Sequence record: PZ386973.1 | DNA from: a phage | Length of the DNA stretch: 64,000 bases | Strand: one strand, 5' to 3' | In this document: positions 1-64,000 of the stretch, one piece after another | How positions within the stretch are numbered: position 1 is the first letter of the stretch | Layout of the letters: every line of letters begins with the position of its first letter | Translations under genes and position numbers: made by a program | Notes under the pieces: generated by a model | Database searches by the model: none | Seen by the model: only the letters and a program-made list of their open reading frames with translations | Told to the model about the DNA's origin: nothing

Positions 1-1393
1 TAGTTGTGGACATACGGTCAATAGCACCACGCTTAAAATTAAGCATATCTACAGACTTATCATATTGTCCTGCACTAAATTTCTTAGCATTTGAAGATAC
101 CAGTGCTCGAGTATTGGTAATTGCTAAGAAATTACCATTAATAACTCCTGAATCTAACCAACGCACAACCGCCGTAGTTTTACCTGTACCTAGACTTGCT
201 TTTACAAAAGTCATATAACCTTCTGGTGGTACAGTATTTAATTTCAAGAAGTTATCAGTCTCTAAAGAGTTAGTTTCTAGCTTTTTAAGTGGAATACCTT
301 TTAAAACATCCGGTATATCACGTTTAGAATTATTAACAAACGCTTTCAGAGCCTGTTTACGACCATTATTAAAGTAGTCTTGAATATTACGACTATTATC
401 TTTAGTTGCAATATATTCTGATAAGGCTGGACGAATTTCTTTTTCTAGCCATGCAAAATCAACACCATCCTCTAAAGCCCTGTGATAGAGTTTAGGAATA
501 ATACGTAGATACACTCCATCCTCAGCTTCTTCTAGTTCGCTGATAGTTTCTTCTACTTTATCAGAGGCAGCTTTTTTACCCTTAATTTGGTCGAGTAAAG
601 AGTAGAACTCTTCTTTAAACTCACCTCTAGTTGTTTCATAGTCAACCAGATTATTGGGTAAATTTACTTTAGAACCCTTAACAAATACCAGACGTGAAGC
701 ACCCTCCGCTTTAAACGGATCTACTATACCATCAGTAAATAAAGGATCTGCAAAATAATGGAGCTGTACGGAAGAGTAATAAGCTAAGTCGGCAATATCA
801 AAGCCATACTTTTGTCTACTACTTTCGTTGATAGATGTAAATAAGAATTTGATTTGACCCTGAGTTACTTTAACATTAGATTCTAGTATTAAGTGCATTC
901 GGATACCTGGTTTTAGCCCAGCCGAAGACGATGCATGAGCGATAAACCCTGCATCAAGAGGAAACATATCCTCACTAATACTATTTAACATTCTAATAAT
1001 ATGTCGAGCCATGCCAACAAGATCAAACTTGTTACAACCACCTGTATCTACAATACCATCCACGTCCATTGCAATTATATGGCTTGGATTAGATACATTA
1101 AAGTTGCCCTTCTTACGTCGCACATTATTTTTAGGTGCAAGACATCGACCTCGTACCGCAACGATATGAGGGTCAGACGTTAAACGTCTCATAAGAGGAA
1201 GCATTTCTACTAGGGTTTGAGGATCAACTTCATCAATTACATCAAACTTGAAGGGCATTGAAGCTGGTTTACCTTCAGGATGCTTTGAGGAAAATCTTTT
1301 AGCAAAAAGATAATCTTCTGCTTTAACTTCTCGCCAATTGCCTGTGGCTAAATCGCGATGAAATCCTGCATGACCTTGTAGGATTGAGAACAC
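1..1393 (-). CDS. replication-associated P-loop NTPase (N-terminal part; C-terminus lies beyond position 1)
   Basis: Stop-free minus-strand frame from a GTG at 1393 (AGGAG 7 nt upstream) to the window edge; Walker-A-like SLGTGKTT; absent from the ORF track because it runs off the window. Confidence 0.55.
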   Translation of the reverse strand, partial: MFSILQGHAGFHRDLATGNWREVKAEDYLFAKRFSSKHPEGKPASMPFKFDVIDEVDPQTLVEMLPLMRRLTSDPHIVAVRGRCLAPKNNVRRKKGNFNVSNPSHIIAMDVDGIVDTGGCNKFDLVGMARHIIRMLNSISEDMFPLDAGFIAHASSSAGLKPGIRMHLILESNVKVTQGQIKFLFTSINESSRQKYGFDIADLAYYSSVQLHYFADPLFTDGIVDPFKAEGASRLVFVKGSKVNLPNNLVDYETTRGEFKEEFYSLLDQIKGKKAASDKVEETISELEEAEDGVYLRIIPKLYHRALEDGVDFAWLEKEIRPALSEYIATKDNSRNIQDYFNNGRKQALKAFVNNSKRDIPDVLKGIPLKKLETNSLETDNFLKLNTVPPEGYMTFVKASLGTGKTTAVVRWLDSGVINGNFLAITNTRALVSSNAKKFSAGQYDKSVDMLNFKRGAIDRMSTT

Positions 1394-2016
1394 AACAATA
1401 CTCCTGTGTTGGAAATGAAATAAGTTTTCTTTAGGACTATTCAGAAAGAATAGAACAACTGTTACTGTCAATTTCTCAACAAATTAATCGCAAATACTGA
1501 AGTGGGGTGGCAACTTCCACTTTCACGCTGCGCTGCTGCCTCATTATACCGCACAAATCCTTGAGGATGGCCGCTAAGCCAGATTTGCTCACCTAATGCT
1601 TCATATACTAGCTCATACTAGATGCAATATAACTTACAGAATCACGTCTCGGTAGTTTTTCACTCCTCCCATCTCACTTCACAACCACCTCATACTAGGT
1701 TGCTTCGAGGCCTTACCAGGGTTCCTATGGGACGCAGATCGCTAAGTATTCTATTAACTATTTGTTTAAAAACTAACACGTAACAGTTAAAACAACCCTT
1801 AATGGGGCAGCCTAACTGTTCCGTATCGCGGATTGTAAACAAGAAAAATTAGCAAAATCAATTTTTACTAATGTCTCTCAATTCAATATAAATATTATAT
1901 CAAGATTTTGGGCATCCTGCAAGTAAAATTTTCCGGATGGTGCTATCATTGGTCTTGAGTACGGATAAAACCGAGCCAAAATGACTCGGTAATCAGAGTT
2001 CAGCTAATAAAAATCA

Positions 2017-2406
2017 TTAGTCATTTAGGCCAGGAACATAGATCCCAACACGGTTTAATTGTTCTTTAGCTTCTTTAAGAATATCTGGAGTGTACTCCCA
2101 AACATCATCTTCCACCTGTAAAAGATGGGGCGAACAACCATCATCCGGCACACGACATATGGCCAGACCACGTGGATGGAACAAAGAGAAATTTAGGGCA
2201 ACAATCAAGCCCATAGCAGACAATTCATTCCAATCCAATTCCCATTCCCCGGCATATCCAGACAGGAAAACACCAATGCAGGGATCATCTATTTGCTGCT
2301 CCGGAAAAGTGAAGGAGGCTTGTCTTACCCCCAACCAACGTTGTAGTAGCTTCTCCGCACGTCTCACCAAACTAGGGTCAATCTGACGCCAATATACTTG
2401 TTCCAT
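2017..2406 (-). CDS. hypothetical protein, paralog of 2416-2844
   Basis: Track ORF; shares an MGL(I/V)xALN...(I/V)PGL pattern with the adjacent ORF. Confidence 0.45.
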   Translation of the reverse strand: MEQVYWRQIDPSLVRRAEKLLQRWLGVRQASFTFPEQQIDDPCIGVFLSGYAGEWELDWNELSAMGLIVALNFSLFHPRGLAICRVPDDGCSPHLLQVEDDVWEYTPDILKEAKEQLNRVGIYVPGLND

Positions 2407-2415
2407 TCTGCCCCC

Positions 2416-2844
2416 TTAAGCAGTTAAACCTGGGATCATATACCCGAAACGTCGAAGTTTCTGAATCCCCTCATTTACTTCTTCCGGTGAGTAAGACCAA
2501 CCATAACGTTCATTAACCTGAAAACCAGGGGATTCACTAGTCTTATAGTTAACAACGAGGCGATGCTTAGCAGGCATAAACAGCTTATAGTTTAACGCAA
2601 AAACTAAGCCCATTTCATCTAACTCTTTCCAGCCAACAATTTCTTCAAGACCCTCCTCTACCTGAACAATTAAACCAATACAGAGGGCCTCATCAATATC
2701 ATCTTTAAAAGCAAAGGAGATTTCGTTATTCTCACACCATATTTTCAAGGAATTAATAGCCTCATTATACAGGCTAGCCGGGAGAGTACGCCAAAAGTTA
2801 ACCAAAATTGGGTTAGCTTCTTTAGAGAATACATTATTGAACAT
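2416..2844 (-). CDS. hypothetical protein, paralog of 2017-2406
   Basis: Track ORF; tandem duplicate-like. Confidence 0.45.
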   Translation of the reverse strand: MFNNVFSKEANPILVNFWRTLPASLYNEAINSLKIWCENNEISFAFKDDIDEALCIGLIVQVEEGLEEIVGWKELDEMGLVFALNYKLFMPAKHRLVVNYKTSESPGFQVNERYGWSYSPEEVNEGIQKLRRFGYMIPGLTA

Positions 2845-2846
2845 AC

Positions 2847-3353
2847 TTACACCTTAAATTGTTGTAAGGATTTACACATTTCAAGATCCGGGCTAAATTC
2901 TAGCATATAGCTAACAGCTTTTAAATCTTGAAGATTTATCCCAGTCCTACCGTTGACTATAACTGTTGGATACTGATACATCATAGCACCAGCATCATCA
3001 AGCACACACCAATGTTTGAGCTTATGCTTTTCAACGAAGCGAAGAACAGAATTACCCCTAGATAATCCACCACCAGTAAAATCCGTTGTACCAAGAAAAC
3101 GATCGATAAGACCTAATCCGGTCATAATTCGAACGTTCTCCATTTCATTTTTAACAGAAAACCACGAAGATACCCCAACAATCATTATTGAAGAGGGACG
3201 AATAAAATCCTGAAAAGCCTTGAGAAGTGGCTTAAAAACCCAATCACTTCCGAAGAAGATCTTTTCATCATCCGGCGCATGGTGGTGCGAGATGCTCGAA
3301 TTGAGCACCCCATCAATATCTAGAAAAATAACTGGAGTATTACTTATTTCCAT
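2847..3353 (-). CDS. HAD-superfamily phosphatase-like protein
   Basis: N-terminal FLDIDGVL (DxDG motif I). Confidence 0.55.
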   Translation of the reverse strand: MEISNTPVIFLDIDGVLNSSISHHHAPDDEKIFFGSDWVFKPLLKAFQDFIRPSSIMIVGVSSWFSVKNEMENVRIMTGLGLIDRFLGTTDFTGGGLSRGNSVLRFVEKHKLKHWCVLDDAGAMMYQYPTVIVNGRTGINLQDLKAVSYMLEFSPDLEMCKSLQQFKV

Positions 3354-3522
3354 TTTTGTTCCTTTCTAAGAACGTATCATACTCAACCGTATCAACATAT
3401 ATGACACCATAGTCATCGGATTTATAGTCCATTTCCCACAGCTCACAGCGATAACACCAACTACCATCCGCCCATACAAATATATCATCGGGATGTGTAT
3501 ATACAGATTTAACTATAGACAT
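3340..3522 (-). CDS. hypothetical small protein
   Basis: Track ORF, overlaps its neighbours in operon fashion. Confidence 0.35.
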   Translation of the reverse strand: MSIVKSVYTHPDDIFVWADGSWCYRCELWEMDYKSDDYGVIYVDTVEYDTFLERNKNGNK

Positions 3523-4337
3523 ATTTGTTTCCCTGGCATATAAGGTCTACCCTCTAAATGAGCTTCCACACGAGCAATAAAATCAGGATCACTGAAAGCA
3601 TCTACCGCACCTTTACTCCAGTAAGGGACCCCACGTTCTTCCAGCTGGTACATCTCACTACGAGTCATACCTTGATAGCCGGGCTCCGCTGCTAGAGCAC
3701 TATCATAGTAGTTAACAACCATAAGTTTCGCAGCAGTCAAATTAAGAACAGGAAATAATTCCCAGTAGAAGTTAATTACTTGGTTAGAGCAACCAACTAC
3801 AATAATCATATCTTGACTGGTAATACTGTCAAAAACATTATACATTTCTGCGTATGCAGGAGCATGCTCTCCAAAGAAGATTACATTAGGTTTAGCCCAT
3901 TTATAATCATCCGGATCGATAGAACTGTATCCTACATCAATAATCCGTTTATTGCTACTATTGTATCTATCAGCTACAACAACCTCTTTTAAATATCCGT
4001 GAATGTGCAGAATGTCACTATGTGGAACGCCAGCACGCTCAATAAGGTCATCAACGTTGGTAGTCAAGTTTACTACTTGACCAGGGTATTGTTTATGCCA
4101 TTCACCAATACGCAAATGCGCAAGATTGGGTTCGACAGTTTTTAGCTCTTCACGACGCTTGTTATAAAACATATGGGTTTTATGGTAAAAATTACCACGA
4201 AAGGCATGAATATTACATACTTCTTCTAGATCATAATCATCCCACAATGCTTTACCACTAGCAGTATCAGTACGAAAAGCTCGTACACCACTTTCAACGC
4301 TCAAACCTGCACCGCTAATAATAATTACTCTACGCAT
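3513..4337 (-). CDS. Sir2-like NAD-binding protein
   Basis: GAGLSVESGVRAFR (sirtuin GAGIS..SG motif), TTNVDDL (TQNID-like), HIHG catalytic His; no Zn-ribbon cysteines seen. Confidence 0.6.
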   Translation of the reverse strand: MRRVIIISGAGLSVESGVRAFRTDTASGKALWDDYDLEEVCNIHAFRGNFYHKTHMFYNKRREELKTVEPNLAHLRIGEWHKQYPGQVVNLTTNVDDLIERAGVPHSDILHIHGYLKEVVVADRYNSSNKRIIDVGYSSIDPDDYKWAKPNVIFFGEHAPAYAEMYNVFDSITSQDMIIVVGCSNQVINFYWELFPVLNLTAAKLMVVNYYDSALAAEPGYQGMTRSEMYQLEERGVPYWSKGAVDAFSDPDFIARVEAHLEGRPYMPGKQICL

Positions 4338-4551
4338 TTTTCACCTGTTCTCTGAAGTTTTGCCCAATGCTGTCTAATAGCTCAGCTAATTCTTTATTGC
4401 CTTTCTCCATTAAGGTATTAGCAATAACTTCTAGCATAGTAGCACAGGATTCAACACCATCCTTATAGCCAGTTTCCCACTGCTGCATTAATGCATTTTC
4501 CAAAGCGGCATTTAAACCATTATCTGGTAGCATCGGCTTCGAGAATGCCAT
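4330..4551 (-). CDS. hypothetical protein
   Basis: Track ORF. Confidence 0.4.
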   Translation of the reverse strand: MAFSKPMLPDNGLNAALENALMQQWETGYKDGVESCATMLEVIANTLMEKGNKELAELLDSIGQNFREQVKNA

Positions 4552-4723
4552 AAAGTTTCTCCTCTAGTTCCATAACACGATTTTCATAAGAGGCACGCAA
4601 CTTTTCAATTGCCAGCGCACGCACTGTAACCTCATTAGAATTAATAGCTAATTGGGCCAGGTCTTCTGTTTCCATACGTCCATTGTAAATTAAGCGATAT
4701 TTAAGATGTTTTACGTTTTTCAT
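4520..4723 (-). CDS. hypothetical protein
   Basis: Track ORF. Confidence 0.4.
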   Translation of the reverse strand: MKNVKHLKYRLIYNGRMETEDLAQLAINSNEVTVRALAIEKLRASYENRVMELEEKLYGILEADATR

Positions 4724-4732
4724 TCTTGTTCC

Positions 4733-5014
4733 TTAGTTCTGTACTGTAAATTTATTCTTATCACAGTAAGCATAATAATACCCATACATACGATAAATTT
4801 TCACAGCCTTAGTAGACCCCTTCGATTCTTCATAATCAATCCAGAGCCACTTGTCTTTACCTACATAATGTACCCGAAACTTCTTAACTTTCTTATCATT
4901 CCATGTTGCAACAACACGACGATAATCAAATCCGCCCAACCAATCTAGAGCCTTACGTTCTTCACTAGGCTCTCCAAGATGGGAGACATCTACTTTAGGA
5001 AGCAATTCGCTCAT
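4733..5014 (-). CDS. hypothetical protein
   Basis: Track ORF. Confidence 0.4.
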   Translation of the reverse strand: MSELLPKVDVSHLGEPSEERKALDWLGGFDYRRVVATWNDKKVKKFRVHYVGKDKWLWIDYEESKGSTKAVKIYRMYGYYYAYCDKNKFTVQN

Positions 5015-5113
5015 AGCTTTCTCCTCTCAAATTTATAAATCTATTATATATAAATTTTTGGCTGAAAGCAAATAAAATAAAAGCCAGGTCGACTAGCAAC
5101 CCGGCTGATTAGC

Positions 5114-6991
5114 TTATTTAGCTCGAATATCCTGATGTTTCACTCTGCCCATCACCTCGTGCTGTTTGCCGGGGTTAAATGGACGAGCACCTGGATTTCC
5201 AAGATACCCACAAACTCGACGAGTTACTTCAAGAGTTTCGGGGTCATGATTACCACAGATAGGGCACTTAAATCCATCTTCGGATGCTATTGTTTCACCT
5301 AAGAATCCACATTTACCACAAGAATCCACTGGAGTATTAATACCGAAGTAATGAACCTTACTAGCAGCATAATTAATAACCCATTCCAGTGCATCTGGGA
5401 ATCGTTTCATATCCGGTAGTTCCACATAGGAAATGCATCCACCAGAAGCAATCGGCGTAAAATTAGATTCATAGTCGAACTTCACGTTTGGAGCAACCTT
5501 ACGCTCCACATCTAGGTGGTGCGAGTTAGTGTAGTAACCTTTACTAAGAATATCTTCATGCTCCGGGAAATATTCACGATCTAAACGGCAGAAACGATCA
5601 CATAAGGATTCAGATGGTGTAGCATACAGACTATAGCCTAACTGAGTCTCTTCCTTCTTCTGATCCACTCTATCCCGCATATATTGTAGAACACGTTGTA
5701 CAAACTTAATACAGGTCTCGGACATTGTATCTACATCTTTGCCAAACATAAATTGTAGCATCTCATGGCAACCAATATATCCCAGAGATACAGAAGCACG
5801 GTTATAGAAATGATCAAATACATATTCATCAGGCCCCAAGCGTAGTCCAAAGGCTCCTGACATATAGAGGATGGGTGCGGCTTTAGCTTGAATGTATTTT
5901 AAGCGATCAACTCTCCACTCCAGTGCTTTAAGCGCGGTATCCACACGTAGCTCAAGCAAATCAAAGAATAGATCAATGTTCCCTTCAGCTTCGATAGCAA
6001 TTCTAGGCAAGTTTACAGAAACAACACCTAAGTTATTACGACCGGCAGTTTCTCCATCTTCTGCAGCAGCTAGGAACGAACGGCAGCCCATAGAAACTTT
6101 ATAGTCACCAGTAACTTCCACAACCTTATCATAGCTGATGTAATCAGGATACATACGTTCAGCAGTACATTTCATAGCTAACTTCTTGATGTCATAATTA
6201 ACATCCCCTGGTTTCATATTTACGCCATCACGAAGTACAAATACCAGTTTCGGGAAGATAGCTGTACGTTTATTGATACCTAAACCATCCATGCGTACTT
6301 TCAGTATTGCTTTCTGTACTAGACGTGCTTCCCAAGAAGTTCCTAGACCAAAACCAAAGGTAATAAATGGACTCTGACCATTAGAGTTGAACATGGTATT
6401 GATTTCATATTCTAAACCCTGACAAGCGTCATAGACTTCTTTTTCAGTCATCTCCGTAGCCATTACGGATGCTTTAGCTTCATCCTTAGTCCAACGTTTT
6501 GCAAACGCATGATTTTTGTCATAGGATTTACGAACATAAGGGGCTAATACTTCATCAAGGCGATCTACAGAAGTACCACCATACTGATGGGAGCTAACCT
6601 GAGTAATAATTTGAGCAGTAATAGCCGCCGCAGTAGTGATAGAGTTTGGAGTGCTAATTTCAGCATTACCAACTTTCATACCATTCTTCAACATATCTTC
6701 CAGAGCTACCAGACAACAGTTAGTCATGCCTAATGCAGCATAATCAGCATCATGGAAATGAATATCCCCAATCATATGAGCATTTCGAATCTGAATTGGC
6801 ATTTCTTCTAGAATTAGATACTTACTCAATTCACCTGCAAGCATATCCCTTTGTGTAGGGAAACGTTCTGAGGGTTTATTGGCATTATTAAATAGCAGTT
6901 CTTCATCTGCTGACCCTTCGATAATCTCTTTGCAGTTTCTAATTAACGCCTGCATTTCTTTATATTTTAGTTCTTCATTACGATTCATCAC
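5114..6991 (-). CDS. nrdD: anaerobic ribonucleoside-triphosphate reductase (class III)
   Basis: 625 aa; C-terminal glycyl-radical motif RRVCGYLG preceded by CGKCGF...CPICG zinc ribbon. Confidence 0.88.
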   Translation of the reverse strand: MMNRNEELKYKEMQALIRNCKEIIEGSADEELLFNNANKPSERFPTQRDMLAGELSKYLILEEMPIQIRNAHMIGDIHFHDADYAALGMTNCCLVALEDMLKNGMKVGNAEISTPNSITTAAAITAQIITQVSSHQYGGTSVDRLDEVLAPYVRKSYDKNHAFAKRWTKDEAKASVMATEMTEKEVYDACQGLEYEINTMFNSNGQSPFITFGFGLGTSWEARLVQKAILKVRMDGLGINKRTAIFPKLVFVLRDGVNMKPGDVNYDIKKLAMKCTAERMYPDYISYDKVVEVTGDYKVSMGCRSFLAAAEDGETAGRNNLGVVSVNLPRIAIEAEGNIDLFFDLLELRVDTALKALEWRVDRLKYIQAKAAPILYMSGAFGLRLGPDEYVFDHFYNRASVSLGYIGCHEMLQFMFGKDVDTMSETCIKFVQRVLQYMRDRVDQKKEETQLGYSLYATPSESLCDRFCRLDREYFPEHEDILSKGYYTNSHHLDVERKVAPNVKFDYESNFTPIASGGCISYVELPDMKRFPDALEWVINYAASKVHYFGINTPVDSCGKCGFLGETIASEDGFKCPICGNHDPETLEVTRRVCGYLGNPGARPFNPGKQHEVMGRVKHQDIRAK

Positions 6992-7097
6992 ACCCTCCTT
7001 CTCTAACTAAGACTACTATTATAACTCATTCGAGGGCGGATGTCAACAATATTTTACTATAAAGTTCTGTAACATGATCTGAGTCAAAAAATTTTAT

Positions 7098-7126
7098 TTG
7101 CCAACCTCTATTAAAAATTGTATAAT
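7098..7126 (+). promoter_or_regulatory. sigma70-type promoter (TTGCCA-N17-TATAAT)
   Basis: Hexamers with 17-nt spacer upstream of the phoH-like gene. Confidence 0.5.
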
Positions 7127-7238
7127 CACGCACTCGTGTATGCGATATAAAATGATTGTCTAGTATCACACATCTACCATTAAAAGCAAGCAAATTTTTT
7201 ATTTAAATGCAATATCATAGGCTTATTTAAAATTGTAG

Positions 7239-7267
7239 TTGCTTTTTACTGTATATATTGGTATAAT
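7239..7267 (+). promoter_or_regulatory. sigma70-type promoter (TTGCTT-N17-TATAAT)
   Basis: Second tandem promoter upstream of the phoH-like gene. Confidence 0.5.
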
Positions 7268-7340
7268 ATATTTGTAAGTTGATAAACAAGATCTTTTTGT
7301 TGATCCTCTGTTAGCGAAGTACACTATAGGAGTGTTATTT

Positions 7341-8093
7341 ATGGGAAAAGCACGTCAAAAAAGAGAGAACCGCAATGGTTCAAGAAAGCGTGGCAACAAA
7401 TATGAGAATAACGTAATTCAGGCTGATTTTTCTAATGATTACGCTAACCCAGTTGCTAAATCCCTAGTAGGTAAAAACCGCGAGCAAAAATCATATATCA
7501 ATATGATCAAGAACAACACAGTGACTGTGGGTATCGGTGAGCCAGGTACTGGTAAAACCTTTATTCCGTCTGTTCTTGCAGCTCAGGAACTCGTAGACAT
7601 TCACTCAGATATTGAGCAAGTGATTCTCGTACGTCCTAATGAACCTCTAGGTAAGTCTCTTGGTATGCTTCCTGGTGATCTAGCGGAAAAGCTAGAGCCT
7701 TGGTTGGAGCCAATAGCTGATGGTATGAAATGGGCCATCGGCGACCATGCATATAAAGGATATGTCGAACGTCAGAAAATTAAATTTTTGGCTATCGAAC
7801 ATGCTCGTGGCAGAACTTTCAACAACTCCTATGTAATTGTCGATGAAGCTCAGAATATTTCCGTTGAGGCAATGATTTGTCTCCTAACTCGTGTAGGACA
7901 AGATTGCCGTTTAATTATCTGCGGAGATATAGCTCAGAAAGACATTAAAGGTGACTCAGGTCTAGCACTACTTATGGAAGTCTATGAGAAATACGAAAAT
8001 GCCCCATTCTCAATGATCGAATTGATTGATAACGTTCGTTCTGTTGAGTCTAAAGCATTCTATGATATTTTTAAAGACATGGGGAAGGTGTAA
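7341..8093 (+). CDS. phoH: PhoH-like ATPase
   Basis: Walker A GEPGTGKT and VDEAQN; ATG at 7341 with AGGAG upstream (track start 7332 is a GTG). Confidence 0.8.
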   Translation: MGKARQKRENRNGSRKRGNKYENNVIQADFSNDYANPVAKSLVGKNREQKSYINMIKNNTVTVGIGEPGTGKTFIPSVLAAQELVDIHSDIEQVILVRPNEPLGKSLGMLPGDLAEKLEPWLEPIADGMKWAIGDHAYKGYVERQKIKFLAIEHARGRTFNNSYVIVDEAQNISVEAMICLLTRVGQDCRLIICGDIAQKDIKGDSGLALLMEVYEKYENAPFSMIELIDNVRSVESKAFYDIFKDMGKV

Positions 8094-8094
8094 T

Positions 8095-8316
8095 ATGGGA
8101 AACGTCGTTCATCTGAGCCGTAAAACTAAAATACATCGTACTTCACTGAGTGCTGCTAATATGATTACACGTAGGGAAGGGGAAGAAAGTCCTAAGACAA
8201 CCCTAGCGTGGAAAATTGTAACCTCAAATCCAAATAAACCATTCAATTATAACGAGCTGAGCACCTCCATAGATATTCTATTAAAAGAAGTAGCTAGAGC
8301 TAAAGTAATTGAATAA
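8095..8316 (+). CDS. hypothetical small protein
   Basis: In-frame ATG at 8095 directly after the phoH stop; the longer track ORF overlaps phoH. Confidence 0.4.
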   Translation: MGNVVHLSRKTKIHRTSLSAANMITRREGEESPKTTLAWKIVTSNPNKPFNYNELSTSIDILLKEVARAKVIE

Positions 8317-8458
8317 GCTAAAAAGCTAGACTGACAACACAGAAGGCCTGGGTATGAAAATACTCGGGCCTTTTCTATCAGAAAATTTTATTTGCCTAAT
8401 GACCGATAATAAAGTAGAATATTTCCTAAATCCTGATAACTATAAAAAGGAAAACCAA

Positions 8459-10789
8459 ATGAGCCATCGTATTGAAAAAGTAATTAAACGTGACGGTACT
8501 GTAGAAGACTTTGCTCCTGAAAAAATCAATGGTTGGGCAGAGTATGGTTGCAAAACAGTTGATGTAAGTTGGTCAGCCATTACTATGGCTGCTCAAAAAA
8601 CTCTGCCTAAAGGGGTTGTAGATTCCGACACTCTGATGGACGCATTAATTAAAGCTGCTGAAAGTCTTATCAAAGATAACCCAGCATACGACGTGCCGGC
8701 AAAGGAATTACGTCTTGCGCAAATGCGTAAACGCCTCTATGATTCCTTCGAACCGCCTTCTCTGCGCTTCTTCCATGACCATATGGTTAGCGTAGGTGCA
8801 TGGGAAGACATGAGTGCATGGATTACCGATGAGCAATTTGAAGCTCTGAATCAGGTTATCGACCATGATCGTGATCGTCTTTTTACTAGTGGTGGACTGA
8901 AGCAGTTCTTTGATAAGTATTCCCGTCGTAATATAGCCACTGGTGAAATTTATGAAACCCCGCAATTTGCCTACATGGGTATGGCAATGGCGATGCTATC
9001 TCAACCTAACTGGACAATTCTAGATGCAATCGACCTCTACAACGCAATGTCGCTCCACAAAATCAACGTTCCTACGCCGCCACTGGTTGGTCTGCGCTCT
9101 AGTGACCGCGGATTTGCTAGTTGCTGCCTCGTGGATTCCACTGACACATTGGATTCAATCGACACCGCCGAGCACATCGTCTTCAAAATGGTCGCAGCCA
9201 GAGCGGGAATCGGGTATCATCTTGAAAGCCGATCAATTGCTGATCCGGTGCGAAATGGGGCATTCCCGCATTCCGGAAAACTGCCATATTATCGACACAT
9301 TGATCGATCAGTAAAAGCGAACACTCAGCAAACCCGTGGTGGTTCTGCTACTGTATCTTACCCGTACTTCGATCCTGAAATCATTCAGTTGATGCAGGTT
9401 AAGCAACAACGTGCTACAGACGAGAATAAAATCGACAAGATGGATTATTCTCTGAGCTTCAATAATCTTTTGTTAAAACGTTATCTGAAAAACGAAGATA
9501 TTACGCTAATGTCGTACTTCTATGCCCCAGAAGTTCATGAAGCGTTTTATAGTGATGACGAGGCTAAATTTGAAGAAATCTATGTGGCAGCGGAGAAACG
9601 TGTGGCATCTCTTACAAAGATCGACCACGAAGGAAAAACAGTTCCAGCAGCTCCTAAAGTCTCTGCAAAAGAAATCCTAGATACCTGGCTGCGTATCCGA
9701 ATGGAAACAGGACGTATGTATGCTCATCACATTGGGGAATCTAATCGTCATGGTAACTTCCTTGATCCGATCCGTATGACAAACCTTTGTGTTGAAATTA
9801 CTCAGCCTACACGCCCGTTCCACCATATCACAGAACTGTATAAGACAAAAGAGCAGCTTGATCAAATGAAGCCAGAGGATATTGGTGAAGTATCTCTGTG
9901 TAACTTAGGCGGTGTTGTACTTGGACGCATGGAATCTCTGGCTGAGTGGGAAAAGACTTGCTATATTCTTCTGAAATTCGTTGATACCATCATTGAAATT
10001 CAGGATTATCCATTCCCAACTATGGAATATACGGCTAAGAAACGTCGTAACGTTGGTATTGGTCTGATGAACGCAGCAGGTGCAATGGCAGCGGAAGGTT
10101 TGGCTTATGAAGGCGTTGAAGCGCGTAACTGGATTCATCGTGAAGCTGAAAAACTGTCCTACTTCCTGCATAAAGCCTCTGTACGCCTAGCCAAAGAGCA
10201 AGGTGCATGTGAATGGTTTGACCGTACTAAACCGTCTAAAGGAATACTGGTAATCGACACGTACAAGAAAACTGTTGATGAACTGGTATCAGTAGGTCTA
10301 GAAATGGATTGGGAATCTCTACGTGCAGATATTCTGAAATATGGTATGCGTAACTCTGTTCTGACTGCTCAGATGCCTGGAGAAAGTTCTTCTGTACTGT
10401 TGGGTGTTACTAACTCTATCGAACCGCCTCGTAAGATTGTATCTATCAAGGGTAGTGCGGTGAATAAAGTAATTGCAATTGCTCCAGGTGCAACCGATTG
10501 GGAAACGTTAATGAGCTATAAACTGGCTTATGATGTAGATCGTATCGAGTGGATCAAATGGGTAGCAACTATGCAGAAATTCTTCAGTCAGTCTATCAGT
10601 ACGAATATGTACTATGACTACACCAAGTTTGAGAATGAAATCATTCCTGGCCCAGTAGTAGTTCGTGATTTCATGACTGCTGTTAAGTATGGGTGGAAAA
10701 CTTGGTATTATGCTAACTTCAACACTGCAAATGGTGGAGGTGCTGGAGAAGAAGCAGCCGGTTGTGCATCCGGTGGTTGTACTATTTAA
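8459..10789 (+). CDS. nrdA: ribonucleotide reductase large subunit (class Ia)
   Basis: ATP-cone-like N-terminus (VIKRDGTVEDF), CNLG active-site region, C-terminal Cys pair; ATG 8459 with AAGGA upstream. Confidence 0.88.
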   Translation: MSHRIEKVIKRDGTVEDFAPEKINGWAEYGCKTVDVSWSAITMAAQKTLPKGVVDSDTLMDALIKAAESLIKDNPAYDVPAKELRLAQMRKRLYDSFEPPSLRFFHDHMVSVGAWEDMSAWITDEQFEALNQVIDHDRDRLFTSGGLKQFFDKYSRRNIATGEIYETPQFAYMGMAMAMLSQPNWTILDAIDLYNAMSLHKINVPTPPLVGLRSSDRGFASCCLVDSTDTLDSIDTAEHIVFKMVAARAGIGYHLESRSIADPVRNGAFPHSGKLPYYRHIDRSVKANTQQTRGGSATVSYPYFDPEIIQLMQVKQQRATDENKIDKMDYSLSFNNLLLKRYLKNEDITLMSYFYAPEVHEAFYSDDEAKFEEIYVAAEKRVASLTKIDHEGKTVPAAPKVSAKEILDTWLRIRMETGRMYAHHIGESNRHGNFLDPIRMTNLCVEITQPTRPFHHITELYKTKEQLDQMKPEDIGEVSLCNLGGVVLGRMESLAEWEKTCYILLKFVDTIIEIQDYPFPTMEYTAKKRRNVGIGLMNAAGAMAAEGLAYEGVEARNWIHREAEKLSYFLHKASVRLAKEQGACEWFDRTKPSKGILVIDTYKKTVDELVSVGLEMDWESLRADILKYGMRNSVLTAQMPGESSSVLLGVTNSIEPPRKIVSIKGSAVNKVIAIAPGATDWETLMSYKLAYDVDRIEWIKWVATMQKFFSQSISTNMYYDYTKFENEIIPGPVVVRDFMTAVKYGWKTWYYANFNTANGGGAGEEAAGCASGGCTI

Positions 10790-10796
10790 TAAAAAC

Positions 10797-10826
10797 AAGG
10801 AGATCTTCGGGTCTCCTTTTTCTTTG
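10797..10826 (+). terminator. rho-independent terminator
   Basis: Hairpin AGGAGATCTTCGGGTCTCCT followed by a T-run. Confidence 0.6.
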
Positions 10827-10835
10827 AAATTTTAC

Positions 10836-10864
10836 TTGCTAATCTCTACCAGATTTGCTATAAT
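10836..10864 (+). promoter_or_regulatory. early promoter module (TTGCTA-N17-TATAAT)
   Basis: Member of the repeated promoter family upstream of nrdB. Confidence 0.55.
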
Positions 10865-10895
10865 ATTCCTGAAATAGTGAGAAAGAGGAAAATCA

Positions 10896-12041
10896 ATGAC
10901 TACTTTACTAAACCTGAATTGGGACCATACTAACGCTGACCTTTTCCTGGGAGATTCTCTCGGTGTCGCAGATTATGTACGCGTAGCACATCCAGAACTA
11001 GAACGTCTGGCACTTCTGCAACGCTCTCAATTTTGGACTGAAACTGAAATCAGTCTGGAAGCAGATAAGAAACAATGGCCTAATCTCCCACGTGAAATTC
11101 AGGAAATTACACTCCTGAACTTAGCATGGCAGACTCAAACTGATTCCTTTATCAGTCGTGCCCCTGAAGCAGCTATTATGCCGCTTGTAAGTCGTCCAGA
11201 ATTGGAAGGAATGTTAAAGCAGTGGAGCTACTTCGAAGACCTGCATAGTCGTGCTTATAGTAATATTATTCGTAATGTGTTGACTGACCCAGCAGAATTT
11301 ATTGATTCTGTAACTAAAAACCAAGAAGCATTCGCACGAATCGCTGATTCTGTTGAACTATTCGATGAACTGTACCAGTTAGGTCAGTATTTCATTGCAG
11401 TACGCGATCATCGTGGCGACAATACTTATCCAGAAACTGAGTTCCCTGAAGTTAAACGTGAAACTCAGGCTAAACTATTAGACGCTTACTTTGCTATCTA
11501 TGGTCTGGAAGCAATGCAGTTTTACGCATCATTTGCATGTACCTTTGCATTAGCAGAGAACGATATTCTGCAAGGTATTGCTAAAAATCTGCAATTAATC
11601 GCTAAAGATGAAGCTCTGCACACTCAGATGTCCAAAGCAATCATCCAGATTATGTTCCAGCAGTTTGACAAAGACCTGGTGGATGAAGCAGTGGCTAAAG
11701 CACCAGCACAGCTCCTGAAAACTCTGAAAACTGAAATTGAATGGGGTCATTTCATTTTCAAAGGTCGTAGTCTGATTGGCTTGAATGCAGAACTTCTAGA
11801 AGAATATCTGTACTTTGTGGGGCGTAATGCATTTATGCACATCGGTGTAGAATGGCCTAGTCACTTACCAGTAATCACCAAAAACCCTATTCCGTGGATC
11901 ATGAACTGGTTGGATACTACTTCTCTACAGCCTGCTCCGCAAGAAATCCAGATTGGTGCAGCTTACCGTGTAGGTCAGGTAACTGAGACCTCTACGGATA
12001 CCCTGAAAGATCTGGGTAATGAATTTGGAGATTTCTTATGA
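10896..12041 (+). CDS. nrdB: ribonucleotide reductase small subunit
   Basis: Ferritin-like di-iron protein (EALH motifs); immediately follows nrdA. Confidence 0.85.
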   Translation: MTTLLNLNWDHTNADLFLGDSLGVADYVRVAHPELERLALLQRSQFWTETEISLEADKKQWPNLPREIQEITLLNLAWQTQTDSFISRAPEAAIMPLVSRPELEGMLKQWSYFEDLHSRAYSNIIRNVLTDPAEFIDSVTKNQEAFARIADSVELFDELYQLGQYFIAVRDHRGDNTYPETEFPEVKRETQAKLLDAYFAIYGLEAMQFYASFACTFALAENDILQGIAKNLQLIAKDEALHTQMSKAIIQIMFQQFDKDLVDEAVAKAPAQLLKTLKTEIEWGHFIFKGRSLIGLNAELLEEYLYFVGRNAFMHIGVEWPSHLPVITKNPIPWIMNWLDTTSLQPAPQEIQIGAAYRVGQVTETSTDTLKDLGNEFGDFL

Positions 12042-12571
12042 TTACAGCAATGTATGCAGTTGGGCCGAATGGGGAGTTCGGCCTCCGCGGTAAACTTCCA
12101 TGGGGTTCTTTCAAAGAAGAACTAGATGCTTTCTATTCTCAACTGGACGTGTTGAATCCAGATAACATCATTATTGGTGCGGGTACTTATTTAGCTCTTC
12201 CATACGCCGTTAGGGAACGTATGATTGGAGCCTCCGACCTATTTATTCGTGCAGATCGTCCACTGCCAGACGATATTACACATGATATTTACACCCCAAT
12301 TTCTAGGATTGGGGATACATTGCCCACGTTCTTAAAAGATCAGCAAACAGTAGTTCTAGGCGGAGCTAATCTTCTTTTGGAAATGTACCAGCACGGGCAC
12401 ATAGAAAGTGCTTTTGTATCTACAATCTTTAGCGAACAGAAGCTAGAGGCAGATATACACCTAGATAGCACAATCCTGGATTATAATTATGAATCCACTA
12501 GATTAGTTTATGCAGTTGGCGCTAACAGTGATAACAGCCTGCGATTTGTACAGGAATTGGTTACTTATTAA
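12038..12571 (+). CDS. folA: dihydrofolate reductase
   Basis: N-terminal AVGPNGEFG...LPW pattern; overlaps nrdB stop and thyA start (ATGA). Confidence 0.75.
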   Translation: MITAMYAVGPNGEFGLRGKLPWGSFKEELDAFYSQLDVLNPDNIIIGAGTYLALPYAVRERMIGASDLFIRADRPLPDDITHDIYTPISRIGDTLPTFLKDQQTVVLGGANLLLEMYQHGHIESAFVSTIFSEQKLEADIHLDSTILDYNYESTRLVYAVGANSDNSLRFVQELVTY

Positions 12572-13410
12572 TGCAACAATACTTAAAAATTCTAACAGAT
12601 GTAATTTTATTGGGTGAACCACGTAACGATCGTACGGGAACAGGCACAGTTTCAATTTTCGATTCCTATGCTAAGTTCGACCTACGTGAAGGATTCCCTG
12701 CCGTAACCACTAAACGTCTAGCTTGGAAATCGGTAGTTGGGGAACTCTTATGGTTTTTATCTGGATCTACAAATCTTCATGATCTACGTGTATTCACATT
12801 TGGTCGTGACGAAGGACAGTGGACCATCTGGACTCCAAATTATGAAGACCAAGCTATAAGTATGGGGTATGATAAGGGTAATCTAGGACCAGTATATGGT
12901 AAACAGTGGCGTAACTTTGGTGGACGAGATCAGATTCTAGAACTTATTGAGGGACTCAAGAATAATCCTCATGGCCGCAGACATCTAGTTTCTGCATGGA
13001 ATGTTGCTGAACTTGATAAAATGGCATTACCACCCTGTCACTACGGCTTCCAGTGCTATGTAAGTAACGATGGATACCTAGATCTTAAATGGACACAACG
13101 TTCTGTAGATTGTTTCCTCGGTTTACCTTTCAATATTGCTAGTTATGCTTTATTAACGCATATAATAGCAAAACTGACAGGATTAAAACCTCGTTATCTT
13201 ATCTTTAGTGGCGGTGATACTCATATCTATAATGACCACATGGAACAGGTAGAAGAACAGGTAAAACGTAAACCTCGTCCTTTACCGACTCTAGTAATGC
13301 CAGAATTTGTAGATCTTTACGACTTACTAGAAAATAATACGGCAGCTTGGTCATTCCATTTAGAGGGGTACGATCCTCACCCAGCTCTTAAAGCTAAGAT
13401 GTCTTCTTAA
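12571..13410 (+). CDS. thyA: thymidylate synthase
   Basis: RTGTGT, LPPCH active-site Cys, DxHIY motifs. Confidence 0.9.
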   Translation: MQQYLKILTDVILLGEPRNDRTGTGTVSIFDSYAKFDLREGFPAVTTKRLAWKSVVGELLWFLSGSTNLHDLRVFTFGRDEGQWTIWTPNYEDQAISMGYDKGNLGPVYGKQWRNFGGRDQILELIEGLKNNPHGRRHLVSAWNVAELDKMALPPCHYGFQCYVSNDGYLDLKWTQRSVDCFLGLPFNIASYALLTHIIAKLTGLKPRYLIFSGGDTHIYNDHMEQVEEQVKRKPRPLPTLVMPEFVDLYDLLENNTAAWSFHLEGYDPHPALKAKMSS

Positions 13411-13415
13411 CTCAA

Positions 13416-13440
13416 ATAGCCCTTCGGGGCTATTATATCT
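13416..13440 (+). terminator. terminator hairpin
   Basis: ATAGCCCTTCGGGGCTAT with TTCG tetraloop, then a U-rich stretch. Confidence 0.5.
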
Positions 13441-13449
13441 AAATTTCAT

Positions 13450-13478
13450 TTGCTTACTGAGTGAAATTTAGATATAAT
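13450..13478 (+). promoter_or_regulatory. early promoter module
   Basis: TTGCTT-N17-TATAAT followed by TTTATAAATCGGAGA. Confidence 0.5.
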
Positions 13479-13502
13479 ATATTTTATAAATCGGAGACAA
13501 CT

Positions 13503-13757
13503 ATGGGACTCTTTAAAAAGAAAGTTTATTTAACACAAAGTCAAGAACGTAGGTTCTTAGCTCTGTCTCAGTATTATCACTTACCTTTCGATCATTTTGT
13601 AGAACGGGCGTTAGAACAATTCCTAGAAAAGGAATTAAAGGCAATTAGACCTGAACCGCCAAGAGTACCAAATGATGCACAGAGAGGTCATCCATGTATT
13701 CCTCCTATGCCGCCAATTCCTCCAGCGACTAGGGTAATTATAGAAGGCGAAAACTAA
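13503..13757 (+). CDS. hypothetical protein (Pro-rich C-terminus)
   Basis: ATG 13503 after GGAGA; the track start 13461 lies inside the promoter. Confidence 0.45.
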   Translation: MGLFKKKVYLTQSQERRFLALSQYYHLPFDHFVERALEQFLEKELKAIRPEPPRVPNDAQRGHPCIPPMPPIPPATRVIIEGEN

Positions 13758-14026
13758 TGTCTATTCTTTTATCTGCTTTAGAAGCAAAACAAAATACTAT
13801 TGCTGTTATTAAACAGGAAGTACTTAATCTAGAGTCACTTATTGCCGTAGAGATTGATAAAGCAATCAAAGAAAAAGAATTTAACTGCCATATTCAGGGA
13901 TTAACTGAATATTCAGAAAACGCCAGAAACAGCGTTATGCAACGACTCACTAAACTAGGCTATGTCGTAGAAGCTAAGTATGAGCAGCGTGAAGGTTTTT
14001 GGCTTGAAATTGACTGGAGCAAATAA
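13757..14026 (+). CDS. hypothetical protein
   Basis: Track ORF, ATGA overlap. Confidence 0.45.
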   Translation: MSILLSALEAKQNTIAVIKQEVLNLESLIAVEIDKAIKEKEFNCHIQGLTEYSENARNSVMQRLTKLGYVVEAKYEQREGFWLEIDWSK

Positions 14027-14502
14027 TGTCGGTTTTCCACATTTACACAGATGGTGCTTGTAAGTCTAACCCAGGTCCAGGTGCTTGGGGTTTTATTGTC
14101 TATGATGATAACGACGATCGTTTAGGTTCTAAATCGGGTTATAGTCCTAAAACTACAAATAATGAGATGGAACTCACAGCTATTGTAGAAGCTCTACGTT
14201 GGTCTGTTAAAAAAGATAATAGACCAATTGCTATCTATACTGACTCTGCTTATTGCAAAAATGGCATGGAAAGTTGGATGTTTTCTTGGCAAAGGAAAGG
14301 CTGGAAGAAAGCAGATGGTGAAGTTCCTCTTAATCTAGAACTTTGGCAGGAAGCATTTAGATTAACACAGCAGTATATTAACTTTCATAATACTAACCCT
14401 ACCTTTATTAAGGTTAAAGGACATTCTGGTATTAGTGGTAATGAAGCTGTAGATGCCTTATGTAATACAGTTATTACTGAAGCTGAAATGGCTGAGATGT
14501 AA
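14026..14502 (+). CDS. rnhA: ribonuclease H
   Basis: YTDGAC...ELTA...TDS...GH..GNE...D pattern of RNase HI. Confidence 0.8.
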   Translation: MSVFHIYTDGACKSNPGPGAWGFIVYDDNDDRLGSKSGYSPKTTNNEMELTAIVEALRWSVKKDNRPIAIYTDSAYCKNGMESWMFSWQRKGWKKADGEVPLNLELWQEAFRLTQQYINFHNTNPTFIKVKGHSGISGNEAVDALCNTVITEAEMAEM

Positions 14503-14522
14503 TAAATAAATTAAAAATTCTC

Positions 14523-14551
14523 TTGCTTAAAGCTCTCTAATTTAGTATAAT
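14523..14551 (+). promoter_or_regulatory. early promoter module
   Basis: TTGCTT-N17-TATAAT. Confidence 0.55.
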
Positions 14552-14578
14552 ATTCGTATTGAAAGTGAGGAGGGCTTT

Positions 14579-14863
14579 ATGCGGATTTATAACTCAAATT
14601 CATTAGGATTTAAACCATTGAGAAAACGTGCACAATCACCTCGTCAAATAAGAAAGGCTAATATTGGTGAGCCAGAAACACGTCTTCCACCTCCTCCAGA
14701 ACAACGTTTAGTTTATCTGGACGAAGAATTAGCTGAACGCGAAAGAAAAGCTCAAGAAGAGATTGAGCGTAAGAAAATGTGTACTGCTCCAGCCTACTCC
14801 AAGGGGGCTTATCAGTATATCTATACAGCCGAGGAGGCTAAAGATGCGGGGCGTAAAAAATGA
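14579..14863 (+). CDS. hypothetical protein
   Basis: Track ORF downstream of promoter. Confidence 0.45.
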   Translation: MRIYNSNSLGFKPLRKRAQSPRQIRKANIGEPETRLPPPPEQRLVYLDEELAERERKAQEEIERKKMCTAPAYSKGAYQYIYTAEEAKDAGRKK

Positions 14864-15309
14864 AGATTACTGAATTTAAAGGTACTTATAGTTTCTTATC
14901 TAACTTTTATTTATCACCAATTACTTTCGAATATCTAAATGAGATATGGCATGCTGATACTGTAGAACATGCCTTTCAGGCTATGAAATCCGACCAAAAA
15001 GATGATGTAGCTCATGTACTGCGCTCCCTAAGTGCAGGAGTTGCCAAACGTAGGGGACGTAAATTAACTCTGCGCTCTGACTGGGATAAGGTAAAAGATG
15101 ATGTAATGCTAGAGCTTTTACGGTTAAAGTTTGCAATCCCTGATTTGAGAGACAAACTGTTAGCAACAAAAAATGCAACTTTGGTCGAAGGAAATACCTG
15201 GGGAGATACATATTGGGGTGTTTGCCGAGGCATCGGGGATAATACTTTAGGAGTTCTTTTGATGCAGGTAAGGTCTGAAATTAAAAGAAGCTTACAGTTA
15301 ATAAATTAA
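14860..15309 (+). CDS. NADAR-domain (YbiA-like) protein
   Basis: YSFLSNFY...HAEHAFQAMK...GNTWGDTYWG pattern. Confidence 0.6.
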   Translation: MKITEFKGTYSFLSNFYLSPITFEYLNEIWHADTVEHAFQAMKSDQKDDVAHVLRSLSAGVAKRRGRKLTLRSDWDKVKDDVMLELLRLKFAIPDLRDKLLATKNATLVEGNTWGDTYWGVCRGIGDNTLGVLLMQVRSEIKRSLQLIN

Positions 15310-15317
15310 AAATTCAT

Positions 15318-15346
15318 TTGCTAAACGCTTCAAATTCTCGTATAAT
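15318..15346 (+). promoter_or_regulatory. early promoter module
   Basis: AAAAATTCATTTGCTA...TATAAT...CATAAATTGAT. Confidence 0.6.
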
Positions 15347-15384
15347 ATACTTCATAAATTGATAAACAAAAAGGAAAATAAATA

Positions 15385-15900
15385 ATGGCTAAGCAGAAAA
15401 ACGCAAAAACTCAAGCAGCTCCGGCAGTTAAAACTTTCCCTCAGACTGAGGCTAATCGCAAAGCTCGTCTGGAACGCCACCTGCGCAAGCATCCTACCGA
15501 TGCTCAGGCTGCGCAAGCACTGAATAACCCGGCTCCGATTCGCCAGAAACCTAAGGCTAAGAATACTGCTCGTTCTGTAGCCCGCCTTGTAACCTATGTG
15601 CAGGGTTATGGTCACAAATCTGTTCCAGTAACACTGAGTTTCAATGCTGGGGCTGAATTGTTCCCTCGTAATGGCATGGCTATGAAAGACTATGAGAAGG
15701 CAGTTAACCAGAAGCGTAAACCAACGGCAGATGTACTTCGTGACACTCGTGGCCAGTTTGGTTCTGTTAAACCAAATATTTTTGGCGTAGAATATAGCAA
15801 AGATAACGTTCGTGCTCTGTGCTACGGTGTAGGAATTAAGTTCACCGGCGATTCTGCTCGTAAATCTGCTAAACCAGCTCGCAAGCGTAAAGCGAAGTAA
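15385..15900 (+). CDS. basic, Lys/Arg/Ala-rich protein
   Basis: Track ORF; highly basic termini. Confidence 0.5.
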   Translation: MAKQKNAKTQAAPAVKTFPQTEANRKARLERHLRKHPTDAQAAQALNNPAPIRQKPKAKNTARSVARLVTYVQGYGHKSVPVTLSFNAGAELFPRNGMAMKDYEKAVNQKRKPTADVLRDTRGQFGSVKPNIFGVEYSKDNVRALCYGVGIKFTGDSARKSAKPARKRKAK

Positions 15901-15963
15901 TAGATAAATAGGGGCAGAAGCCCCTACAATCTACTAATTCTCTAACTAATCAAGGATATTTTT

Positions 15964-16179
15964 ATGTTCTCTAAGAAACCACGTTCCGTTACTGAAATCG
16001 TTGCTTCCTTTACCACTATCACTGATGAGCTTCAAGCTCGTATTGAGGCTGATCAAAAAATTGCTGCGGATATTCAGAAACAGCAGGAAGAACTCGCTTT
16101 AAAGTTGGCTGAAACCAACAAGAGTGAAAAATCTGCCCAAACTATTATGGAAAATATCCTTAAACTGCTGGGCAAGTAA
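15964..16179 (+). CDS. hypothetical protein
   Basis: Track ORF. Confidence 0.45.
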   Translation: MFSKKPRSVTEIVASFTTITDELQARIEADQKIAADIQKQQEELALKLAETNKSEKSAQTIMENILKLLGK

Positions 16180-16187
16180 TTTAAATC

Positions 16188-16212
16188 AGGGGGCGAAAGC
16201 CCCTCTTATTTG
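16188..16212 (+). terminator. terminator hairpin
   Basis: AGGGGGCGAAAGCCCCCT then CTTATTT. Confidence 0.5.
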
Positions 16213-16220
16213 GAGAAACT

Positions 16221-16457
16221 ATGCGTAATTTTGTAGCAAAGAATGATTTTAACCGTGCTAGCACCCATAAGTCAGCTAGGGATTATACACGACTTTCTAG
16301 TCATGAGGTAATGGATACCTGTTATGAAGAGCTGGAAGGTAGCTGGAATGAATGGCCCGACTTCTCTATGGAAGAGAACTGGGATGTCAGTGAGGATATG
16401 CTTCCTGGTTTTAAAGACCCCAAGAAGTGGGAGTCTATTAAAGAGACAGCTCTTTAA
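16221..16457 (+). CDS. hypothetical acidic protein
   Basis: Track ORF. Confidence 0.45.
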   Translation: MRNFVAKNDFNRASTHKSARDYTRLSSHEVMDTCYEELEGSWNEWPDFSMEENWDVSEDMLPGFKDPKKWESIKETAL

Positions 16458-16485
16458 TAGTTTTCTACACAATAAAGGATAAGTT

Positions 16486-17187
16486 ATGAAAGTAAAACCA
16501 TTTGGTATGCTAGATATTGAATCTCTAGGAACCCCTGGAGATTGTGGTACTACCCATATCGCAATGCCTTCATTCGCTTTTGTGGCTATGCATGGAATTG
16601 ATAAAGACCCTGATCTAGTATTTGTTACTTTAGATGTACAAGATCAACTTAATTCTGGTGCCAAAGTTACAGCATCTACTCTAGCATTCTGGATGGATCA
16701 GGCTAAACATAGCCCGTCTGCTATTCACATTATGGAAGCTATGAAGGAACGTAATCCAAAACTGATTGCCTTCCAAAATGGTAAACATCATTGCACTAAT
16801 AAATTAGGCTCAAACTATGCTGCCTTCTCTATGGCTCAAAATATTATGGAGTTGGCTCTAGGCGAAAATGCTTTGTATTATGGCAATGGCCCAGAGTTTG
16901 ATATGACTATCTACTCTGCAAACACGTTCCATGCTGGAACCAATGAAGAGGTAGTTCCGTGGAAATTCTGGAATTTGGGTAATGTTCGATCTCTTCGTAA
17001 TCTCTGGATGCAAGCTGGATACAGTTATAAAGCTCTAGAGACAGAAGGTATTAGCTGGGCAATAGCTAAAATGGAGAAGATGGACACTATTCGTTATGGG
17101 ATCTATCCGGTTAAGCATGATCCTGCATTTGATGCCTTAGTTGAAAGCTATTGTGTTGCAGCTATGATCGAAAAAATGAAAATTTGA
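16486..17187 (+). CDS. DEDDh-type 3'-5' exonuclease-like protein
   Basis: MLDIESLG (DxE), internal EFD and C-terminal HDPAFDA. Confidence 0.55.
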   Translation: MKVKPFGMLDIESLGTPGDCGTTHIAMPSFAFVAMHGIDKDPDLVFVTLDVQDQLNSGAKVTASTLAFWMDQAKHSPSAIHIMEAMKERNPKLIAFQNGKHHCTNKLGSNYAAFSMAQNIMELALGENALYYGNGPEFDMTIYSANTFHAGTNEEVVPWKFWNLGNVRSLRNLWMQAGYSYKALETEGISWAIAKMEKMDTIRYGIYPVKHDPAFDALVESYCVAAMIEKMKI

Positions 17188-17188
17188 T

Positions 17189-17217
17189 TTGCCTCCGGCT
17201 CCAAAATTCTGTATAAT
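17189..17217 (+). promoter_or_regulatory. early promoter module
   Basis: TTGCCT-N17-TATAAT. Confidence 0.5.
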
Positions 17218-17257
17218 ATATTCATAAATTTGAGAAAACAATAAAAGGAAAACAAAT

Positions 17258-17440
17258 ATGCCAGTATCTAAAAATGTTCGTAAAAATGGTAAGAAAGCTA
17301 CTCGTAATCTGGGTATCCGTCGTATGGCTGAACGTCAATCAGGTGTCCAGAAAATCTTTGATCTGCTAAATCGTGCTAATCCTAAAATTGATAACAGTAA
17401 CGATACTGTTCTACGCACTCTGCTGGCAATTGGTCTGTAA
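17258..17440 (+). CDS. hypothetical small basic protein
   Basis: Track ORF. Confidence 0.4.
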   Translation: MPVSKNVRKNGKKATRNLGIRRMAERQSGVQKIFDLLNRANPKIDNSNDTVLRTLLAIGL

Positions 17441-17493
17441 TAGACCAAATTTAAACAAATTCAAATCTCAAACCTCATATAAGGAAGCAAATA

Positions 17494-18132
17494 ATGACTA
17501 CTCGTATTTCTAAAACTCGCGCTCTGGCAACTATCAAATCTCTGGAAGCTAAAATCCGTAAAGCTACTGAACAGCAGCTTCTGATCGCTGTTGGTGAAGG
17601 TAAGGATAAAAATAAGGTTGTAGTTGGCGCTGCAATCGAAGTAGACGATCTGTCTGCTCGTATTAAGGCAGATTTCCAATCTCTCCTGGATATGATGTCC
17701 CAGCGTGACCGTATCAAAGCTGCTCTGATTAAGAGCAATGCGGAAACAGTAGTTGAGATTGGTTCTCGTAAGATGACTGTTGCGGAAGCAATTGAAGCTA
17801 AACGTTCTATGGAGCTTAAAGCTCAGCTGCTGGCTAACATGCGTAAGCAGTTCCATGCCGCAACGGTTAAGTTTAATACCCAGAAAGCACAGTTTGATGC
17901 TAAATATGAGCGTTTGCAGGATAGCATGGCTACCCGCGATAAGAAAACTTCCGAAGATGAAGTTAAAATGCAGCTCAACCTGCTGGAACTCAAGAATACC
18001 CCATTCTTGATTGATCCGCTGGAACTGGAGAAGCTGATTAAGCAGCATGACGAGGAATATCAGGACTTTGCAACAAATGTTGACTTTGTTCTGTCCGAGT
18101 CTAACGCCTCTACTTTCATTGAAGTAGAGTAA
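17494..18132 (+). CDS. hypothetical helical protein
   Basis: Track ORF with AAGGA RBS; the antisense 237-aa ORF was rejected. Confidence 0.5.
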   Translation: MTTRISKTRALATIKSLEAKIRKATEQQLLIAVGEGKDKNKVVVGAAIEVDDLSARIKADFQSLLDMMSQRDRIKAALIKSNAETVVEIGSRKMTVAEAIEAKRSMELKAQLLANMRKQFHAATVKFNTQKAQFDAKYERLQDSMATRDKKTSEDEVKMQLNLLELKNTPFLIDPLELEKLIKQHDEEYQDFATNVDFVLSESNASTFIEVE

Positions 18133-18515
18133 TGATTTGAAAGCTAGTAAATCGGTAGACGAAAGCCCAAGCATCTTACCTCGCAGCAGCGGTTGAAATA
18201 CGAGGTTAAATAAGACCGCTGACCATACTATAAAGTATAATCTATTGGAGATTATGTTTATTACACCAGCCTTTTAAGCTGACACGTAAGAACAAAGCGT
18301 CGTTGATATTACCGACACAACTTCAAAGATCAACATTTAAGTATGAAAGCTGAAAAGTTTAAAGAACTCAAACTTCTAAACTTCTAAAGCTAAAAGATGC
18401 AAAGTATTCGTTGATGATTCAAACCCTAGATCAAAGGTACATGGCTCATAAGATATGGCCTGTGGCGCCTCTAGGCTGTTTATCGGTTTACTAGTTTCAC
18501 AATTTAAAAATGTAT

Positions 18516-18544
18516 TTGCTAATTTATTAAGTTATCTGTATAAT
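18516..18544 (+). promoter_or_regulatory. early promoter module
   Basis: TTGCTA-N17-TATAAT. Confidence 0.55.
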
Positions 18545-18574
18545 ATATTTTTAAATTGATGAAACGAGGCTATT

Positions 18575-19396
18575 ATGGGTAAATTACAAAAACAAATACT
18601 ACCATATATAGATTATATTCGAGAAATTATAGAGTATAATCCTTATACCGGTAAATTATTTTATAAGCCTAATAAATACAAGAATAAAACTTGGCACACC
18701 CTATATGCTGGGAGAGAAATATGTAGTAAGAACTCTGATGGGTACATCAGGGTTAGTTTGCTATTAGATAATAAACCCACAATTATTTATGGACACCGAA
18801 TAGCGTGGTTGCTCCATTATGGTGAAGAGCCGCCTTATATGATCGACCATATAAATACCATACCGTGGGATAACAGAATTATTAATCTAAGAGAGACAAA
18901 TTTTAAGTTAAATAGGATTAATACTAGTAAAACCGTAGGTGTAGAACTCCTCCCCGAGGGTTTTGTGTATAGCATTACATTAGGTGGAAAGTTTTTCGTA
19001 TCTCCTGGCTTCACCACTTTCGAACAAGCTAAAGTAGAAAGAGAAAAACTAGTAAATGGTTTATGTAATGCAGAAATTGGGAAGCAGACCAATATTCTAA
19101 TAGACGATGTTAGAGATTTACCTGAAATGTCCATTATTTGTCGTACAGTTATAGGTGCGCTGGAACTATCAGATGTGTTTAGTTTTACAGGATCCTATTT
19201 ATTTATGGACTCAGATTTAGGAGATCCAGAGGTACAAGGAAAAGATTTATTAGATCATATACTATCATTAGGTCAAAGACCCCTAAAAGTGATTCTAGTA
19301 ACATCTAATCCTGTTGACGCAGAGTACATGAGAGGTACTCTTACGTCTTATGGATACCGAGAAAATCCCAATAGATTAGAATATGATCTATTTTAA
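18575..19396 (+). CDS. HNH homing-endonuclease-like protein with C-terminal extension
   Basis: GHRIAWLLHYG...IDHIN...NLRETN HNH-type motif in the N-terminal half. Confidence 0.65.
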   Translation: MGKLQKQILPYIDYIREIIEYNPYTGKLFYKPNKYKNKTWHTLYAGREICSKNSDGYIRVSLLLDNKPTIIYGHRIAWLLHYGEEPPYMIDHINTIPWDNRIINLRETNFKLNRINTSKTVGVELLPEGFVYSITLGGKFFVSPGFTTFEQAKVEREKLVNGLCNAEIGKQTNILIDDVRDLPEMSIICRTVIGALELSDVFSFTGSYLFMDSDLGDPEVQGKDLLDHILSLGQRPLKVILVTSNPVDAEYMRGTLTSYGYRENPNRLEYDLF

Positions 19397-19408
19397 GGAG
19401 TAAAAAGA

Positions 19409-19858
19409 ATGAAGGCAGCTTTGCTTTTAGTAGCTGCCCTTACCTTTAGCTTTAGTAGTCAGGCATCGCACGATGCAAAAGAAATAGATTGCATTGCTAA
19501 AAATATCTATTTCGAAAGTCGTGGTGAGGGCATAAAGGGAATGACGGCGATTGCACACGTTACTAAAAACCGTGTAAACTCCGGTAAATTCCCAGATTCC
19601 TACTGTAAAGTAGTATATCAGTCTAACCAGTTCTCTTGGGTATCTAAGAGACCAAAAGTTGATAAAACTGATGAGGCTTGGCAAACCGCCAAGAATTTAG
19701 CTAGAGTGATATACTACGTTGATTTACCACAAGATCCTACACATGGAGCTTTATACTTCCATAGTGGTAAAGATAAACCGTACTGGACAAAGAAGTTTAA
19801 GAAAACAACTAAGATTAAGGGACATACATTCTATAAACCTGTTGCCACTAAAACTTAA
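19409..19858 (+). CDS. secreted SleB-like cell-wall hydrolase
   Basis: Signal peptide MKAALLLVAALTFSFSSQA; NIYFESRGEG...VTKNRV...QFSW hydrolase pattern. Confidence 0.65.
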   Translation: MKAALLLVAALTFSFSSQASHDAKEIDCIAKNIYFESRGEGIKGMTAIAHVTKNRVNSGKFPDSYCKVVYQSNQFSWVSKRPKVDKTDEAWQTAKNLARVIYYVDLPQDPTHGALYFHSGKDKPYWTKKFKKTTKIKGHTFYKPVATKT

Positions 19859-19866
19859 AAATTTAC

Positions 19867-19895
19867 TTGCTTAAATACTTAAATTTCCGTATAAT
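19867..19895 (+). promoter_or_regulatory. early promoter module
   Basis: TTGCTT-N17-TATAAT. Confidence 0.55.
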
Positions 19896-19926
19896 ACTTC
19901 CATAAATTAATGAGAGGAAGCGAAAT

Positions 19927-20097
19927 ATGAAATCAGTTGTAATTATTGGTGTTAACACTCGCGGTATTCGTACTACGAAAACTGTTAAAACTTCTAACAT
20001 TGCTGAAATCACTACGAACCCTAAAAAGTTTGATTTCGCCAAAGTCTCAGCAGTTATGACAGAACAATCTTTTAACCAAGCATTGGGGATGAAATAA
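19927..20097 (+). CDS. hypothetical small protein
   Basis: ATG after GAGGAAG; about 56 codons; below the track length threshold. Confidence 0.35.
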   Translation: MKSVVIIGVNTRGIRTTKTVKTSNIAEITTNPKKFDFAKVSAVMTEQSFNQALGMK

Positions 20098-20531
20098 TGG
20101 GTACGAACATGATTCGTGTACTACGAGAGTTGATTGAAGATGCTCGTAAACGTGGAGATACTGTATCGGTTAAGCACCTAAGTACGATTCTAGGTGACTT
20201 GCAACGTATTAACAAGGATTGCATAACTAAGCTGGAATTTACTAACTGGCTGAAATCCCAGTTCAAGGCAATTGAGAATACACAGACTGCTGCTGAAAAA
20301 GCAAATGTCGAATATATTCCTGATGATGAATATCTAGATCTTTTAGCAGGTTTAGAGTATGAATACGCTTTGCAACAGCTGACTGAAACCGAAATTCGTA
20401 AATACTTTGCAGAACTAGTTAAATTAAACCCAGGTATTACCAAAGCCCTACTAATGAAAACTATTAAGGCAGAGTTCCCAGGGCGTTATGATGGTAAAAC
20501 AACTGCTTTGATTGCTAGTGAATTTTTCTAA
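20097..20531 (+). CDS. hypothetical protein
   Basis: Track ORF. Confidence 0.5.
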   Translation: MGTNMIRVLRELIEDARKRGDTVSVKHLSTILGDLQRINKDCITKLEFTNWLKSQFKAIENTQTAAEKANVEYIPDDEYLDLLAGLEYEYALQQLTETEIRKYFAELVKLNPGITKALLMKTIKAEFPGRYDGKTTALIASEFF

Positions 20532-20539
20532 AAATTCAT

Positions 20540-20568
20540 TTGCTAAATGCTTATAAATTCTGTATAAT
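20540..20568 (+). promoter_or_regulatory. early promoter module
   Basis: Reads into the 900-nt non-coding RNA region. Confidence 0.55.
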
Positions 20569-20801
20569 ATATTCATAAATTAGAGAACAGCGAGCCGATT
20601 ACGCTGAGTGCAGAATCCCAACCGGAGCGCATTGAATAGAGTCGGTGGGTTAGTTGTAAAACTAGTACACAGGGGGCGGCAATCCCGGTTAGTGGCTAGA
20701 ACGTGTAAAATGGGGCGTCTGAAACCTCTCCCTTAAACTCTTCTCTAATCTATAAATAGTGGGGTGTGGAAATCACTTATGTAGTAACACTGCCGTCCTA
20801 A

Positions 20802-20888
20802 GTTAATTGGTAGACTTCTGCACGCGGAGATTATATCTCCAGATGCGGAAAGTGCAGGTTCGAATCCTGCGGTCGGTAAGAACTGGAT
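20802..20888 (+). tRNA. tRNA-like element (isotype unresolved)
   Basis: GGTTCGAATCC T-loop; acceptor GCCGTCC/GGTCGGT has one mismatch; anticodon arm not resolved. Confidence 0.35.
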
Positions 20889-21380
20889 AACTGGTGCTTT
20901 TAACGTAAAAGCTTCCGAGGTTAGTTGCGCACTGCCTAAACCACGCGGTAGTTGGTTCCAGGCTAACCAACCCGTCTGCTGAATAGTTTTATTACGATTT
21001 AGCTATGTCCAGGCTAAAGAAGAACTTTAGAAGGTATTCTAGGATAGTGAAGTTCTTTCTCCATATCGGAGTAGTTTTTCAGGCTATCCACAAAGTGGGA
21101 AATGCTGACATGAGAGATGTCACTAATGGTGCACAATAGCACAGGTAATTCGCGATAACTCCTGTTGAGTAGCAGCAAAAGGCGGGAAGTCATGACCCCA
21201 AGCCTAACCGAGTCCTCAATATACCGCAGGACATAACCACTAAGTCACCCTGACTTAAACTGGAAAATAATAGACGTTACTGTATTTTGTCTTGAAATAC
21301 TTAATGAGTGAGACTTATGACTCTCCCGGTATCGTCTGTATTTTTAAGAATTTTTACGAGAGTTCTTAAAAATACTTAAA

Positions 21381-21452
21381 CGGGGTGTAGTCTAAGGGAG
21401 AGGCAGGAGTCTTCTAAATTCCTTTATGCAGGTTCGAATCCTGTCACCTCGG
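21381..21452 (+). tRNA. tRNA-Arg (anticodon TCT)
   Basis: 7-bp acceptor, T-arm GCAGG-TTCGAAT-CCTGT, anticodon loop CTTCTAA, encoded CCA. Confidence 0.7.
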
Positions 21453-21489
21453 CCAATTTTATTAACTGTAACTAAAACAAAGGAAATAT

Positions 21490-22437
21490 ATGTTTGCTAC
21501 TAAAAATATGAAAGAACTGACTTCTGAGCAGAAAGTAATTCGTACTATTAAACGTTGGGGTATTGGTGCTGTAGTTGGTTTAGCAGGTTTAATCCTAGCT
21601 TTTAATTCATATACTATTGTTTCTGATGGTACGGTTAAAACCCAAACATTCCTGGGTAAAGTAGACCCTAATCCAGTATTGCCAGGTTTCCATCTTGTAA
21701 ACCCGTTTGCATCTTTCGATACTTTTAGTACAAAAGATATTGCTGTAAAATTAGATAAACTTCAGGTTCCTAGTCAGGATAAGTTTAAATCCACTGTTGA
21801 CCTGACTGTTATGTTGCAGTTTGATGGTTCTAAGGCACCTATTAACCGTATTAATGCGGGTACTCAGGATCAGGCACTAGACAAGTATGTAACTGAAAAA
21901 TTACTATCTACTATTCGTGAGTTTGGTAAGTCTGTACCTAAAGCACAAGATTTGTTTGATGCTAAAATTCAGGCTCAATTGCAAACTGCAATTCAACAGG
22001 AAGTTGAAGAGTATGCACGCCCATATGGTTACACAGTTAAGCAGGTGTTCCTTCAGGATATTACTTTGCCACCGGTAATCATGGAACAGGTACAGAATAC
22101 CAAAGTTCGTGAAGAGCAAGTTAATGCTGCGAAAGCTGAACTGGCTCGTGTTGAACAGGAAGCACAGCAAAAAGTTAAACAAGCAGAAGCAGATCGTGAA
22201 GCTCGCAACAACCAAGCTATTGCTAATGAACGTGACGCAGATGCTAAACTGTACGCAGCTAAGAAAGAAGCTGAAGCTAACGCCGCATTGCAACGTACCA
22301 TTACTCCTGAGATGATTCGCTGGAAGCAACTGGAAGTTGAAATGATTCGTGCTCAGAAATACCAAGGTGGTGTACCACAGACGGTAGTTGGTACTGGTTA
22401 TGATGGCCAGATGATTATGGATATGCGTAACAAGTAA
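21490..22437 (+). CDS. SPFH/band-7 (prohibitin-like) membrane protein
   Basis: N-terminal TM helix, central SPFH-like region, Ala/Glu/Gln-rich coiled coil. Confidence 0.65.
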   Translation: MFATKNMKELTSEQKVIRTIKRWGIGAVVGLAGLILAFNSYTIVSDGTVKTQTFLGKVDPNPVLPGFHLVNPFASFDTFSTKDIAVKLDKLQVPSQDKFKSTVDLTVMLQFDGSKAPINRINAGTQDQALDKYVTEKLLSTIREFGKSVPKAQDLFDAKIQAQLQTAIQQEVEEYARPYGYTVKQVFLQDITLPPVIMEQVQNTKVREEQVNAAKAELARVEQEAQQKVKQAEADREARNNQAIANERDADAKLYAAKKEAEANAALQRTITPEMIRWKQLEVEMIRAQKYQGGVPQTVVGTGYDGQMIMDMRNK

Positions 22438-22514
22438 TAGTTACACGTAATCTTCGAACCAAGCCTGCGTTTCCCTCGAGAGCGCGGGCTTTTCTGTATT
22501 TAAGGCAAAAGAAA

Positions 22515-22549
22515 AAGCCCCTTACCTTTCGGCAGGGGCTTTTGTTTTT
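22515..22549. terminator. bidirectional terminator
   Basis: GCCCCTTACCTTTCGGCAGGGGC flanked by A-run and T-run between convergent genes. Confidence 0.6.
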
Positions 22550-22756
22550 GGTTTAGAACCACACTCTCGGTATACAGCAACCACCCATACGGGAGGCCAA
22601 TCTTGACTGAAAATCTACTCTAGGGGGCAGGATAAGAGTAGGCTTAAAGGCAAACGGATTGAACGCCGGTATTTGCGTAAACATTGCTGGAGAGCAACAA
22701 CGTGCTACAGGCATTGGGCAGCACGAAACAGATTTTCTGCAACACATAATTCCTCC

Positions 22757-23173
22757 TTAGGAGTTATTACCGCTATTTTGAGCTTTTGCAATTTGGCTTT
22801 GGCAGAAGCTATTAAACTTACCCATAAGTGATACAAGCTGCCTCCCATCCTCTGTCTTTGCGAAGTCTTCGAAAAGGGCTAGTACTGCCTGTCCTTCCGC
22901 AGAAACCTGCGGTTGTTGGGTTTGCTGCTGAACTTGCTGCTGAGGCACCTGTTGCTGCATTTGTTGAGGCATTTGCGACTGCCCGCTCATTTGCTGCATC
23001 ATTTGCATAGGACTTACACTTCCAGGGTTTTGCTGGAGTTGTTGCTGCATCTGTTGCGCTTCTGCTAAACGCTGTTGCAATTGTTGTAAGTAGGGGTTAT
23101 CCAGACCCGGAATGGGCTGCTGGGAGCCCATACTTTGATTAAGTCCGTTATTTACAAAACCATATTTACTCAT
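22757..23173 (-). CDS. Gln-rich low-complexity protein
   Basis: Track ORF; GGGGAGGAG RBS; QQLQQ repeats. Confidence 0.5.
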   Translation of the reverse strand: MSKYGFVNNGLNQSMGSQQPIPGLDNPYLQQLQQRLAEAQQMQQQLQQNPGSVSPMQMMQQMSGQSQMPQQMQQQVPQQQVQQQTQQPQVSAEGQAVLALFEDFAKTEDGRQLVSLMGKFNSFCQSQIAKAQNSGNNS

Positions 23174-23194
23174 AATGGGCTCCTCCCCTTAATA

Positions 23195-24181
23195 TTAAGC
23201 CGGCAGTTTAGCCTGCAGACCAGCCAGAGTCTGAGTGATCGCACCAAGACTTACAGCGATTTGATTAATTACCTGACCATTAGCACCGTTACCCGCAGCG
23301 ATTGCCTCACGTAGGCGACATGCATCTAACTCATCCTGAATACGCGCAGTAGTTACACCAGCGATCGCAGTCTGAAGTTCACAGCAACATTCAGAGATCT
23401 GACGTTCCAGAGAATTCTGGTTAGCACACATCTGAGCCTGAACAGCGGCAAACTGGTTATTAGTTTGTAAAGTCTGCTGGAAAGCGATCTGTGCAGAATC
23501 AAACTTATCTTGTGCACGAGCTATCTGGTTAGCTGCGAAAGATTGATCAATCTGGCGAGAAAGATCGAACTGACCCTGAATAACGTTGCGAGTTTCCTGG
23601 CAGATCTGATTAGACAGATTAGCACCTGTACCATAGATCGTAGTTAGTACAGACTGAGTATCACGGCTCTGGTTTTGGGATGTCTGGCTAAAACCATTGT
23701 TAACTGCGCTTAAAACAGCTCCAGTACCCTGGTTAGCTTCTGTACGAGTAGTGTTAATAGCTGCTAGAATACTAGCGGTATCTTGGTTCTGAAGTACTGC
23801 ATCAACTGCGGTACCATCACCAACTACACCACGTCCACCGAATCCACCGAAACCACCGAATCCGCCTGTTAATAGAGCACCGATTAGGATAGCTCCGAAT
23901 AGTCCCATACCTTCACCACCGAAAGCACCTGCGTTTGCTGGGTAACCACCCAGTAGGCCAGGGAGGCCACTAGTAAATACGTTTACTGGTTCTTGCATTT
24001 TATGTTTTCCATATTTATGACAATGTTCATCATCGTCATCTTCTTCATCATCGTGTTCACGATGCTTTTCTTCGTAGGCTCTGACCTTCTCCCACTTTTT
24101 CTTATCTGATTCCTCGTGACGGTGCAGTTCTGCTGCAACGCTAGCGACGGTCTCAGGACTCTTAGCTACTTCTTCTGTCAT
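23195..24181 (-). CDS. acidic, Gly-zipper membrane protein, Q/N/S/T-rich
   Basis: ATG at 24181 after AGGAGG; DDEEDDDDEH stretch; GLFGAILIGALLTGGFGGFGGFGG segment. Confidence 0.5.
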   Translation of the reverse strand: MTEEVAKSPETVASVAAELHRHEESDKKKWEKVRAYEEKHREHDDEEDDDDEHCHKYGKHKMQEPVNVFTSGLPGLLGGYPANAGAFGGEGMGLFGAILIGALLTGGFGGFGGFGGRGVVGDGTAVDAVLQNQDTASILAAINTTRTEANQGTGAVLSAVNNGFSQTSQNQSRDTQSVLTTIYGTGANLSNQICQETRNVIQGQFDLSRQIDQSFAANQIARAQDKFDSAQIAFQQTLQTNNQFAAVQAQMCANQNSLERQISECCCELQTAIAGVTTARIQDELDACRLREAIAAGNGANGQVINQIAVSLGAITQTLAGLQAKLPA

Positions 24182-24243
24182 TTTTTGACACCTCCTAGTA
24201 TATAGAAAATGTGTGTCTCTTTGATCACTCATCCATAACATAT

Positions 24244-24272
24244 ACTTTACACTACCCCAGCGAAAATGTCAA
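24244..24272 (-). promoter_or_regulatory. minus-strand promoter (TTGACA-N17-TAAAGT)
   Basis: Different hexamer type from the plus-strand early promoter family. Confidence 0.4.
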
Positions 24273-24388
24273 GGGGTCTTTAAAAATTGCCCCCGGATTT
24301 TTAGTGGGGTCACAAATTTTGGTCCTCACCACTTATATGCTACCCTTAAGTGCCCTATGATTTTCCTCTAAAAAGTTAAAAAATTTGA

Positions 24389-24417
24389 TTGCTTGAATGC
24401 TAAATTCTCTGTATAAT
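24389..24417 (+). promoter_or_regulatory. early promoter module
   Basis: TTGCTT-N17-TATAAT. Confidence 0.55.
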
Positions 24418-24447
24418 GTATCTATAAATTTGAGAGAGGAACCAAAT

Positions 24448-24966
24448 ATGAATGTTGACGAGCTAACACAGCACCTCTTATCTAGAGGATTTGATACAGA
24501 TAAATATCATTGCTGGTTAAGTCCGGAAGGATGGCTAACAGTCCCGTTGTATGATTTCTCTGGGATGTTGAGGGGCTATCAGACGTATAATCCTTCTGCT
24601 CCAAAAGGTCATGGTAAGTGCCCCTTTGAGGCTAAATATTTTACCTGCTCTACTACACAGTGTGTATGGGGGCTAGAAACTCTCAATGGAGATGAAAAAG
24701 TAGTATTGATCGCTGAATCTGTATTTAAGGCAGTTGCGTTACACAACGCTGGTTATCCAGCCCTGGCAATGTTGGGTTCTTCTCCAGGAAAAGCGTTATT
24801 AAAGCAACTGAAATTATTACCTTTTAAATTGGTAGCTGTCGGAGATAATGATCCTGCGGGTGAAAAATTTGCTAGAAAATTAAACGGCTTTGTTTCTCCC
24901 GTAGATGTGGATGAGATGTCTACCGAAAACTTGAAAAATTTTCTTGCTATGAAGCTAAATTTCTAA
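24448..24966 (+). CDS. Toprim-domain protein
   Basis: LIAESVFKAVAL...VAVGDNDPAGEKFA (E plus DxD Toprim signature); ATG 24448 after the promoter module. Confidence 0.5.
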   Translation: MNVDELTQHLLSRGFDTDKYHCWLSPEGWLTVPLYDFSGMLRGYQTYNPSAPKGHGKCPFEAKYFTCSTTQCVWGLETLNGDEKVVLIAESVFKAVALHNAGYPALAMLGSSPGKALLKQLKLLPFKLVAVGDNDPAGEKFARKLNGFVSPVDVDEMSTENLKNFLAMKLNF

Positions 24967-24972
24967 TATAAT
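24944..24972 (+). promoter_or_regulatory. early promoter overlapping the 3' end of the Toprim gene
   Basis: TTGCTA-N17-TATAAT; -35 lies inside the coding sequence; drives the tRNAs at 24988. Confidence 0.45.
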
Positions 24973-24987
24973 ATATCTTATAAATTC

Positions 24988-25078
24988 GGAAGATTAACCC
25001 TAAAGGTAAGGGAGCTGTTTGCTAAACAGCCAGTAACTGTGGAAACATGGTGTGCCAGTTCGAGTCTGGCATCTTCCT
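24988..25078 (+). tRNA. tRNA-Ser (anticodon GCT)
   Basis: Acceptor GGAAGAT/ATCTTCC, anticodon loop TTGCTAA, long variable arm, T-arm GCCAG-TTCGAGT-CTGGC. Confidence 0.7.
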
Positions 25079-25087
25079 CCAGATTTT

Positions 25088-25162
25088 GGTTCTCAAGCTC
25101 ATATGGTATGAGCACCCGGCTCATAACCGGAAGGTACGTAGGTTCGAATCCTCGGGGAGCCA
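25088..25162 (+). tRNA. tRNA with CAT anticodon (Met or Ile2)
   Basis: Acceptor GGTTCTC/GGGAGCC with G-U pairs, D-stem GCTC/GAGC, loop CTCATAA; T-stem pairing weak. Confidence 0.55.
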
Positions 25163-25383
25163 CCAACTTAATTAGGGGATTACAAGTGGAATTATACATA
25201 GTTTATGTTGTGTTTATTCAAGATAGAGAATACCCGGATGAATATAAAAAAGGATATAGGTTAGCCAGAGCTACCTCTGAGGCCCAAGCTATGGATAAAG
25301 TGGCAGATTATATGATTATGGTAGAAAACGTATACTATATCGACTCCCTTGAAGCCTCAAAAGTAATTGACTAAGGAGACTAT

Positions 25384-25569
25384 ATGTCTAAGTTTCAAGA
25401 ACTCAAGCAAGAGCTAGAAGAATGTGCCTGCCCTGAATGTAGGGGGATTGGTGAAAGTTCTGATGCAGAAGCAGGAGATACTTTTTGCAATATCTGGATT
25501 TGTTCAAATTGCAACGGTACAGGTATTAATCCTAACTGCGGTATTTCCCTAGATATTGAACGAGGATAA
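25384..25569 (+). CDS. small Cys-rich (zinc-ribbon-like) protein
   Basis: CACPEC...CSNCNG. Confidence 0.4.
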   Translation: MSKFQELKQELEECACPECRGIGESSDAEAGDTFCNIWICSNCNGTGINPNCGISLDIERG

Positions 25570-25671
25570 TACCTGTGAAACTAAAAGATTATTATATTGG
25601 TTGGTTTGTGGGACTAGTAGTAGGATTTTCACTAGGCTATAATATGTATCAACTAATAAACTGATTACATG

Positions 25672-25745
25672 GGGGGTGTAATCGAATTGGCATAGGTACT
25701 GGACTTAAAATTCAGGTTTTGTGGGTTCGAATCCCACCACCCCTA
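25672..25745 (+). tRNA. tRNA, anticodon read as TAA (Leu-type) on a class I body
   Basis: Acceptor GGGGGTG/CACCCCT, T-arm GTGGG-TTCGAAT-CCCAC, loop CTTAAAA, A73, short variable loop. Confidence 0.55.
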
Positions 25746-25763
25746 CCAAATTAAGGAATTAAG

Positions 25764-25931
25764 ATGTATAGACCTCCTCCGCCACCAACACGTCGTTCTA
25801 GGGAAGTCATCCTTATGGAATTGACGAAAAACTTCAAGGCGACTCTTGAGGATAGAGACTTAGGCACAGATGAAGACGTTGATTTCATTTGTAAACTATT
25901 AAAAATGAAACTGGAGAAACAACATGGCTAA
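25764..25931 (+). CDS. hypothetical small protein
   Basis: ATG after AAGGA; 55 codons. Confidence 0.4.
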   Translation: MYRPPPPPTRRSREVILMELTKNFKATLEDRDLGTDEDVDFICKLLKMKLEKQHG

Positions 25932-26130
25932 TCCTGAAATTACCATGCAACGACTCATGACTAAAGGCATGATAGCCGAGGCAGGTATTGAACAAGAAGT
26001 AAAAGGCTATTACGAACAGATTAAGACTATTATAGACTCTGCTAAAAACACCGGAGAAAAAGAACACGGTGCAGCAATTATGGCTATAACTCTTATTAGT
26101 CTAGACTTGGCCGAAGAATCTGGAGTTTAG
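25924..26130 (+). CDS. hypothetical protein
   Basis: Track ORF. Confidence 0.45.
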   Translation: MANPEITMQRLMTKGMIAEAGIEQEVKGYYEQIKTIIDSAKNTGEKEHGAAIMAITLISLDLAEESGV

Positions 26131-26160
26131 CTCCTCCAAACAGAATTTTTAAAAATGTAC

Positions 26161-26190
26161 TTGCTTTTTGTCTTAAATTTCTGATATAAT
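26161..26190 (+). promoter_or_regulatory. early promoter module
   Basis: TTGCTT-N18-TATAAT. Confidence 0.5.
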
Positions 26191-26220
26191 AGTCATATAA
26201 ATTGATGAAGGAGTTAACTA

Positions 26221-26496
26221 ATGCAAAATCGTGTTGTAGCAACTGGTATTGAAAGTGCAATCTGTAAATCCTGGGAAGGCTGGGAAGGTGAGATTGAATG
26301 GCTTTATTTCTACGATGTAGAACTCCTGCCGGAAGTTAAAGCTAAATGCGTTGAAGCTGGTATGGCTCCAGATGCAAAAGCTGATATTGATATTTCAATG
26401 TCTGAACTTAAAGGTCGTGTAGTTACCGTTAGTAATGAGGGGGAAGAAGTTTTTGAACTTCCGTTCTCCTTAGCTGTCACTCCTAAGTTCGACTAA
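26221..26496 (+). CDS. hypothetical protein
   Basis: Track ORF. Confidence 0.45.
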   Translation: MQNRVVATGIESAICKSWEGWEGEIEWLYFYDVELLPEVKAKCVEAGMAPDAKADIDISMSELKGRVVTVSNEGEEVFELPFSLAVTPKFD

Positions 26497-26532
26497 CTAA
26501 TACAGCACTGAGCAAGTTCTTCAAAATCTGAC

Positions 26533-26561
26533 TTGCTCAGTGCCCTAAAACTTGATATAAT
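26533..26561 (+). promoter_or_regulatory. early promoter module
   Basis: TTGCTC-N17-TATAAT inside a hairpin-forming region. Confidence 0.5.
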
Positions 26562-26624
26562 AGTTATCTAATTTGGAAACATATTTAAAAGTGTTTAAAC
26601 AAGTATTTGAATGCTTCTAAATAT

Positions 26625-26709
26625 GGGCGTTTATTCCGTAAGTGGTAGCGGAGGGGATTGTAAATCCCTGGTCATTGCGACTCGAGTGGTTCGACTCCAT
26701 TAACGCCCA
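26625..26709 (+). tRNA. tRNA-Tyr (anticodon GTA)
   Basis: Acceptor GGGCGTT/AACGCCC, loop TTGTAAA, long variable arm, encoded CCA. Confidence 0.75.
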
Positions 26710-26720
26710 CCAAATTTAAT

Positions 26721-26792
26721 GCACCTATCGTCTAATGGCTAGGACATCAGGATTTCAATCTGAGAATCGGAGTTCAATTCTCCGTGGGTGTA
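26721..26792 (+). tRNA. tRNA-Glu (anticodon TTC)
   Basis: Full cloverleaf traced (72 nt); loop ATTTCAA; T-arm CGGAG-TTCAATT-CTCCG. Confidence 0.7.
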
Positions 26793-26802
26793 CCAATTTC
26801 TG

Positions 26803-26877
26803 CATTCCTAGAGTGTTACTGGACAGCATGTCGGTCTCCAAAACCGTACGGTCTAGGTTCGAGTCCTAGTGGGTTTG
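26803..26877 (+). tRNA. tRNA-like element (possible Trp, CCA anticodon)
   Basis: T-arm CTAGG-TTCGAGT-CCTAG and loop CTCCAAA present; acceptor pairing not confirmed. Confidence 0.35.
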
Positions 26878-26886
26878 CCAAAATTT

Positions 26887-26958
26887 GCACCTTTAGCTGA
26901 GATGGATTAGCGCTTGCCTGAAGAGCTTGAGAGGTTCGTTCGATTCGAACAGGGTGCA
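26887..26958 (+). tRNA. tRNA-Phe (anticodon GAA)
   Basis: Acceptor GCACCTT/AGGGTGC, D-stem GCTG/TAGC, loop CTGAAGA; two anticodon-stem mismatches. Confidence 0.55.
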
Positions 26959-26978
26959 CCAATTTGAAGGAGATGCTG

Positions 26979-27251
26979 ATGCATCCTGAAAACTTCTTTA
27001 TTTACTGCGCGGATAAGTCGCTGAAACGTAGAATTAACAAAGTCTATCATTATCGTGCTAGTCAACAGCCTTATATATACGCTTTTGACGGTGATCACAT
27101 TCCACTAGAACAATTATCCTGTGATTACATGATATTGAAGAACTTTGACGAGACAAAGATCTCAAGCGTTCATAATCGACAGAATCCATTAACGTGGAAA
27201 TATAAGAAGAAAAAGAAAGGCATCAAATTCTTAAAAAATGTAGTTGCTTAG
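26979..27251 (+). CDS. hypothetical protein
   Basis: ATG with AAGGAG 6 nt upstream. Confidence 0.4.
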   Translation: MHPENFFIYCADKSLKRRINKVYHYRASQQPYIYAFDGDHIPLEQLSCDYMILKNFDETKISSVHNRQNPLTWKYKKKKKGIKFLKNVVA

Positions 27252-27272
27252 TTTCCAAAAGTTCTGTATAAT
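27244..27272 (+). promoter_or_regulatory. early promoter module
   Basis: TTGCTT-N17-TATAAT. Confidence 0.55.
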
Positions 27273-27320
27273 AATTACATAAATTGAACTGGAGAAGCAA
27301 CATGACAGAACAAGATAAAT

Positions 27321-27393
27321 CGACCGTTGGCTGAATGGCTTAGGCGAAGGATTGCAAATCCTTTTTATGTGAGTTCAAATCTCATGCGGTCGT
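27321..27393 (+). tRNA. tRNA-Cys (anticodon GCA)
   Basis: Acceptor CGACCGT/GCGGTCG, anticodon stem AAGGA/TCCTT, loop TTGCAAA. Confidence 0.7.
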
Positions 27394-27548
27394 CCAATTT
27401 GCTGAAAGAATTGTTAAATCAATTCAGGCACGCGTAGGAACACTGTCTCCGTAATTGAAAGATGAGACACGGTTTGGAGAGGTATGCCGCTACACGCTAC
27501 GGTGCTAACTCCGTCTAGGTGAAAATCCTAGTCAGCAATATAAATTTA

Positions 27549-27628
27549 GGGTCGTTAGCCAAGCGGTTTGGCGGTGGACTGTTAATCCATGTCGAAAGAC
27601 AACGTAGGTTCGAATCCTACACGGCCCG
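27549..27628 (+). tRNA. tRNA with GTT anticodon and 13-nt variable arm
   Basis: Acceptor GGGTCGT/ACGGCCC, D-stem GCCA/TGGC, anticodon stem GTGGA/TCCAT, loop CTGTTAA. Confidence 0.55.
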
Positions 27629-27733
27629 CCAAATTCTGTGTAGAGTTAAGTAAACCGGTAGCCAACCAGCTATCATTGCTGACATCGAATTCAGCCACAG
27701 ATACCATTTTCATTAATAACTGAGGAAACAAGC

Positions 27734-27919
27734 ATGTCCAAGAATGTAATTGCGCAGCTAGAAGTTCATCGTGATAGCACTATCAATAATATTGAAGTTG
27801 AGAAGAAATACATCGAAGAACTTAAACATGATATACTAGTAAGTCTCAACCGTCTTAATGTACGAAAAGAGTTTCTTAAAGAACTTAATGCAGCTATTGA
27901 AAAACTCAAAGCTGAGTAA
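27734..27919 (+). CDS. hypothetical small protein
   Basis: Track ORF. Confidence 0.4.
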   Translation: MSKNVIAQLEVHRDSTINNIEVEKKYIEELKHDILVSLNRLNVRKEFLKELNAAIEKLKAE

Positions 27920-27927
27920 ATAAATTA

Positions 27928-28001
27928 TGCGACCGGGGCTGGCTTGGTAATGGTACTCCCCTGTCACGGGAGAGAATGTGGGTTCAAATCCCATCGGTCG
28001 C
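27928..28001 (+). tRNA. tRNA-Asp (anticodon GTC)
   Basis: Acceptor GCGACCG/CGGTCGC, anticodon stem CTCCC/GGGAG, loop CTGTCAC. Confidence 0.75.
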
Positions 28002-28022
28002 GCCAAATAAGGTAGGTTAGCT

Positions 28023-28181
28023 ATGGAACGTAGGGAGTTTACTCCAGAAGAGATAGAGCAGATAAAAGAATCTGCTATGAAAAATGCTAGAATATCTCTG
28101 TCACTGGAAGGTATCATTATTAGTGACGTAAACTTTGAAAAAATCAAAGCCATAGCTGATGAACTGGAAAAAGTAATTTAA
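28023..28181 (+). CDS. hypothetical small protein
   Basis: ATG 28023; 52 codons. Confidence 0.4.
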   Translation: MERREFTPEEIEQIKESAMKNARISLSLEGIIISDVNFEKIKAIADELEKVI

Positions 28182-28182
28182 T

Positions 28183-28255
28183 ACATCCATAGCTCAATGG
28201 TTAGAGCTACCGCCTCTTAAGCGGAGGGTTCTAGGTTCAAGTCCTAGTGGGTGTA
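28183..28255 (+). tRNA. tRNA-Lys (anticodon CTT)
   Basis: Acceptor ACATCCA/TGGGTGT, D-stem GCTC/GAGC, loop CTCTTAA. Confidence 0.65.
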
Positions 28256-28284
28256 CCAAATTAAACTAGCACGAGAAATATGCT

Positions 28285-28632
28285 ATGATTAATGCTAAAG
28301 AAGAGTTGTTACTTGCCCTAAAGAATACTAAGTCTGAAGTTAAGTGTATTAAGATAGAATTCGGTTATTATGGGGATAAAGAAGTTTGGGTATTACCCGT
28401 AGGTTATACAGAAAAAGATATTGAAGATTTTCTAGATAATCTAGACTTTAAATATGATTCTGGTTTCGGCGGACAACTGCTTTATGGTAACGTATGGTTT
28501 ACTGATGGAACTTGGTTAGAACGTGGTGAATATGATGGTTCTGAATGGTGGGAATATAAGACTACACCAGCAATCCCAGAAGAATGCCGAACAATTAATG
28601 GTGAAGTAGATCGTACTTTACTATTAAATTAA
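28285..28632 (+). CDS. hypothetical protein
   Basis: Track ORF. Confidence 0.45.
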   Translation: MINAKEELLLALKNTKSEVKCIKIEFGYYGDKEVWVLPVGYTEKDIEDFLDNLDFKYDSGFGGQLLYGNVWFTDGTWLERGEYDGSEWWEYKTTPAIPEECRTINGEVDRTLLLN

Positions 28633-28640
28633 CAAAATTT

Positions 28641-28741
28641 CAGTGCAGAACACGGAGCTAGCAATTCGGAAGTGCTGACTCATGATAAGCTGCCTATGTA
28701 CTTGCGAAGCGGTCGTGTCCAAGACTCGGACTCTTGCACTG
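28641..28741 (+). ncRNA. candidate structured RNA closed by a long-range stem
   Basis: 5' CAGTGCA (28641-28647) pairs with 3' TGCACTG (28735-28741); no ORF. Confidence 0.3.
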
Positions 28742-28754
28742 AAAACAATCAAAC

Positions 28755-28875
28755 ATTCTAGCGTGGTTGATGGGGAAACCAGCTTGGCTAGGGCAGAAGC
28801 TCGTTCGATTCGAGTGGAAGAATGGTTCTCGTAAGTCCGCACAAGTGATAACAGGTTCGAGTCCTGTCTAGAATG
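28755..28875 (+). tRNA. tRNA-like element with two tandem T-arm hairpins
   Basis: ATTCTAG...CTAGAAT outer pairing; GCTCG-TTCGATT-CGAGT and ACAGG-TTCGAGT-CCTGT; too long for a canonical tRNA. Confidence 0.3.
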
Positions 28876-28884
28876 ACACTATAA

Positions 28885-29010
28885 AGTTTACTTATTGAGT
28901 AGGTTCCGATAGATCGGCGGGTCTATTCTGGCATTTAAGAGAGGTCTCGCAAACTTCTTTGTCAGCCGTGGGGTTCATAGCCTCCAGGTGGCCTACACAA
29001 TAAGTAAATT
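28885..29010 (+). ncRNA. candidate structured RNA closed by a 12-13 bp long-range stem
   Basis: AGTTTACTTATTG (28885-28897) pairs with CAATAAGTAAATT (28998-29010). Confidence 0.3.
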
Positions 29011-29024
29011 TATTAAAAATTCAT

Positions 29025-29053
29025 TTGCTATTCTGCTTAATTATCTGTATAAT
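29025..29053 (+). promoter_or_regulatory. early promoter module
   Basis: AAAAATTCATTTGCTA...TATAAT. Confidence 0.55.
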
Positions 29054-29085
29054 ATATTTTATAAAGTGAAGAGAAGGAAAGCAAA

Positions 29086-29244
29086 ATGAAACACAAGATA
29101 GCTCAAGTTTTTATGGCATTATGGTGTATGCCAATAGCTATAACAGCATTTAATCTAGATACTCTTACTATAGAAGAAAAATGTATCGGATTAGTTAGCG
29201 GCTTTAGTATGCTGGGCTTATCTTTGCTGTGGTTAAAGAAATAA
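29086..29244 (+). CDS. small hydrophobic membrane protein
   Basis: ATG after AGGAAAG; 52 codons with two hydrophobic segments; the overlapping minus-strand track ORF was rejected. Confidence 0.45.
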   Translation: MKHKIAQVFMALWCMPIAITAFNLDTLTIEEKCIGLVSGFSMLGLSLLWLKK

Positions 29245-29248
29245 TATT

Positions 29249-29323
29249 CTCCGTGTAGCTCAGTTTGGCCAGAGCGTTTCGTTTGGGGCGATAGGGTCGG
29301 GGGTTCAAATCCTCCCACGGAGA
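29249..29323 (+). tRNA. tRNA-Pro (anticodon TGG)
   Basis: Acceptor CTCCGTG/CACGGAG, D-arm GCTC...GAGC, loop TTTGGGG. Confidence 0.65.
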
Positions 29324-29333
29324 CCAAACAATT

Positions 29334-29407
29334 GCGGGTTAGATCTCTGGTAGAGATCGCTAGTCTCATAAGCTAGAAAGAGGTAGGTTCGATTCCTGCA
29401 CCCGCTT
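29334..29407 (+). tRNA. tRNA with CAT anticodon (Met, fMet or Ile2)
   Basis: T-arm GTAGG-TTCGATT-CCTGC, loop CTCATAA; acceptor end pairing ambiguous at position 1. Confidence 0.5.
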
Positions 29408-29430
29408 CCATTTTAATAGAGGATTTCGAA

Positions 29431-29598
29431 ATGAAAGTATTTCGATTAGTAGTAAGTGATAAACGTTTAGGTAAGAATACATCAAAATCCTTACTCGCTC
29501 ATTACGGTAAAAATTGGGATGAAGTAATGGTAGAGTTTAGTACTAATCACCCTTACCTGAAAGTTCACTCTATTAAAGAAGTATACAATGGTTACTAA
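29431..29598 (+). CDS. hypothetical small protein
   Basis: ATG 29431; 55 codons. Confidence 0.4.
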   Translation: MKVFRLVVSDKRLGKNTSKSLLAHYGKNWDEVMVEFSTNHPYLKVHSIKEVYNGY

Positions 29599-29599
29599 T

Positions 29600-29675
29600 A
29601 GATCGCTAGCTCAATAGGTTTAGTAGCATCCGACTTTTAATCGGAAGGTTCTGGGTTCAAGTCCCAGGCGATCTA
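29600..29675 (+). tRNA. tRNA-Lys (anticodon TTT)
   Basis: Acceptor AGATCGC/GCGATCT, anticodon stem TCCGA/TCGGA, loop CTTTTAA. Confidence 0.75.
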
Positions 29676-29696
29676 CCAATTTCAAGAAAAACGCAG

Positions 29697-29725
29697 TTGC
29701 TTGATGCTTAATTTCTTGTTATAAT
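29697..29725 (+). promoter_or_regulatory. early promoter module
   Basis: TTGCTT-N17-TATAAT followed by a GATGAGGATTTCTCCTCATC hairpin. Confidence 0.55.
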
Positions 29726-29963
29726 ATTTATATAAATTGATGAGGATTTCTCCTCATCATAGTTCACTAAGGTATTAGCTCGACCTAGGACTGGCTGCCA
29801 AAAAGCACGATCCCTACGATTCGGGAGAAGTTCTAGATTAGTCCACTAGATTCAGCGGCAACTGAATAGTGTATCGGGTTTGCGAGATGACGTAGTTCCT
29901 TCCGCTCGAAGCGAAGGTGCTGTAGTTACGCCGAGCTAATAGCCTTAGTAAATTAAAGAATTT

Positions 29964-30039
29964 GGGGGATGGGTCTGCTAGGAGTGGACACCTCGCTTGC
30001 ACCGAGGACATCAGAACGATTCGAATTCGTTATCCTCCA
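29964..30039 (+). tRNA. tRNA-Ala (anticodon TGC)
   Basis: Acceptor GGGGGAT/ATCCTCC, anticodon stem CCTCG/CGAGG, loop CTTGCAC. Confidence 0.65.
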
Positions 30040-30047
30040 CCAAATAC

Positions 30048-30121
30048 GCGTGATTGATGGAATGGGCATACATACCGTCCTTAGAAGTCGGGTTTTGAGG
30101 GTTCGAATCCCTTGTCACGCA
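30048..30121 (+). tRNA. tRNA, anticodon read as TAG (Leu-type) on a class I body
   Basis: Acceptor GCGTGAT/GTCACGC, T-arm GAGGG-TTCGAAT-CCCTT, loop CTTAGAA, A73; D-arm pairing unclear. Confidence 0.5.
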
Positions 30122-30236
30122 CCAAATTTGATGGTCAGAGTAAATTAAACCTACTATCTCGGTTGAGCTGTTTTAATGGGTTCGAATCCCAGCGAGGCGT
30201 AACTGCCTGGCGTGATAGAGGCATCATCTTATTATT

Positions 30237-30324
30237 GGAAGAGCAAATCGAATTGGCGACGAAAACCGCTTGGAAAGTGGCTGACTGGTAAAACGGCTTG
30301 AGAGTTCAAATCTCTTCTCTTCCG
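30237..30324 (+). tRNA. tRNA-Ser (anticodon GGA)
   Basis: Acceptor GGAAGAG/CTCTTCC, loop TTGGAAA, long variable arm. Confidence 0.6.
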
Positions 30325-30339
30325 CCAAACAATTTATAT

Positions 30340-30431
30340 GGTAGGTCAATCCAAAGGCTGGCGCTGGACTCCGACTTGAAATCGGTTGATCGTAGTGATA
30401 CGGTGTAAGGGTTCGATCCCCTTACCTACCT
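30340..30431 (+). tRNA. tRNA-Ser (anticodon TGA)
   Basis: Acceptor GGTAGGT/ACCTACC, anticodon stem CCGA/TCGG, loop CTTGAAA, long variable arm. Confidence 0.65.
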
Positions 30432-30439
30432 CCAAATCT

Positions 30440-30570
30440 TGGAATATGCCGGAATTAGTAGACGGGACTGCCGAATAGGTTTACTAGGAACATCCACTCC
30501 TAGAAATATACCTTAAAGGCGGTTGAGATAAATGGTCTATCTCGTGAAGGTTCAAGTCCTTCTATTCCTT
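30440..30570 (+). tRNA. tRNA-like element (Leu-type D-arm, over-length)
   Basis: GCCGGAATTAGTAGACGGG resembles a Leu D-arm; T-arm GAAGG-TTCAAGT-CCTTC; 131 nt, no clean cloverleaf. Confidence 0.3.
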
Positions 30571-30684
30571 GATACATCAATGGCTCAAAGTGTAACGGTG
30601 CTATTTGATGCTCTTGGAAAGACTTTCCCGACAGGCGTTCGGGGGTAAGCTTCTGAGGCTAGAATAGAAGAGTTTCTGAGAGCC

Positions 30685-30804
30685 GCCACAATTGAAAATT
30701 CGTACTCGTCTTGAGCTGCGTGCAATAGGAGATAACTTGATTAGTATTCTAGAACATGCTAATTGAGGATGGTTTCGCTAACCCTGCGAGTTTTCAATTG
30801 TGGC
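30685..30804 (+). ncRNA. candidate structured RNA closed by a perfect 14-bp long-range stem
   Basis: GCCACAATTGAAAA (30685-30698) is the exact reverse complement of TTTTCAATTGTGGC (30791-30804). Confidence 0.35.
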
Positions 30805-30873
30805 TATATCATAATTGGTTAATGATCCTGATTGTGAATCAGGCCTATGTGGATTCGAATTCCACTAGCCACC
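30800..30873 (+). tRNA. tRNA-His (anticodon GTG)
   Basis: Acceptor GTGGCTA/TAGCCAC, anticodon stem CCTGA/TCAGG, loop TTGTGAA, C73. Confidence 0.7.
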
Positions 30874-30901
30874 CCAAATTAACTTAAATAGGAAATAAAA
30901 T

Positions 30902-31099
30902 ATGGCTGATTTCTGCAAACAATGCTCTATTGATATGTGGGGCAGAGATACTGGTGATCTTTCTGGTTTGATTACAGAAGCCGAAGTTAAAGAAGGTTAT
31001 GGTGCAGTTGTGATTTGCGAAGGATGCGGAGTTATTCGAGTGGATCATGAAGGCAAACGTTTAGAAGAGCAGGAAAATTTAGGAGAAACAAATGAGTAA
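30902..31099 (+). CDS. small Cys-rich protein
   Basis: CKQC...CEGCG. Confidence 0.45.
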   Translation: MADFCKQCSIDMWGRDTGDLSGLITEAEVKEGYGAVVICEGCGVIRVDHEGKRLEEQENLGETNE

Positions 31100-31328
31100 T
31101 GCCTTAATTAGTGAAATTATGTTAACACGTCTTGCAGAATTACAAACTCTTCGAGATGAATCTCAGAATAACTTAGCCTACCATAAACAGATGGTAGATA
31201 CTCTTACTACTCGTATTGAAACTTACGAGCGCGATATTGCAGCATTACAAGCCCTTTTCTCTGTGTCAGCACCCGATACGTTAGAACAGCCTCCTGTGTC
31301 TCAGCCGGTAGAAACAGCATCTAGTTAA
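31092..31328 (+). CDS. hypothetical protein
   Basis: Track ORF. Confidence 0.45.
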   Translation: MSNALISEIMLTRLAELQTLRDESQNNLAYHKQMVDTLTTRIETYERDIAALQALFSVSAPDTLEQPPVSQPVETASS

Positions 31329-31337
31329 TAGCATTCT

Positions 31338-31410
31338 TGGAGTGTAGATCAATTGGCAGATCGTCGGCCTCTGACTCCGAAGGTTCCTGGTTCGATCCCA
31401 GGCACTCCAG
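31338..31410 (+). tRNA. tRNA-Gln (anticodon CTG, tentative)
   Basis: Acceptor TGGAGTG/CACTCCA, T-arm CCTGG-TTCGATC-CCAGG, loop CTCTGAC. Confidence 0.6.
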
Positions 31411-31419
31411 CCAAACAAT

Positions 31420-31492
31420 TGGAGAGTAGTGTAACGGTTAGCACAACGGCCTTTGACTCCGTTAATGGTAGGTTCGATTCCTCCTTCTCCAG
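31420..31492 (+). tRNA. tRNA-Gln (anticodon TTG)
   Basis: Acceptor TGGAGAG/TTCTCCA, D-stem GTGT/GCAC, loop CTTTGAC. Confidence 0.6.
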
Positions 31493-31503
31493 CCAAATAA
31501 TAG

Positions 31504-31576
31504 GCGGTTAAGCACACGGGTTGTGTCGCAGGCCTTCCAAGCCTCGCTGAGTAGGGTTCGATTCCCTCTAGCCGCT
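31504..31576 (+). tRNA. tRNA-Gly (anticodon TCC)
   Basis: Acceptor GCGGTTA/TAGCCGC, loop CTTCCAA. Confidence 0.6.
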
Positions 31577-31595
31577 CCAACTTTAAGGAAACGTT

Positions 31596-31847
31596 ATGCA
31601 CGTTTTTGAGTTTCGTAATAAAAGTACCGATAAACGAGTTATTGTTATTGGAGAAACATACCGAGCATACGAACAAACTGACGGCTCTGTTATCCTGAAT
31701 GATGAGAAAGGAGGTTTTAGCTTTTATCCAGAAGAACCTTATGAAGAGTTTCGAAAACAATTTAACCTAGACTGGAGAAAGCATTTAAACACTGTTGCTT
31801 CATCTGTAGTATTGCCAACTACCAGTACTGTACCCCCTAATGGCTGA
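31596..31847 (+). CDS. hypothetical protein
   Basis: Track ORF; the minus-strand track ORF 31281-31760 across the tRNAs was rejected. Confidence 0.45.
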   Translation: MHVFEFRNKSTDKRVIVIGETYRAYEQTDGSVILNDEKGGFSFYPEEPYEEFRKQFNLDWRKHLNTVASSVVLPTTSTVPPNG

Positions 31848-32004
31848 CAACCTAAAAGTAAAGATCGATAAACAAAAGAAACGTGTAGAAGTAGAGATTG
31901 GTGAAGAACGTGTAGCCTTCACCTTTGAATTTCTTCAGCAGTTGGCAATGACAGTTATGACTGATAAGTCTCCTGTTATTGAAAAAGAAATCCCGTTGAA
32001 ATAA
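31840..32004 (+). CDS. hypothetical small protein
   Basis: ATG 31840 overlapping the upstream stop; 54 codons. Confidence 0.4.
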   Translation: MADNLKVKIDKQKKRVEVEIGEERVAFTFEFLQQLAMTVMTDKSPVIEKEIPLK

Positions 32005-32012
32005 CGGGTTTT

Positions 32013-32084
32013 GCTCCTAAAGCATTGCTGGCGATGCAGTTGCCTTGTAAGCATCTGAACCGGGTTCGATTCCTGGTGGGAGCA
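32013..32084 (+). tRNA. tRNA-Thr (anticodon TGT)
   Basis: Acceptor GCTCCTA/TGGGAGC, D-stem GCAT/ATGC, loop CTTGTAA. Confidence 0.65.
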
Positions 32085-32102
32085 CCAAATTTAAAAATTC
32101 AT

Positions 32103-32131
32103 TTGCCTTCTCTCTTATTTATTGTTATAAT
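32103..32131 (+). promoter_or_regulatory. early promoter module
   Basis: TTGCCT-N17-TATAAT. Confidence 0.55.
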
Positions 32132-32161
32132 ATTTATATAAATTAATGAGAGGGAAACCAA

Positions 32162-32455
32162 ATGAAACGTTATCTTTCTGTATTATTCCAAGCTGGTGGT
32201 CAACGCTATACTTACGAATTTCCTAGCTCTTGGAAAATAAAAGAAGGTGATCAAGTAGTAGTGTTAACACCACGTGAAGGGTATAAAGTAGTAACGGTTA
32301 AACAAGTATTTCCAAAAGATCATGAACCGGCTAAAGGCATTCGCTATAAGATGATTCATGGTGTGGTTCGTCAAGTACCACGAGCGGAAGTAGAAATCAG
32401 AGTAGATAAAGATGGTAAACTTAAGTATACTTCTTGCTTAGATGAGTTACTATAA
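32162..32455 (+). CDS. hypothetical protein
   Basis: Track ORF. Confidence 0.45.
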   Translation: MKRYLSVLFQAGGQRYTYEFPSSWKIKEGDQVVVLTPREGYKVVTVKQVFPKDHEPAKGIRYKMIHGVVRQVPRAEVEIRVDKDGKLKYTSCLDELL

Positions 32456-32661
32456 TGAGGATTACTTTCACAGAAAAGATCATGAGTAATGGTGTTATGA
32501 TCATTACCGCATGGGATGGTAATCAGTGGTGTAGTGTTTCAGGTATTAAGCCCGAAGAACAAACACTAGAAAATATCTCAAAGATTAAGCGAAGAATGGC
32601 AGAACGTGCACGACTTCCAGGTGCGCCTAGAAATGGTAAACGTTCTGCAATTAAATGTTAA
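32455..32661 (+). CDS. hypothetical protein
   Basis: Track ORF, ATGA overlap. Confidence 0.4.
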   Translation: MRITFTEKIMSNGVMIITAWDGNQWCSVSGIKPEEQTLENISKIKRRMAERARLPGAPRNGKRSAIKC

Positions 32662-32662
32662 T

Positions 32663-32736
32663 GCTTCGGTAGCTTAGCGATCTAAAGCACTCGGCTGATA
32701 ACCGAGAGATCGGGGGTTTAAATCCCTCCCGGAGTA
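32663..32736 (+). tRNA. tRNA-Ile (anticodon GAT)
   Basis: Acceptor GCTTCGG/CCGGAGT, anticodon stem CTCGG/CCGAG, loop CTGATAA; unusual T-loop TTTAAAT. Confidence 0.6.
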
Positions 32737-32835
32737 CCAAATTTAGGAATTAAGACTATGCGTCCAGGAAAGTTTAAAAAAGCTAATTGGTCTAAAGAGT
32801 ATAAAGAATACTTACTTAGTCTAATAAAACATAAT

Positions 32836-32908
32836 AGTTAGTTGGCAGAGTGGTTATGCACCTCCTTCATACGGAGCGACTACAGTGGTTCAAATCCACT
32901 ACTAACTA
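32836..32908 (+). tRNA. tRNA with CAT anticodon (Met or Ile2)
   Basis: Acceptor AGTTAGT/ACTAACT, loop TTCATAC. Confidence 0.6.
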
Positions 32909-32934
32909 CCAAATTCTAACATCGGGGAGATCTA

Positions 32935-33303
32935 ATGAAAGCATATCAAAATCTTAAATCTGGCGTAATTAACCTTGTTCATGAAAATCAGATTATTCAG
33001 CTATACTCCGACAACGGTGAACTTAAACAGAAAGTTCTAGTTGAAGATCTAGAAGGTATCACCCCACAATTCGATCCTGAAGCCTTCCGTGAAGTCAAAG
33101 TGGAAGTCGCCCCTCAAATCGAAGGTGGTCAGCACCTAAATGTCAATGTGTTAAGCCGTGATCAGCTTTTGGATGCGCAGAAACATCCTGAAAAATATCC
33201 TCAGTTGACCATCCGTGTCTCTGGCTACGCTGTTCGATTTAACGCACTGACTCGTGAACAACAGAACGACGTTATTAGTCGTACATTTACTCAGGCGATG
33301 TAA
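32935..33303 (+). CDS. grcA: autonomous glycyl-radical cofactor (GrcA/YfiD-like)
   Basis: C-terminal [27 protein letters not shown] matches the glycyl-radical signature RVSGYAV. Confidence 0.7.
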
Positions 33304-33384
33304 TGGGGTTTGGATACGATTTCTCCGAGCTACATGAGGTAGTCGAGCAAACTCCATTTATCTCCCAAGTTTTAGGAGAAATGT

Positions 33385-33690
33385 GTGGATCGAGCATTAA
33401 GACGCCATCACCGGCAACGTGTGAAGAACAACCGTAAGAAGTATTGGACAGTCTTTCCACATGAAGAAAGCCCTAAGCGGTTAGGTATTATCACTACTAC
33501 TCCTTGCATCTGTTCTTGTTGGATGTGTGGGAACCCTCGCAAATATTATAAGAATAGTAAAGCAGGTATGAAAACCTCGGAGATCAGGAAAATGGAAGCG
33601 ATGATTGCGGACATCACCTATACTGGTGGTATTTCAAATGATGAATTTGATGGCTTCGTAGCGTTCGAAGATGAACGCCCCGATCTGTAA
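33385..33690 (+). CDS. hypothetical basic, Cys-containing protein
   Basis: Track ORF. Confidence 0.45.
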   Translation: MDRALRRHHRQRVKNNRKKYWTVFPHEESPKRLGIITTTPCICSCWMCGNPRKYYKNSKAGMKTSEIRKMEAMIADITYTGGISNDEFDGFVAFEDERPDL

Positions 33691-33699
33691 TTAATAACA

Positions 33700-33736
33700 A
33701 ACCCCAGCTATTGAATAAGTAGTCTGGGGTTTTTCT
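33700..33736 (+). terminator. rho-independent terminator
   Basis: CCCCAG...CTGGGG stem followed by TTTTT. Confidence 0.6.
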
Positions 33737-33811
33737 GTATAAAGGTACATAATATATGTATAATAAAATTCATCCACATTAGGTTAATTTAAAAGACTTA
33801 ATGGAGGTAAT

Positions 33812-34159
33812 ATGAGCCGTACTTATCGTAAACAATCTGGTGATCAGTGGTGGAAGTCTAAAGAACAATTCTCTCAAGAATATTCTTTCCTCAAAGAAAA
33901 TGGCTACTGGATTCGTGTTATTTATGCCAAATCCTGGGACGACATCAAAAAAGAAATGAAGGAAGCAACCATTCGTAATGAGAAAAAGGATGGTTATAAC
34001 TGGAATTCTATTAGTAAGAATGTTAAGTGGCATTCTAATAAAATGGTTCGTCAAGGGAATCGTCAAGAACTCCACCGCGTGATGAAAGATCCAGAAAATT
34101 ATGATTATAATCGCGATCATGACATGCGTAAACGTGGGTTATGGTGGTGCTATGACTAA
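33812..34159 (+). CDS. hypothetical protein
   Basis: Track ORF after GGAGG. Confidence 0.45.
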   Translation: MSRTYRKQSGDQWWKSKEQFSQEYSFLKENGYWIRVIYAKSWDDIKKEMKEATIRNEKKDGYNWNSISKNVKWHSNKMVRQGNRQELHRVMKDPENYDYNRDHDMRKRGLWWCYD

Positions 34160-34176
34160 ATTCTGAAATAATTCAT

Positions 34177-34205
34177 TTGCTAAACCTCTCTTTTCTTGTT
34201 ATAAT
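34177..34205 (+). promoter_or_regulatory. early promoter module
   Basis: TTGCTA-N17-TATAAT. Confidence 0.55.
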
Positions 34206-34235
34206 ATGTTTATAAATTGATGAGAGAGGTTTGAA

Positions 34236-34517
34236 ATGAAAACTCGTCTAGACTGTGCTGTTCATGTTCTTGAACATGATGTTGCGGGAACCTGTATGTC
34301 TTACCACGAAGCAGGTCGTTTAATTAAAGAACGTGTGGCAGATGTGTGCGGATTGAAGATTACTGCTGAGGAAGCTGATGATCTTTTAGGTCAAGCACTG
34401 GAGAAAACCGAAATGTTTCTCTGTGATTCTTGTTCTTGGTGGTGTGAAGCCCACGAACGTTCTTTCAACGATTATGATGTATGTCGTGATTGTAGTGGGG
34501 AGGATGAAGATGAATAA
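34236..34517 (+). CDS. Cys-rich hypothetical protein
   Basis: Track ORF; CDSCSWWC...CRDC. Confidence 0.45.
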   Translation: MKTRLDCAVHVLEHDVAGTCMSYHEAGRLIKERVADVCGLKITAEEADDLLGQALEKTEMFLCDSCSWWCEAHERSFNDYDVCRDCSGEDEDE

Positions 34518-34809
34518 GTTTATTATTGCACTGATGATCTCCGCAGTTAGTTTCGGTTCTCTGGCGTCTACCAAAGTTTCTATGAAAAATGGTAATGTTA
34601 AAGTCCAACAGAACGGCATTATTACCGAGTATGGTAAAGTTCGTGATGTTAAGGAACGTAATGGTAAAGTAGAAATATATACTAATAAAAACTTCTCTAC
34701 TCCAGCCGTTACTATTAGCAAACGCGGTGAAATAACCACTCAACGTACTAATAGCTCCAGTTCTTTTACTTGTCGTTATGATTGCGACTTTGAAGGTGAA
34801 GATGAATAA
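34510..34809 (+). CDS. secreted small protein
   Basis: ATG 34510; signal-peptide-like MNKFIIALMISAVSFGSLAS. Confidence 0.45.
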   Translation: MNKFIIALMISAVSFGSLASTKVSMKNGNVKVQQNGIITEYGKVRDVKERNGKVEIYTNKNFSTPAVTISKRGEITTQRTNSSSSFTCRYDCDFEGEDE

Positions 34810-35221
34810 TTTAGACCCTAGAATTAAATTTGCAATTACAGAAATCCAAGATCAAATTGATGAGGACTTCACCGTTTGGTCAAGGTCTGGTAATGGAGAA
34901 TATTGCCAGCTTTATAGCCTGAAAATGGGTATCTCAATTGAGCTTAATATCAACTCTGAAGGTAGAGTAGAGGCCCAACCCATGTTCAGTGTTCCAGGCT
35001 TCTCTGGATTTGTTGCAGGTATAAAATTGTGTCTACCAAATAACCATCTTCATCGAGTTATTTGTCAGTTAGAGACTATTAAGCATTTCTTGCCAGAAGG
35101 TAATATTAATGACTACTACCATGAAGTTGTAGCAGCTCATATGATGAAAGAAAGTAAACGTCGGAGAGAAGAACGTGAAAAGACTAAACATCAACAGCAC
35201 AGTGCAGATTCCAGCAACTAA
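34802..35221 (+). CDS. hypothetical protein
   Basis: In-frame ATG 34802. Confidence 0.45.
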   Translation: MNNLDPRIKFAITEIQDQIDEDFTVWSRSGNGEYCQLYSLKMGISIELNINSEGRVEAQPMFSVPGFSGFVAGIKLCLPNNHLHRVICQLETIKHFLPEGNINDYYHEVVAAHMMKESKRRREEREKTKHQQHSADSSN

Positions 35222-35471
35222 GGATGTTCTAACATTCCTACGTAGTGAGAATACCCAGTTTTGGCATGACTATATTCAGGAAAATAAAAATAATCCAGAT
35301 GTAGTTGCTTTTGCCAAAAAACGTATTGGTGAATATAAAGATCCAGAGATTAAAGATGGGATGATTACCATGCAATTATGGATAGCTATGAAAACCTTTG
35401 GACCCACTATGAGTCTAGGATTTACTCCACTGTTTACTAATATTCTAGTTAATGAAAAGGATCTGAAATGA
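35175..35471 (+). CDS. hypothetical protein
   Basis: Track ORF. Confidence 0.4.
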   Translation: MKRLNINSTVQIPATKDVLTFLRSENTQFWHDYIQENKNNPDVVAFAKKRIGEYKDPEIKDGMITMQLWIAMKTFGPTMSLGFTPLFTNILVNEKDLK

Positions 35472-35752
35472 TTATCTCTCCATTTGCTCTTTGGTTCGTC
35501 ATTGGATCTGTGGTTGCTATTTACAGCTTGATTGATGATCTGTATATTTCTAAGAATAAAGATGTAATATTATACGTTATACATAAAACTCGACCGTTAG
35601 ATCTGCCACCTCTTGATGATAAAACATTACTCAGATGTGCTAGATCTATGATATTTATTGTGGATATTCTTCTAGGCCCAACATCTGTGTTTTTCTTTTA
35701 TAGAAAAACTCGTAATATGAAAAAATTTAAAGCTGAAATGCAGAATACCTAA
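35468..35752 (+). CDS. hypothetical membrane protein
   Basis: Track ORF with hydrophobic N-terminus. Confidence 0.45.
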   Translation: MIISPFALWFVIGSVVAIYSLIDDLYISKNKDVILYVIHKTRPLDLPPLDDKTLLRCARSMIFIVDILLGPTSVFFFYRKTRNMKKFKAEMQNT

Positions 35753-35862
35753 AGAACTCGCGTAGGACCGAGTTGCGTCACCTGCAACTGTTACGGATAA
35801 GGGAGTCGTGCCCCTTAGTGCGGTAAGTGGTGAGGTGGCTGCTAGCCCTAACTGGAGATAAT

Positions 35863-36207
35863 ATGACTATATTACTAATTCTTGTTACAACTTGGTTTTT
35901 AATTGGTGCTGGATATGCGATAGCTATTATTAGACATTTGGACGAATACTCTGCTGAATGGTTTGTTAAGTATCTACGTATTGATGATCAAGAGCAGAAG
36001 TTTAAAGATGAAAAGCAGAAAAAAGCAGTAAATAATATGACAGCCAAAGAATGCTTGTTCTACATGCGTATTGTAGGGTTCTTTGGACTATTAGTTGCTG
36101 GCCCAATTGGTTCTACCATTGCCCCATATAAAGAAACAGTTGCTGACATCAAATTGTGGAGAAATGCAGGGGTACTACGCAAAGCTAGAGAAACTAATAT
36201 TACATAA
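35863..36207 (+). CDS. hypothetical membrane protein
   Basis: ATG 35863 after GGAGA; two predicted TM helices. Confidence 0.45.
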   Translation: MTILLILVTTWFLIGAGYAIAIIRHLDEYSAEWFVKYLRIDDQEQKFKDEKQKKAVNNMTAKECLFYMRIVGFFGLLVAGPIGSTIAPYKETVADIKLWRNAGVLRKARETNIT

Positions 36208-36250
36208 GATTGATGCTAAATCAACTTACTAGCAAAAGCAAATAATGACA

Positions 36251-36288
36251 AAGCCCAGCCTGCACTTTTGCGACTGGGCTATTTTTAT
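36251..36288 (+). terminator. rho-independent terminator
   Basis: AGCCCAG...CTGGGCT stem followed by ATTTTT. Confidence 0.55.
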
Positions 36289-36301
36289 AATAAAATTTTA
36301 G

Positions 36302-36330
36302 TTGCTTAGATGCCCAAACTTTTGTATAAT
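36302..36330 (+). promoter_or_regulatory. early promoter module
   Basis: TTGCTT-N17-TATAAT. Confidence 0.55.
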
Positions 36331-36361
36331 ATGTTTATAGATTGAGGCAAGAGGATTAAAT

Positions 36362-37060
36362 ATGAGGATTATTTCTAAGTTCGCCGATGTGTATGATTTG
36401 CAGAACAGTTTGTTCGACCCAGATCGTGTGTGGGAACGTAAAACTGAGGAGTTGCTGGTTAAAGTAACCGATGACGCAGAAAAGAACATTGTGCATACTC
36501 GCCAGGTATTTCGTGATGGTTCGCTATCTTTCCGTGGTGATTTCGAATATTTTGTAAACCCACTATTTGTTGCAGGTGAGGTTTACTGGTTACACGAGCT
36601 GTACTGCTGGCATCCAGCATTTAGCTTCAAAACGTTTAATCTCGACACTATGTTTGATAAAATGGAAGAGATGGGATTACATGCTCGCTCTTACTTAATG
36701 GATAAGAGTCGCGGAGATGTTCGTGAAACAATGCGTGATTTGCTCGCTGAAGCAAAACCTAAAGCAGAACGTATCTTATCCGAACTGCGTGTACCGATTG
36801 CATATGTGAAAGGTATTAAAAAGAACGATAACGATGATGTTCGTAACTTCGTAATTCAGACTAACATTCGTTTCCATCAGTCCGGTATTCCGTGGCAGGA
36901 AATTGAAAGTAACTTATACCGTTTACACCAAGTTCTCGAACAGTATATCTTCGGTGTACTAGGAACTGGTGAGCCTGATATGATTAAAGTATCAGATAAA
37001 GACAGGTTAGCAGCGCATGGATTTGATACAAAAACTTCTTTCAGGAATATGGCACGGTAA
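36362..37060 (+). CDS. hypothetical protein
   Basis: Track ORF. Confidence 0.5.
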   Translation: MRIISKFADVYDLQNSLFDPDRVWERKTEELLVKVTDDAEKNIVHTRQVFRDGSLSFRGDFEYFVNPLFVAGEVYWLHELYCWHPAFSFKTFNLDTMFDKMEEMGLHARSYLMDKSRGDVRETMRDLLAEAKPKAERILSELRVPIAYVKGIKKNDNDDVRNFVIQTNIRFHQSGIPWQEIESNLYRLHQVLEQYIFGVLGTGEPDMIKVSDKDRLAAHGFDTKTSFRNMAR

Positions 37061-37466
37061 GTGGTATATCCTGGGAGCAGGTCTAGCGATAGGCATCGGA
37101 TTCGGTGCTTATCACTTAGTAGATAAAGTGGAGACTTTAGCCGGAGATCTTGCGGTAGCTACTAAAAAGATCTCTTCTCTAGAAACTTCCCTTAATAAGG
37201 TGAAAGCTGAGAGCGAACTTCGTGAGACTAGAATGAATCAGTATTTCACAATGAATAATATTTCGCAAGCAGATCTAGACAAAAAGATTAAGCAGTTAGA
37301 TAAAGCGCTTAGTCGCCAAGATATTATAGCTGCAAAGCCTGGATTGGTAACATTAATTGCTAAAAAGCAGAGTAAAGAGTTCGAGGAAAGATTAGCGTGT
37401 TTAACTGGAAACTTGGAATACTGCTCGCAGCCGCAATCACAATCACAGGCTGTGCAGAAGAAATAA
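37017..37466 (+). CDS. hypothetical membrane-anchored coiled-coil protein
   Basis: Track ORF; start uncertain. Confidence 0.4.
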   Translation: MDLIQKLLSGIWHGKWYILGAGLAIGIGFGAYHLVDKVETLAGDLAVATKKISSLETSLNKVKAESELRETRMNQYFTMNNISQADLDKKIKQLDKALSRQDIIAAKPGLVTLIAKKQSKEFEERLACLTGNLEYCSQPQSQSQAVQKK

Positions 37467-37750
37467 AACCAGAGCCATCTCATGAGTTAAAGCAAGCTCA
37501 TGTAGACTGGCCTAAAGGACTTCAACCTTGTAGCTTTAACTTTAGGTTTGAAAAGAAATTAGCTACAAATGGAGAAGATGGCGTAGTAGTTGTTATACCA
37601 TACAAAGATTGGAATGCAAAAGCAAAATGTGAGGAAGCAGTTTACTCTTACATTTCACGACTGACTGGTATGGTCTGCTTCTATCGTCAAGATTTACAAG
37701 AAAAACGTTGCTTAGTTTACTATCCACCCATTACAAATAGGAAAGATTAA
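37397..37750 (+). CDS. putative lipoprotein
   Basis: Lipobox-like LAAAITITGC near the N-terminus. Confidence 0.45.
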   Translation: MFNWKLGILLAAAITITGCAEEIKPEPSHELKQAHVDWPKGLQPCSFNFRFEKKLATNGEDGVVVVIPYKDWNAKAKCEEAVYSYISRLTGMVCFYRQDLQEKRCLVYYPPITNRKD

Positions 37751-38502
37751 TGTCAGTATTAGTCGGTTTACATGGTGAAGCTGGTTCGGGAAAAGATACC
37801 GTTGCAAAATTAATTATCGATTGGTGTAGTGACACGTATCCAACGTGTTTATCCCGTCGTTACAGTTTTGCTAAGCCCGTTTATGAACTTGCATCCGTAA
37901 TCCTCGGTGTAACTCCAGAGTTTCTAGGAGAGCGCAGGGGAAAAGAGATTGATCAATGGTTTACGGTCACACAATCTCAATTGGAGCGAGCCAGAGATGT
38001 GTGGTTTAAGTACGGTATCGATAAGTTTGAAGACTTCTCGTACGTTTGGCCTATTTTTGAGGAAAAATATCTTAATCCTCAACAACTTATCTCAGAGAGT
38101 AAAGAAGACGGACTTTATAGTTTATTTATTTCTCCGAGAAAAATGTTACAGCTCGTAGGAACAGAGCTAGGAAGGCAGCTGGTGCATGAACGCATTTGGC
38201 TCATAATTCTGGAGCAATCCATCGCTAAAGACGACCCAGACGTCGCCATAATAACAGATGTTAGATTCCCCAATGAAGGAGAGCTACTCAGAGAAACAAA
38301 CCATTTAGATATGGATTCTTTGATAGTAAATGTAGTACCCGCTGAGCAGAAGTTCACTATTAAATCAGATCATCCATCTGAAAGTGGTATTCCTGCAAAA
38401 TATATTACTCACGAATTAGTTAATAAATTCGATGGTATCAATAACCTTAAACTAGAAGTTTATAACTTCTGTGACTTAGAGCTAGAACCACTAGTTGGAT
38501 AA
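37750..38502 (+). CDS. deoxynucleoside monophosphate kinase-like P-loop kinase
   Basis: N-terminal GLHGEAGSGKDT P-loop; about 250 aa. Confidence 0.6.
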   Translation: MSVLVGLHGEAGSGKDTVAKLIIDWCSDTYPTCLSRRYSFAKPVYELASVILGVTPEFLGERRGKEIDQWFTVTQSQLERARDVWFKYGIDKFEDFSYVWPIFEEKYLNPQQLISESKEDGLYSLFISPRKMLQLVGTELGRQLVHERIWLIILEQSIAKDDPDVAIITDVRFPNEGELLRETNHLDMDSLIVNVVPAEQKFTIKSDHPSESGIPAKYITHELVNKFDGINNLKLEVYNFCDLELEPLVG

Positions 38503-38514
38503 TCAAGGATCGCT

Positions 38515-39114
38515 ATGACTAATAAAAAAGAAGAAAAGACTAACCTGTTTCACTCCATTCGCCAATCTAACGAGTATACCTTTTTCTTTGATGAAGAGTT
38601 AGGCCCGCCGGATGAATACCGTGATTTATCAATGGTACTTATGCAGGCACATGAGGACGACGAAATTAATCTGATGATTAATGGCCCGGGTGGTTATGTT
38701 GATACTGCTGCACAGTTATCTAACTTAATTGCTAATTGCCGTGGAACAGTTATAGGACACCTGATTGGTCCTAGTGCTTCTGCTTACTGCACAATTTTCC
38801 TATCCTGTCATGGATGGGTAGTACATCCACATGCTACGCTAATGGGACACACGTTCTCTGGCGGATTCTGTGAGAAGGGTCAAGAAATCAAGAAAGCCTA
38901 TGAATCTTACAACAAGTTCGTAGAAGATATGATGCTAGATGTCTACTATCCGTTCTTCTCAATAGACGAAATCGACGAGATGGTAAAAGACAACAAAAAT
39001 ATCTATCTAGATAGCAAAGAAATCCATAAGCGTATTGAAATCTTGGCAAAATATCGATCTGAGCAATATAATAAAGCCCAGTTACCTCAATCAGAGGAGC
39101 ATAACGAAGAGTAA
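38515..39114 (+). CDS. ClpP/S49-like serine peptidase-like protein
   Basis: INGPGG and GPSASAY motifs. Confidence 0.45.
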   Translation: MTNKKEEKTNLFHSIRQSNEYTFFFDEELGPPDEYRDLSMVLMQAHEDDEINLMINGPGGYVDTAAQLSNLIANCRGTVIGHLIGPSASAYCTIFLSCHGWVVHPHATLMGHTFSGGFCEKGQEIKKAYESYNKFVEDMMLDVYYPFFSIDEIDEMVKDNKNIYLDSKEIHKRIEILAKYRSEQYNKAQLPQSEEHNEE

Positions 39115-39123
39115 GTAATTTTA

Positions 39124-39156
39124 AGCCAGGGTTTAACGACCCTGGCTTTTCTTTTA
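39124..39156 (+). terminator. rho-independent terminator
   Basis: GCCAGGGT...ACCCTGGC stem followed by TTTTCTTTT. Confidence 0.6.
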
Positions 39157-39217
39157 TCTAAAATTCTTCTTGACAACGACAAAATTTTATGCTCCAGAAG
39201 TGATCTTTAAAAACACA

Positions 39218-39246
39218 TTGTAATTTTCCTCCAAAATTAGTATAAT
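39218..39246 (+). promoter_or_regulatory. sigma70-type promoter (TTGTAA-N17-TATAAT)
   Basis: Upstream of the holin and endolysin pair; an additional TTGACA lies at 39170. Confidence 0.45.
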
Positions 39247-39270
39247 GGTACTGGTTAGAGGAGGTTACAA

Positions 39271-39927
39271 TTGGAAAAGTTCTTACAATTATTAACGGTA
39301 CTGCTCCAAGAAGCGAAAGATCCAGCATCGCTTCTTAAACGTCTGCTAACTATCTTAGTTGCTGTCATTATTTTCTTATTTGTTAGTAATACTAGCGAGG
39401 TGATGTCATTCTTAAAGACTTTCTCCACGTCTGCGGTTCTACAGGATGTTCAAACTCAAAGGATAGATAACTTTCCTAATGTAGCTAGAGAAAAGAGCAT
39501 GGTACTTTTTTCTCAAACGGGTGCGGATGCTGTTTTTGTCGTCAAGTATAAACCAGATGCTATTAATGATTATTCTAACATTATTGCATGGGAAAGCAAT
39601 GCGCAATTAGATAGGGCTGACTTGGCCGATAAAGCGGTAAATAAAACGTCTGAGCTATATAGACGTCACTTGGAGGGCTTTAACTACGCATCGGATTTAA
39701 GTGTAAAAGTAAATAAATACATGGGGTTAAATATACCTGCGTTTAAGAACGTTACTTTTAATTACATATACACTTGTCCGTATTTCAATCTAAACAATAT
39801 CTATGCTGGATATATTGGTATTGCTTGGAAAGATAACCCTGTAGATGCAGCCGATTCTGAGAAATTTAAGGAATATTTAACAAAGCTCTGTTCACCACAA
39901 CAGAGATCTTTAGGTAGATCAATATGA
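39271..39927 (+). CDS. holin-like membrane protein
   Basis: TTG start after GAGGAGG; 218 aa with a TM segment; directly precedes the endolysin. Confidence 0.55.
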   Translation: MEKFLQLLTVLLQEAKDPASLLKRLLTILVAVIIFLFVSNTSEVMSFLKTFSTSAVLQDVQTQRIDNFPNVAREKSMVLFSQTGADAVFVVKYKPDAINDYSNIIAWESNAQLDRADLADKAVNKTSELYRRHLEGFNYASDLSVKVNKYMGLNIPAFKNVTFNYIYTCPYFNLNNIYAGYIGIAWKDNPVDAADSEKFKEYLTKLCSPQQRSLGRSI

Positions 39928-40337
39928 GTTTTAAATTTGGTAAAAATAGCGAAAAACAATTAGCTACCGTTAAGCCAGAGCTACAAAAAGTAGCTCGTAG
40001 AGCTTTAGAATTATCTCCATATGATTTCACGATCGTACAGGGTATTCGTACAGTAGCACAAAGTGCCCAGAATATTGCTAATGGTACTTCATTTTTAAAA
40101 GATCCTAGTAAAAGCAAGCATATTACTGGGGATGCCCTTGATTTTGCTCCATACATTAATGGCAAAATTGATTGGAATGATTTAGAAGCATTTTGGGCAG
40201 TTAAAAAGGCTTTTGAACAAGCTGGTAAAGAACTGGGCATTAAACTTCGCTTTGGTGCTGATTGGAATGCTTCGGGGGATTATCACGATGAAATAAAACG
40301 TGGTACCTATGATGGCGGTCATGTCGAACTAGTTTAA
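39924..40337 (+). CDS. endolysin (L-alanyl-D-glutamate peptidase-like)
   Basis: 137 aa; size and position match the T5-type endolysin as recalled; HITGDALD and GGHVE suggest metallopeptidase ligands. Confidence 0.6.
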   Translation: MSFKFGKNSEKQLATVKPELQKVARRALELSPYDFTIVQGIRTVAQSAQNIANGTSFLKDPSKSKHITGDALDFAPYINGKIDWNDLEAFWAVKKAFEQAGKELGIKLRFGADWNASGDYHDEIKRGTYDGGHVELV

Positions 40338-40348
40338 TTAATAACTTA

Positions 40349-40371
40349 GGCGGGAATATTCCCGCCTTTTT
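40349..40371 (+). terminator. rho-independent terminator
   Basis: GGCGGGAATATTCCCGCC followed by TTTTT. Confidence 0.65.
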
Positions 40372-40414
40372 AGGCAAAGGGGGCTTTAATAATTTTTGAA
40401 GATAGGAGAAAGCC

Positions 40415-40831
40415 ATGTTTGCAGAACTATTCACTATGATGCTGCTAGGTATCTGGAAAATAAGTCTAGTAGTATTCATTTTAATGATAGTCTTTACTAT
40501 CATTGCATTAACTACCCGAAATAGCTTATTAATAAAGGTTATTCACGGACTAGAGTATATAATTATGGGTTCATTCGGCGTTTGTAAATGCAATTGCCAT
40601 AGAGATACGAAATATTGTTGGTTATGGATGGAACTAGAGAATCCTATATCCATAGCTTTGGCTGTTTCATTCGGCATGATTCTTATGGCCCTTACTCTAG
40701 CATTAATACCTTTGATGTTAGCTGGGGGAGTTACAGCGTATTTCACCCTTTTCTCCCCGATACTTATGTACTCAATTTACCCAATAACTATGTATCTAGT
40801 TAGGAAAAGATTTATACATGCAGTAGATTAA
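40415..40831 (+). CDS. polytopic membrane protein
   Basis: Track ORF; several hydrophobic helices. Confidence 0.45.
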   Translation: MFAELFTMMLLGIWKISLVVFILMIVFTIIALTTRNSLLIKVIHGLEYIIMGSFGVCKCNCHRDTKYCWLWMELENPISIALAVSFGMILMALTLALIPLMLAGGVTAYFTLFSPILMYSIYPITMYLVRKRFIHAVD

Positions 40832-40844
40832 GATAAAAAAGTAG

Positions 40845-40873
40845 TTGACTTTTAGCCCTAGTTATTATATAAT
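40845..40873 (+). promoter_or_regulatory. early promoter module (TTGACT-N17-TATAAT)
   Basis: Followed by CATAAATTAGTTAAGAGAGG. Confidence 0.5.
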
Positions 40874-40906
40874 ATATACATAAATTAGTTAAGAGAGGTA
40901 TATATT

Positions 40907-41338
40907 ATGTCTGATCGTTTCTATACTCAAATGGCGGAACATTTTCGTATACCACATTACGAGCTAAACATTGCACTCCGTGATCATGACTCTCCTGAGT
41001 ACAAAAAGCTCGAAAAGAAAGCGGAAAAATCTATTGATACAAAGGTAGGTGCATCTATGTCTAAGGGCAAAAAGTTAACTCGTCTTGATCTTAATAAAAT
41101 TTTAACTGAACTTTTGGGTACTGATATTGAAGGTGCTAAATTACCGCTTCTTGTACTAGAGACTATGATTAAAAAGGTCAAAAATAAAGAATATAAGAAA
41201 GTAGAAGTCCCAGAAGGCAGATTAAAGGCTCCTTATCAGGAAGCATTAACCGAGTGTTTGGGTGTAAATCTTGATCTGAGCACCGCAACCGTAAAAACTA
41301 TGAAAAACTTCTTAGAGGCCATTAATAACTATGAGTAA
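40907..41338 (+). CDS. hypothetical protein
   Basis: Track ORF. Confidence 0.45.
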   Translation: MSDRFYTQMAEHFRIPHYELNIALRDHDSPEYKKLEKKAEKSIDTKVGASMSKGKKLTRLDLNKILTELLGTDIEGAKLPLLVLETMIKKVKNKEYKKVEVPEGRLKAPYQEALTECLGVNLDLSTATVKTMKNFLEAINNYE

Positions 41339-41621
41339 ACTAGTATATCTATTGAAAGGTTCCACTTGCAACCCTTGCAAAATGTTTGAGCCAGTATTTG
41401 ATAAAGTAGTCAGTGACTATAATTTGGAAATCCATAAAGAGACTGATAATACAGAATTAATGCAGAAATTTGGTGTACGCCAAGTTCCTGTAGTAGTTCT
41501 GGCGGATCGCTTACCTAATGGTCGAGTAGAAGCTAATCATATTCTGATTGGACGTCAGCTTCGTAAAGAAACTATGCACGAAGCTATTAAAAATTTCCTG
41601 GATGATAATCCAGAGGATTAA
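41331..41621 (+). CDS. thioredoxin/glutaredoxin-like protein
   Basis: CNPC redox motif near the N-terminus; about 96 aa. Confidence 0.5.
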   Translation: MSKLVYLLKGSTCNPCKMFEPVFDKVVSDYNLEIHKETDNTELMQKFGVRQVPVVVLADRLPNGRVEANHILIGRQLRKETMHEAIKNFLDDNPED

Positions 41622-41627
41622 TAAACC

Positions 41628-41660
41628 AAGCCTGATCTTAGCTGATCAGGCTTTTATTTT
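41628..41660 (+). terminator. rho-independent terminator
   Basis: AAGCCTGATC...GATCAGGCTT stem followed by a T-run. Confidence 0.6.
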
Positions 41661-41662
41661 AC

Positions 41663-41691
41663 TTGCTTTTTGCTAAAAATTTTGGTATAAT
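41663..41691 (+). promoter_or_regulatory. early promoter module
   Basis: TTGCTT-N17-TATAAT. Confidence 0.55.
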
Positions 41692-41718
41692 ATTTATATA
41701 AATTGATTGGAGGATTAA

Positions 41719-41964
41719 ATGTTAGCGGAACAAGCAAAACGTTTAGCTAGGATAAATAGAGCTGCTCTTCTCAAGAGCAGAAAGAAGCCGTATAGATACG
41801 TTAAAAGGCGGATTCTAGCTTCTGTAGAGGCTGGGGGTTCTTTTATACAATTTAATCGTGATGAAATTAGTTATGAAGCTATAAAAGCTCTTAATAAAGA
41901 GGGTTATACTCTAAAACTATCAAATAATTATGGTACAACTATTTTAAATGTTATTTGGGAATAA
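41719..41964 (+). CDS. hypothetical protein
   Basis: Track ORF. Confidence 0.4.
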   Translation: MLAEQAKRLARINRAALLKSRKKPYRYVKRRILASVEAGGSFIQFNRDEISYEAIKALNKEGYTLKLSNNYGTTILNVIWE

Positions 41965-41966
41965 TT

Positions 41967-42830
41967 ATGAAAAAAGAATTTAATGTACATAAAACACTAG
42001 TAGTACCTGATGATGTTAACCTATTCTTTGTTGGTGATATTCATGGATGCAACGATTTACTAGAAGATGCACTACAATTAGCTGCTTATAACGGCAAGAA
42101 AGATTGTGTTGTATGTGTGGGGGACTTAATTGACCGAGGCACACAAAACTTACAAGTTTTAGCCAAATTCTTATATAACCCACGCTTTATCAGTGTCCGT
42201 GGAAACCATGACCAGTTTATGATTGTAGGGGATTGGGCTAACTGGATGTATAACGGTGGTATGTGGGCTATGAATGAGCTAGATTCTGATACCATTACTA
42301 ATATAGCTAAGGATATGGCTGAAAAACTTCCAGTATTCCTGACCGTACTACATCGTGGTAAGAAATATGGTGTTGTTCATGGTGGTGTACCTTTTACATA
42401 CAAAGAATGTGGTAATGAAGTAGAAACCCCAGTATGGGATAATCTTATTGCACAAGTAGAAGCAGCCAAGGAAGACCCACGTGACCATCCTGGATACCAT
42501 ATTGAACCTTATTTATGGGATCGAGATGTAATCCAAGAAATAGGCTTCTACTTATCCAAAAATGGCGAGGAACATCCGTATTTCCAGCGTTATGCAGGAT
42601 TTAAGGAAAAATATATGGTAGAAGTGCCAGAAGTTAAAGGGGTAGATTATGTGTTTCATGGGCATACTGGAGTACCTTACCCGATTTTATACCAGAACCG
42701 TGTTTATCTTGATACTGGCGGTGTTTTCAACGGGCAGTTGACGGTTGCGCAAGTTAATGATGAAACTGGCAAAATCACCACATTTACCACGCTTCGAGAA
42801 GATAGCTGTGGTGTACAGAGGATTCTTTAA
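41967..42830 (+). CDS. Ser/Thr protein phosphatase (PPP-family metallophosphatase)
   Basis: GDIHG, GDLIDRG and GNHD motifs. Confidence 0.8.
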   Translation: MKKEFNVHKTLVVPDDVNLFFVGDIHGCNDLLEDALQLAAYNGKKDCVVCVGDLIDRGTQNLQVLAKFLYNPRFISVRGNHDQFMIVGDWANWMYNGGMWAMNELDSDTITNIAKDMAEKLPVFLTVLHRGKKYGVVHGGVPFTYKECGNEVETPVWDNLIAQVEAAKEDPRDHPGYHIEPYLWDRDVIQEIGFYLSKNGEEHPYFQRYAGFKEKYMVEVPEVKGVDYVFHGHTGVPYPILYQNRVYLDTGGVFNGQLTVAQVNDETGKITTFTTLREDSCGVQRIL

Positions 42831-43117
42831 TGAATGATAGAATGAAAGAAGTACAAGAAGAATTACGAGCAATGCGTATTGATGCCCTTCGTTGGAGGGC
42901 ATTAGTTAATGCTTTCGTCAAAGGAGATACCGGAGTAATATATTCTGGAATAGCAGTCAATTTTTGTTTTAATTCTCCTGCTGAAATAGAGATAGAAACA
43001 AGGCTTACTACCTACCTTAGTGAGGTAGACCTTAAGGAAGGAGAGACTTCCGAGGAGTTTAAAACTAGAGTATTAACTACCTGGGTTGATAATTTAATAC
43101 AAAAAAGGAGTAAGTGA
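42830..43117 (+). CDS. hypothetical protein
   Basis: Track ORF. Confidence 0.45.
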   Translation: MNDRMKEVQEELRAMRIDALRWRALVNAFVKGDTGVIYSGIAVNFCFNSPAEIEIETRLTTYLSEVDLKEGETSEEFKTRVLTTWVDNLIQKRSK

Positions 43118-43707
43118 TGAAGGTTAAATTCTGGTCAGACTTGCACTTAGACCACCCTGGAGCACTACGTTTCCGTCCGTGGTTTAAGAACATGAAAGAG
43201 CACGATGAGTATATTCTAGATACTTTATCCAAGCATATTGGTAAACGAACAAAACTTATTTTGCTAGGAGATATTGCAGTAGGTCGTGAAGGTCTGGCCA
43301 AATTAAAGTCGGTTATCCACAATGTCCCTAATCAACTCATTATGGGTAATCATGATGCGGAGCGTCAAGGACTGAGTATCAGGGACTTAGCGGAAGTTTA
43401 TGACGATATTCAAGCTCTAGGCAAACAGACTGGAGGTGGCAAAAAGTTTTGGCTATCTCACTGCCCTTTGCACCCTAATGAACTTCGTGGCAAACTAAAT
43501 ATTCACGGACATGTACATACTACTTCTTTACGTGATCCACGTTATATTAATGTCTCATTTGAAATGAGTAGAACTCCAATTCCACTAGAGGATATTGTGT
43601 CTGGTAAGTTTACTAGTTACGATAGAGTGGTTAATTGTACTACCGGCGAGGTATTACAAATAGGAGAAGACGTAGCTGCTGTATTGCGTGGCGATATAAA
43701 TGTCTAA
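43114..43707 (+). CDS. calcineurin-like metallophosphoesterase
   Basis: SDLHLDHP, LLGDIAVG, GNHD and HGHVH motifs. Confidence 0.6.
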   Translation: MMKVKFWSDLHLDHPGALRFRPWFKNMKEHDEYILDTLSKHIGKRTKLILLGDIAVGREGLAKLKSVIHNVPNQLIMGNHDAERQGLSIRDLAEVYDDIQALGKQTGGGKKFWLSHCPLHPNELRGKLNIHGHVHTTSLRDPRYINVSFEMSRTPIPLEDIVSGKFTSYDRVVNCTTGEVLQIGEDVAAVLRGDINV

Positions 43708-43815
43708 GTATATAGCTGAGGTTATTATTAAACGAATCATACAGGCGATAGCAATACTTATAATCATTTGTATTGCTATTGGCACAGGATTAGGCATTTT
43801 AATTGAAAGTTTTAT

Positions 43816-43844
43816 TTGCTAAAATGCTTAAGTTTCTGTATAAT
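43816..43844 (+). promoter_or_regulatory. early promoter module
   Basis: TTGCTA-N17-TATAAT. Confidence 0.55.
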
Positions 43845-43874
43845 TACTTTATAAATTGATGAGAAGGAATCAAA

Positions 43875-44306
43875 ATGAACAAAGTTGATAAAGCTCTAGT
43901 TTTCGCAGCAGCAGATAAGTTTGAACAAGTTAAGGCAACTTTCCAAACCTTGTTCCAGTCTTACGTTCAAGATAAGTCTAATCCTATTTCTGAACGCTTA
44001 ATGGTTTGGGAATGTCATGCTTGCAATGCCCTGCTAATTGCGGATTATCGTAGTGATATAGATAAAGATCTCTGTGAAATCCTCATCCCTGAGGAAGCAG
44101 AACGTTATCAGCTAATCTCTTTTCAAGATTTGGCAGAGCATATTATTCCTGATGATCTTTGGGACAAGTATTACGGAGACCCTGAGGATGAGGGGATGAC
44201 TCCAGAAGCATGTATTGAGTTAATCTGTAAGGATCATCCTGAAATTGCAGAAAAATTTGAAAAAGTTTTTGCTTCTGAGTTCTCTGGTGTTGTTAACGAT
44301 TGGTAA
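43875..44306 (+). CDS. hypothetical acidic protein
   Basis: Track ORF. Confidence 0.45.
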   Translation: MNKVDKALVFAAADKFEQVKATFQTLFQSYVQDKSNPISERLMVWECHACNALLIADYRSDIDKDLCEILIPEEAERYQLISFQDLAEHIIPDDLWDKYYGDPEDEGMTPEACIELICKDHPEIAEKFEKVFASEFSGVVNDW

Positions 44307-44324
44307 GTAATTAAAAAAATTCAG

Positions 44325-44353
44325 TTGCTTTAAGCCTTAAAATTCTGTATAAT
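44325..44353 (+). promoter_or_regulatory. early promoter module
   Basis: TTGCTT-N17-TATAAT. Confidence 0.55.
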
Positions 44354-44385
44354 AAGTTCATAAATTAATGAGAGAGGAAATTCTA

Positions 44386-44637
44386 ATGGAAAACATGACT
44401 AAAAATGAAATGGCTAACGTTCTGGCAATTCTCCTCGACATGCAGGGTTTTGAGGGTCAGCTCATGAAGATGTCTATTCCGGCAATGAAAAAGATGTATG
44501 ATTCTCTGAATAAGAATGCTATGGCATTCAACCTTGCAAAACAGGAAGCACGTTTTGCTAAAGAGCATCAAGCGACTGCCGAGCGTCGTGCAGCATCTTT
44601 TGAGCGTGAAGTTAAGCAACTGAAAGGTAAGAAATAA
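44386..44637 (+). CDS. hypothetical protein
   Basis: ATG 44386 after GAGAGAGG; the track ATG 44368 lies inside the promoter module. Confidence 0.45.
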   Translation: MENMTKNEMANVLAILLDMQGFEGQLMKMSIPAMKKMYDSLNKNAMAFNLAKQEARFAKEHQATAERRAASFEREVKQLKGKK

Positions 44638-44659
44638 GGACTAAGGGAGTATATAATTA

Positions 44660-44941
44660 ATGTTAATTGAAATTCTCATTGGGTTGCTAGTGCTTATGAC
44701 ACTAGTAGCGATTGGTGGGGTTATTGGTATTGTAAGCATGCGAAAAAATATAGAGAGTATGCTTACTACTAATAGTGGACTTCACTGCCGATTAATAGAA
44801 CAAGAACAAGATATTGAACTAGCACAGAGACGCTCAGATATTCTAAAAGAAAAACTAAACAATATTGAAGCAATAGTTGGGAATAATAAATTACCTGCTA
44901 AAGTAATGCGTACACAGATAATCACGGAGATTAAAAAATGA
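44660..44941 (+). CDS. membrane protein
   Basis: Track ORF with N-terminal TM helix. Confidence 0.45.
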   Translation: MLIEILIGLLVLMTLVAIGGVIGIVSMRKNIESMLTTNSGLHCRLIEQEQDIELAQRRSDILKEKLNNIEAIVGNNKLPAKVMRTQIITEIKK

Positions 44942-45183
44942 TGATGTTTATTCTAGCGTTTTATCTAATTGTGGTTGGTGTACTGGTTACTAAGTATCAC
45001 ACATGGGCACCAAAGAATGTAGGTAAGGTAGCACTGTTTGTTATCCCAGTTCCGCTTATTATCTTTTCTATGTTACTGGTGATGTTAATTGGTAAAGTAA
45101 CAAAAACTGATATTAAACGTATTGCTGATGAATTGCAACAGTCTTGTGATATGGTAGAGGATATTATTAAAGATGAAGCTTAA
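44938..45183 (+). CDS. membrane protein
   Basis: Track ORF with two TM helices. Confidence 0.45.
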   Translation: MMMFILAFYLIVVGVLVTKYHTWAPKNVGKVALFVIPVPLIIFSMLLVMLIGKVTKTDIKRIADELQQSCDMVEDIIKDEA

Positions 45184-45499
45184 TTTTAATGAATTAAATA
45201 CCTTACATGAGATATTACAATTTGTGAATAATAATATTAGTATTCCAGATGATACTCTAGAAGTTCTCATGTTAATCGAGAAAAAGGTAGGAATTGAAAT
45301 TGAGGACTCTTGGAAACCACTTTCTGTATTAACACCTCTTAATATGAAAGTGATTGTTAAAAATATTGATACTGGTGAAGAGTGTGAAATGATTCGTAAA
45401 GAACTAGCTAATAGCTATTCACCAAAGTCTGTAGTAATGTACCATGATGATACCGCTAAGACTCTACAGACAGCTAATTACGTATGGCGTCTTCCATGA
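45173..45499 (+). CDS. hypothetical protein
   Basis: Track ORF. Confidence 0.45.
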   Translation: MKLNFNELNTLHEILQFVNNNISIPDDTLEVLMLIEKKVGIEIEDSWKPLSVLTPLNMKVIVKNIDTGEECEMIRKELANSYSPKSVVMYHDDTAKTLQTANYVWRLP

Positions 45500-45598
45500 T
45501 TGATTTAGTACCAATTACTGCGGGGCTAATAGCACTATTAGTGCTTGCAGTTTTTATTATTGTGGAGCAGGCCAAAGTAATAAGGAGACTTAAAAACA

Positions 45599-45799
45599 AT
45601 GATAAAACGTCTTGTTTATCAAGCACCAAAGATTGTAACTGAGTATTTTGTATTACTGCCTCAGATTGTATTTCTAACAGCATTATTTAATATACTTTTC
45701 CGACATCTAGGAGTAACAGAAAACGTATTTTACACTTCTGAATTACTTCCTTTTATGTACGAAGGCATTATCACGGCGTTTAATGGGGTTCGTAAATGA
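45599..45799 (+). CDS. hypothetical small membrane protein
   Basis: Track ORF. Confidence 0.4.
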   Translation: MIKRLVYQAPKIVTEYFVLLPQIVFLTALFNILFRHLGVTENVFYTSELLPFMYEGIITAFNGVRK

Positions 45800-46257
45800 C
45801 AGCACTACAACAACTACAGAATTACTGGTTTGATAACCAATTTAATGATCTCTTCATCCAGTTGTTTGTCGAAACGAACGGGCGTTTTAACTACCGATTC
45901 TTTAATAAGTTTCATGAAACAAAATTCTCGCATACAGAAATTAACGCTGCAATTCAGGACTTAACAGGTTCTAAGGTAGTTCAGTATCGTGAAGTAGACT
46001 TTACACCAGATTGTTTTGGATTTGAATTGTTTAAGAAAGCGTATAAATTTGGCAAGTTTGAGGATGCTCGTCAATGGGTTCATGATTTCTGGTATAATAC
46101 TGATATTGTTCCTAGTCGTGTGCTGATTCTTAACTGGATTGCTAAACAACACCCACCTAAAGCTCAATCGTCCTTCTTACCAACTGACACAGGAAACCTT
46201 TACCATGACAGAAAAGAAAAATCCATTGCTGGAGCAGATGAAGGAATGGGAGAGTAA
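45796..46257 (+). CDS. hypothetical protein
   Basis: Track ORF. Confidence 0.45.
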   Translation: MTALQQLQNYWFDNQFNDLFIQLFVETNGRFNYRFFNKFHETKFSHTEINAAIQDLTGSKVVQYREVDFTPDCFGFELFKKAYKFGKFEDARQWVHDFWYNTDIVPSRVLILNWIAKQHPPKAQSSFLPTDTGNLYHDRKEKSIAGADEGMGE

Positions 46258-46576
46258 TATTGAATCTGGTCTAGTAGACGGAGAAGATATTGTTAACTCT
46301 ATGCTAGAAGTAACAGTGGATAATATTAACCCTATTTTGGCCGGAGAAACTTCAGATCTTATAGGACTTTCTAGTACCTTCGATTCTTTGGCTAAATTAG
46401 CTTTAGACGATGAAGAGATAACCAAAGAAGATCTCGCTACAGCTATGAATATGGCTATTAACGCTTACATTGGCAAACGTACCGATGAACTCGACAAACA
46501 AATCAAAAAGCGGGATACAACGTTAAATCTTATGGAAATGGCCACTATGTTAAGAAGTGGTAAACAACTTCATTAA
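46205..46576 (+). CDS. hypothetical protein
   Basis: Internal ATG of track ORF 46139-46576. Confidence 0.4.
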   Translation: MTEKKNPLLEQMKEWESNIESGLVDGEDIVNSMLEVTVDNINPILAGETSDLIGLSSTFDSLAKLALDDEEITKEDLATAMNMAINAYIGKRTDELDKQIKKRDTTLNLMEMATMLRSGKQLH

Positions 46577-46583
46577 TTTTAGA

Positions 46584-46612
46584 GGCCAGGACTTAATTGT
46601 TCTGGCCTTTTG
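46584..46612 (+). terminator. rho-independent terminator
   Basis: GGCCAG...CTGGCC stem followed by TTTTG. Confidence 0.55.
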
Positions 46613-46620
46613 TGTATATT

Positions 46621-47067
46621 ATGAGAGAAAAAGTAAATGAATTATTAATCGAGGAAGCTAACAACTTCCCAGTAAATAGATTCATCAAATCAGATGGATC
46701 TATTAATAGAACTAAGATTAAGCAGCTACATCCCGACTTTCAACAAGAAGCGCTAAACCTTATATTTATCAAGAAAGCTGTTGCAGCTCATGGGGCTTTC
46801 TTTGGGTATGAGCGTGTAAATTATAAAACAATGCAACAGCAGGTTGAGATCTATTGTCCAGACCACGATGGTTATTACTGGCAAACTGCTAGATCTCATT
46901 TAGAAGGGCATGGTTGTCGACTGTGCGCACACAAGGTTGTGCAGCGTGTCACGGATTATGGAACTTATACCGTACCAGCATGTTATCATAAATTTGTAAT
47001 TGACGATAATCATATAATTTGGTATAATAAGTTTTCAAAGTTAAGAATGGAGATAAATAGTGAGTAG
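46621..47067 (+). CDS. hypothetical Cys/His-containing protein
   Basis: ATG 46621 after the terminator; the track start 46597 lies inside the hairpin. Confidence 0.45.
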   Translation: MREKVNELLIEEANNFPVNRFIKSDGSINRTKIKQLHPDFQQEALNLIFIKKAVAAHGAFFGYERVNYKTMQQQVEIYCPDHDGYYWQTARSHLEGHGCRLCAHKVVQRVTDYGTYTVPACYHKFVIDDNHIIWYNKFSKLRMEINSE

Positions 47068-47353
47068 CTATATTGTATGGTCAAATCCATTAGCCGCACT
47101 TAGTAATAAACTATTTAAAACAGAATGGGGTAAAAACGAAATAGACTTAAGTAGTCGTCCAATACCAAACAAGCACCCATTAGTCCCTGAGCTATATAGG
47201 GTGGTTATAAATGACACAGAGTATTTGGTCGATAAATTTGATAGAAAACGTTTACTAGAGGGTATCTATGATAATTCTACATCAATGGATGAATTAATAG
47301 AGCATGCCCAAATATATGATAAAAGCTGGATGTTAATATGGAGATCATACTAA
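47060..47353 (+). CDS. hypothetical protein
   Basis: Track ORF. Confidence 0.45.
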   Translation: MSSYIVWSNPLAALSNKLFKTEWGKNEIDLSSRPIPNKHPLVPELYRVVINDTEYLVDKFDRKRLLEGIYDNSTSMDELIEHAQIYDKSWMLIWRSY

Positions 47354-47571
47354 TTATTTTAGGAGTTATGCTATTTATTGTAGCATTTGTATATTTTGCT
47401 ATTATGAGTAGAGCCAGAGAGTTAGAAAAAGATCTAACAAAATTACGAGGTGAGTTGGCAGCCCTTAAATTACAGCGTGAGGCTTTAAAGTTGTTTGTGG
47501 TTCAAGGTAGTGTAGAACATACACCAGAAGACTTCATTGCGTGTCTCAAACGTTATATGGGAATTAAATAA
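47338..47571 (+). CDS. membrane-anchored small protein
   Basis: Track ORF. Confidence 0.4.
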   Translation: MEIILIILGVMLFIVAFVYFAIMSRARELEKDLTKLRGELAALKLQREALKLFVVQGSVEHTPEDFIACLKRYMGIK

Positions 47572-47756
47572 TGGAAACACTTTTTCTTTTAATGCTCGTA
47601 GGTTCGTTAGTAGTTATATTAGCACTCCTATTAATCTGTAATATTCTTAATAATAAGAATTTAGGACTAAAGTGTGAAAACCAAATCCTCAACCGTGAAC
47701 TTAAACAATATAATCTAGCAGCACATAAGCTGCTAGACAAACTGGAGAATAAGTAA
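47571..47756 (+). CDS. membrane-anchored small protein
   Basis: Track ORF. Confidence 0.4.
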   Translation: METLFLLMLVGSLVVILALLLICNILNNKNLGLKCENQILNRELKQYNLAAHKLLDKLENK

Positions 47757-48361
47757 TGACTTTATATGCACAACAACCTGTTCAAGTAGTACCAGACCAT
47801 GAGTTAAATACTTGGGATTATAGCTTCAAAGATTTAACTGCTACTGTACAGTTCAAATCTATGAAATTAACCTTTGCACATACTGATATTAAAGCATGTA
47901 AAGATTTTGAAGGTAAACTAAAAGAAGCTCGTAAGATTTTTGGCAGGGCTCGCATCCCAGCTGATAATCTAATTAATACACTAATCGATGCTGGCTATAA
48001 ACTCGTGAAGACCGAGGTGAACCGTCCTGATACTCCTATAACTGTTGGAGGTTACTGGGCTAAAAGTGGTATAGCATTTAATCCTAAAATAACGTCGGAA
48101 ATGCACAATGTTCCATGCGGTGGCAATATAGAAAATAGTTCCTCATATCGAGTTGGTGAAGATTACGGCCCATCTGTACAGTTGAAACATACTCAAGAGG
48201 CTTTTGAATCTGACATGAAAAGCGTAGCACCTGCGGATACTAAAGGTTTTAGAAGTCCCATCTATGTTACTCACTTTAATAATCTTAGGCCTGGGAGTAT
48301 AAATGATACTATCCTTGAAGCGTTGGGAGCTGCTCTTAATGAAGATAAGAGAGGTAGTTAA
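47756..48361 (+). CDS. hypothetical protein
   Basis: Track ORF. Confidence 0.45.
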   Translation: MTLYAQQPVQVVPDHELNTWDYSFKDLTATVQFKSMKLTFAHTDIKACKDFEGKLKEARKIFGRARIPADNLINTLIDAGYKLVKTEVNRPDTPITVGGYWAKSGIAFNPKITSEMHNVPCGGNIENSSSYRVGEDYGPSVQLKHTQEAFESDMKSVAPADTKGFRSPIYVTHFNNLRPGSINDTILEALGAALNEDKRGS

Positions 48362-49092
48362 TGAAAGATTTGGCTGTAAAGTTTAAGAATATTCTAGCCC
48401 TCGCTAAGGGGGCTGATCATCGCTGTTTCTCTGATTTAACCACTGAAGAGAAACATGCAGTAATGTTTGTTTGCGAAATGTTCCCAGCTAGATGGGAGGG
48501 TGGTAAGATTAAGTATGATAACAAAGCAGCAAAAGCTGACCTTGCTTATTCTTACGTTGATATGAATAAACTCCTAAAGTCTTTAGACCCCACTGCTAAA
48601 GGTCACATGGGAAACTATATTCATGTTATCATTGATGAACCTCTCCCGGCTTATAGAGAAACATCCGCTAGAGAAGCATTAGAAGCATATCCAGAACAAT
48701 TATACATTCCGCCTAAGAAATGTAAGTTCGATCATCTTCCAGCGTTAGCATTTGAAACTAGTATCACGTTTGAAGATATTTATAGAACGATTGGAGCTGT
48801 AGTAGCACGGATTGCAGTGGCACATCATCGTGGCATAGAACTTACTACAGCGGAAGATTATATTCTATACGCTATCCATGATGAAAAGGACTCCTTCAAA
48901 CGTCTAATGGATGCTCTAGGATTAGGCAGTCTCACAGCGCTTGTGCTTAACCAGGCTCCTAGAACCAAGCGTTATGCAAAAGGATCTATTACTCTTGAAG
49001 AAACAGGGTCTACATCTTCATTCCTTGCTACATATATTTATTTAGCATCTAAAGGAATCTATCTAAAGGCTAGAAAGAATGTCACTATATAA
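48361..49092 (+). CDS. hypothetical protein
   Basis: Track ORF. Confidence 0.45.
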   Translation: MKDLAVKFKNILALAKGADHRCFSDLTTEEKHAVMFVCEMFPARWEGGKIKYDNKAAKADLAYSYVDMNKLLKSLDPTAKGHMGNYIHVIIDEPLPAYRETSAREALEAYPEQLYIPPKKCKFDHLPALAFETSITFEDIYRTIGAVVARIAVAHHRGIELTTAEDYILYAIHDEKDSFKRLMDALGLGSLTALVLNQAPRTKRYAKGSITLEETGSTSSFLATYIYLASKGIYLKARKNVTI

Positions 49093-49435
49093 AGTATATA
49101 TTCTTGCAAACAGGGATCTGACAAAGATCCCTAAGAGAACAAAGATCGGTATTAGCATGAATCCACATAATAGGATTCAAACACTAAACTTAGATAAGAT
49201 AGTCTATCGAGGTTTTGACGATTTATACGTGTATGGGGTCTATGAAACCCATAATCCTAGAGATCTAGAAGCCGCTGCTCATATCTACTTTAAGAAATAC
49301 CGTTGTAATTTAAAGGGATTCGAAGGATGTACAGAGTTCTTTGATATTCACCCACAACTTGCAGAACGATTCCTATTAAATACAGGAGCCAAGAAGATTT
49401 ACGATCCCAATACCAATCTCGAAGGAGATGTATAA
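49079..49435 (+). CDS. T5orf172/GIY-YIG-like domain protein
   Basis: YKVYILANRD...KIGISMNPHNRIQTL resembles the T5orf172 pattern as recalled. Confidence 0.45.
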   Translation: MSLYKVYILANRDLTKIPKRTKIGISMNPHNRIQTLNLDKIVYRGFDDLYVYGVYETHNPRDLEAAAHIYFKKYRCNLKGFEGCTEFFDIHPQLAERFLLNTGAKKIYDPNTNLEGDV

Positions 49436-49452
49436 ACATTAACAAAATCTTC

Positions 49453-49482
49453 TTGACAACTCATTGCGGCACATGTTATAAT
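49453..49482 (+). promoter_or_regulatory. consensus sigma70 promoter (TTGACA-N18-TATAAT) reading into the repeat field
   Basis: Canonical hexamers; no ORF downstream for about 1.4 kb. Confidence 0.5.
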
Positions 49483-49835
49483 AATCTCATAGATTAAAAA
49501 CAACTCTTGTTTTGAACTCTAGGGGCGATGATTATTACACTTAGTATTACGTCTATACGTTGCGACAGCACGAGTATAGATCTAATTACTAAGTCTTCCG
49601 TAATACTCACGCGCCCCACGAGTAAGCTCTCATGAAATGGGGGGACTATTTACTTTTAAAATATATGAAAATATTTAAAGGCAATATCTGTGTTCAAGAT
49701 GGTACACCTGTTGCCGCTCTTCTGCTAGGATGGCACAACACTTTCTTCTAGACTCCTAAGTTTATCACGAAATACCACACTTCTAGTGGGCGGTTCTCCT
49801 AAGTTTCTAGGAACATATACTAGGCGGTTAATACA

Positions 49836-49880
49836 GGGCGGTTATAGGGAGGGCGGTTATAGGGAGGGCGGTTATTTCTA
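49836..49880. repeat. tandem repeat, 3 copies of GGGCGGTTAT(A)GGGA
   Basis: Three adjacent copies read directly. Confidence 0.8.
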
Positions 49881-49917
49881 GAAGACATTTTTTGAAAACA
49901 CATTTCCAGAAATTACT

Positions 49918-50517
49918 GTCGGATTTGCACACTGCATTTCTAGAAATTTATGGTCGGATTTGCACAAACGCCTAAGTTTTTAGGAACATATAATCTCTTG
50001 AAAATAGCAGCATTATTTCGGGCCGAAGGCCCATGATTGCCTGAGTTTTTAGAGCCACAGAAATTTTCCCTTGTCAAGCTATTTTGCCACATTTAGCTAA
50101 TAAAATTTTACTTTTTCTGCACCTATCTCAAATCTTCTCCAATTATCTCAACTCTTCCCCAAAATCCCGGCAAATCTGGTGCTCCGCACCAACCATGCGC
50201 CCACATCCCTCTAGTCCCCAAAATTTCTTCGTTCTCTCAACTTCTCTCCAAACCTATACAATCACACACCCTCTAATCGAAGTCATAAAAATCTTGTCGG
50301 ATTCGCACATCTTAATCCTAGAAAAACCGTGTCGGATTTGCACATACCCCACAGGATTCGAACGCAGTTCGTGATTGCTGGAGTTTTTGGGAAAATTCAT
50401 TGTCGGATTCGCACACTATAAAAATTTTTAGGGTCGGATTTGCACACTACCAAAAATTGTCGGATTCGCACATACACGCCAGCACGTAACCCGTGGAGCA
50501 AATGTCGGATTTGCACA
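49918..50517. repeat. iteron array: 8 direct copies of GTCGGATT(T/C)GCACA
   Basis: Copies at 49918, 49963, 50296, 50331, 50402, 50433, 50459, 50504, all same orientation. Confidence 0.85.
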
Positions 50518-50522
50518 AAAGC

Positions 50523-50700
50523 GCAGGGCAATTGCCCTGCTAGTTTGAATGCGAATAAAAATGAGAATCATTATCATTTAAAAAGCGGAATGCGAATGAG
50601 AATCATTATCATTTACGAAAGGGAATGAGAACTATTCAGGAAGTGAAACGATTCTCATTTAGATAGTGAAATGCGAATGATAATGATTCGCATTTAAAAA
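50523..50700. repeat. 18-bp palindrome GCAGGGCAATTGCCCTGC plus direct and inverted copies of a GAATGCGAATGAGAATCATTATCATTTA unit
   Basis: Palindrome 50523-50540; repeat copies around 50547-50615 and inverted or palindromic copies 50646-50696. Confidence 0.75.
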
Positions 50701-50727
50701 CGGAAGTGAGAAACACTGTTATTTAAG

Positions 50728-50819
50728 TTATCCACAGACTTATCAACAGCACGATTTGACTTGACAAAATCCTAGCCATTTTGAGGCGTTATTAACAGAC
50801 TTATCCACAGCTTATCCTA
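50728..50819. promoter_or_regulatory. cluster of DnaA-box-like 9-mers (TTATCCACA and variants)
   Basis: TTATCCACA at 50728 and 50801; variants TTATCAACA, TTATTAACA, TTATCCTAC. Confidence 0.6.
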
Positions 50820-50835
50820 CTGTATAAATATACAG
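50796..50835. repeat. left arm of a 40-bp inverted repeat (partner 54682-54721)
   Basis: CAGACTTATCCACAGCTTATCCTACTGTATAAATATACAG; reverse complement matches the right arm at 39 of 40. Confidence 0.8.
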
Positions 50836-50986
50836 TATTCCTACGCAGTGAATAGTTCTAATATAGCGTTAAAACGTCCTAGATCGCATTCTAACGCGTT
50901 TAATTTTGGTGGGGATACTAAAACAAGGGGGTATTTATCTGGAGGGAGAAAAACGGGGATCAGATCCCCGTCGATTATTAGAAAAG

Positions 50987-51100
50987 AGGGCAATTATCCC
51001 GCTTTGCCATTTCGCGCCACTCATCCTGATGCCTAGACTTGCGACGGCGTACTAAAAACCGTTTATACCAGTGATTAAACCATCGTTTCATAAATCCTCC
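50987..51100 (-). CDS. small basic protein
   Basis: ATG after GAGGAGG; 37 codons; below track threshold. Confidence 0.3.
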
Positions 51101-51291
51101 TCAGGTAGTCGATGCGTGATCTTCTCCTCTTCCCCATAGGAATCGACCAAATGTTGATAATAACCATCGGCATCATAAATCACTTTATCATATTCGCCAC
51201 GCTCGACCGCTTGCCGATTCTCAGGTGTATCCGGCACATAGAAAACATCAACCATTGTGGTAGTTTTGGTCACAATAATTTTATTGCTCAT
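51088..51291 (-). CDS. hypothetical acidic protein
   Basis: Track ORF. Confidence 0.4.
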   Translation of the reverse strand: MSNKIIVTKTTTMVDVFYVPDTPENRQAVERGEYDKVIYDADGYYQHLVDSYGEEEKITHRLPEEDL

Positions 51292-51514
51292 AATAACGCT
51301 CCGTTATTAAAAATCCCCATATATTCCCGGCCAAATTTTACTAGTAACATAAGTTACTATCCCGGCAACAATTACGCTATAAACTATTAATAAGGTAAAC
51401 ATTAAACCAGACATAATAACTCCTAGTAAATATATTTTTGCCAATAGTGGCGAACGTTATCGCCACCAGCGGAATCATTAGCTGCCTCAGCATTACCAAC
51501 GAAAATATATAATC

Positions 51515-51874
51515 TCATTGTGCCACCTTTCGGAATGCTGTTTCAATACTATCCGCAGTGGATTGAATATATGCGCCTTTCATTATCAGGCGCTCAGTGC
51601 ACACCTTACGGAAGATATTAATAAAATCATCTTCATTTTCTGCGATTAATGCCTCCCCCATGACCTGAATATCACAAGATGCGAAAGTCAAAAATTGAAA
51701 CGCTAGTTCACGGGCAACGACCGCATTGATTTTATAATGCGCCTTGCCCTCATAAATATTAATAACGCCCTTGTAAGCCGGGGAAAGCTGATTTAAGTAG
51801 TTTGCTAACACTGCCGGACGGCAATTAGTAACAAAGCGATTGCCTTCATAAATTATCATTTGCATAGCTCCCAA
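51515..51874 (-). CDS. hypothetical protein
   Basis: Track ORF. Confidence 0.45.
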   Translation of the reverse strand: MGAMQMIIYEGNRFVTNCRPAVLANYLNQLSPAYKGVINIYEGKAHYKINAVVARELAFQFLTFASCDIQVMGEALIAENEDDFINIFRKVCTERLIMKGAYIQSTADSIETAFRKVAQ

Positions 51875-52101
51875 ATAGTTCCGCCGATAATCATTAGCTG
51901 ACTAATGATTATCAGAATAAAACCGATTGAAGGCAGGACGCCCCAATATTGGAACGCCCTTTTAATTTGTTGAATCATTTGTTAGCCTCCCAATTAGATA
52001 GCCAGATAATAACATAAAGATCCCCAGTAAAAGGGGATCATTTTTAAATAAGGTGGCGGTAAAACCGCCAACCATTGCAAGGGTAATAATAATAACGCTT
52101 T

Positions 52102-52314
52102 TCATAGTACCCCACGAAAGGCCGCGTAAAAGGTGGCAAAGTGTTTAACCGTTTCAGCGATCACGTTGCCGCGCTTATCAAATTTCTTTTCGGTAACACG
52201 AAAGGCATTTTTGTTACGTGCTACATATTCGATTTTACAATCAGGACGCTCAAACGTGTTTACATCCACCAGCTTAAAGCCTTTCGAACGTGCAAGAGAA
52301 ACGTTGCGAATCAT
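52102..52314 (-). CDS. hypothetical basic protein
   Basis: Track ORF. Confidence 0.4.
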   Translation of the reverse strand: MIRNVSLARSKGFKLVDVNTFERPDCKIEYVARNKNAFRVTEKKFDKRGNVIAETVKHFATFYAAFRGVL

Positions 52315-52317
52315 TTT

Positions 52318-52470
52318 TTATTCTCCTTTACTAGTCATGCAGCCCAGCAGATAAGAAAATGCAGCGATACCCGCGCCAATAATAACCGCGTGGACACCGA
52401 AAGCTATTGCAAAAAGGGATAAAATAGCGCCCAAGATACCTGCTAGAATAGCTCGAAAAATAACCATTTT
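52318..52470 (-). CDS. small hydrophobic membrane peptide
   Basis: 50 codons, two hydrophobic segments; one of several sub-threshold TM mini-ORFs between 51303 and 52470. Confidence 0.35.
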   Translation of the reverse strand, partial: KMVIFRAILAGILGAILSLFAIAFGVHAVIIGAGIAAFSYLLGCMTSKGE

Positions 52471-52513
52471 CATTCTCCTAGTTAGTGGGGCGAAAGTAAC
52501 GCCCCATTATTAA

Positions 52514-52746
52514 TTACATTAAAACAATTTTAGCGGCTTGTTTTTTGGTGCAATGTTCCGCTTTCAGGGTATCCAGCAAAAAGCCAGCCGTTTGCTGATC
52601 GATTTTATCGGCATTATATAGTTCCTGAATGGTGTTATAGGTTTTAGCAATGCCGAACTCCTGCACCATTTCATGAATGATGACGCGATTAGATACCCAA
52701 CCTTGCGCGGTGAACAGATGACTAGCAGAAGAATATGCAACCATTT
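52514..52746 (-). CDS. hypothetical protein
   Basis: Internal ATG with GGAGG RBS. Confidence 0.4.
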
Positions 52747-52811
52747 TAAGCCTCCAAATTTTTGGGAAAATTTTCAACCGTCCTCAAACGGTGTAAAGGC
52801 ATTATAACAAA

Positions 52812-52838
52812 AAAGGCCGCCATAATAGGCGGCCTTTA
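52812..52838 (-). terminator. intra-operon terminator/attenuator hairpin
   Basis: AAAGGCCGCCATAATAGGCGGCCTTT with a T-run on the minus strand. Confidence 0.45.
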
Positions 52839-52850
52839 CAAAACTTTACA

Positions 52851-53345
52851 TTAAACTACTTGTAAGGATTCAACATTGAAACATCGTTTTAATTCGTCAT
52901 GCAAAACAGCGTATTCCTCCCATCGGGTACTATCAGGAATATAAACAAGCTGTTTTAATCGGTTTGCATATATTACCGCTTTGTTATCAATTATCTCGAC
53001 GCCACCATATTTAATAACTAATTTCATGACGGAATTAATAGGATCGCCGCCGTTTACATATGTGCCGGACTTACTCAATTGATAATGATAAAGGCTTGCA
53101 TACACGTTGTCATTTTCAACCCATTCGCCAGTATCCTCATCTTCATACCCATCGCTACCAAAACGAGAAGCATTATCAATAGCCATTTCCTGAGCGAAAG
53201 CGTCGAGATCTGTACCAGCAGGAACAAAATATTCTTCGGTGTTCCCTTCCCCGCAGTACCCAGTATGGCAATCGACCAAAATGATCATATCGTGTTTTGC
53301 CGTGCTCACTTCTCCCAGTGAGAAGCCATATTTTTCCTCAGCCAT
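52851..53345 (-). CDS. hypothetical acidic protein
   Basis: Track ORF. Confidence 0.5.
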   Translation of the reverse strand: MAEEKYGFSLGEVSTAKHDMIILVDCHTGYCGEGNTEEYFVPAGTDLDAFAQEMAIDNASRFGSDGYEDEDTGEWVENDNVYASLYHYQLSKSGTYVNGGDPINSVMKLVIKYGGVEIIDNKAVIYANRLKQLVYIPDSTRWEEYAVLHDELKRCFNVESLQVV

Positions 53346-53410
53346 TTATTATCCTCCTATTAATTAATCAGGGAATAGTAAAGCGGGGAAACAATCCCCG
53401 CTAGATATTA

Positions 53411-54415
53411 TTATTCGCTTTCGGTGCTAGTGGTGAAGGTAGAAATATCGATACCTTTTACCATTTCATCAATCATTTCAGCGATGTTAAAACTTTGCAC
53501 CATTTCCAACATTGCCGCTTCCATAGCTGCCCCTGCTACCGCTTTCGCTTTCTGATTGCTTGGGGCATACTGGTCAACCGCTACGCTCAGCAGGTTGGCA
53601 ATTACTACTCGACCAATCGGCGTATCAATATAACCTTTAATCATGAACGGTGCTTTTTTAGCCGCTACTTTCGTAATTTGAGTCAGTGCAATTTTACCCG
53701 CTTCCAGTTTTGCAGCGTTTACAACAGCGGATTTATTAGCGGCAACAATATTAGCGATCTTGGTCATAGTATTTTTTCCTTTGTTTTCAGTAGTTTGAGT
53801 ATTAACGCTTTGAGTGTTAGAATTTACAACATGGTTTTCTGTATTGTCAACTGGTTTTAGCGTAAATCCAGCATTTGCAACATTTGATTCATTCCCATAC
53901 TCTAAATAATCGCTAGGGATCAACATGTTACCCGTTGACTTTTCAAAACACAAAACACCAGTTGTTTCTATTGCGTAACTATCCGCACCTTTATAGTTTG
54001 ATGATAGTTCACGCCAGATACTATTTAGTAACGATTCGACACTATCAAGCCTGATATTATTTATTTTTGTTGCTATTACCTGCTCTTTTTCTTGCACGTT
54101 ATATAATCGCGCAATGTAACCATTATTCGGCTCACTGTAACCAACAATGATAAAATCAATATCAGTTCCCCGACTGTTACGGAAAACGTGATAATCACGG
54201 TTGAAAATTACTAGTACCCTTGTCTGGTCTAGTAGTAATATGAAATCATTGACTGAATAATGAGTATCATTACTGTCTAAAATTTCATCATGAATCTTTT
54301 CAACCATGCTAGCGGTATGTTGTACACTTGCCGCGCTACTACCATCTAGCAGGTTGCGCAAACTACCCTTTACAATAGTTGCGTTTGCTGGTACTGCAAT
54401 TCTAGTAAAAGACAT
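53411..54415 (-). CDS. hypothetical two-domain protein with low-complexity linker
   Basis: Track ORF; first gene of the minus-strand cassette. Confidence 0.5.
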   Translation of the reverse strand: MSFTRIAVPANATIVKGSLRNLLDGSSAASVQHTASMVEKIHDEILDSNDTHYSVNDFILLLDQTRVLVIFNRDYHVFRNSRGTDIDFIIVGYSEPNNGYIARLYNVQEKEQVIATKINNIRLDSVESLLNSIWRELSSNYKGADSYAIETTGVLCFEKSTGNMLIPSDYLEYGNESNVANAGFTLKPVDNTENHVVNSNTQSVNTQTTENKGKNTMTKIANIVAANKSAVVNAAKLEAGKIALTQITKVAAKKAPFMIKGYIDTPIGRVVIANLLSVAVDQYAPSNQKAKAVAGAAMEAAMLEMVQSFNIAEMIDEMVKGIDISTFTTSTESE

Positions 54416-54681
54416 TCTCTTGTCTCCCTCGTTAATCGGTGAGTGAATGATAAAGGTATTTTCTTTCTAGGGGCAAATATTATTTTACCTTTTTATTTTC
54501 CTTGCCTAACGCCTAGTTTTATGCTAACCGCGCAGCGGTGCAATAAAGAGCAAACCACGGCGAAGCCACCAGGCCGACGCATCGAGGCTTTACTTTAATA
54601 TTACCCCACCGCATTTAGCTCGTTAGAAAGCGTTTTAGGCGGCCTAAAATTGATTGCAGTTGTTAACACTACCTTTTTACC

Positions 54682-54721
54682 CTGTATATTTATACAGTAG
54701 GATAACCTGTGGATAAGTCTG
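54682..54721. repeat. right arm of the 40-bp inverted repeat (partner 50796-50835)
   Basis: CTGTATATTTATACAGTAGGATAACCTGTGGATAAGTCTG. Confidence 0.8.
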
Positions 54722-54789
54722 TGTAAAACTCCTTATATCGCCGCCTATCGTGTCAAATTATTTTGTGCTGTGGATAACGTTGTGGATAA
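54699..54789. promoter_or_regulatory. cluster of DnaA-box-like 9-mers (TGTGGATAA orientation)
   Basis: TGTGGATAA at 54708, 54769, 54781; TAGGATAAC at 54699. Confidence 0.6.
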
Positions 54790-55150
54790 CTTAAATGATA
54801 GTGGTTCTCACTTAGGCCGATAGTTTCTTATAGTTATTATTTCTATCGGTTACGATTTCTTATAATTATTATTTCTCACTAATTTATATGTATATTATAT
54901 ATTATAGAATAGTTAGTTGGCTAATGAGATTTTCCGTGATTAATAGTCTGCTAATAGTTTAAGCCGTTACAATCCACCAGCATGATTATCATCCTAGCAA
55001 TTATTAGTCTGCTATCTTTCCGATGCATACTAACAAATAAAAGTCAATTAATTTAGTTCATAAAATAAGTAGTTATCCACTGGAAAATAAAAGTCAAGTG
55101 GATAACTAGGAAAATTTCATTTTTGCTTTTGGGGATAAGTTATCAACAAG
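54790..55150. promoter_or_regulatory. AT-rich region with an inverted DnaA-box pair (origin-like)
   Basis: Long A/T-rich tracts; TTATCCACT at 55073 and AGTGGATAA at 55097; no ORF. Confidence 0.4.
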
Positions 55151-55493
55151 GCTAGAATGCGCCTAAAACGCCCTAGAATGCGATGAAAGTTTTAGTCATG
55201 CCATTGCATTGCCTACCCTCGTTTATCTCTACCACGAGCTTTTTAGGTTTTGTCAAGTAGGGCAAAGCAAATATAAATGAAAAAATTACTTGCCTATCTG
55301 CTATGTTTTGTGGTATTCGCGCGCCCGTTTCTTTTAATTTTAGTGCGCCGCGCCCAGGTCGCCGCACGCCGTCCGGTGAATCGTGTCTTTACATTTCTTT
55401 ACAAAAATAAGGTTGCGCCATTTTCGGGAATCCCCTATTATTTATCACGTAGGGCGGCAATGACGAACTACACGGCGGGAAGTTTACCGCCAC

Positions 55494-55532
55494 GCTCTTT
55501 AAAAATTGGGTACATCTTAAAGCCTATCGGCG
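55494..55532. repeat. left arm of an imperfect inverted repeat flanking ORF 55564-55767
   Basis: TGGGTACATCTTAAAGCCTATCGGC core; partner 55773-55813. Confidence 0.65.
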
Positions 55533-55563
55533 GTAAACTTATACATTATAAGGAATCGACGAT

Positions 55564-55767
55564 ATGAAACAAACTTTATTGATCACTGGCAAGCCTAGCA
55601 AGGCACTAGATAGCAAAACAAAAAATTTGTTGACAGTAGCGCAAAGATCGGTAAAATACCGATTCAAGCAATACAAGAAAGGCCGCCAGCAAGGTCTAGA
55701 AATGATCTGGCGAAATATTATGATTGACTTGAAAGAAAATCATAAAAAATCTCAAAAAATTGTTTGA
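55564..55767 (+). CDS. small basic protein flanked by inverted repeats
   Basis: Track ORF; AAGGA RBS; Lys/Arg-rich. Confidence 0.4.
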   Translation: MKQTLLITGKPSKALDSKTKNLLTVAQRSVKYRFKQYKKGRQQGLEMIWRNIMIDLKENHKKSQKIV

Positions 55768-55772
55768 CAACC

Positions 55773-55813
55773 TAGCCGATAGGTTTTAAGATGTACCCAG
55801 TTCGATAAGAGCG
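55773..55813. repeat. right arm of the inverted repeat flanking ORF 55564-55767
   Basis: GCCGATAGGTTTTAAGATGTACCCAG core. Confidence 0.65.
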
Positions 55814-55997
55814 ATAACTTGATAAAATTTGACGGTCGGTGCTTACCATAATGCATCCCGCCCCCTAACTGGGATATAGCGGCCTACGTGGAGTTCTTTA
55901 AATTGATTTAACTGGCGAGCGGATTGTTACTTATTACCTGCTACTGTTTTCTAGCAGGTAATGCGGAACAATCCTCAAATAACTAGGAGTTTATATT

Positions 55998-56249
55998 ATG
56001 CAAAACGTTATCACCGCGCCGAAAGTTGGTCAGTCTGTTTTTATTCCTTTCGTTACCAAAACGGATGAATTAACCGGAAAGGCCGAACGTATTAAAGGTG
56101 CGGCGCTTATGCCGTTTGATACAATCGACGCGGTATATGCTGAAAATGAACGCAGTAACAACGGCAAACCCGTTTTTAACGTTCGTGTTAAATCCGGCGA
56201 CGTTGTAAAGGTTGTTCAACGCAACGAAAAATGGGAAGCTGTATTATAA
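55998..56249 (+). CDS. hypothetical protein
   Basis: Track ORF after AGGAG. Confidence 0.45.
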   Translation: MQNVITAPKVGQSVFIPFVTKTDELTGKAERIKGAALMPFDTIDAVYAENERSNNGKPVFNVRVKSGDVVKVVQRNEKWEAVL

Positions 56250-56350
56250 TCTAGTGTTAACTTTATATTCCCCTGAAATATGGGGAATATAACGATTAAC
56301 ATTAAGTTAATCATTAAATCCCTTAAATTAAACAAATAGGAGTTTTTACC

Positions 56351-56758
56351 ATGACTAACGTTAAAACCGCAAAATTCGCTTGGAATGAAGAAAACACTCA
56401 GAAAGCTGTTTCTATGTACCAGCAGTTAATCAATGAAAACGGTTTAGATTTCGCAAATAGTGACGGCCTGAAAGAAATTGCAAAAGCAGTTGGCGCGGCT
56501 TCTCCCGTATCCGTTCGGTCAAAATTGACCAGCGCGAAAGCGTATCAGAAAAGCGATAAGCCGCGCAAAGTTGGCGGTGGTAGCTCAATCCGCAAAGCGC
56601 ATTATGTACGCGTTATTGCTAAACATGCTATTGATTCCGGCATTATCAAAGACGCCGATGATCTGGCAAGCCTTGAAAGTGCTAAACTTGAAACGCTGGA
56701 CGCCGTGGCGCAACTGTTAGGCGTTGCCGATGAAGTGAAACAAGCCGCAGGAGAATAA
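56351..56758 (+). CDS. pre-early-region protein, possible A2 counterpart
   Basis: Track ORF after AGGAG; sits immediately upstream of the A1-like gene; assignment by position and size only. Confidence 0.4.
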   Translation: MTNVKTAKFAWNEENTQKAVSMYQQLINENGLDFANSDGLKEIAKAVGAASPVSVRSKLTSAKAYQKSDKPRKVGGGSSIRKAHYVRVIAKHAIDSGIIKDADDLASLESAKLETLDAVAQLLGVADEVKQAAGE

Positions 56759-56846
56759 TTATATACATTGCCCTTCCTAGTGGGAGGGCAATAATATAAC
56801 TGTTTAGCGATAGTTATTTTCTTCCCTTAAATCAGGAGTTTTAAAA

Positions 56847-57044
56847 ATGATTTTCTTTCCTACTGAGTCATTAATTTTAGGCTTGTTTATTATGGCGGCC
56901 TCGTTATTACTCGCTTATTTTCAAAATGATTTAGATTCATATTATTTTAAACGTAAATCTAAGTTAGCAAAGCGTTTAGGTCTGATTTGTTTTATTGCCG
57001 CCGTTGCTTGTGGTGTTAGTTCTAGCCTTATGCCTTTAAATTAA
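56847..57044 (+). CDS. small membrane protein
   Basis: Track ORF with hydrophobic helices. Confidence 0.3.
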   Translation: MIFFPTESLILGLFIMAASLLLAYFQNDLDSYYFKRKSKLAKRLGLICFIAAVACGVSSSLMPLN

Positions 57045-57118
57045 TGTTGCAAATTATAACGCCTATTATTCAAGGCGTTATATTTGGCAATATTGCCGTT
57101 ATTAACTTAATCCCTTTA

Positions 57119-58798
57119 ATGGAGTTTATTACTATGATTATTTCCGCAGAAAAACAAACCGTTATCCTGAAAATGGCCGCTGACTTTAATTTCTATGGTA
57201 AACGTCTGCGCGCCACTAAACTGGAGGTCTGCGACGATATATCAAAAGCGGTCTACGATACAACAAAACACTCGACCGCTATCTGCGACTGGCTGGAAGC
57301 AAATAAACCAGTTAAACCGAAAGCGGCGAAAGTAGCAAAAGCCATTAAAAACGATGAGCGTCCAGAAGCGGCGGGGATTGTTTCTAGCACGGTTGAACAG
57401 TGGGAAGTAAAACAAGGCAAACGCTTTATTATTACGTCGATTCAGAATAATACTTTCCCGCATAAAAACTTTTTAGCCTCATTGGAAAAATTCGCTGAAT
57501 ATATCGGTGCTGATTTGCTTGTTTCTAAGTATATTTATAATAAAAACGGCTTCCAAAATGGCGAGGGTGCGGATGGAATCAAATATGATTCCGCGTTCGA
57601 TAAATATATTTGCAGCAAAAACGTGTTTTTAAATAACCGCCGTTTTGCTTTCATGGCTGAAATTAATGTTTTGCCAACAGCAGACTATCCGCTTTCTGGA
57701 TTCGCTGAAACTGCAACGGCGCTTAATCTGGAAGGTCTGGCAATCGGTCATGCTAAAATCACCGCTGAAAGCGTGCCAGCTCTCAAAGGTGAAGTAGTAC
57801 GCCGCATGTATTCAACCGGAACGGCAACGCTCAAAAACTACATTCAGCAGAAAGCAGGGCAAAAAGCGGAAGCGCTTCATAACTTTGGTGCGCTGATTGT
57901 CGAGTTCGACGAGGACGGGGAGTTTTTTGTTCGCCAGCTTGAAACTATGGATGAAAGCGGGGTGTTTTATGATCTGAATGTTTGCGCTACTCCCGCCGGA
58001 TGCTATGAAACAACGGGGCATGTTTTAGGCTTGCAATATGGTGACATACACGCCGAAAAATTGGATGATGATTGTGCCGTTGCGTCATGGGCTGGCGAAA
58101 ATAGCTTGCTTGATATTCTTAAACCAAAATATCAGTTTGTGCATGATGTGCATGATTTTACATCGCGCAACCATCACAACCGCGCTTCGGGTGTATTCCT
58201 AGCAAAACAATATGCCGCCGGACGTGATAAAGTTCTGGATGATCTTATCGATACGGGGCGCGTGCTGGAATCGATGGAACGAGATTTTAGCCAAACAATC
58301 ATTGTTGAATCTAATCACGATCTGGCGCTATCCCGCTGGCTTGATGATCGTAATGCTAACATTAAAGACGATCCAGCAAACGCGGAACTATATCACCGCC
58401 TGAATGCCGAGATTTATGGAGCTATTGCAGAAAAAGACGATACTTTCAACGTGCTAGATTATGCATTGCGCAAGGTTGCAGGTTGTGAGTTTAACGCCAT
58501 TTTCCTAACAACTGACCAATCATTTAAAATTGCAGGCATCGAGTGTGGCGTACACGGTCACAACGGCATTAACGGCAGCCGTGGCAATCCTAAACAATTT
58601 AAGAAATTGGGCAAATTGAACACCGGACACACTCACACCGCCAGCATTTACGGCGGGGTATATACCGCTGGCGTTGCTGGTAGTCTCGATATGGGTTACA
58701 ACGTTGGCGCGTCAAGCTGGACGCAAACGCATTTAATTACCTATGCAAACGGGCAGCGCACTTTGATCGATTTTAAGAATGGTAAATTCTTTGCGTAA
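57119..58798 (+). CDS. A1: A1-like pre-early protein with metallophosphoesterase domain
   Basis: GDIHA, GHNG and GHTHT metallophosphatase motifs; about 555 aa from the internal ATG; matches T5 A1 as recalled. Confidence 0.6.
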   Translation: MEFITMIISAEKQTVILKMAADFNFYGKRLRATKLEVCDDISKAVYDTTKHSTAICDWLEANKPVKPKAAKVAKAIKNDERPEAAGIVSSTVEQWEVKQGKRFIITSIQNNTFPHKNFLASLEKFAEYIGADLLVSKYIYNKNGFQNGEGADGIKYDSAFDKYICSKNVFLNNRRFAFMAEINVLPTADYPLSGFAETATALNLEGLAIGHAKITAESVPALKGEVVRRMYSTGTATLKNYIQQKAGQKAEALHNFGALIVEFDEDGEFFVRQLETMDESGVFYDLNVCATPAGCYETTGHVLGLQYGDIHAEKLDDDCAVASWAGENSLLDILKPKYQFVHDVHDFTSRNHHNRASGVFLAKQYAAGRDKVLDDLIDTGRVLESMERDFSQTIIVESNHDLALSRWLDDRNANIKDDPANAELYHRLNAEIYGAIAEKDDTFNVLDYALRKVAGCEFNAIFLTTDQSFKIAGIECGVHGHNGINGSRGNPKQFKKLGKLNTGHTHTASIYGGVYTAGVAGSLDMGYNVGASSWTQTHLITYANGQRTLIDFKNGKFFA

Positions 58799-58851
58799 TT
58801 AAATTATTCCCTAGCGGCTTGAAATATAGCCGCTATTACAGGAGTCAAAAA

Positions 58852-59109
58852 ATGAAAGTTACATTACCCAAAACATTGGACGAAAAAGTATTCATTTCAC
58901 CGGATGAAATGGAATCTGATAAAGTTTACAGCTTCGGGCCTATCCTAGCCGCCAAAACTAATACGGATGGAATTATTACAGTCGATTATCGTGATAATGA
59001 TGTTGTCCCCTTTGACGATGATGACGCTTTTTATGAATGGTTGAGCGATAATAATTTACCCGTAAATGGTGAATTAACGCCGTATCAAATGCAAATTATT
59101 ATTAAATAA
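58852..59109 (+). CDS. hypothetical acidic protein
   Basis: ATG 58852 after CAGGAG. Confidence 0.4.
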   Translation: MKVTLPKTLDEKVFISPDEMESDKVYSFGPILAAKTNTDGIITVDYRDNDVVPFDDDDAFYEWLSDNNLPVNGELTPYQMQIIIK

Positions 59110-59147
59110 ATTAAATCCCCTATTAAACTAATTGGAGTTTTATAAAT

Positions 59148-59540
59148 ATGAAAAAGCAAAATATCCCATTCGATCGCGCTCAGTCCTCAATTGTTCTGGT
59201 TTATTCTAATGGCGAACGTTACCACGTCGAGGCGGGGCATGTTATTGATGACCTATTAGATTTCAATGACGCTGTGCAGGTTACTACCTTTGCCTATACA
59301 CAAGGCAAACTAACCAGCCATATTAAGGCAAAAGGCGTTTATGTTGACACGGTGAAACAAGAAACGATTATCATCGATGCCGTAAAATCCGGCCTAGCCT
59401 TTGCAGTTGTCGCGCCTTGCCTCGCTTGCCTTGATGATCAATTGATTAGTGCAAAGGTCTACACATGTGCGGGGATTCGTTCTAGCGTATCCGGTGAGGA
59501 TGTTAGTTTTATCGCTGATGCGTTGGCTTATGGTCTTTAA
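59148..59540 (+). CDS. hypothetical protein
   Basis: Track ORF. Confidence 0.45.
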   Translation: MKKQNIPFDRAQSSIVLVYSNGERYHVEAGHVIDDLLDFNDAVQVTTFAYTQGKLTSHIKAKGVYVDTVKQETIIIDAVKSGLAFAVVAPCLACLDDQLISAKVYTCAGIRSSVSGEDVSFIADALAYGL

Positions 59541-59627
59541 TAGTTGATTGAACACAGCCCGCTGATAAAGTATCATTAGTGGGCTGGATTGAATTAACTT
59601 AATCCCTTAAATGGAGAATGCAACAAA

Positions 59628-60362
59628 ATGAATCAAGTTAAAACGAATATTACCCGTAATTTCCCGCATATTTCCCGCGTTATGATTTGGGATCTGGACG
59701 GCACTATCATTAATTCTTTCCATCGTGTAGCGCCTTGTTTTGATAGCGAGGGCAATTTAGATTTAAATAAGTATAAAAATGAAGCCTGCAAACATCATTT
59801 AATAATGCAGGATTCATTATTGCCATTAGTTGAATATATGCGCCAGTGCATGAATGACGCTAACACGCTAAACATTATTTGCACCGCTCGACTAATGAGC
59901 AAATCAGATTATTATTTCTTGCGTAAACAAGGATTGCGAGGGCGTGGAAATAGTAATATCCGCGTGTTTTCCCGCGATACCCTGCACAAATACTTTAAAG
60001 CTGATAAGGTTAGCGAAATATACCACAGCAAGGACGCAGTATATAAAAGCCATTATTTTGAATTATTTAAACAATTATATCCGAACGCTGATTTTACAAT
60101 GATTGATGATCATAAAGGCGTGTTAGCGGCGGCGGCATCATACGGATTTAAAACGCTAGACGCGCAAGCCGTTAATGATATTCTATCAATCGGTGTTACA
60201 TTGATTGGTGAAACCTTTATTGATGAATCGCTCGACGATGATAATGATTATCAGTTCCTGGCCGACCGCCTGCAATTATGTTGGGAAGGTATGACCGAGG
60301 AAGAACGCGCAGAATATAGTTGCAGCCCGCAACAATATATTGAGAAATTAAAAGTTGCGTAA
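59628..60362 (+). CDS. dmp: HAD-family 5'-deoxyribonucleotidase-like protein
   Basis: MIWDLDGTIINS (DxDGT motif I); 244 aa; matches T5 dmp as recalled. Confidence 0.6.
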   Translation: MNQVKTNITRNFPHISRVMIWDLDGTIINSFHRVAPCFDSEGNLDLNKYKNEACKHHLIMQDSLLPLVEYMRQCMNDANTLNIICTARLMSKSDYYFLRKQGLRGRGNSNIRVFSRDTLHKYFKADKVSEIYHSKDAVYKSHYFELFKQLYPNADFTMIDDHKGVLAAAASYGFKTLDAQAVNDILSIGVTLIGETFIDESLDDDNDYQFLADRLQLCWEGMTEEERAEYSCSPQQYIEKLKVA

Positions 60363-60380
60363 TAATTAAAGTTGAAATAG

Positions 60381-60417
60381 TTTCATCCTGCAATTAAAAT
60401 GGTTGCAGGATGAAACA
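60381..60417. terminator. bidirectional terminator hairpin
   Basis: GTTTCATCCTGCAA...TTGCAGGATGAAAC 14-bp stem between convergent genes. Confidence 0.55.
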
Positions 60418-60527
60418 ATTACCCTGCTAATAGTAACGGGGTGTGGCGGTTAGCAGACTAAGTATTTTCCCCCAACCCACTGGACACACCTCCATGTGTA
60501 ATCTTATGAAATTTGGCAAAAGGTTAA

Positions 60528-60773
60528 TTAGCGCATAGAAGGGTCATCAAACCGATGTTCGGGTCTAAACTCACGAAATCTCTTCCGCGACGCCCGAGAA
60601 CCGTCCGCCCACTCCCGTTCAAACTCCGCACGTTTTTCATCAAACCTCTGCTCCCTTTCCGCAATCTCCCGCGATACTTCCGCAATATATTTGCGATGCT
60701 TGTTAATGGCCGCAGTCATTCCGAAAACTCCCGCGATTATTCCGATAATAAAAGCAATTACAATACTAAACAT
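60528..60773 (-). CDS. small membrane protein
   Basis: Track ORF with N-terminal TM helix. Confidence 0.4.
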   Translation of the reverse strand: MFSIVIAFIIGIIAGVFGMTAAINKHRKYIAEVSREIAEREQRFDEKRAEFEREWADGSRASRKRFREFRPEHRFDDPSMR

Positions 60774-60960
60774 CTAGTTCTCTCTCAATTTGCAGAATAC
60801 GAGTGCTATCACAACGTTGCAGTTTTACTGATTTTTCTATAGCTAATTGTTGTTGTTTTACTCTGGCTTCTAGAGTTTTTAGGCGAACATACTCGGTATA
60901 AGAAACAAGGAAAATTGCCCGGACTAATATTACTATTAGTGTAGCTGCCAATTCCATCAT
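60766..60960 (-). CDS. small membrane protein
   Basis: Track ORF; followed by two more sub-threshold TM mini-ORFs around 60960-61207. Confidence 0.4.
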   Translation of the reverse strand: MMELAATLIVILVRAIFLVSYTEYVRLKTLEARVKQQQLAIEKSVKLQRCDSTRILQIERELDV

Positions 60961-61368
60961 TTACGTTTCTCCGTTAATAACGTTTCAATTCTAGCCAGGT
61001 GGTTATCTAAAATACATTGCCCAATAATCACAATCCCTAGTAGTGCAATAATTACCCATTCCATTAAATCCACCCCGCCATAGCTGCTAACCAAAAACCT
61101 ACGAAAATAAAGAATAGGATAGTCCCAAGTCCAAAACTATTAATCCAGCTATCATACACCTCTCCGCGTCTGCTCTTTCTTTTGTTTGACATATCTTTCA
61201 TGCTCCTATAAGTGTGGTATTTAAAATAGTCTATAATTTGTACACAACCAACCGTGCTTATAGACTCCTAGAAGGACTTCTACTTTTCCTACCTAGTGGT
61301 TTCTGCCAGTACACCATCCAAGAAATAAAAAATTTAGTTTACTTGGATGTCTTTTTGTTTTATACTAA

Positions 61369-61635
61369 TTACAAGTAATTAGATTGTTCTAGTTTAAATT
61401 TACAGTCACCATATTTAAGGTCAAACTGACTGAGATCCCACCACCCAAACTTAGTACGGAGCTGTACTACTGGAAAGCGATCTCCCTTAATACGAACTTT
61501 TTGAACCTTGAGGCCGTAATGTTCTTCTCCCGCACCCCCAAAAGATTTTACAAATCCCGTACAAAATGGTTTAGGAGCAGGTGCACAACCAGATAACATA
61601 ACTGCGGCAACTAGTGCAATCACAAACTTTTTCAT
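61369..61635 (-). CDS. llp: small lipoprotein, Llp-like (candidate receptor-blocking protein)
   Basis: Lipobox MKKFVIALVAAVMLSGC; divergent from and adjacent to the receptor-binding-like gene. Confidence 0.55.
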   Translation of the reverse strand: MKKFVIALVAAVMLSGCAPAPKPFCTGFVKSFGGAGEEHYGLKVQKVRIKGDRFPVVQLRTKFGWWDLSQFDLKYGDCKFKLEQSNYL

Positions 61636-61720
61636 ATTTATCTCTCCATTTCTAATTTATGAATCTATTATAGCAAAATAGAGAGATAAAAGCAAATACA
61701 TTTTTATAATAGGAGATTAT

Positions 61721-63508
61721 ATGGGTTTTTTCGCTGGAAAATATAGTGATGGTAAAACTGTATTATCACTAAACAAAGTGAATGGTGGGGATATTAATGC
61801 CCACAAAACTCCTAATGCCAATACTATATTTCACTCTGATATGCCATTTGTTCTAGTTGAGAGTACTTATGAAAGTGCACTTTCTAATGCTGGAAATGGC
61901 TTTTTTGTATGTCAGATGCCTTCTGTGATAGCTAACCTAAAAAGTAATGATCCTGGTAGGGTTATACTAACCGCTGTTGAGATAAATGGTACACATAGAG
62001 CTTTTCTTAACGGTACTCAATCCCAGGTTGGGCAATTTCTTGCATTTTTTGAAGATCCCCCTATTGGTAGGGCTGGTGCTGAACTAGGCCTTACGTCAGC
62101 TTTTGCATCTGGTAATAGTTTGGCACATGGTACTTACACTTATAACTCCAGTCTAGGCCATGAAGAGTCAATAGCTAGACAAGGTACTGGTGGTACTATA
62201 TCACAGGCTTCTGGATTTAACTTATACAGACCTGGAGGGGCATATGCCGGTGAAGCTATCGGTAGAGCATGGACTTTAGCAGGATTTCCAGCTGGAGCAT
62301 CTAAAGTATCGATAAATAGTGGTAATGTTGACTTCTGGCACCCTAATTGGCAAGCTCCTATAGGGGCTGGGAAAAGGGGTCATAATTGGTTTTATGTTTG
62401 TAATTCCAATATACGTGGGTATGCAGGTAAAAAAGGTACTACGCCAAGTAATGTTAGTGTCCTATATAATTCTTCAACCTATCCAAATAAGGTTTATGTA
62501 TGCAGAGGCTCGACATCTAACTTAGCATCACAAGCAGCAAAGAAGATGTATGTGCAGGATAGTTATAATGTTACTCCTACCAAAGTTATTTGGTATGTGC
62601 TGAATCTTAGATACTCTAATGGTAGTATGAGCGTTGCTAGTAATCCCTTTACTGGATCCGATATTCTTATAAGCCCCTCTAATTTTACTATAAAAGGTGT
62701 TAGTCTTCCAAATACTAGTTACAAATTCATTAATCAGAATGCTTTTGGTAACTTATCGTCTAGACCTGATATGGAGTACATTGGTAATAACGTTGCTTAT
62801 ACCGGAGTCTTTGGAGACACTACAGCAAGATGCGAGATTGTAGGTTCTAACAAAGGCTCTTTATGGTCTCCGGTAAATTATGGGGGCTCTAAATCTCAGA
62901 TAAGTATTTACAAATTTTCTGCTGGTAAACAATGGTATGTTAATTCCAATAATAATACTATAGGTAATGAGCATGGGGTTGTTTGGGGACCTTCTTCAGT
63001 ACCTTTACGATTACTGCCAAATAACGTAGCTAGTACTTACATAGGTGATGATATAAACCCCTCTTATCCAGGTACAGGAAATAAGTACGTAGGGCTATCT
63101 ACCGTAGGCCTTGGATTACCTAATGCAAACTCTACAGTAATCCTAACTACTGAGGTAGTTGCCGGAAATCTTAATACAGCAGGAGGTCCTATACGAACAT
63201 ATGGTGGCACTGCGTGGCAGGTGCAAGGTAGAAGACAACAAAGTTATACAGGTGGTGATGGGGTATTCCATCAAATATTAACTTTACCACCTAATCAGTT
63301 GGTGCCCTTCCATACTACAGCTTCTTATAGCTATACACAGCAGTGGGCTAGTCGACCTGATGATTTAACATTTACTAGAAGTGGATTTATTTATACTATT
63401 AAAAATTTGGGTAACGGTAACGCTGAGTTAGGTGTAGTTATACATGCAAATGAATCCGCCGCAGTTTTCTTACCGAGATTACGAGTAACAGTTCAACGCC
63501 TTACCTAA
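61721..63508 (+). CDS. receptor-binding tail protein-like (pb5/oad-like)
   Basis: 595 aa, Gly/Asn/Ser/Thr-rich; position next to the lipoprotein gene. Confidence 0.5.
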
Positions 63509-63528
63509 AGGAGGAAATATGGCAAATG

Positions 63529-64000
63529 ATGTATTAGTACCAGATCTTATGTCCCCTGAAGGGATGGATGTGATTGAAGCTTATTTACAGTGTGGCAGTG
63601 ATGTGCCTTCTGCCGCACGTAGCCTTGGAATGTCCGAAATTGCTTTCCGAGATATTATGAATCGTAGTGAAGTTAAGAACTACTTAAACGATATTTTTAT
63701 GGAGAGTGGATTCCGTAATAGGGATCGTTTGTTCGGTGTTCTAGATGAAGTTATTAAACGTAAACTAGAGGAGCTAGAAGAAACTGGCATGGGTTCTGAC
63801 CAGGATATTATGGATATTCTATGGAAGGCACACAAAATGAAGATGGAAGAAATGAAAATGATGGTAGAGTTAGAAAAAGCTAAAGCTGCTGTCCGTGCTC
63901 CTGCTAATCAGACCAATATCCAGAATAACATTATTGCTGGAGCTGGGGATCAAAACTACATGGACTTAATTACTTCCCTAGCTACTGGAGGTAAGAAGTA
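63529..64000 (+). CDS. hypothetical DNA-binding-like protein (possibly terminase small subunit; 3' end beyond window)
   Basis: ATG after AGGAGG; helical protein; no stop before the window edge. Confidence 0.4.

What the first reader, a model, noticed from the sequence alone, without database searches (positions are those of the whole stretch)
30685..30804. Perfect 14-bp long-range stem enclosing about 92 nt and overlapping the 5' end of tRNA-His
GCCACAATTGAAAA (30685-30698) is the exact reverse complement of TTTTCAATTGTGGC (30791-30804). The 3' arm contains the first nucleotides of the tRNA-His acceptor stem, so the structure would compete with tRNA folding. The enclosed sequence has no ORF.
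Basis: seen in the sequence. Interest (0 to 1): 0.6.

Follow-up and report, generated by a model that had tools for sequence, protein, structure and literature searches.

The report
Phage T5 RNA III processing stalk
The stem is real and closes a small stable RNA (RNA III) already annotated in phage T5; related phages put unrelated RNAs in this slot but keep a helix of about 20 bp, most likely as a cutting site that frees RNA III and the neighbouring tRNA-His.

Summary
The inverted repeat is confirmed. It is 14/14 exact, 18 nt by repeat extension and 20 bp when folded (30685-30704 with 30785-30804), and far beyond chance. The enclosed element is not new. It is 100% identical to the stable RNA 'RNAIII' (window 30693-30798) annotated in the phage T5 GenBank record. 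It lies between tRNA-like 'RNAI' (30582-30688, 3' end GCCA) and tRNA-His (30800-30876). The helix runs 8 bp beyond the annotated RNA III ends. It covers the GCCA end of RNA I, a CAAU spacer and nucleotides 1-5 of tRNA-His. In relatives this slot holds at least five unrelated cassettes of 77-158 nt. All keep a 19-21 bp closing helix through compensatory changes. Klebsiella phages keep it with a different outer sequence and pairing register. Mismatches are nearly all G.U on the + strand, so selection acts on the RNA. The annotated RNA III ends lie symmetrically in a conserved CAAUUG palindrome and leave a 2-nt 3' overhang. My best explanation (inferred, not shown) is a host RNase III processing stalk. 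In the uncleaved precursor the helix is predicted to beat the tRNA-His acceptor stem by 8.7 kcal/mol. The function of RNA III remains unknown.

The parts
30582..30688 (+). RNA I homologue: a tRNA-like stable RNA with acceptor-type stem GGCUC/GAGCC and a single-stranded 3' end GCCA. Its GCCA (30685-30688) forms the first four nucleotides of the 5' arm.
   Evidence: 97.2% identical over 107 nt to T5 misc_RNA rnaI. The fold places the acceptor-type stem directly against the helix.
30685..30704 (+). 5' arm of the 20-bp helix: GCCA (RNA I 3' end), then the CAAU spacer (30689-30692), then the first 12 nt of RNA III.
30689..30694 (+). CAAUUG palindrome, copy 1. The annotated RNA III 5' end (30693) falls after CAAU. 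It is invariant in all T5-type loci across five cassette alleles.
30693..30798 (+). RNA III, a 106-nt stable RNA of unknown function. It has a 12-bp closing stem and three hairpins (30706-30732, 30736-30767, 30771-30783).
   Evidence: 100% identical to T5 misc_RNA rnaIII. Structure. No Rfam family matches.
30785..30804 (+). 3' arm of the 20-bp helix: the last 14 nt of RNA III, then U(-1) of tRNA-His (30799), then tRNA-His nucleotides 1-5 (30800-30804).
30795..30800 (+). CAAUUG palindrome, copy 2. The annotated RNA III 3' end (30798) falls after CAAU.
30800..30876 (+). tRNA-His (GUG). The T5 record annotates it from 30799, which includes U at position -1.
29678..29761 (+). Homologue of T5 promoter P13b, the probable start of the polycistronic transcript that carries RNA2H, tRNAs, RNA1, RNA I, RNA III and tRNA-His. 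This role is inferred.
   Evidence: 89% identical to the T5-annotated P13b. No + strand sigma-70-like site between it and 31600.

Best explanation
The stem is the closing helix of the known phage T5 stable RNA III, extended outward by 8 bp into a 20-bp processing stalk in a polycistronic tRNA/sRNA precursor.

The proposed sequence of events is as follows:
1. The stalk forms as soon as its 3' arm is transcribed. It loops out RNA III and sequesters the GCCA 3' end of RNA I and nucleotides 1-5 of tRNA-His.
2. Host RNase III, a dimeric double-strand-specific endonuclease, cuts both strands symmetrically inside the conserved CAAU|UG palindrome, at 30692|30693 and 30798|30799.
3. The cuts release RNA III with a 12-bp closing stem and a 2-nt 3' overhang. 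They leave RNA I with a 4-nt CAAU tail that is trimmed back to GCCA. They free the tRNA-His 5' end carrying a 1-nt leader.
4. The tRNA-His acceptor stem can then form, and RNase P or exonucleases can finish the job.

What is shown here: the identity with T5 RNA III; the helix; its conservation by covariation and at nearly constant length in five unrelated cassette alleles and two phage clades; selection at the RNA level on the + strand; and the position of the annotated ends within the helix.

What is inferred: the nuclease (RNase III), the order of events, and the assumption that the GenBank ends are experimental. The cellular function of RNA III itself stays unknown. Its interior is structurally conserved, at least in allele E, so it is more than a spacer.
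For: 1. Identity. The window is 100% identical to T5 rnaIII over 106 nt and has the same neighbours, RNAI and tRNA-His.

2. Helix. There are 20 consecutive pairs, z = -6.67.

3. Five unrelated cassettes occupy the slot between RNA I and tRNA-His:
- A = T5 RNA III, 120 nt including arms.
- B = 77 nt.
- C = 135 nt.
- D = 147 nt.
- E = 158 nt.
All keep an invariant outer 11 bp, GCCACAAUUGA/UCAAUUGUGGC, and a covarying inner 9 bp. Total helix length is 20 bp in A, B, D and E, and 21 bp in C.

4. Pair counts on 10 distinct arm pairs. 98.5% of cells are paired, 8 pairs carry double changes, and 0/500 shuffles reach the observed paired fraction or covariation score. Slid controls give 29-47% paired.

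5. Klebsiella T5-like phages keep a 19-bp helix with a different outer sequence, CCAAAUUUG/CAAAUUUGG. It pairs the CC of the RNA I CCA end with G1 and G2 of a different tRNA-His 5' end. Outer pairs show compensatory changes, AU<->CG and UA<->AU.

6. Non-Watson-Crick cells number 18 G.U against 3 other. This is the pattern expected for + strand RNA, not for DNA or the - strand.

7. End geometry. The annotated T5 RNA III ends give exactly a 2-nt 3' overhang inside the longer helix. RNA2H also gives 2 nt and RNA IV gives 1 nt, each within its own stalk of about 20 bp. The tRNA-like RNA I and rna2 instead end in single-stranded GCCA and ACA tails.

8. Published E. coli RNase III rules (PMC1540722; PMC3867540). 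The ideal substrate is 22 bp, at least 11 bp is needed beyond the cut, and GC/CG is inhibitory at proximal-box positions 2 and 4. In this helix 12 bp lie inside the cut. Positions 2 and 4 are A:U and U:A for the 5'-strand cut, and U:A and U:A for the 3'-strand cut (read directly from the sequence).

9. Precedent. [quoted passage not shown]

10. In the precursor the full helix is in the MFE, 8.7 kcal/mol better than a fold with the tRNA-His acceptor stem.
Against: - No cleavage data were available to me. I could not see the basis of the GenBank coordinates for RNA III, and the RNA III/tRNA-His boundary may have been drawn as contiguous by convention.
- Proximal-box position 3 is G:C at both predicted cuts, whereas the published optimum is A:U. 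Position 1 is A:U, not G:C, for the inner set.
- Only 6-8 bp lie outside the cuts. That half-site would have to rely on the inner box set or on stacking against the RNA I acceptor stem.
- RNA IV shows a 1-nt overhang, not 2 nt.
- A cut at 30798|30799 leaves U(-1) on tRNA-His, so RNase P is still needed. RNase P alone could make that 3' boundary.
- The outer 11 bp never vary among T5-type loci. Evidence for selection on the outer pairing rests on the comparison with the Klebsiella clade and on wobble-compatible changes.
Confidence: 0.55

Rival explanations
1. The RNA III and its helix are the same, but RNase III is not involved. RNase P cuts at the tRNA-His 5' end and at the RNA I 5' end. Another endonuclease (RNase P acting on a 12-bp minihelix-like stem, or RNase E) makes the RNA III 5' end, and 3' exonucleases trim back to the stems. 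The long helix then serves mainly as a closing stem and exonuclease block that makes RNA III stable, and perhaps as a binding platform.
For: The RNA III 3' end is at most 1 nt from the RNase P site of tRNA-His. RNA I has a tRNA-like acceptor stem and GCCA end typical of RNase P/exonuclease maturation. The inner 12 bp equal the length of a stacked acceptor plus T stem. Proximal-box position 3 is not optimal for RNase III.
Against: This does not explain several observations:
- The never-matured CAAU spacer (30689-30692) and the pairing of RNA I's CCA with tRNA-His 5' nucleotides are kept in two clades with different sequence and register.
- Total helix length stays at 19-21 bp in five unrelated cassettes.
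- The annotated 5' end lies inside a continuous helix with a 2-nt stagger, also seen for RNA2H.
In addition, leader-trailer pairing is unfavourable for RNase P (established knowledge), and RNA III has no RCCA 3' end.
Confidence: 0.25
2. This is a regulatory competition. The helix is a switch that holds back tRNA-His acceptor-stem folding and the RNA I CCA end, so that the amount or timing of mature tRNA-His depends on whether the helix forms or is resolved.
For: The helix includes tRNA-His nucleotides 1-5 and the RNA I GCCA end. In the precursor it is favoured by 8.7 kcal/mol over the acceptor stem and is transcribed first. The overlap with both neighbours is kept in Klebsiella phages.
Against: No alternative conserved structure, ligand pocket or anti-stem was found. 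The helix is predicted to form always, so it acts as an obligatory intermediate rather than a switch. Stalks around RNA IV and RNA2H have the same design but do not show the same kind of overlap with a tRNA 5' end.
Confidence: 0.1
3. This is a DNA-level feature. The 11-bp perfect inverted repeats are terminal repeats of a small mobile cassette, or a recombination or homing-endonuclease site that drives cassette exchange in the tRNA region.
For: Unrelated cassettes sit at one site between invariant inverted repeats. T5-type tRNA regions carry HNH homing endonucleases, and the tRNA regions of relatives are mosaic.
Against: - The arms covary beyond the invariant 11 bp.
- Imperfections are 18 G.U against 3 other, which is strand-specific and so points to RNA.
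- The repeats are parts of functional RNAs (the RNA I CCA end and the tRNA-His 5' end).
- There is no target-site duplication and no copy elsewhere in the window.
- No empty site was found in IMG/VR, although that search needed an exact match.
Cassette exchange by ordinary recombination in the conserved flanks is enough to explain the polymorphism.
Confidence: 0.05

Closest known systems
Phage T5 stable RNA III (misc_RNA rnaIII in GenBank AY692264; also annotated in DT57C and DT571/2 as 'stable RNA with unknown functions')
   Same: The 106-nt sequence is identical, and so are the neighbours (RNAI upstream, tRNA-His downstream) and the strand.
   Different: There is no difference in the RNA itself. 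The records mark only the mature RNA. Neither the annotations nor the papers I could search mention the 8-bp outward extension of the helix, the alternative cassettes or the constant helix length.
RNase III processing stalks: 16S/23S rRNA precursors, T7 early RNA sites such as R1.1, and RNase III cuts in the T4 tRNA precursor
   Same: Sequences flanking the product pair over a long range into a helix of about 20 bp. The product ends lie inside the helix with a 2-nt 3' overhang. GC pairs are absent from proximal-box positions 2 and 4.
   Different: Cleavage by RNase III was not shown here. The looped-out product is a small RNA of about 60-145 nt. The stalk also sequesters the CCA end of one tRNA-like RNA and the 5' end of a tRNA. 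Proximal-box position 3 is not optimal.
Phage T4 species 1 and species 2 RNAs (rnaC, rnaD)
   Same: They are small stable RNAs of unknown function encoded next to a tRNA inside a phage tRNA gene cluster.
   Different: Folding T4 rnaC and rnaD with flanks shows no closing stalk of about 20 bp. rnaC has a canonical T arm (GGGUUCGAAUCCC) and a short acceptor-like stem. No sequence similarity was seen.
T5 RNA IV and RNA2H, other stable RNAs of the same gene cluster (window 28897-28999 and 29773-29944)
   Same: Both have long closing helices that continue beyond the annotated mature ends. The ends have 1-2-nt 3' overhangs. RNA IV also folds into three hairpins inside a stalk of about 21 bp, z = -5.73.
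   Different: The sequences are unrelated, and their stalks do not overlap a tRNA 5' end in the same way.

Membership tests
T5 RNA III (annotated stable RNA) | Sequence match to T5 rnaIII over its full length | tested here: met
   106/106 identical, window 30693-30798. Alignment.
T5 RNA III (annotated stable RNA) | Position between RNA I and tRNA-His on the tRNA-coding strand | tested here: met
   RNAI maps to 30582-30688 and tRNA-His to 30799/30800-30876.
T5 RNA III (annotated stable RNA) | Accumulates as a stable RNA in infected cells | not testable with these tools
   The only basis is the GenBank label 'stable RNA with unknown functions'. No expression data were available.
E. coli RNase III substrate (processing stalk) | Continuous double helix of about two turns (about 20-22 bp), with at least 11 bp beyond a cut | tested here: met
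   The helix is 20 bp, 19-21 bp in all alleles. 12 bp lie inside the 5'-strand cut. Only 6 bp lie outside the 3'-strand cut.
E. coli RNase III substrate (processing stalk) | No GC/CG pair at proximal-box positions 2 and 4 (PMC1540722) | tested here: met
   Relative to the annotated ends, the inner set is U:A (position 4) and A:U (position 2). The outer set is U:A and U:A. Position 3 is G:C in both, which is not optimal (sequence; rules).
E. coli RNase III substrate (processing stalk) | Product ends staggered with a 2-nt 3' overhang | tested here: inconclusive
   The annotated T5 ends give exactly 2 nt, but I could not verify the experimental basis of those coordinates.
E. coli RNase III substrate (processing stalk) | Cleavage depends on rnc / occurs with purified enzyme | not testable with these tools
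   No data.
tRNA / tRNA-like (Rfam RF00005 clan) | Match to the tRNA covariance model | tested here: not met
   No hit at E <= 1 within 30570-30799. None for alleles B-E at E <= 5.
Any curated RNA family (Rfam 15, including Y RNA/YrlA) | Covariance-model match | tested here: not met
Intrinsic terminator | GC-rich hairpin followed directly by a U run | tested here: not met
   The helix is followed by UAUAUCAU of tRNA-His. The one scan hit, 30774-30790, is a 5-bp sub-hairpin inside the 3' arm.
Small mobile element with terminal inverted repeats | Repeats selected at DNA level, several copies, target-site duplication | tested here: not met
   Single copy in the window. The G.U-only imperfections are strand-specific. 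The flanks are functional RNA ends.

The most novel reading that the evidence does not exclude
The slot between RNA I and tRNA-His is a plug-in site for fast-evolving structured small RNAs. The conserved stalk of about 20 bp would act as a universal excision adaptor, letting any cassette be cut out of the tRNA precursor. The interchangeable cassettes (A-E, each a multi-hairpin RNA) would be host-directed effectors, for example decoys or inhibitors of tRNA-targeting or RNA-sensing defence systems. That role would explain their allelic turnover among otherwise near-identical phages.
Probability: 0.12. Interest if true: 0.7.

Novelty: already known. Interest (0 to 1): 0.33.

Why it matters
The object flagged is a phage T5 stable RNA whose GenBank annotation still reads 'unknown functions', so as a discovery it is not new.

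The follow-up adds three things that are useful for annotation and experiment:
- Many T5-like genome records leave this region blank or call spurious 'hypothetical proteins' over it.
- The helix is longer than the mature RNA. It ties together the maturation of three neighbouring RNAs: RNA I, RNA III and tRNA-His.
- The helix is kept at about 20 bp through complete replacement of the interior in at least five alleles.

That makes a simple prediction about RNase III dependence of T5 tRNA-His and stable-RNA maturation. It also flags the slot as a polymorphic small-RNA locus worth testing for a role in host range or defence evasion.

Tried and rejected
- Rfam scans with permissive E-values, of the window's tRNA region and of six relatives. 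Only tRNAs were found, and nothing for RNA I or any cassette.
- Literature searches for T5 RNA III, stable RNAs, DT57C annotation, T5 transcriptomics and T5 with RNase III. No paper in the searchable library discusses RNA III. From memory only, and not verified: the T5 stable RNAs were sequenced in the late 1970s to 1980s by the Bayev/Ksenzenko group, and T4 species 1 RNA was reported as an in vitro RNase III substrate.
- Search for an empty slot (RNA I joined directly to tRNA-His) in IMG/VR. There were 0 hits, but the search required an exact match.
- Metagenome scan with the 3' junction 17-mer. Of the 169 loci carrying the 17-mer across all loci held at that point, 39 continue into a T5-type tRNA-His. 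It yielded no new alleles.
- T4 rnaC and rnaD as structural analogues. Rejected, because they have no long closing stalk.
- A similar-looking long-range repeat at 20570-20590 with 20738-20758. The fold is not better than shuffles, z = +0.38, so I dropped it.
- A separate promoter for RNA III. No + strand site was found.
- Coding potential. Rejected, because the interiors are unrelated among alleles while the pairing is kept.
- Chance. Rejected.

Full report
**Observation**

The 14-nt arms are present exactly as described. With up to one mismatch, the motif and its reverse complement are the only two matches in the window. The expected number is 0.02, and 0 of 100 shuffles reach two. The repeat finder extends the arms to 18 nt, 30685-30702 with 30787-30804, with 17 Watson-Crick pairs and one G.U. 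Folding 30685-30804 gives 20 consecutive pairs, 30685-30704 with 30785-30804, closing three hairpins. The energy is -45.4 kcal/mol, z = -6.67, and none of 200 shuffles fold as well. ARAGORN and Rfam both start tRNA-His(GUG) at 30800, so the 3' arm contains tRNA nucleotides 1-5.

**What it is**

The window is the tRNA gene region of a T5-like phage, with 22 tRNAs found by ARAGORN. The region matches 641 phage records, mostly Salmonella and Escherichia Demerecviridae. The T5 GenBank record AY692264 annotates four features in a row here: misc_RNA RNA1, RNAI, RNAIII and tRNA-His. DT57C labels RNAI and RNAIII 'stable RNA with unknown functions'.

Mapped onto the window:
- RNA1 = 30438-30581.
- RNA I = 30582-30688 (97% identity).
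- RNA III = 30693-30798 (106/106 identical).
- tRNA-His = 30799-30876.

The finding is therefore the closing stem of a known stable RNA plus 8 further base pairs on the outside. The outer part of the 5' arm is the GCCA 3' end of the tRNA-like RNA I (acceptor-type stem GGCUC/GAGCC) followed by a 4-nt spacer, CAAU. The outer part of the 3' arm is U(-1) plus G1-C5 of tRNA-His. No Rfam family matches RNA I or RNA III, even at E <= 1.

The T5 promoter P13b maps to 29678-29761. No other + strand promoter-like site lies before 31600. RNA III is therefore probably part of a polycistronic precursor (inference).

**Relatives**

BLAST with RNA I plus RNA III showed three kinds of record. Some hold the whole query, some match only its RNA III portion, and some match only RNA I up to the 5' arm. 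I read the sequences from GenBank loci and IMG/VR contigs. The slot between RNA I and tRNA-His holds at least five unrelated cassettes:

| Allele | Length incl. arms | Example phages |
|---|---|---|
| A (T5 RNA III) | 120 nt | T5, DT57C, CitS1, this window |
| B | 77 nt | S147, rutana |
| C | 135 nt | chee158, bombadil |
| D | 147 nt | 1Sgal2PP, GSW6 |
| E | 158 nt | Enterobacter phage KKP_3711, Salmonella PRF-SP13 |

In GenBank phages, 267 records hold most of the RNA I plus allele-A query. 201 records hold one of alleles B-E.

All alleles keep the outer 11 bp, GCCACAAUUGA/UCAAUUGUGGC, unchanged. The next 9 bp differ in sequence but stay paired. The helix is 20 bp in A, B, D and E, and 21 bp with one mismatch in C.

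On ten distinct arm pairs:
- 98.5% of cells are standard pairs.
- 8 of the 9 inner pairs show changes on both sides.
- 0 of 500 shuffles reach the observed paired fraction or covariation score.
- Sliding the partner by 1-3 columns drops pairing to 29-47%.
- The non-Watson-Crick cells are 18 G.U against 3 others. These would be mismatches on the opposite strand or in DNA, so selection acts on the + strand RNA.

**A second clade**

Allele E also occurs at 72-84% identity in Klebsiella T5-like phages (Sugarlandvirus). There RNA I ends in GGGCC-ACCA and tRNA-His begins GGGAUAU. The helix is still present, as 19 bp plus an A.G mismatch, but with a different outer sequence: CCAAAUUUG.../...CAAAUUUGG. 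It has an 8-nt palindrome, and the register pairs the CC of the CCA end with G1 and G2 of the tRNA.

In the seven-sequence alignment of allele E, two outer pairs change on both sides (AU<->CG and UA<->AU). The interior folds into three hairpins. Of 56 predicted pairs, 14 carry compensatory changes.

Two conclusions follow:
- The extension of the helix into RNA I's CCA end and the tRNA-His 5' end is selected. It is not a by-product of the two neighbours' own sequences.
- The cassette interior is itself a structured RNA, at least for allele E, rather than a spacer.

**Mechanism**

The annotated RNA III ends lie inside the helix. U30693 pairs with A30796 and the 3' end is U30798, which gives a 2-nt 3' overhang. 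Both ends fall after CAAU in the two copies of the CAAUUG palindrome, so the two cuts are symmetric about the dyad. This is the signature of a dimeric double-strand endonuclease, RNase III.

Published rules for the E. coli enzyme are as follows (PMC1540722; PMC3867540):
- The ideal substrate is 22 bp.
- At least 11 bp is needed beyond the cut.
- GC/CG is inhibitory at proximal-box positions 2 and 4.
- One box set is sufficient to specify a site.
- Natural sites are degenerate.

In this helix 12 bp lie inside the cut, and positions 2 and 4 are A:U or U:A at both predicted cuts. Position 3 is G:C, which is not optimal.

Two other T5 stable RNAs in this window are also looped out by stalks of about 20 bp that continue beyond their annotated ends. 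RNA2H has a 2-nt overhang and RNA IV a 1-nt overhang. The tRNA-like RNA I and rna2 end instead in single-stranded GCCA and ACA tails.

In the 30582-30876 precursor the MFE structure (-99.9 kcal/mol) contains the full helix and leaves the tRNA-His acceptor stem unformed. Forcing the acceptor stem gives -91.2. The 3' arm is also transcribed before the acceptor 3' strand. The stalk should therefore form first, and it must be cut or displaced before tRNA-His can fold. After the predicted cuts, only a 6-bp intermolecular duplex (-9.3 kcal/mol) holds the tRNA 5' end.

The nuclease assignment, the order of events and the experimental status of the GenBank ends are all inferences.

**Rivals**

- An RNase P/exonuclease route without RNase III remains possible. 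The RNA III 3' end is within 1 nt of the RNase P site. This route does not explain the conserved spacer, the constant helix length or the staggered 5' end inside a continuous helix.
- A standing regulatory switch has no support beyond the overlap itself.
- A DNA-level inverted repeat (mobile cassette or endonuclease site) is contradicted by the strand-specific G.U pattern and by covariation beyond the invariant part.

**Function of RNA III**

It remains unknown. A T5 deletion mutant lacking 29191-32442 is viable. In the T5 reference this range covers RNA I, RNA III and tRNA-His: AY587007 places them at 30198-30427. [quoted passage not shown] The region is therefore dispensable on laboratory E. 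coli and is not the PARIS suppressor. The turnover of unrelated structured cassettes at a fixed site invites the speculation that they are host-directed small RNAs. I give that a low probability.

**Comparison and novelty**

The RNA is already known and annotated. It belongs to no curated RNA family. It works most like an RNase III processing stalk, as in rRNA precursors, T7 early RNAs and the T4 tRNA precursor. Phage T4's species 1 and 2 RNAs share the genomic setting but lack such a stalk.

Three points appear not to be recorded in the annotations or in the papers I could search:
- the outward extension of the helix;
- the multi-allelic slot;
- the conserved helix length.

**Verdict**

Interest is modest.

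Noticed in passing
window 30799-30800 and 30873; also L179-L184: tRNA-His has U, not G, at position -1, with C73 and an acceptor stem (GUGGCUA) identical to the E. coli tRNA-His acceptor stem as I recall it (not checked here). U(-1) is also present in all T5-type relatives and in the Klebsiella phages. Bacterial HisRS normally needs an encoded G(-1) (established knowledge). The T5 record annotates the tRNA as 78 nt starting at this U.
   Followed up: partly
window 30582-30688: RNA I is tRNA-like only at its ends (GGCUC/GAGCC stem, discriminator G, CCA). Its interior exists in two unrelated alleles, T5-type and CitS1/S116/rutana-type, with conserved ends. These combine freely with the RNA III-slot alleles. 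It has no Rfam family.
   Followed up: partly
window 30438-30581: The T5 'RNA1' homologue looks like a tRNA with a canonical T arm (GAAGGTTCAAGTCCTTC) and acceptor-like ends, but with a large internal insertion. Neither ARAGORN nor the tRNA covariance model calls it.
   Followed up: no
window 28884-29011 and 29773-29944: The RNA IV and RNA2H homologues are each enclosed by long-range stems that extend beyond the ends annotated in T5. RNA IV has a stalk of about 21 bp, three hairpins and z = -5.73. RNA2H's closing helix continues about 12 bp outward. The design matches RNA III, which suggests a common excision mechanism.
   Followed up: partly
window 28754-28878: The T5 'rna2' homologue is another pseudo-tRNA. 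It has an 8-bp acceptor-like stem, a canonical T arm (GCAGGTTCGAATCCTGT) and a 3' end ACA instead of CCA.
   Followed up: no
window 20792-20878, 25088-25162, 30340-30430, 31503-31576: The Rfam models find tRNAs that ARAGORN missed. Two match the tRNA model (20792-20878, 25088-25162) and two match the tRNA-Sec model below its threshold (30340-30430, 31503-31576). The hit at 30340-30430 appears to correspond to one of the two tRNA-Ser genes annotated in T5/DT57C, and 31503-31576 by position to T5 tRNA-Gly. The other tRNA-Ser (about 30240-30330) was called by neither tool.
   Followed up: partly
window 30130-30240 and 31092-31328: This phage lacks the two HNH endonuclease genes that T5 carries between tRNA-Leu and tRNA-Ser and between T5p060 and tRNA-Gln. 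A 78-aa ORF (31092-31328) sits at the second position. DT57C and many Epseptimaviruses have a tRNA-Arg(ACG) directly after tRNA-His that is absent here. The region is highly mosaic.
   Followed up: no
window 30902-31099: A 65-aa ORF lies just after tRNA-His. It has two CxxC pairs (CKQC...CEGC), is homologous by position to T5p060 ('similar to Felix O1 p023/p024'), and is conserved next to tRNA-His in most relatives.
   Followed up: no
window 20570-20590 / 20738-20758: A 21-nt, 86% complementary long-range inverted repeat lies upstream of the tRNA at 20792. The fold is not better than shuffles (z = +0.38), so it is probably not a structured RNA.
   Followed up: yes

What the first reader, a model, noticed from the sequence alone, without database searches (positions are those of the whole stretch)
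32935..33303. GrcA/YfiD-like glycyl-radical spare part in a phage that also encodes NrdD
The C-terminus carries the RVSGYAV glycyl-radical signature. Host GrcA rescues oxygen-damaged pyruvate formate-lyase. A phage homolog could serve the same role, or hypothetically support the phage NrdD.
Basis: partly seen in the sequence, partly recalled or inferred. Interest (0 to 1): 0.6.

Follow-up and report, generated by a model that had tools for sequence, protein, structure and literature searches.

The report
Phage copy of GrcA spare part
This T5-like phage carries a small gene for a GrcA/YfiD-type "spare part" that most likely repairs the host's oxygen-damaged pyruvate formate-lyase; the gene is real and under selection, but it is ordinary, because the T4 counterpart was shown to do this in 2001 and the T5 gene has been annotated since 2004-5.

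Summary
Window 32935-33303 (+) is a 122-aa ORF with a good ribosome-binding site. Its C-terminal 62 residues form a PFL-type glycyl-radical domain with an intact RVSGYAV motif (Gly97).

The window is a T5-like phage (Demerecviridae). The gene is the orthologue of T5.056 / T5p055. It occurs in hundreds of T5-like genomes, and GenBank labels it "pyruvate formate-lyase" or "autonomous glycyl radical cofactor". Relatives occur in 1586 phage records, including T4-type vs.6 (= Y06I), which was shown biochemically in 2001 to restore oxygen-cleaved PFL.

The gene is under strong purifying selection (dN/dS 0.07). This holds for its divergent N-terminal half too.

Neither the window nor the whole T5 genome encodes a PflA/NrdG-type activase, so the host's PflA must install the radical.

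A direct role as a spare part for the phage NrdD is not supported. The two proteins show no sequence similarity, the GrcA-like protein has no cysteine and so no zinc-ribbon, and every fold match is to a PFL-type enzyme. An indirect link is plausible but inferred: PFL makes formate, which is the reductant of this type of NrdD.

Verdict: already known kind, already annotated, low interest.

The parts
32935..33303 (+). grcA-like gene (orthologue of T5.056 / T5p055), 122 aa plus stop codon
   Evidence: ORF list and sequence; Pfam, NCBIfam and PHROG hits; 100% protein identity to Salmonella phages Th1, HMD-7 and STP-SP2; dN/dS 0.068 over 29 alleles.
32924..32929 (+). Shine-Dalgarno-like GGGGAG, 5 nt upstream of the ATG
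   Evidence: Read directly from the sequence.
32935..33114 (+). N-terminal half (residues 1-60). It is lineage-specific in the middle and shares the M-K-A-x-Q start and the R-E-V-x-V-E-x-x-P end with other GrcAs. By analogy with YfiD it would serve binding of cleaved PFL and activation.
   Evidence: Alignment A2. hhalign gives prob 88%, E 3e-6, with signal only from residues 1-9 and 49-61. dN/dS is 0.11. The role of the YfiD N-half is taken from PMC8683613.
33115..33300 (+). C-terminal glycyl-radical domain (residues 61-122), equivalent to PflB residues 698-759 and GrcA residues 66-127
   Evidence: Of the 61 residues from I62, 48 are identical to E. coli GrcA, 49 to PflB and 51 to TdcE. dN/dS is 0.017. 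The AF2 model matches 6owr and 2pfl.
33214..33234 (+). RVSGYAV glycyl-radical motif; the Gly97 codon is 33223-33225
   Evidence: Sequence; invariant in all 61 aligned homologues.
32103..32131 (+). Promoter-like site (TTGCCT-17-TATAAT with a TG extension). By synteny it is probably the counterpart of T5 early promoter P11, which would drive ORF - ORF - tRNA-Ile - tRNA-Met - grcA-like gene - next ORF.
   Evidence: Consensus scan. The T5 annotation shows P11, T5.058, tRNA-Ile, tRNA-Met, T5.056, T5.055 and a terminator in that order. Function is inferred, not shown.
32663..32911 (+). tRNA-Ile(GAU) and tRNA-Met(CAU) immediately upstream; the gene starts 23 nt after tRNA-Met and is probably co-transcribed with them
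   Evidence: ARAGORN; no terminator-like site lies between them.
5114..6991 (-). Phage NrdD (class III ribonucleotide reductase). It is context only: a formate-type enzyme that could benefit indirectly from PFL activity.
   Evidence: Pfam NRDD E 4e-172. It is 53% identical to E. coli NrdD and keeps the equivalents of C175, M382, C384 and G681. No NrdG lies beside it.

Best explanation
[quoted passage not shown] It is expressed early in infection from the tRNA region. Because T5-type phages encode no activase of their own, the host's pyruvate formate-lyase activating enzyme PflA installs a radical on Gly97 within the RVSGYAV loop. The C-terminal domain copies the last ~62 residues of PflB. [quoted passage not shown] The phage shuts off and degrades the host genome, so the host cannot induce its own grcA. 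The phage copy would therefore keep fermentative energy and formate supply running in gut-like, fluctuating low-oxygen conditions. What is shown here: the gene's identity, the domain, the conserved glycine, purifying selection, the absence of a phage activase, and the wide distribution among phages. What is inferred from homologues (E. coli YfiD, T4 Y06I): activation by PflA, binding to cleaved PFL, and the benefit to the phage.
For: Domain and family hits. Alignment with GrcA, PflB, TdcE and T4-type vs.6 shows RVSGYAV and 44 invariant columns, and 37 invariant columns across 61 homologues. The AF2 model's C-half matches the YfiD NMR structure and the PFL crystal structures. Purifying selection: dN/dS 0.068 overall, 0.11 in the N-half and 0.017 in the C-half, from 29 alleles. 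The gene is conserved in T5, T5st0 and hundreds of T5-like phages, and in T4-like, jumbo, Vibrio and Aeromonas phages, 1586 records in all. No PflA/NrdG homologue is found in the window or in the whole T5 genome. Published biochemistry shows that YfiD and T4 Y06I are activated by PFL-AE and restore O2-cleaved PFL, and that the N-half is needed for binding and activation (PMC8683613). GrcA restores a PflB G734A strain in vivo (PMC12338860). The T5 A1 protein is annotated as degrading host DNA and shutting off host genes.
Against: No experiment exists on the T5-type protein itself, and no paper on it was found. It scores 121 bits, below the NCBIfam GrcA cut-off of 170. However, the T4-type protein (155.7 bits) and jumbo-phage versions (135-137 bits) also fall below it. 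Residues ~10-47 have no detectable similarity to any other GrcA, so binding to cleaved PFL through the N-half is not guaranteed. The benefit to the phage is untested.
Confidence: 0.8

Rival explanations
1. Direct spare part for the phage's own NrdD: after oxygen cleaves NrdD at its glycine, the small protein would replace NrdD's radical domain.
For: Both genes are in the same genome. Both proteins carry a glycyl-radical loop of the R-V-x-G-Y type. The Drennan-lab paper speculates that spare parts may exist for other glycyl radical enzymes (PMC8683613).
Against: BLASTP of the two proteins gives E 5.8, and the alignment does not pair the glycine loops. NrdD's radical domain carries a Cys4 zinc site (CGKCGF...CPICG) and the loop RRVCGYLGNPG, whereas the small protein has no cysteine. 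Over its last 61 residues it is 79-84% identical to PflB, TdcE and GrcA. Every significant sequence or fold match in the PDB is a PFL-class enzyme, and none is an NrdD. NrdD occurs in 2924 phage records against 1586 for GrcA-like genes, so most NrdD phages manage without one. From my own knowledge, activases are specific for their partner, and RVSGYAV is the PflA substrate peptide.
Confidence: 0.03
2. The molecular mechanism is the same (rescue of host PFL), but the main selective benefit is formate rather than energy. PFL is the main source of formate, and formate is the reductant of formate-type class III reductases such as the phage NrdD. On this reading the spare part supports NrdD indirectly.
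For: The phage NrdD is 53% identical to E. coli NrdD and keeps the Cys175, Met382, Cys384 and Gly681 equivalents. Formate is the reductant of the E. coli and T4 enzymes (PMC4493059, citing Mulliez 1995). The T4-like and T5-like phage lineages examined here carry both genes.
Against: This is purely inferential. Co-occurrence may only reflect a shared low-oxygen lifestyle and was not measured genome by genome. The phage also has an aerobic NrdAB. Acetyl-CoA and ATP gain is an equally good benefit.
Confidence: 0.3
3. It has a broader or different target: it serves TdcE (2-ketobutyrate formate-lyase), or intact but radical-less PflB, rather than specifically the oxygen-cleaved PflB.
For: Of the three E. 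coli paralogues compared over the 61 C-terminal residues, TdcE is the closest: 51/61 against 49 for PflB and 48 for GrcA. The positions that differ are listed. GrcA restores activity to full-length PflB G734A in vivo (PMC12338860).
Against: The identity differences are small (48, 49 and 51 of 61), and synonymous sites are saturated against all three paralogues (pS 0.56-0.73). The residues that look TdcE- or PflB-like ([11 protein letters not shown]) are shared by a wide clade of phage GrcAs. Gene conversion between spare parts and PFL genes seems common.
Confidence: 0.15
4. It is a decoy or inhibitor: the phage protein soaks up PflA or blocks PFL in order to redirect pyruvate.
For: There is no direct evidence. 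It is conceivable because the protein has a perfect PflA substrate loop and a divergent N-half.
Against: The whole PFL-contacting domain is conserved far beyond the PflA recognition loop, with dN/dS 0.017. The T4 homologue restores activity rather than inhibiting it.
Confidence: 0.04
5. It is a non-functional remnant of captured host DNA.
For: The gene lies in the tRNA region of T5, part of which is lost in the viable st0 deletion mutant. GenBank labels for it are inconsistent.
Against: The ORF is intact in 29 of 29 alleles, with dN/dS 0.068 at dS 0.37. It is retained in T5st0. Synonymous divergence from the host genes is saturated, so it is old. It has a good ribosome-binding site.
Confidence: 0.02

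Closest known systems
Bacteriophage T4 Y06I (gene vs.6), an autonomous glycyl radical cofactor
   Same: Both are small stand-alone phage proteins (120 vs 122 aa) with the same architecture. Both start with M-K-A-Y-Q, carry an R-E-x-x-x-E-x-x-P linker and have the same RVSGYAV radical domain. The T5-type protein is 52-57% identical overall to T4-type vs.6. Both phages encode NrdD. Y06I is biochemically validated as rescuing O2-cleaved PFL.
   Different: The T4-type C-half is essentially E. coli grcA: 60 of 61 residues and 97% of the DNA are identical. The T5-type C-half is equally distant from GrcA, PflB and TdcE and is old. The middles of the N-halves show no detectable similarity. T4-likes carry their own NrdG and T5-likes carry no activase. 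The genomic context also differs: vs region in T4-likes, tRNA cluster in T5-likes.
E. coli GrcA / YfiD (TIGR04365, IPR011140; NMR structure 6owr)
   Same: Similar size, same two-part layout, 48/61 identical C-terminal residues, and the glycine is conserved (Gly97 = Gly102). It is the best PDB sequence hit and the best fold hit.
   Different: The T5-type protein scores 121 bits against a 170-bit family cut-off, and only residues 50-122 align to the model. Its N-half is strongly diverged. It is encoded by a virulent phage and expressed from phage promoters, not from the host's own grcA regulation.
C-terminal glycyl-radical domain of PflB and TdcE (formate C-acetyltransferases)
   Same: 49/61 and 51/61 identical residues over PflB 699-759. 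The best E. coli DNA match is the 3' end of pflB, 78.5% over 186 nt.
   Different: The protein is 122 aa, not ~760. It has no barrel and no catalytic Cys418/Cys419. The GenBank labels "pyruvate formate-lyase" and "2-ketobutyrate formate-lyase" are therefore misnomers.
GrcA-like proteins of jumbo phages (Klebsiella phage K64-1, Salmonella phage SE_PL) and of Vibrio, Aeromonas and Providencia phages
   Same: They belong to the same family and share phage-clade residues ([15 protein letters not shown]). They are 56-70% identical to the T5-type protein.
   Different: Their N-halves resemble the T4 type (GTI..D..A+I+VSKTF.ED) rather than the T5 type.

Membership tests
GrcA/YfiD autonomous glycyl radical cofactor | Stand-alone protein of about 120-130 residues, not a fragment of a longer glycyl radical enzyme gene | tested here: met
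   The ORF is 122 aa with its own ribosome-binding site and stop codon, and is flanked by a tRNA and an unrelated ORF. The length is the same in all T5-like alleles.
GrcA/YfiD autonomous glycyl radical cofactor | C-terminal ~60 residues homologous to the PFL radical domain (PflB 698-759), with RVSGYAV and the radical glycine | tested here: met
   Pfam PF01228 E 3.7e-18. PDB hits to PFL and YfiD. Gly97 aligns with Gly102 of GrcA and Gly734 of PflB. Fold match to 6owr and 2pfl.
GrcA/YfiD autonomous glycyl radical cofactor | Score above the curated NCBIfam equivalog cut-off (TIGR04365, 170 bits) | tested here: inconclusive
   The score is 121 bits, below the cut-off. The controls show the cut-off is tuned to bacterial proteins: E. 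coli GrcA scores 234, but T4-type vs.6 (the validated kind) scores 155.7 and jumbo or Vibrio phage versions score 135-137, all below 170. GrcA remains the best-scoring family.
GrcA/YfiD autonomous glycyl radical cofactor | N-terminal ~60-residue region homologous to that of GrcA (needed in YfiD for binding cleaved PFL and for activation) | tested here: inconclusive
   Profile-profile comparison of N-halves gives prob 88%, E 3e-6 over residues 1-61. After removing the last 13 residues only positions 1-9 still align, and pairwise BLASTP finds only the REV.VE..P stretch. Gln5 is nearly invariant family-wide. AF2 predicts a similar beta-rich N-half for this protein and for enterobacterial GrcA.
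GrcA/YfiD autonomous glycyl radical cofactor | Radical installed by PflA; restores activity of O2-cleaved PFL | not testable with these tools
   This needs biochemistry. Precedent exists for YfiD and T4 Y06I only (PMC8683613).
Formate C-acetyltransferase (PflB/TdcE), as many GenBank records label it | Protein of ~760 aa with a ten-stranded barrel and the catalytic Cys418/Cys419 pair | tested here: not met
   The protein is 122 aa with no cysteine. It aligns only to positions 683-744 of the 744-position model TIGR01255, scoring 86 bits against a cut-off of 994.
Class III ribonucleotide reductase (NrdD) radical domain | Cys4 zinc site followed by an RVCGYLG-type loop; sequence similarity to NrdD | tested here: not met
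   BLASTP against the phage's own NrdD gives E 5.8. The protein has no cysteine. No NrdD appears among the PDB sequence or fold matches.

The most novel reading that the evidence does not exclude
The T5-type protein has a lineage-specific N-terminal middle (residues ~10-47). This stretch shows no detectable similarity to any other GrcA, yet it is under purifying selection (dN/dS 0.11). It might retarget or re-time the spare part. For example, it might bind intact PflB or TdcE, or act without prior oxygen cleavage. The phage could then take control of the host's pyruvate-to-formate flux to feed its formate-dependent NrdD, rather than merely repairing damage.
Probability: 0.08. Interest if true: 0.45.

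Novelty: already known. Interest (0 to 1): 0.15.

Why it matters
It matters little beyond tidy annotation. Virulent enterobacterial phages (T5-like, T4-like, jumbo) carry a repair part for a host fermentation enzyme. This fits the view that they are adapted to replicate in the gut, where oxygen fluctuates, alongside their anaerobic ribonucleotide reductase. The practical points are these. Many GenBank records mislabel the 122-aa protein as "pyruvate formate-lyase", "ribonucleotide reductase subunit" or "acetyltransferase-related". The T5-type version has never been tested, so a simple PflA / cleaved-PFL assay would extend the two validated spare parts (YfiD, Y06I) to a third, more divergent one.

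Tried and rejected
1. Chimera idea: a GrcA-like N-half fused to a pflB/tdcE-derived C-half. The best E. coli DNA hit was pflB and the tail looks TdcE-like. I rejected the idea as unsupported. Identities are 48, 49 and 51 of 61. Synonymous sites are saturated against all three genes. The "PflB-like" residues are shared by a broad phage clade.

2. A phage-encoded activase. tblastn with E. coli PflA and NrdG against the window and the whole T5 genome found nothing. Pfam scans of the ORFs next to NrdD found Sir2, HAD and others, but no radical-SAM protein.

3. The downstream 101-aa ORF (33385-33690), whose motif PCICSCWMCGNPRK fits CX3CX2C, as a mini-activase. I rejected this. It is too small, has no Pfam hit, and is absent beside T4-type vs.6.

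4. A uniquely folded N-terminal domain. AF2 gives a beta-rich N-half with pLDDT about 80. The control on enterobacterial GrcA, whose N-half is disordered by NMR, gives the same picture at pLDDT 82-87. This is therefore no evidence of novelty. Foldseek found no match for the N-half.

5. Literature on the T5-type gene. Four searches found nothing specific, and PMC9112899 is not held.

6. Genome-by-genome co-occurrence of GrcA and NrdD was not done, because the tools list at most 60 records per search. Only totals were compared: 1586 against 2924.

Full report
**Observation.** Window 32935-33303 (+) is an intact ORF of 122 codons plus a TAA stop. GGGGAG lies at 32924-32929, 5 nt before the ATG. 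The gene begins 23 nt after a tRNA-Met (32836-32911). RVSGYAV occupies residues 94-100 (33214-33234), and the glycine is Gly97 (33223-33225). Statistical support is overwhelming:
- Pfam Gly_radical: E 3.7e-18.
- NCBIfam: GrcA is the best family, E 3.5e-35.
- PHROG 1209: matched over the full length, E 8e-48.
- PDB sequence search: YfiD 6owr at E 1.4e-30, and E. coli PFL at E 5e-27 over PFL residues 698-759.

The antisense ORFs that overlap the gene are most likely spurious, because the sense frame shows strong codon-level constraint.

**What the window is.** The surrounding 2.5 kb is 94-97% identical to more than 200 T5-like phages of Salmonella and Escherichia (Demerecviridae, Tequintavirus). 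The window holds:
- a cluster of 22 tRNA genes;
- NrdA, NrdB and thymidylate synthase, plus NrdD at 5114-6991 on the - strand.

The gene is the orthologue of T5.056, "putative acetyltransferase-related protein, IPR001150". In the T5st0 record it is T5p055, "pyruvate formate-lyase related protein ... COG3445". It has therefore been recognised since the T5 genome annotations. The protein is 100% identical to that of Salmonella phages Th1, HMD-7 and STP-SP2. Other records call it "autonomous glycyl radical cofactor GrcA", "pyruvate formate-lyase", "2-ketobutyrate formate-lyase" or "ribonucleotide reductase subunit".

**Anatomy.** Alignment with E. coli GrcA, the PflB and TdcE C-termini and T4-type vs.6 gives 44 invariant columns, all in the C-terminal 60 residues, with the glycine conserved. 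Across 61 phage and bacterial homologues 37 columns are invariant.

The C-terminal 61 residues are identical to GrcA at 48 positions, to PflB at 49 and to TdcE at 51. At the DNA level the same stretch is 72-78% identical to the three E. coli genes, with synonymous differences of 0.56-0.73. That is saturated, so this is an old phage gene and not a recent capture.

The N-terminal half is much more diverged:
- Pairwise BLASTP finds only the REV.VE..P stretch in common with GrcA, and nothing in common with vs.6.
- A profile-profile comparison of N-halves gives prob 88%, E 3e-6.
- The signal comes from residues 1-9 (M-K-A-x-Q, with Gln5 nearly invariant family-wide) and residues 49-61.
- Residues ~10-47 are lineage-specific.

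Even so, 29 distinct T5-like alleles give dN/dS 0.11 for the N-half, 0.017 for the C-half and 0.068 overall at dS 0.37. Both halves are therefore functional.

**Structure.** The AlphaFold2 model has mean pLDDT 73. Its C-half matches the YfiD NMR structure and PFL crystal structures (Foldseek E 3e-5 to 8e-4). Every further match is a PFL-class glycyl radical enzyme, and none is a class III reductase.

The model also shows a beta-rich N-half. A control prediction for enterobacterial GrcA gives the same picture at even higher confidence, although NMR shows that N-half to be disordered (PMC8683613). The N-half prediction therefore says nothing special about the T5 type.

**Mechanism.** According to the literature read here, E. 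coli YfiD and T4 Y06I are radicalised by the PFL activating enzyme. They bind PFL that oxygen has cleaved at Gly734, restoring activity. The YfiD N-half is needed for binding and efficient activation but not for catalysis (PMC8683613). GrcA Gly102 passes the radical to PflB Cys419, and GrcA restores a PflB G734A strain in vivo (PMC12338860).

The T5-type protein conserves the whole radical domain, so the same mechanism is the best-supported reading. No PflA- or NrdG-like protein is encoded in the window or anywhere in the T5 genome (annotation). The host PflA must therefore act on it.

In T5 the gene sits in an early transcription unit: promoter P11, T5.058, tRNA-Ile, tRNA-Met, T5.056, T5.055, terminator. 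The window has a matching promoter-like site at 32103-32131.

T5 degrades host DNA and shuts off host genes (A1 annotation). A phage-borne copy would therefore replace the host's own grcA, which can no longer be expressed. This last step is inference.

**The NrdD idea.** A direct spare-part role for the phage NrdD is not supported:
- The two proteins share no detectable similarity (E 5.8).
- NrdD's radical domain has a Cys4 zinc site and an RRVCGYLGNPG loop, while the small protein has no cysteine.
- NrdD is found in 2924 phage records and GrcA-like genes in 1586.

An indirect link is reasonable. The phage NrdD is 53% identical to E. coli NrdD and keeps the Cys175, Met382, Cys384 and Gly681 equivalents. 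Formate is the reductant of the E. coli and T4 enzymes (PMC4493059), and PFL is the cell's main source of formate. Keeping PFL alive would therefore also feed NrdD. This is inference only.

**Comparison and novelty.** The closest known relatives are T4 Y06I/vs.6, bacterial GrcA, and the PflB and TdcE C-termini.

On membership:
- Size, domain and glycine criteria are met.
- The curated NCBIfam cut-off is not reached (121 against 170 bits). The T4-type protein (155.7) and other phage versions (135-137) do not reach it either, while E. coli GrcA scores 234. The cut-off is therefore a bacterial-equivalog threshold and not a test of the fold or the role.
- The protein is not a formate acetyltransferase and not an NrdD domain.

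Because a phage GrcA was biochemically characterised in 2001, and this very gene is annotated in T5 and in hundreds of relatives, the finding is already known. No paper on the T5-type protein itself was found, so its activity remains formally untested.

**Verdict.** It is ordinary. Interest 0.15.

Noticed in passing
L005 (Escherichia phage RB14) 3001-3363, compared with L003 (E. coli grcA): The T4-type vs.6 gene is a sharp mosaic. From the EGGQHL codons to the stop its DNA is 97% identical to E. coli grcA (pS 0.09), while the 5' half is essentially unrelated at the DNA level. This points to recent gene conversion of the phage spare part by the host gene. Some enterobacterial GrcA clusters (P0098, P0100, P0107) likewise carry a PflB-type C-terminus, which suggests recurrent conversion among grcA, pflB and phage copies.
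   Followed up: partly
window 33385-33690 (+): The gene immediately downstream (the T5.055 orthologue, 101 aa) has a basic N-terminus and an invariant motif TTTPCICSCWMCGNPRK. It belongs to PHROG 4499 and has no Pfam hit. It is conserved in nearly all the T5-like loci fetched, and absent next to T4-type vs.6. It is probably a small zinc-binding protein, and it is too small to be a radical-SAM activase.
   Followed up: partly
window 5114-6991 (-) and the whole T5 genome (L041, L043, L044): T5-type phages encode NrdD but no NrdG-like activase anywhere, unlike T4-likes, where nrdG lies close to nrdD. The phage reductase must depend on the host NrdG. The phage NrdD is 87 residues shorter than E. 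coli NrdD and has no ATP-cone Pfam hit.
   Followed up: partly
window 2416-4337 (-), 7332-8093 (+), 14860-15309 (+), 18575-19396 (+): Other accessory genes in the window are a Sir2-family protein, a HAD_SAK_2 domain protein, a DUF7415 protein, PhoH, a NADAR-domain protein, and an HNH endonuclease fused to a cREC_REC domain.
   Followed up: no
window 32661-32935 compared with L001 (Salmonella phage PH204) 3663-4188: About half of the closest relatives carry roughly 250 bp more than the window somewhere within window 32000-34500 (two-piece matches). In PH204 an extra 65-aa ORF is annotated between the ORF that precedes tRNA-Ile in the window and the grcA-like gene. The tRNA region is a patchwork of small insertions and deletions.
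   Followed up: no
GenBank records of T5-like phages: The same 122-aa protein is variously annotated as pyruvate formate-lyase, 2-ketobutyrate formate-lyase, formate acetyltransferase, ribonucleotide reductase subunit, acetyltransferase-related protein, hypothetical protein or GrcA. Only the last label fits.
   Followed up: yes

What the first reader, a model, noticed from the sequence alone, without database searches (positions are those of the whole stretch)
49440..50870. Non-coding repeat field with 8 iterons, tandem repeats and palindromes, reminiscent of an injection-stop-signal locus
About 1.4 kb with no credible ORF holds 8 same-orientation copies of GTCGGATT(T/C)GCACA (49918-50517), three tandem GGGCGGTTAT(A)GGGA units (49836-49880), paired CCTAAGTTT(T)TAGGAACATATA motifs, an 18-bp perfect palindrome (50523-50540) and direct and inverted GAATGCGAATGAGAATCATTATCATTTA copies. 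A consensus TTGACA-N18-TATAAT promoter at 49453 reads into it. From memory, T5 has a comparable repeat-rich non-coding locus at the end of its first-step-transfer DNA.
Basis: partly seen in the sequence, partly recalled or inferred. Interest (0 to 1): 0.7.

Follow-up and report, generated by a model that had tools for sequence, protein, structure and literature searches.

The report
Known T5 injection-stop repeat region
This is the already catalogued repeat-rich non-coding stretch at the inner end of the terminal repeat of T5-like phages, where DNA injection pauses; it is ordinary for this phage family, although a small unannotated structured RNA gene appears to sit at its left edge.

Summary

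The window is a T5-like phage, with its + strand equal to the T5 minus strand. The field aligns at 85-97% identity with the stretch that T5 GenBank records annotate as "injection stop signal". One record already lists nearly every element: direct repeat D (the iteron), palindrome J, direct repeat C, the DnaA-box inverted repeats, and the 7.9% nick. So the finding is already known.

Three refinements:
- The field straddles the inner end of the terminal repeat (about window 50052). Its left 600 bp lie in unique early DNA.
- The eight iterons are not the eight DnaA boxes of Davison's model. Those lie at 50728-50809 and 54708-54789.
- The first ~175 nt after the promoter (49488-49662) are not repeats. 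They fold as a discrete rod-shaped RNA with a U tail, found in eight sequence types with covariation, unannotated in the records examined and absent from Rfam.

How the stop works is still unresolved in the 2026 literature.

The parts
49453..49482 (+). Sigma-70 promoter: TTGACA, 18-nt spacer, TGn extended -10, TATAAT.
   Evidence: 12 of 12 consensus match. Both hexamers are kept at the same distance upstream in all eight sequence types of the downstream element.
49488..49662 (+). Candidate small structured RNA gene: a 5' mini-hairpin, a ~100-nt imperfect rod (49521-49617), then a 3' hairpin and U tract. It is not part of the repeat field and is unannotated.
   Evidence: RNA fold z = -6.0. All sequence types tested fold at z -3.9 to -6.6 on this strand, with a more stable fold (lower energy) than the opposite strand in every one. 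Covariation: 19 pairs changed on both sides, against 3-5 in slid controls, and 0 of 500 shuffles reach that. One copy in the window. No Rfam family.
49672..49752 (.). Non-coding block of about 80 nt, about 90% conserved. Function unknown.
   Evidence: Per-column conservation over 27 sequences. It is shared by all Escherichia and Salmonella types but absent from Klebsiella phage Roth37.
49787..49880 (+). Five GGCGGTT copies, three of them as the tandem AGGGCGGTTATAGGG. Interleaved with TCCTAAGTTTCTAGGA-type inverted-repeat sites (49798-49819, and again at 49971-49992).
   Evidence: The GGGCGGTT copies are also kept in Roth37.
49918..49966 (+). Two iterons (T5 direct repeat D copies 8 and 7) lying outside the terminal repeat.
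50016..50071 (.). GGGCCGAAGGCCC hairpin, and the inner (right-hand in T5) end of the terminal repeat at about 50052|50053.
   Evidence: The repeat ends annotated in T5 (two records), MM-1 and Kenya-K15 map to 50052, 50051 and 50070. This is the best-conserved part of the field, 0.90-0.95.
50123..50252 (+). Pyrimidine-rich stretch with three TATCTCAA(N)TCTTC(N)CCAA copies (T5 direct repeat A).
   Evidence: family D5. GC skew is -0.33 here. AY587007 annotates direct repeat A copies 2 and 3 at the matching place.
50296..50517 (+). Six iterons (T5 direct repeat D copies 6 to 1), all in the same orientation, spaced 26-71 bp.
50520..50521 (+). Position homologous to the T5 major single-strand interruption (the 7.9% nick), A|GCGC on the window + strand.
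   Evidence: T5 annotations mapped through alignment A1 and read directly. The context AAGCGCAGGGC is conserved in all loci checked. The nick itself cannot be seen in sequence.
50523..50540 (.). Perfect 18-bp palindrome (T5 palindrome J). On the - strand it is also terminator-like.
50544..50712 (.). Nested direct and inverted GAATGCGAATGAGAATCATT repeats (T5 direct repeat C and palindromes E to I). The estimated end of first-step-transfer DNA falls at about 50570.
   Evidence: As single-stranded DNA, 50515-50720 folds at z = -7.45. The shear point 9618 is taken from Davison and mapped by offset from palindrome J.
50704..50835 (+). The 132-nt IRD'-spacer-IRC' arm. It holds two DnaA-box pairs, each pair 3 bp apart: TTATCCACA/TTATCAACA at 50728-50748 and TTATTAACA/TTATCCACA at 50789-50809.
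   Evidence: The arrangement matches Davison's description.
50949..50970 (-). Rho-independent terminator that closes the last pre-early operon (T5 palindrome C).
   Evidence: T5 feature 9275-9296, mapped to the window.
54682..54813 (-). Distant inverted partner arm, IRC-spacer-IRD (T5 Repeat Region 2), with four more DnaA boxes.
   Evidence: 132 nt, 79% complementary to 50704-50835. Boxes at 54708, 54720, 54769 and 54781.

Best explanation
The field is the orthologue of the T5 'injection stop signal' region, which Davison calls Repeat Region 3. It is a conserved, untranslated and probably untranscribed stretch of about 1.3 kb. It lies between the terminator of the last pre-early operon (50949-50970) and a small early-side transcription unit (49453-49662), and it straddles the inner end of the ~10.4-kb terminal repeat (about 50053-60486).

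Shown here:
- Homology to the T5 region.
- Position relative to the pre-early genes and the terminal-repeat end.
- The motif catalogue.
- Non-coding status.
- Family-wide conservation.

Inferred mechanism:
- DNA enters from the terminus at 60486 toward lower coordinates, and transfer halts after about 9.9 kb. At that point the DnaA-box arm (50704-50835) and the palindrome-rich direct-repeat-C module have just reached the cell.
- The halt needs no phage protein synthesis, so it must come from the DNA itself together with pre-existing host or virion factors.
- The likeliest form is a nucleoprotein and structural roadblock. Host DnaA would bind the two paired-box arms 3.8 kb apart. The nested palindromes beside the nick could extrude hairpins. 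The same-orientation iterons and GGCGGTT sites would bind a further, unidentified factor.
- A1 and A2, made from the entered DNA, then release the block.
- The best-conserved core (49860-50160) probably also marks the terminal-repeat end for genome maturation.
For: Identity of the locus:
- 456 T5-like phage records match.
- The alignment to T5 shows 85-97% identity across 49900-51100.
- T5 records annotate iss, the 7.9% nick and every repeat family at the matching positions.
- A2, A1 and dmp homologues are at 56351-60362.
- T5 base 1 maps to window 60486, and terminal-repeat ends map to 50051-50071.

DnaA boxes: six of the window's ten TTWTNCACA boxes fall in the two 132-nt arms, as pairs 3 bp apart. 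This is as Davison described for 25 phages.

Conservation without coding.

Two kinds of module: the palindromic part folds at z = -7.45 as single-stranded DNA, while the iteron part around the repeat end folds at z = -0.23.

Literature: the stop occurs without protein synthesis and needs A1 and A2 to resume. Full ejection into FhuA proteoliposomes argues for a host factor. The mechanism is still called poorly understood in 2026.
Against: - No element here has been shown by mutation to stop DNA transfer. 'iss' is a positional label taken from blender-shear mapping.
- DnaA binding is untested, and half of the boxes deviate from consensus.
- The iterons are poor DnaA boxes. The positions that vary between genera are ones DnaA needs, and the invariant parts are TCGGA and GCACA.
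- About 600 bp of the field, including two iterons and all the GGCGGTT copies, lie outside the terminal repeat and beyond the stop point. They would still be outside the cytoplasm during the pause, so they probably serve another function.
- The three T5 records disagree on the terminal-repeat end: 10139 and 10219 against 9749.
Confidence: 0.85

Rival explanations
1. Part of the field, especially 49860-50160, is the recognition and processing site for the inner end of the terminal repeat. In a concatemer, terminase must cut here and the repeat must be duplicated. The nearby strong promoter would play a role like transcription across the concatemer junction in T7. This can coexist with the stop function.
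For: Terminal-repeat ends of three phages, annotated independently, fall within 20 nt of each other at 50051-50071. This is the most conserved part of the field, 0.90-0.95 (0.97 against T5). Two iterons and the GGCGGTT repeats lie outside the repeat, where a stop signal has no obvious use. The T7 analogy comes from general knowledge.
Against: No T5 terminase site has been defined. One T5 record places the repeat end 470 bp away, at the nick. No similar motif set was looked for at the other end of the repeat (about 60486).
Confidence: 0.3
2. The field is a replication origin. It has same-orientation iterons for an initiator, DnaA boxes, A+T-rich and strand-asymmetric stretches, and a strong promoter giving transcriptional activation or a primer RNA.
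For: The field has 8 iterons, 4 local DnaA boxes, a pyrimidine-rich stretch and a consensus promoter with a structured transcript. Davison himself notes the likeness to oriC.
Against: Electron-microscopy mapping places T5 origins near the middle of the genome, and replication genes are not expressed during the pause. Iteron spacing is irregular (26-343 bp), not helically phased. No initiator-like gene is adjacent. The cumulative GC skew turn here is explained by convergent genes.
Confidence: 0.1
3. The region is coding. Several GenBank records of relatives annotate many 30-70 aa 'hypothetical proteins' across it.
For: MM-1 carries 13 small CDS here, and other records carry 5 to 9.
Against: None of the window's 12 ORFs is intact across 26 relatives. 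Indels of 1 and 10 nt interrupt the longest. Conservation follows the repeat motifs, not reading frames. T5 reference records annotate no CDS here.
Confidence: 0.02

Closest known systems
Phage T5 injection stop signal (iss) region, also called Repeat Region 3 of the left terminal repeat (Heusterspreute 1987; Wang 2005, GenBank AY587007; Davison 2020, bioRxiv 10.1101/866236)
   Same: It is homologous sequence (85-97% identity) in the same genomic position. The same motif families occur in the same order: direct repeats D, A and C, palindrome J, the nick context, IRD'-spacer-IRC' with paired DnaA boxes, and a distant IRC-spacer-IRD partner.
   Different: The window has 8 rather than 9 copies of direct repeat D; the outermost copy is replaced. 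It has a few 10-30 nt indels. It has a full set of eight boxes, where T5 has seven. The element just beyond the field, after the promoter, is of a different sequence type from T5's.
E. coli oriC and other DnaA-box clusters
   Same: There are several TTATCCACA-type boxes, closely paired, next to A+T-rich DNA.
   Different: No unwinding element or DnaA-trio was identified. The boxes sit in two inverted 132-nt arms 3.8 kb apart. The position does not fit the mapped T5 origins.
Iteron-type origins of plasmids and phage lambda
   Same: There are multiple same-orientation 14-16 bp repeats with DnaA boxes nearby.
   Different: The spacing is irregular, there is no adjacent initiator gene, and the iterons span a terminal-repeat boundary.
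T7 concatemer junction (terminal-repeat processing helped by transcription from a nearby promoter). From general knowledge.
   Same: A strong promoter in unique DNA points into a terminal repeat, close to the repeat's boundary.
   Different: It uses the host sigma-70 polymerase. The transcript appears to terminate 390 nt before the boundary. No processing data exist for T5.
Rod-shaped abundant small RNAs such as adenovirus VA RNA or bacterial 6S RNA. These are comparators only for the candidate RNA at 49488-49662.
   Same: The size is similar (~170 nt), the shape is a long imperfect hairpin with a conserved base and a variable apex, and the promoter is very strong.
   Different: There is no sequence or covariance-model match to any Rfam family. 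Neither expression nor a partner has been shown.

Membership tests
T5 iss / Repeat Region 3 | Lies at the inner end of the ~10-kb terminal repeat of a T5-like genome, downstream of the pre-early genes dmp, A1 and A2. | tested here: met
   A2, A1 and dmp homologues are at 56351-60362. T5 base 1 maps to 60486. The repeat end maps to 50051-50071.
T5 iss / Repeat Region 3 | Sequence homology to the T5 interval annotated as iss (NC_005859 9140-10149). | tested here: met
   Alignment A1 maps that interval to window 51105-50122, with 73-97% identity per 100-nt bin.
T5 iss / Repeat Region 3 | The catalogued repeat set: direct repeat D iterons, palindrome J, direct repeat C with palindromes E to I, direct repeat A, and IRD' and IRC'. 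| tested here: met
   checked against the AY587007 feature table.
T5 iss / Repeat Region 3 | Eight DnaA or DnaA-like boxes in four pairs 3 bp apart, split between IRD'-spacer-IRC' and a distant IRC-spacer-IRD. | tested here: met
   Boxes are at 50728/50740, 50789/50801, 54708/54720 and 54769/54781. The arms are 132 nt and 79% complementary.
T5 iss / Repeat Region 3 | The major single-strand nick at about 7.9%, beside palindrome J. | not testable with these tools
   The sequence context A|GCGCAGGGC is conserved at 50520|50521. A nick cannot be read from assembled sequence.
T5 iss / Repeat Region 3 | Untranslated. | tested here: met
   No ORF is intact across 26 relatives.
T5 iss / Repeat Region 3 | Acts in cis to halt DNA transfer until A1 and A2 are made. 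| not testable with these tools
   Even for T5 this rests on shear mapping, not on mutants.
Iteron-type or DnaA-dependent replication origin | Regularly phased iterons next to an initiator gene and an unwinding element, at a mapped start of replication. | tested here: not met
   Spacings are 26, 31, 35, 35, 45, 71 and 343 bp. No initiator-like neighbour was found. T5 origins map mid-genome according to Davison. An unwinding element was not specifically searched for.
Any Rfam RNA family (for the element at 49488-49662) | Covariance-model score at or above the family's gathering threshold. | tested here: not met
   The best hits are far below threshold: 19.7 bits against 48, and 26.8 against 70.

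The most novel reading that the evidence does not exclude
The consensus promoter at 49453 drives a discrete, previously unannotated structured RNA of about 175 nt (49488-49662). It sits at the boundary between the early region and the terminal repeat in T5-like phages.

The locus is a single copy at a fixed position. It occurs in at least eight sequence types, including one in a Klebsiella phage, that share three things:
- the promoter;
- a 5' mini-hairpin;
- the base of a 100-130 nt rod, followed by a 3' hairpin and U tract.

The interior of the rod has been replaced outright between types while helicity is preserved.

The function could be a protein-binding or decoy RNA made in large amounts early in infection. 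Alternatively it could act in cis on the neighbouring repeat field, for example in priming, R-loop formation or processing of the repeat end. Expression was not shown here, so a DNA-level hairpin is not excluded.
Probability: 0.4. Interest if true: 0.55.

Novelty: already known. Interest (0 to 1): 0.27.

Why it matters
The repeat field marks where T5-like phages pause genome delivery, a phenomenon described in the 1960s. Recent papers still call its mechanism poorly understood. Finding it again in one more T5-like genome adds no new principle.

This check does add three things:
- A coordinate-level parts list. It separates modules that form DNA secondary structure from modules that look like protein-binding sites, and it separates what lies inside the terminal repeat from what lies outside it.
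- The point that the iterons are probably not DnaA sites.
- A candidate RNA gene next door that annotation pipelines miss in hundreds of deposited genomes. If it is expressed, it would be a new abundant phage RNA, and the T5 system to study it is readily available.

Tried and rejected
- Rfam search of 49000-51500, then of 49470-49770 at E up to 10. Only sub-threshold chance hits came back, such as a plant miRNA model hitting the palindromic direct-repeat-C region.
- Search for an antisense target of the candidate RNA in the 64-kb window. Only chance-level matches of 10-18 nt were found.
- Search of 5,426 E. coli genomes for a host look-alike of the RNA. No match.
- Covariance model R1, to look for paralogues. 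There is only the one copy in the window. The model reaches types A and L017 mainly through the conserved ends, and it does not reach the T5 or Roth37 types.
- A peptide reading of the rod (35-aa ORF at 49528-49635) and of the 39-aa ORF at 49632-49751. These are intact in 5 and 2 of 26 relatives, so they were rejected.
- Reading the iterons as weak DnaA boxes. ATTTGCACA matches 8 of 9 positions of TTWTNCACA. This was made unlikely by the Klebsiella-phage variants, which change the T positions but keep TCGGA and GCACA.
- GC-skew evidence for an origin. The turn at 48.4-49.2 kb coincides with convergent gene orientation.
- Three broad literature searches were badly specified and returned irrelevant papers (and in part 35). 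Davison 2015 is not held in the library.

Full report

- GTCGGATTYGCACA occurs eight times without mismatch, always on the + strand, between 49918 and 50517. Shuffled sequence gives 0.38 matches even at two mismatches.
- The repeat finder returns the AGGGCGGTTATAGGG tandem (49835-49879), the CCTAAGTTT(C/T)TAGGAACATATA pair, the direct and inverted GAATGCGAATGAGAATCATT copies (50544-50712), and the palindrome around 50523-50540.
- The promoter scan finds one perfect 12/12 site, TTGACA-N18-TATAAT at 49453-49482, with a TG extended -10.

**2. What the window is.** A 1.8-kb query matches 456 phage records, almost all T5-like phages of Escherichia and Salmonella.

- Matches lie at 8.5-10.7 kb on the minus strand of genomes that start at the left terminus. 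So the window + strand is the T5 minus strand.
- Downstream ORFs are homologues of A2 (56351-56758), A1 (57044-58798) and the dmp phosphatase (59628-60362). A receptor-binding tail protein follows at 61721-63508.
- T5 base 1 maps to window 60486.
- The window therefore comes from an assembly with one copy of the terminal repeat, which spans about 50053-60486.

**3. Identity of the field.**

- NC_005859 annotates 'injection stop signal (iss)' at 9140-10149. It places the left terminal repeat end at 10219 and a 'major DNA single-chain interruption' at 9748/9749.
- The pairwise alignment and coordinate transfer put these at window 51105-50122, 50052 and 50520|50521. Identity per 100 nt is 0.73-0.97 from 49900 to 51100.
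- AY587007 carries a detailed feature table:
  - Palindrome J is the 18-bp palindrome.
  - 'Major single-stranded nick 1, 7.9%' lies beside palindrome J. It reads A|GCGCAGGG on the window + strand.
  - Direct repeat C copies 1-4 and palindromes E to I are the GAATGCGAATGAGAATCATT family.
  - Direct repeat B and inverted repeats D' and C' hold the DnaA boxes.
  - Direct repeat A is the pyrimidine-rich repeat.
- Davison's comparison of 25 T5-like phages calls this 'Repeat Region 3'. He notes that it overruns the repeat end by 270 bp, lists nine direct repeat D copies, and describes eight DnaA boxes in pairs 3 bp apart. These are shared between IRD'-spacer-IRC' and a distant IRC-spacer-IRD.
- The window shows exactly this. 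A 132-nt inverted repeat links 50704-50835 and 54682-54813, and six of the window's ten consensus boxes lie in those two arms.

**4. Conservation and coding.**

- In the 14 T5-like loci checked, fetched from viral contigs, the iterons, the palindrome and the nick context keep their order and spacing. Further loci from viral and metagenome collections were used for the later comparisons.
- A Klebsiella T5-like phage keeps iteron variants of the form TCGGA(T/A)(T/A)TGCACAT, and also keeps GGGCGGTT copies.
- None of the twelve ORFs in the field survives across 26 relatives. One-nt and ten-nt indels against T5 break the longest.
- The many tiny CDS annotated here in some GenBank records are therefore probably spurious.

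**5. Anatomy relative to DNA entry.**

- Terminal-repeat ends annotated independently in T5 (two records), MM-1 and Kenya-K15 map to 50052, 50051 and 50070. A third T5 record puts the end at the nick.
- DNA enters from 60486 toward lower coordinates. The order of arrival is:
  1. the pre-early genes;
  2. the IRC-spacer-IRD arm;
  3. more pre-early genes and their terminator (50970-50949);
  4. the IRC'/IRD' DnaA-box arm;
  5. the direct-repeat-C palindromes, with the estimated shear point at about 50570;
  6. palindrome J and the nick;
  7. six iterons;
  8. the pyrimidine-rich stretch;
  9. the repeat end;
  10. two more iterons and the GGCGGTT repeats.
- As single-stranded DNA, the palindromic module 50515-50720 folds far better than shuffles (z = -7.45). 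The iteron module around the repeat end does not (z = -0.23).
- The field thus combines a structure-prone module at the stop point with arrays that look like protein-binding sites.
- The stretch 49860-50160, centred on the repeat end, is the most conserved at 0.90-0.95.

**6. Mechanism.**

- From the literature, the pause needs no phage protein synthesis and resumes only with A1 and A2. Ejection into FhuA proteoliposomes is complete, which points to a host factor. Davison proposes membrane-bound DnaA on the eight boxes.
- Papers from 2026 still describe the mechanism as poorly understood.
- I adopt a roadblock made of bound protein and DNA structure as the best-supported reading, and I mark it as inference.
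- I add that the iterons are unlikely to be DnaA sites.
- I also add that the part outside the repeat more probably serves repeat-end processing.
- An origin of replication is a weaker rival. The iteron spacing is irregular, there is no initiator neighbour, T5 origins map elsewhere, and the skew turn is explained by convergent genes.

**7. The element after the promoter.**

- T5 and the window are only 43-49% identical over 49500-49700. Yet the window sequence 49485-49670 folds at z = -6.0 as RNA.
- Across the fetched loci there are seven discrete sequence types, plus an eighth in Klebsiella phage Roth37.
- All types keep the promoter, a 5' mini-hairpin, a 100-130 nt rod and a 3' hairpin with a U tract.
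- Sense-strand z-scores are -3.9 to -6.6. The sense strand has the lower folding energy in all eight sequences tested, and the better z-score in seven of them.
- In an alignment of four related types, 19 pairs change on both sides while staying paired. Slid controls give 3-5, and shuffles give 7.3 +/- 2.0, with 0 of 500 reaching the observed value.
- Within the T5 type, three double changes and three changes that keep a standard or wobble pair leave 99.4% of cells paired.
- A covariance model finds one copy only in the window.
- There is no Rfam family, no E. coli homologue and no target in the window.
- In the listed rows of a search that matched 284 phage records, nearly all show no feature under the match. 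The T5 feature tables are empty between direct repeat D copy 9 and ORF018.
- I found no paper describing it, within the limits of the held library.
- Expression is not shown, and a DNA-level hairpin remains possible.

**8. Verdict.** The locus is already known, so interest is low to moderate. The residual novelty lies in the candidate RNA and in the separation of the field into modules inside and outside the terminal repeat.

Noticed in passing
window 49488-49662 (+): A rod-shaped structured RNA candidate lies directly after the consensus promoter. It has eight sequence types across T5-like phages, shows covariation, is a single copy, has no Rfam match, and is unannotated in the deposited genomes examined.
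   Followed up: yes
window 49672-49752: An ~80-nt block between the RNA candidate and the GGCGGTT repeats is about 90% conserved across Escherichia and Salmonella T5-like phages. It is more conserved than the RNA itself. It has no conserved ORF or obvious hairpin, and it is absent from Klebsiella phage Roth37.
   Followed up: partly
window 60486|60487: T5 base 1 maps here, and a receptor-binding tail protein gene follows at 61721-63508. So the window crosses the junction between the genome's left terminus and the right end of the unique region. This indicates an assembly with a single terminal-repeat copy.
   Followed up: partly
window 49079-49435 (+): A 118-aa GIY-YIG/T5orf172-like ORF (homing-endonuclease type, and shorter than the 236-position profile of its best-matching PHROG family) sits directly upstream of the promoter. 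The upstream gene differs between phages that carry different RNA types, which hints at cassette exchange driven by homing.
   Followed up: no
L003 (MM-1) 3022-4743; also records listed: Some GenBank records annotate 5 to 13 tiny 'hypothetical proteins' across this non-coding field. The window's own ORFs across the same field are not conserved in 26 relatives, so those small CDS are probably over-calls.
   Followed up: partly
L001, L038 and L039 (the three T5 records): The records disagree on the end of the left terminal repeat. It is 10219 and 10139 in two of them (the same sequence position) but 9749 in AY692264, which is exactly the 7.9% nick.
   Followed up: no
window 55493-55531 / 55775-55813: A 39-nt inverted repeat, 85% complementary, lies in another untranslated stretch of the terminal repeat. 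It is probably Davison's Repeat Region 1 (IRA/IRA').
   Followed up: no
L042 (Klebsiella phage Roth37) 1287-1400: The iteron persists as ATCGGATTTGCACAT, ATCGGAAATGCACAT, ATCGGATATGCACAT and GTCGGATATGCACAT. The invariant parts are TCGGA and TGCACAT, which suggests a two-part binding site for a factor other than DnaA.
   Followed up: partly
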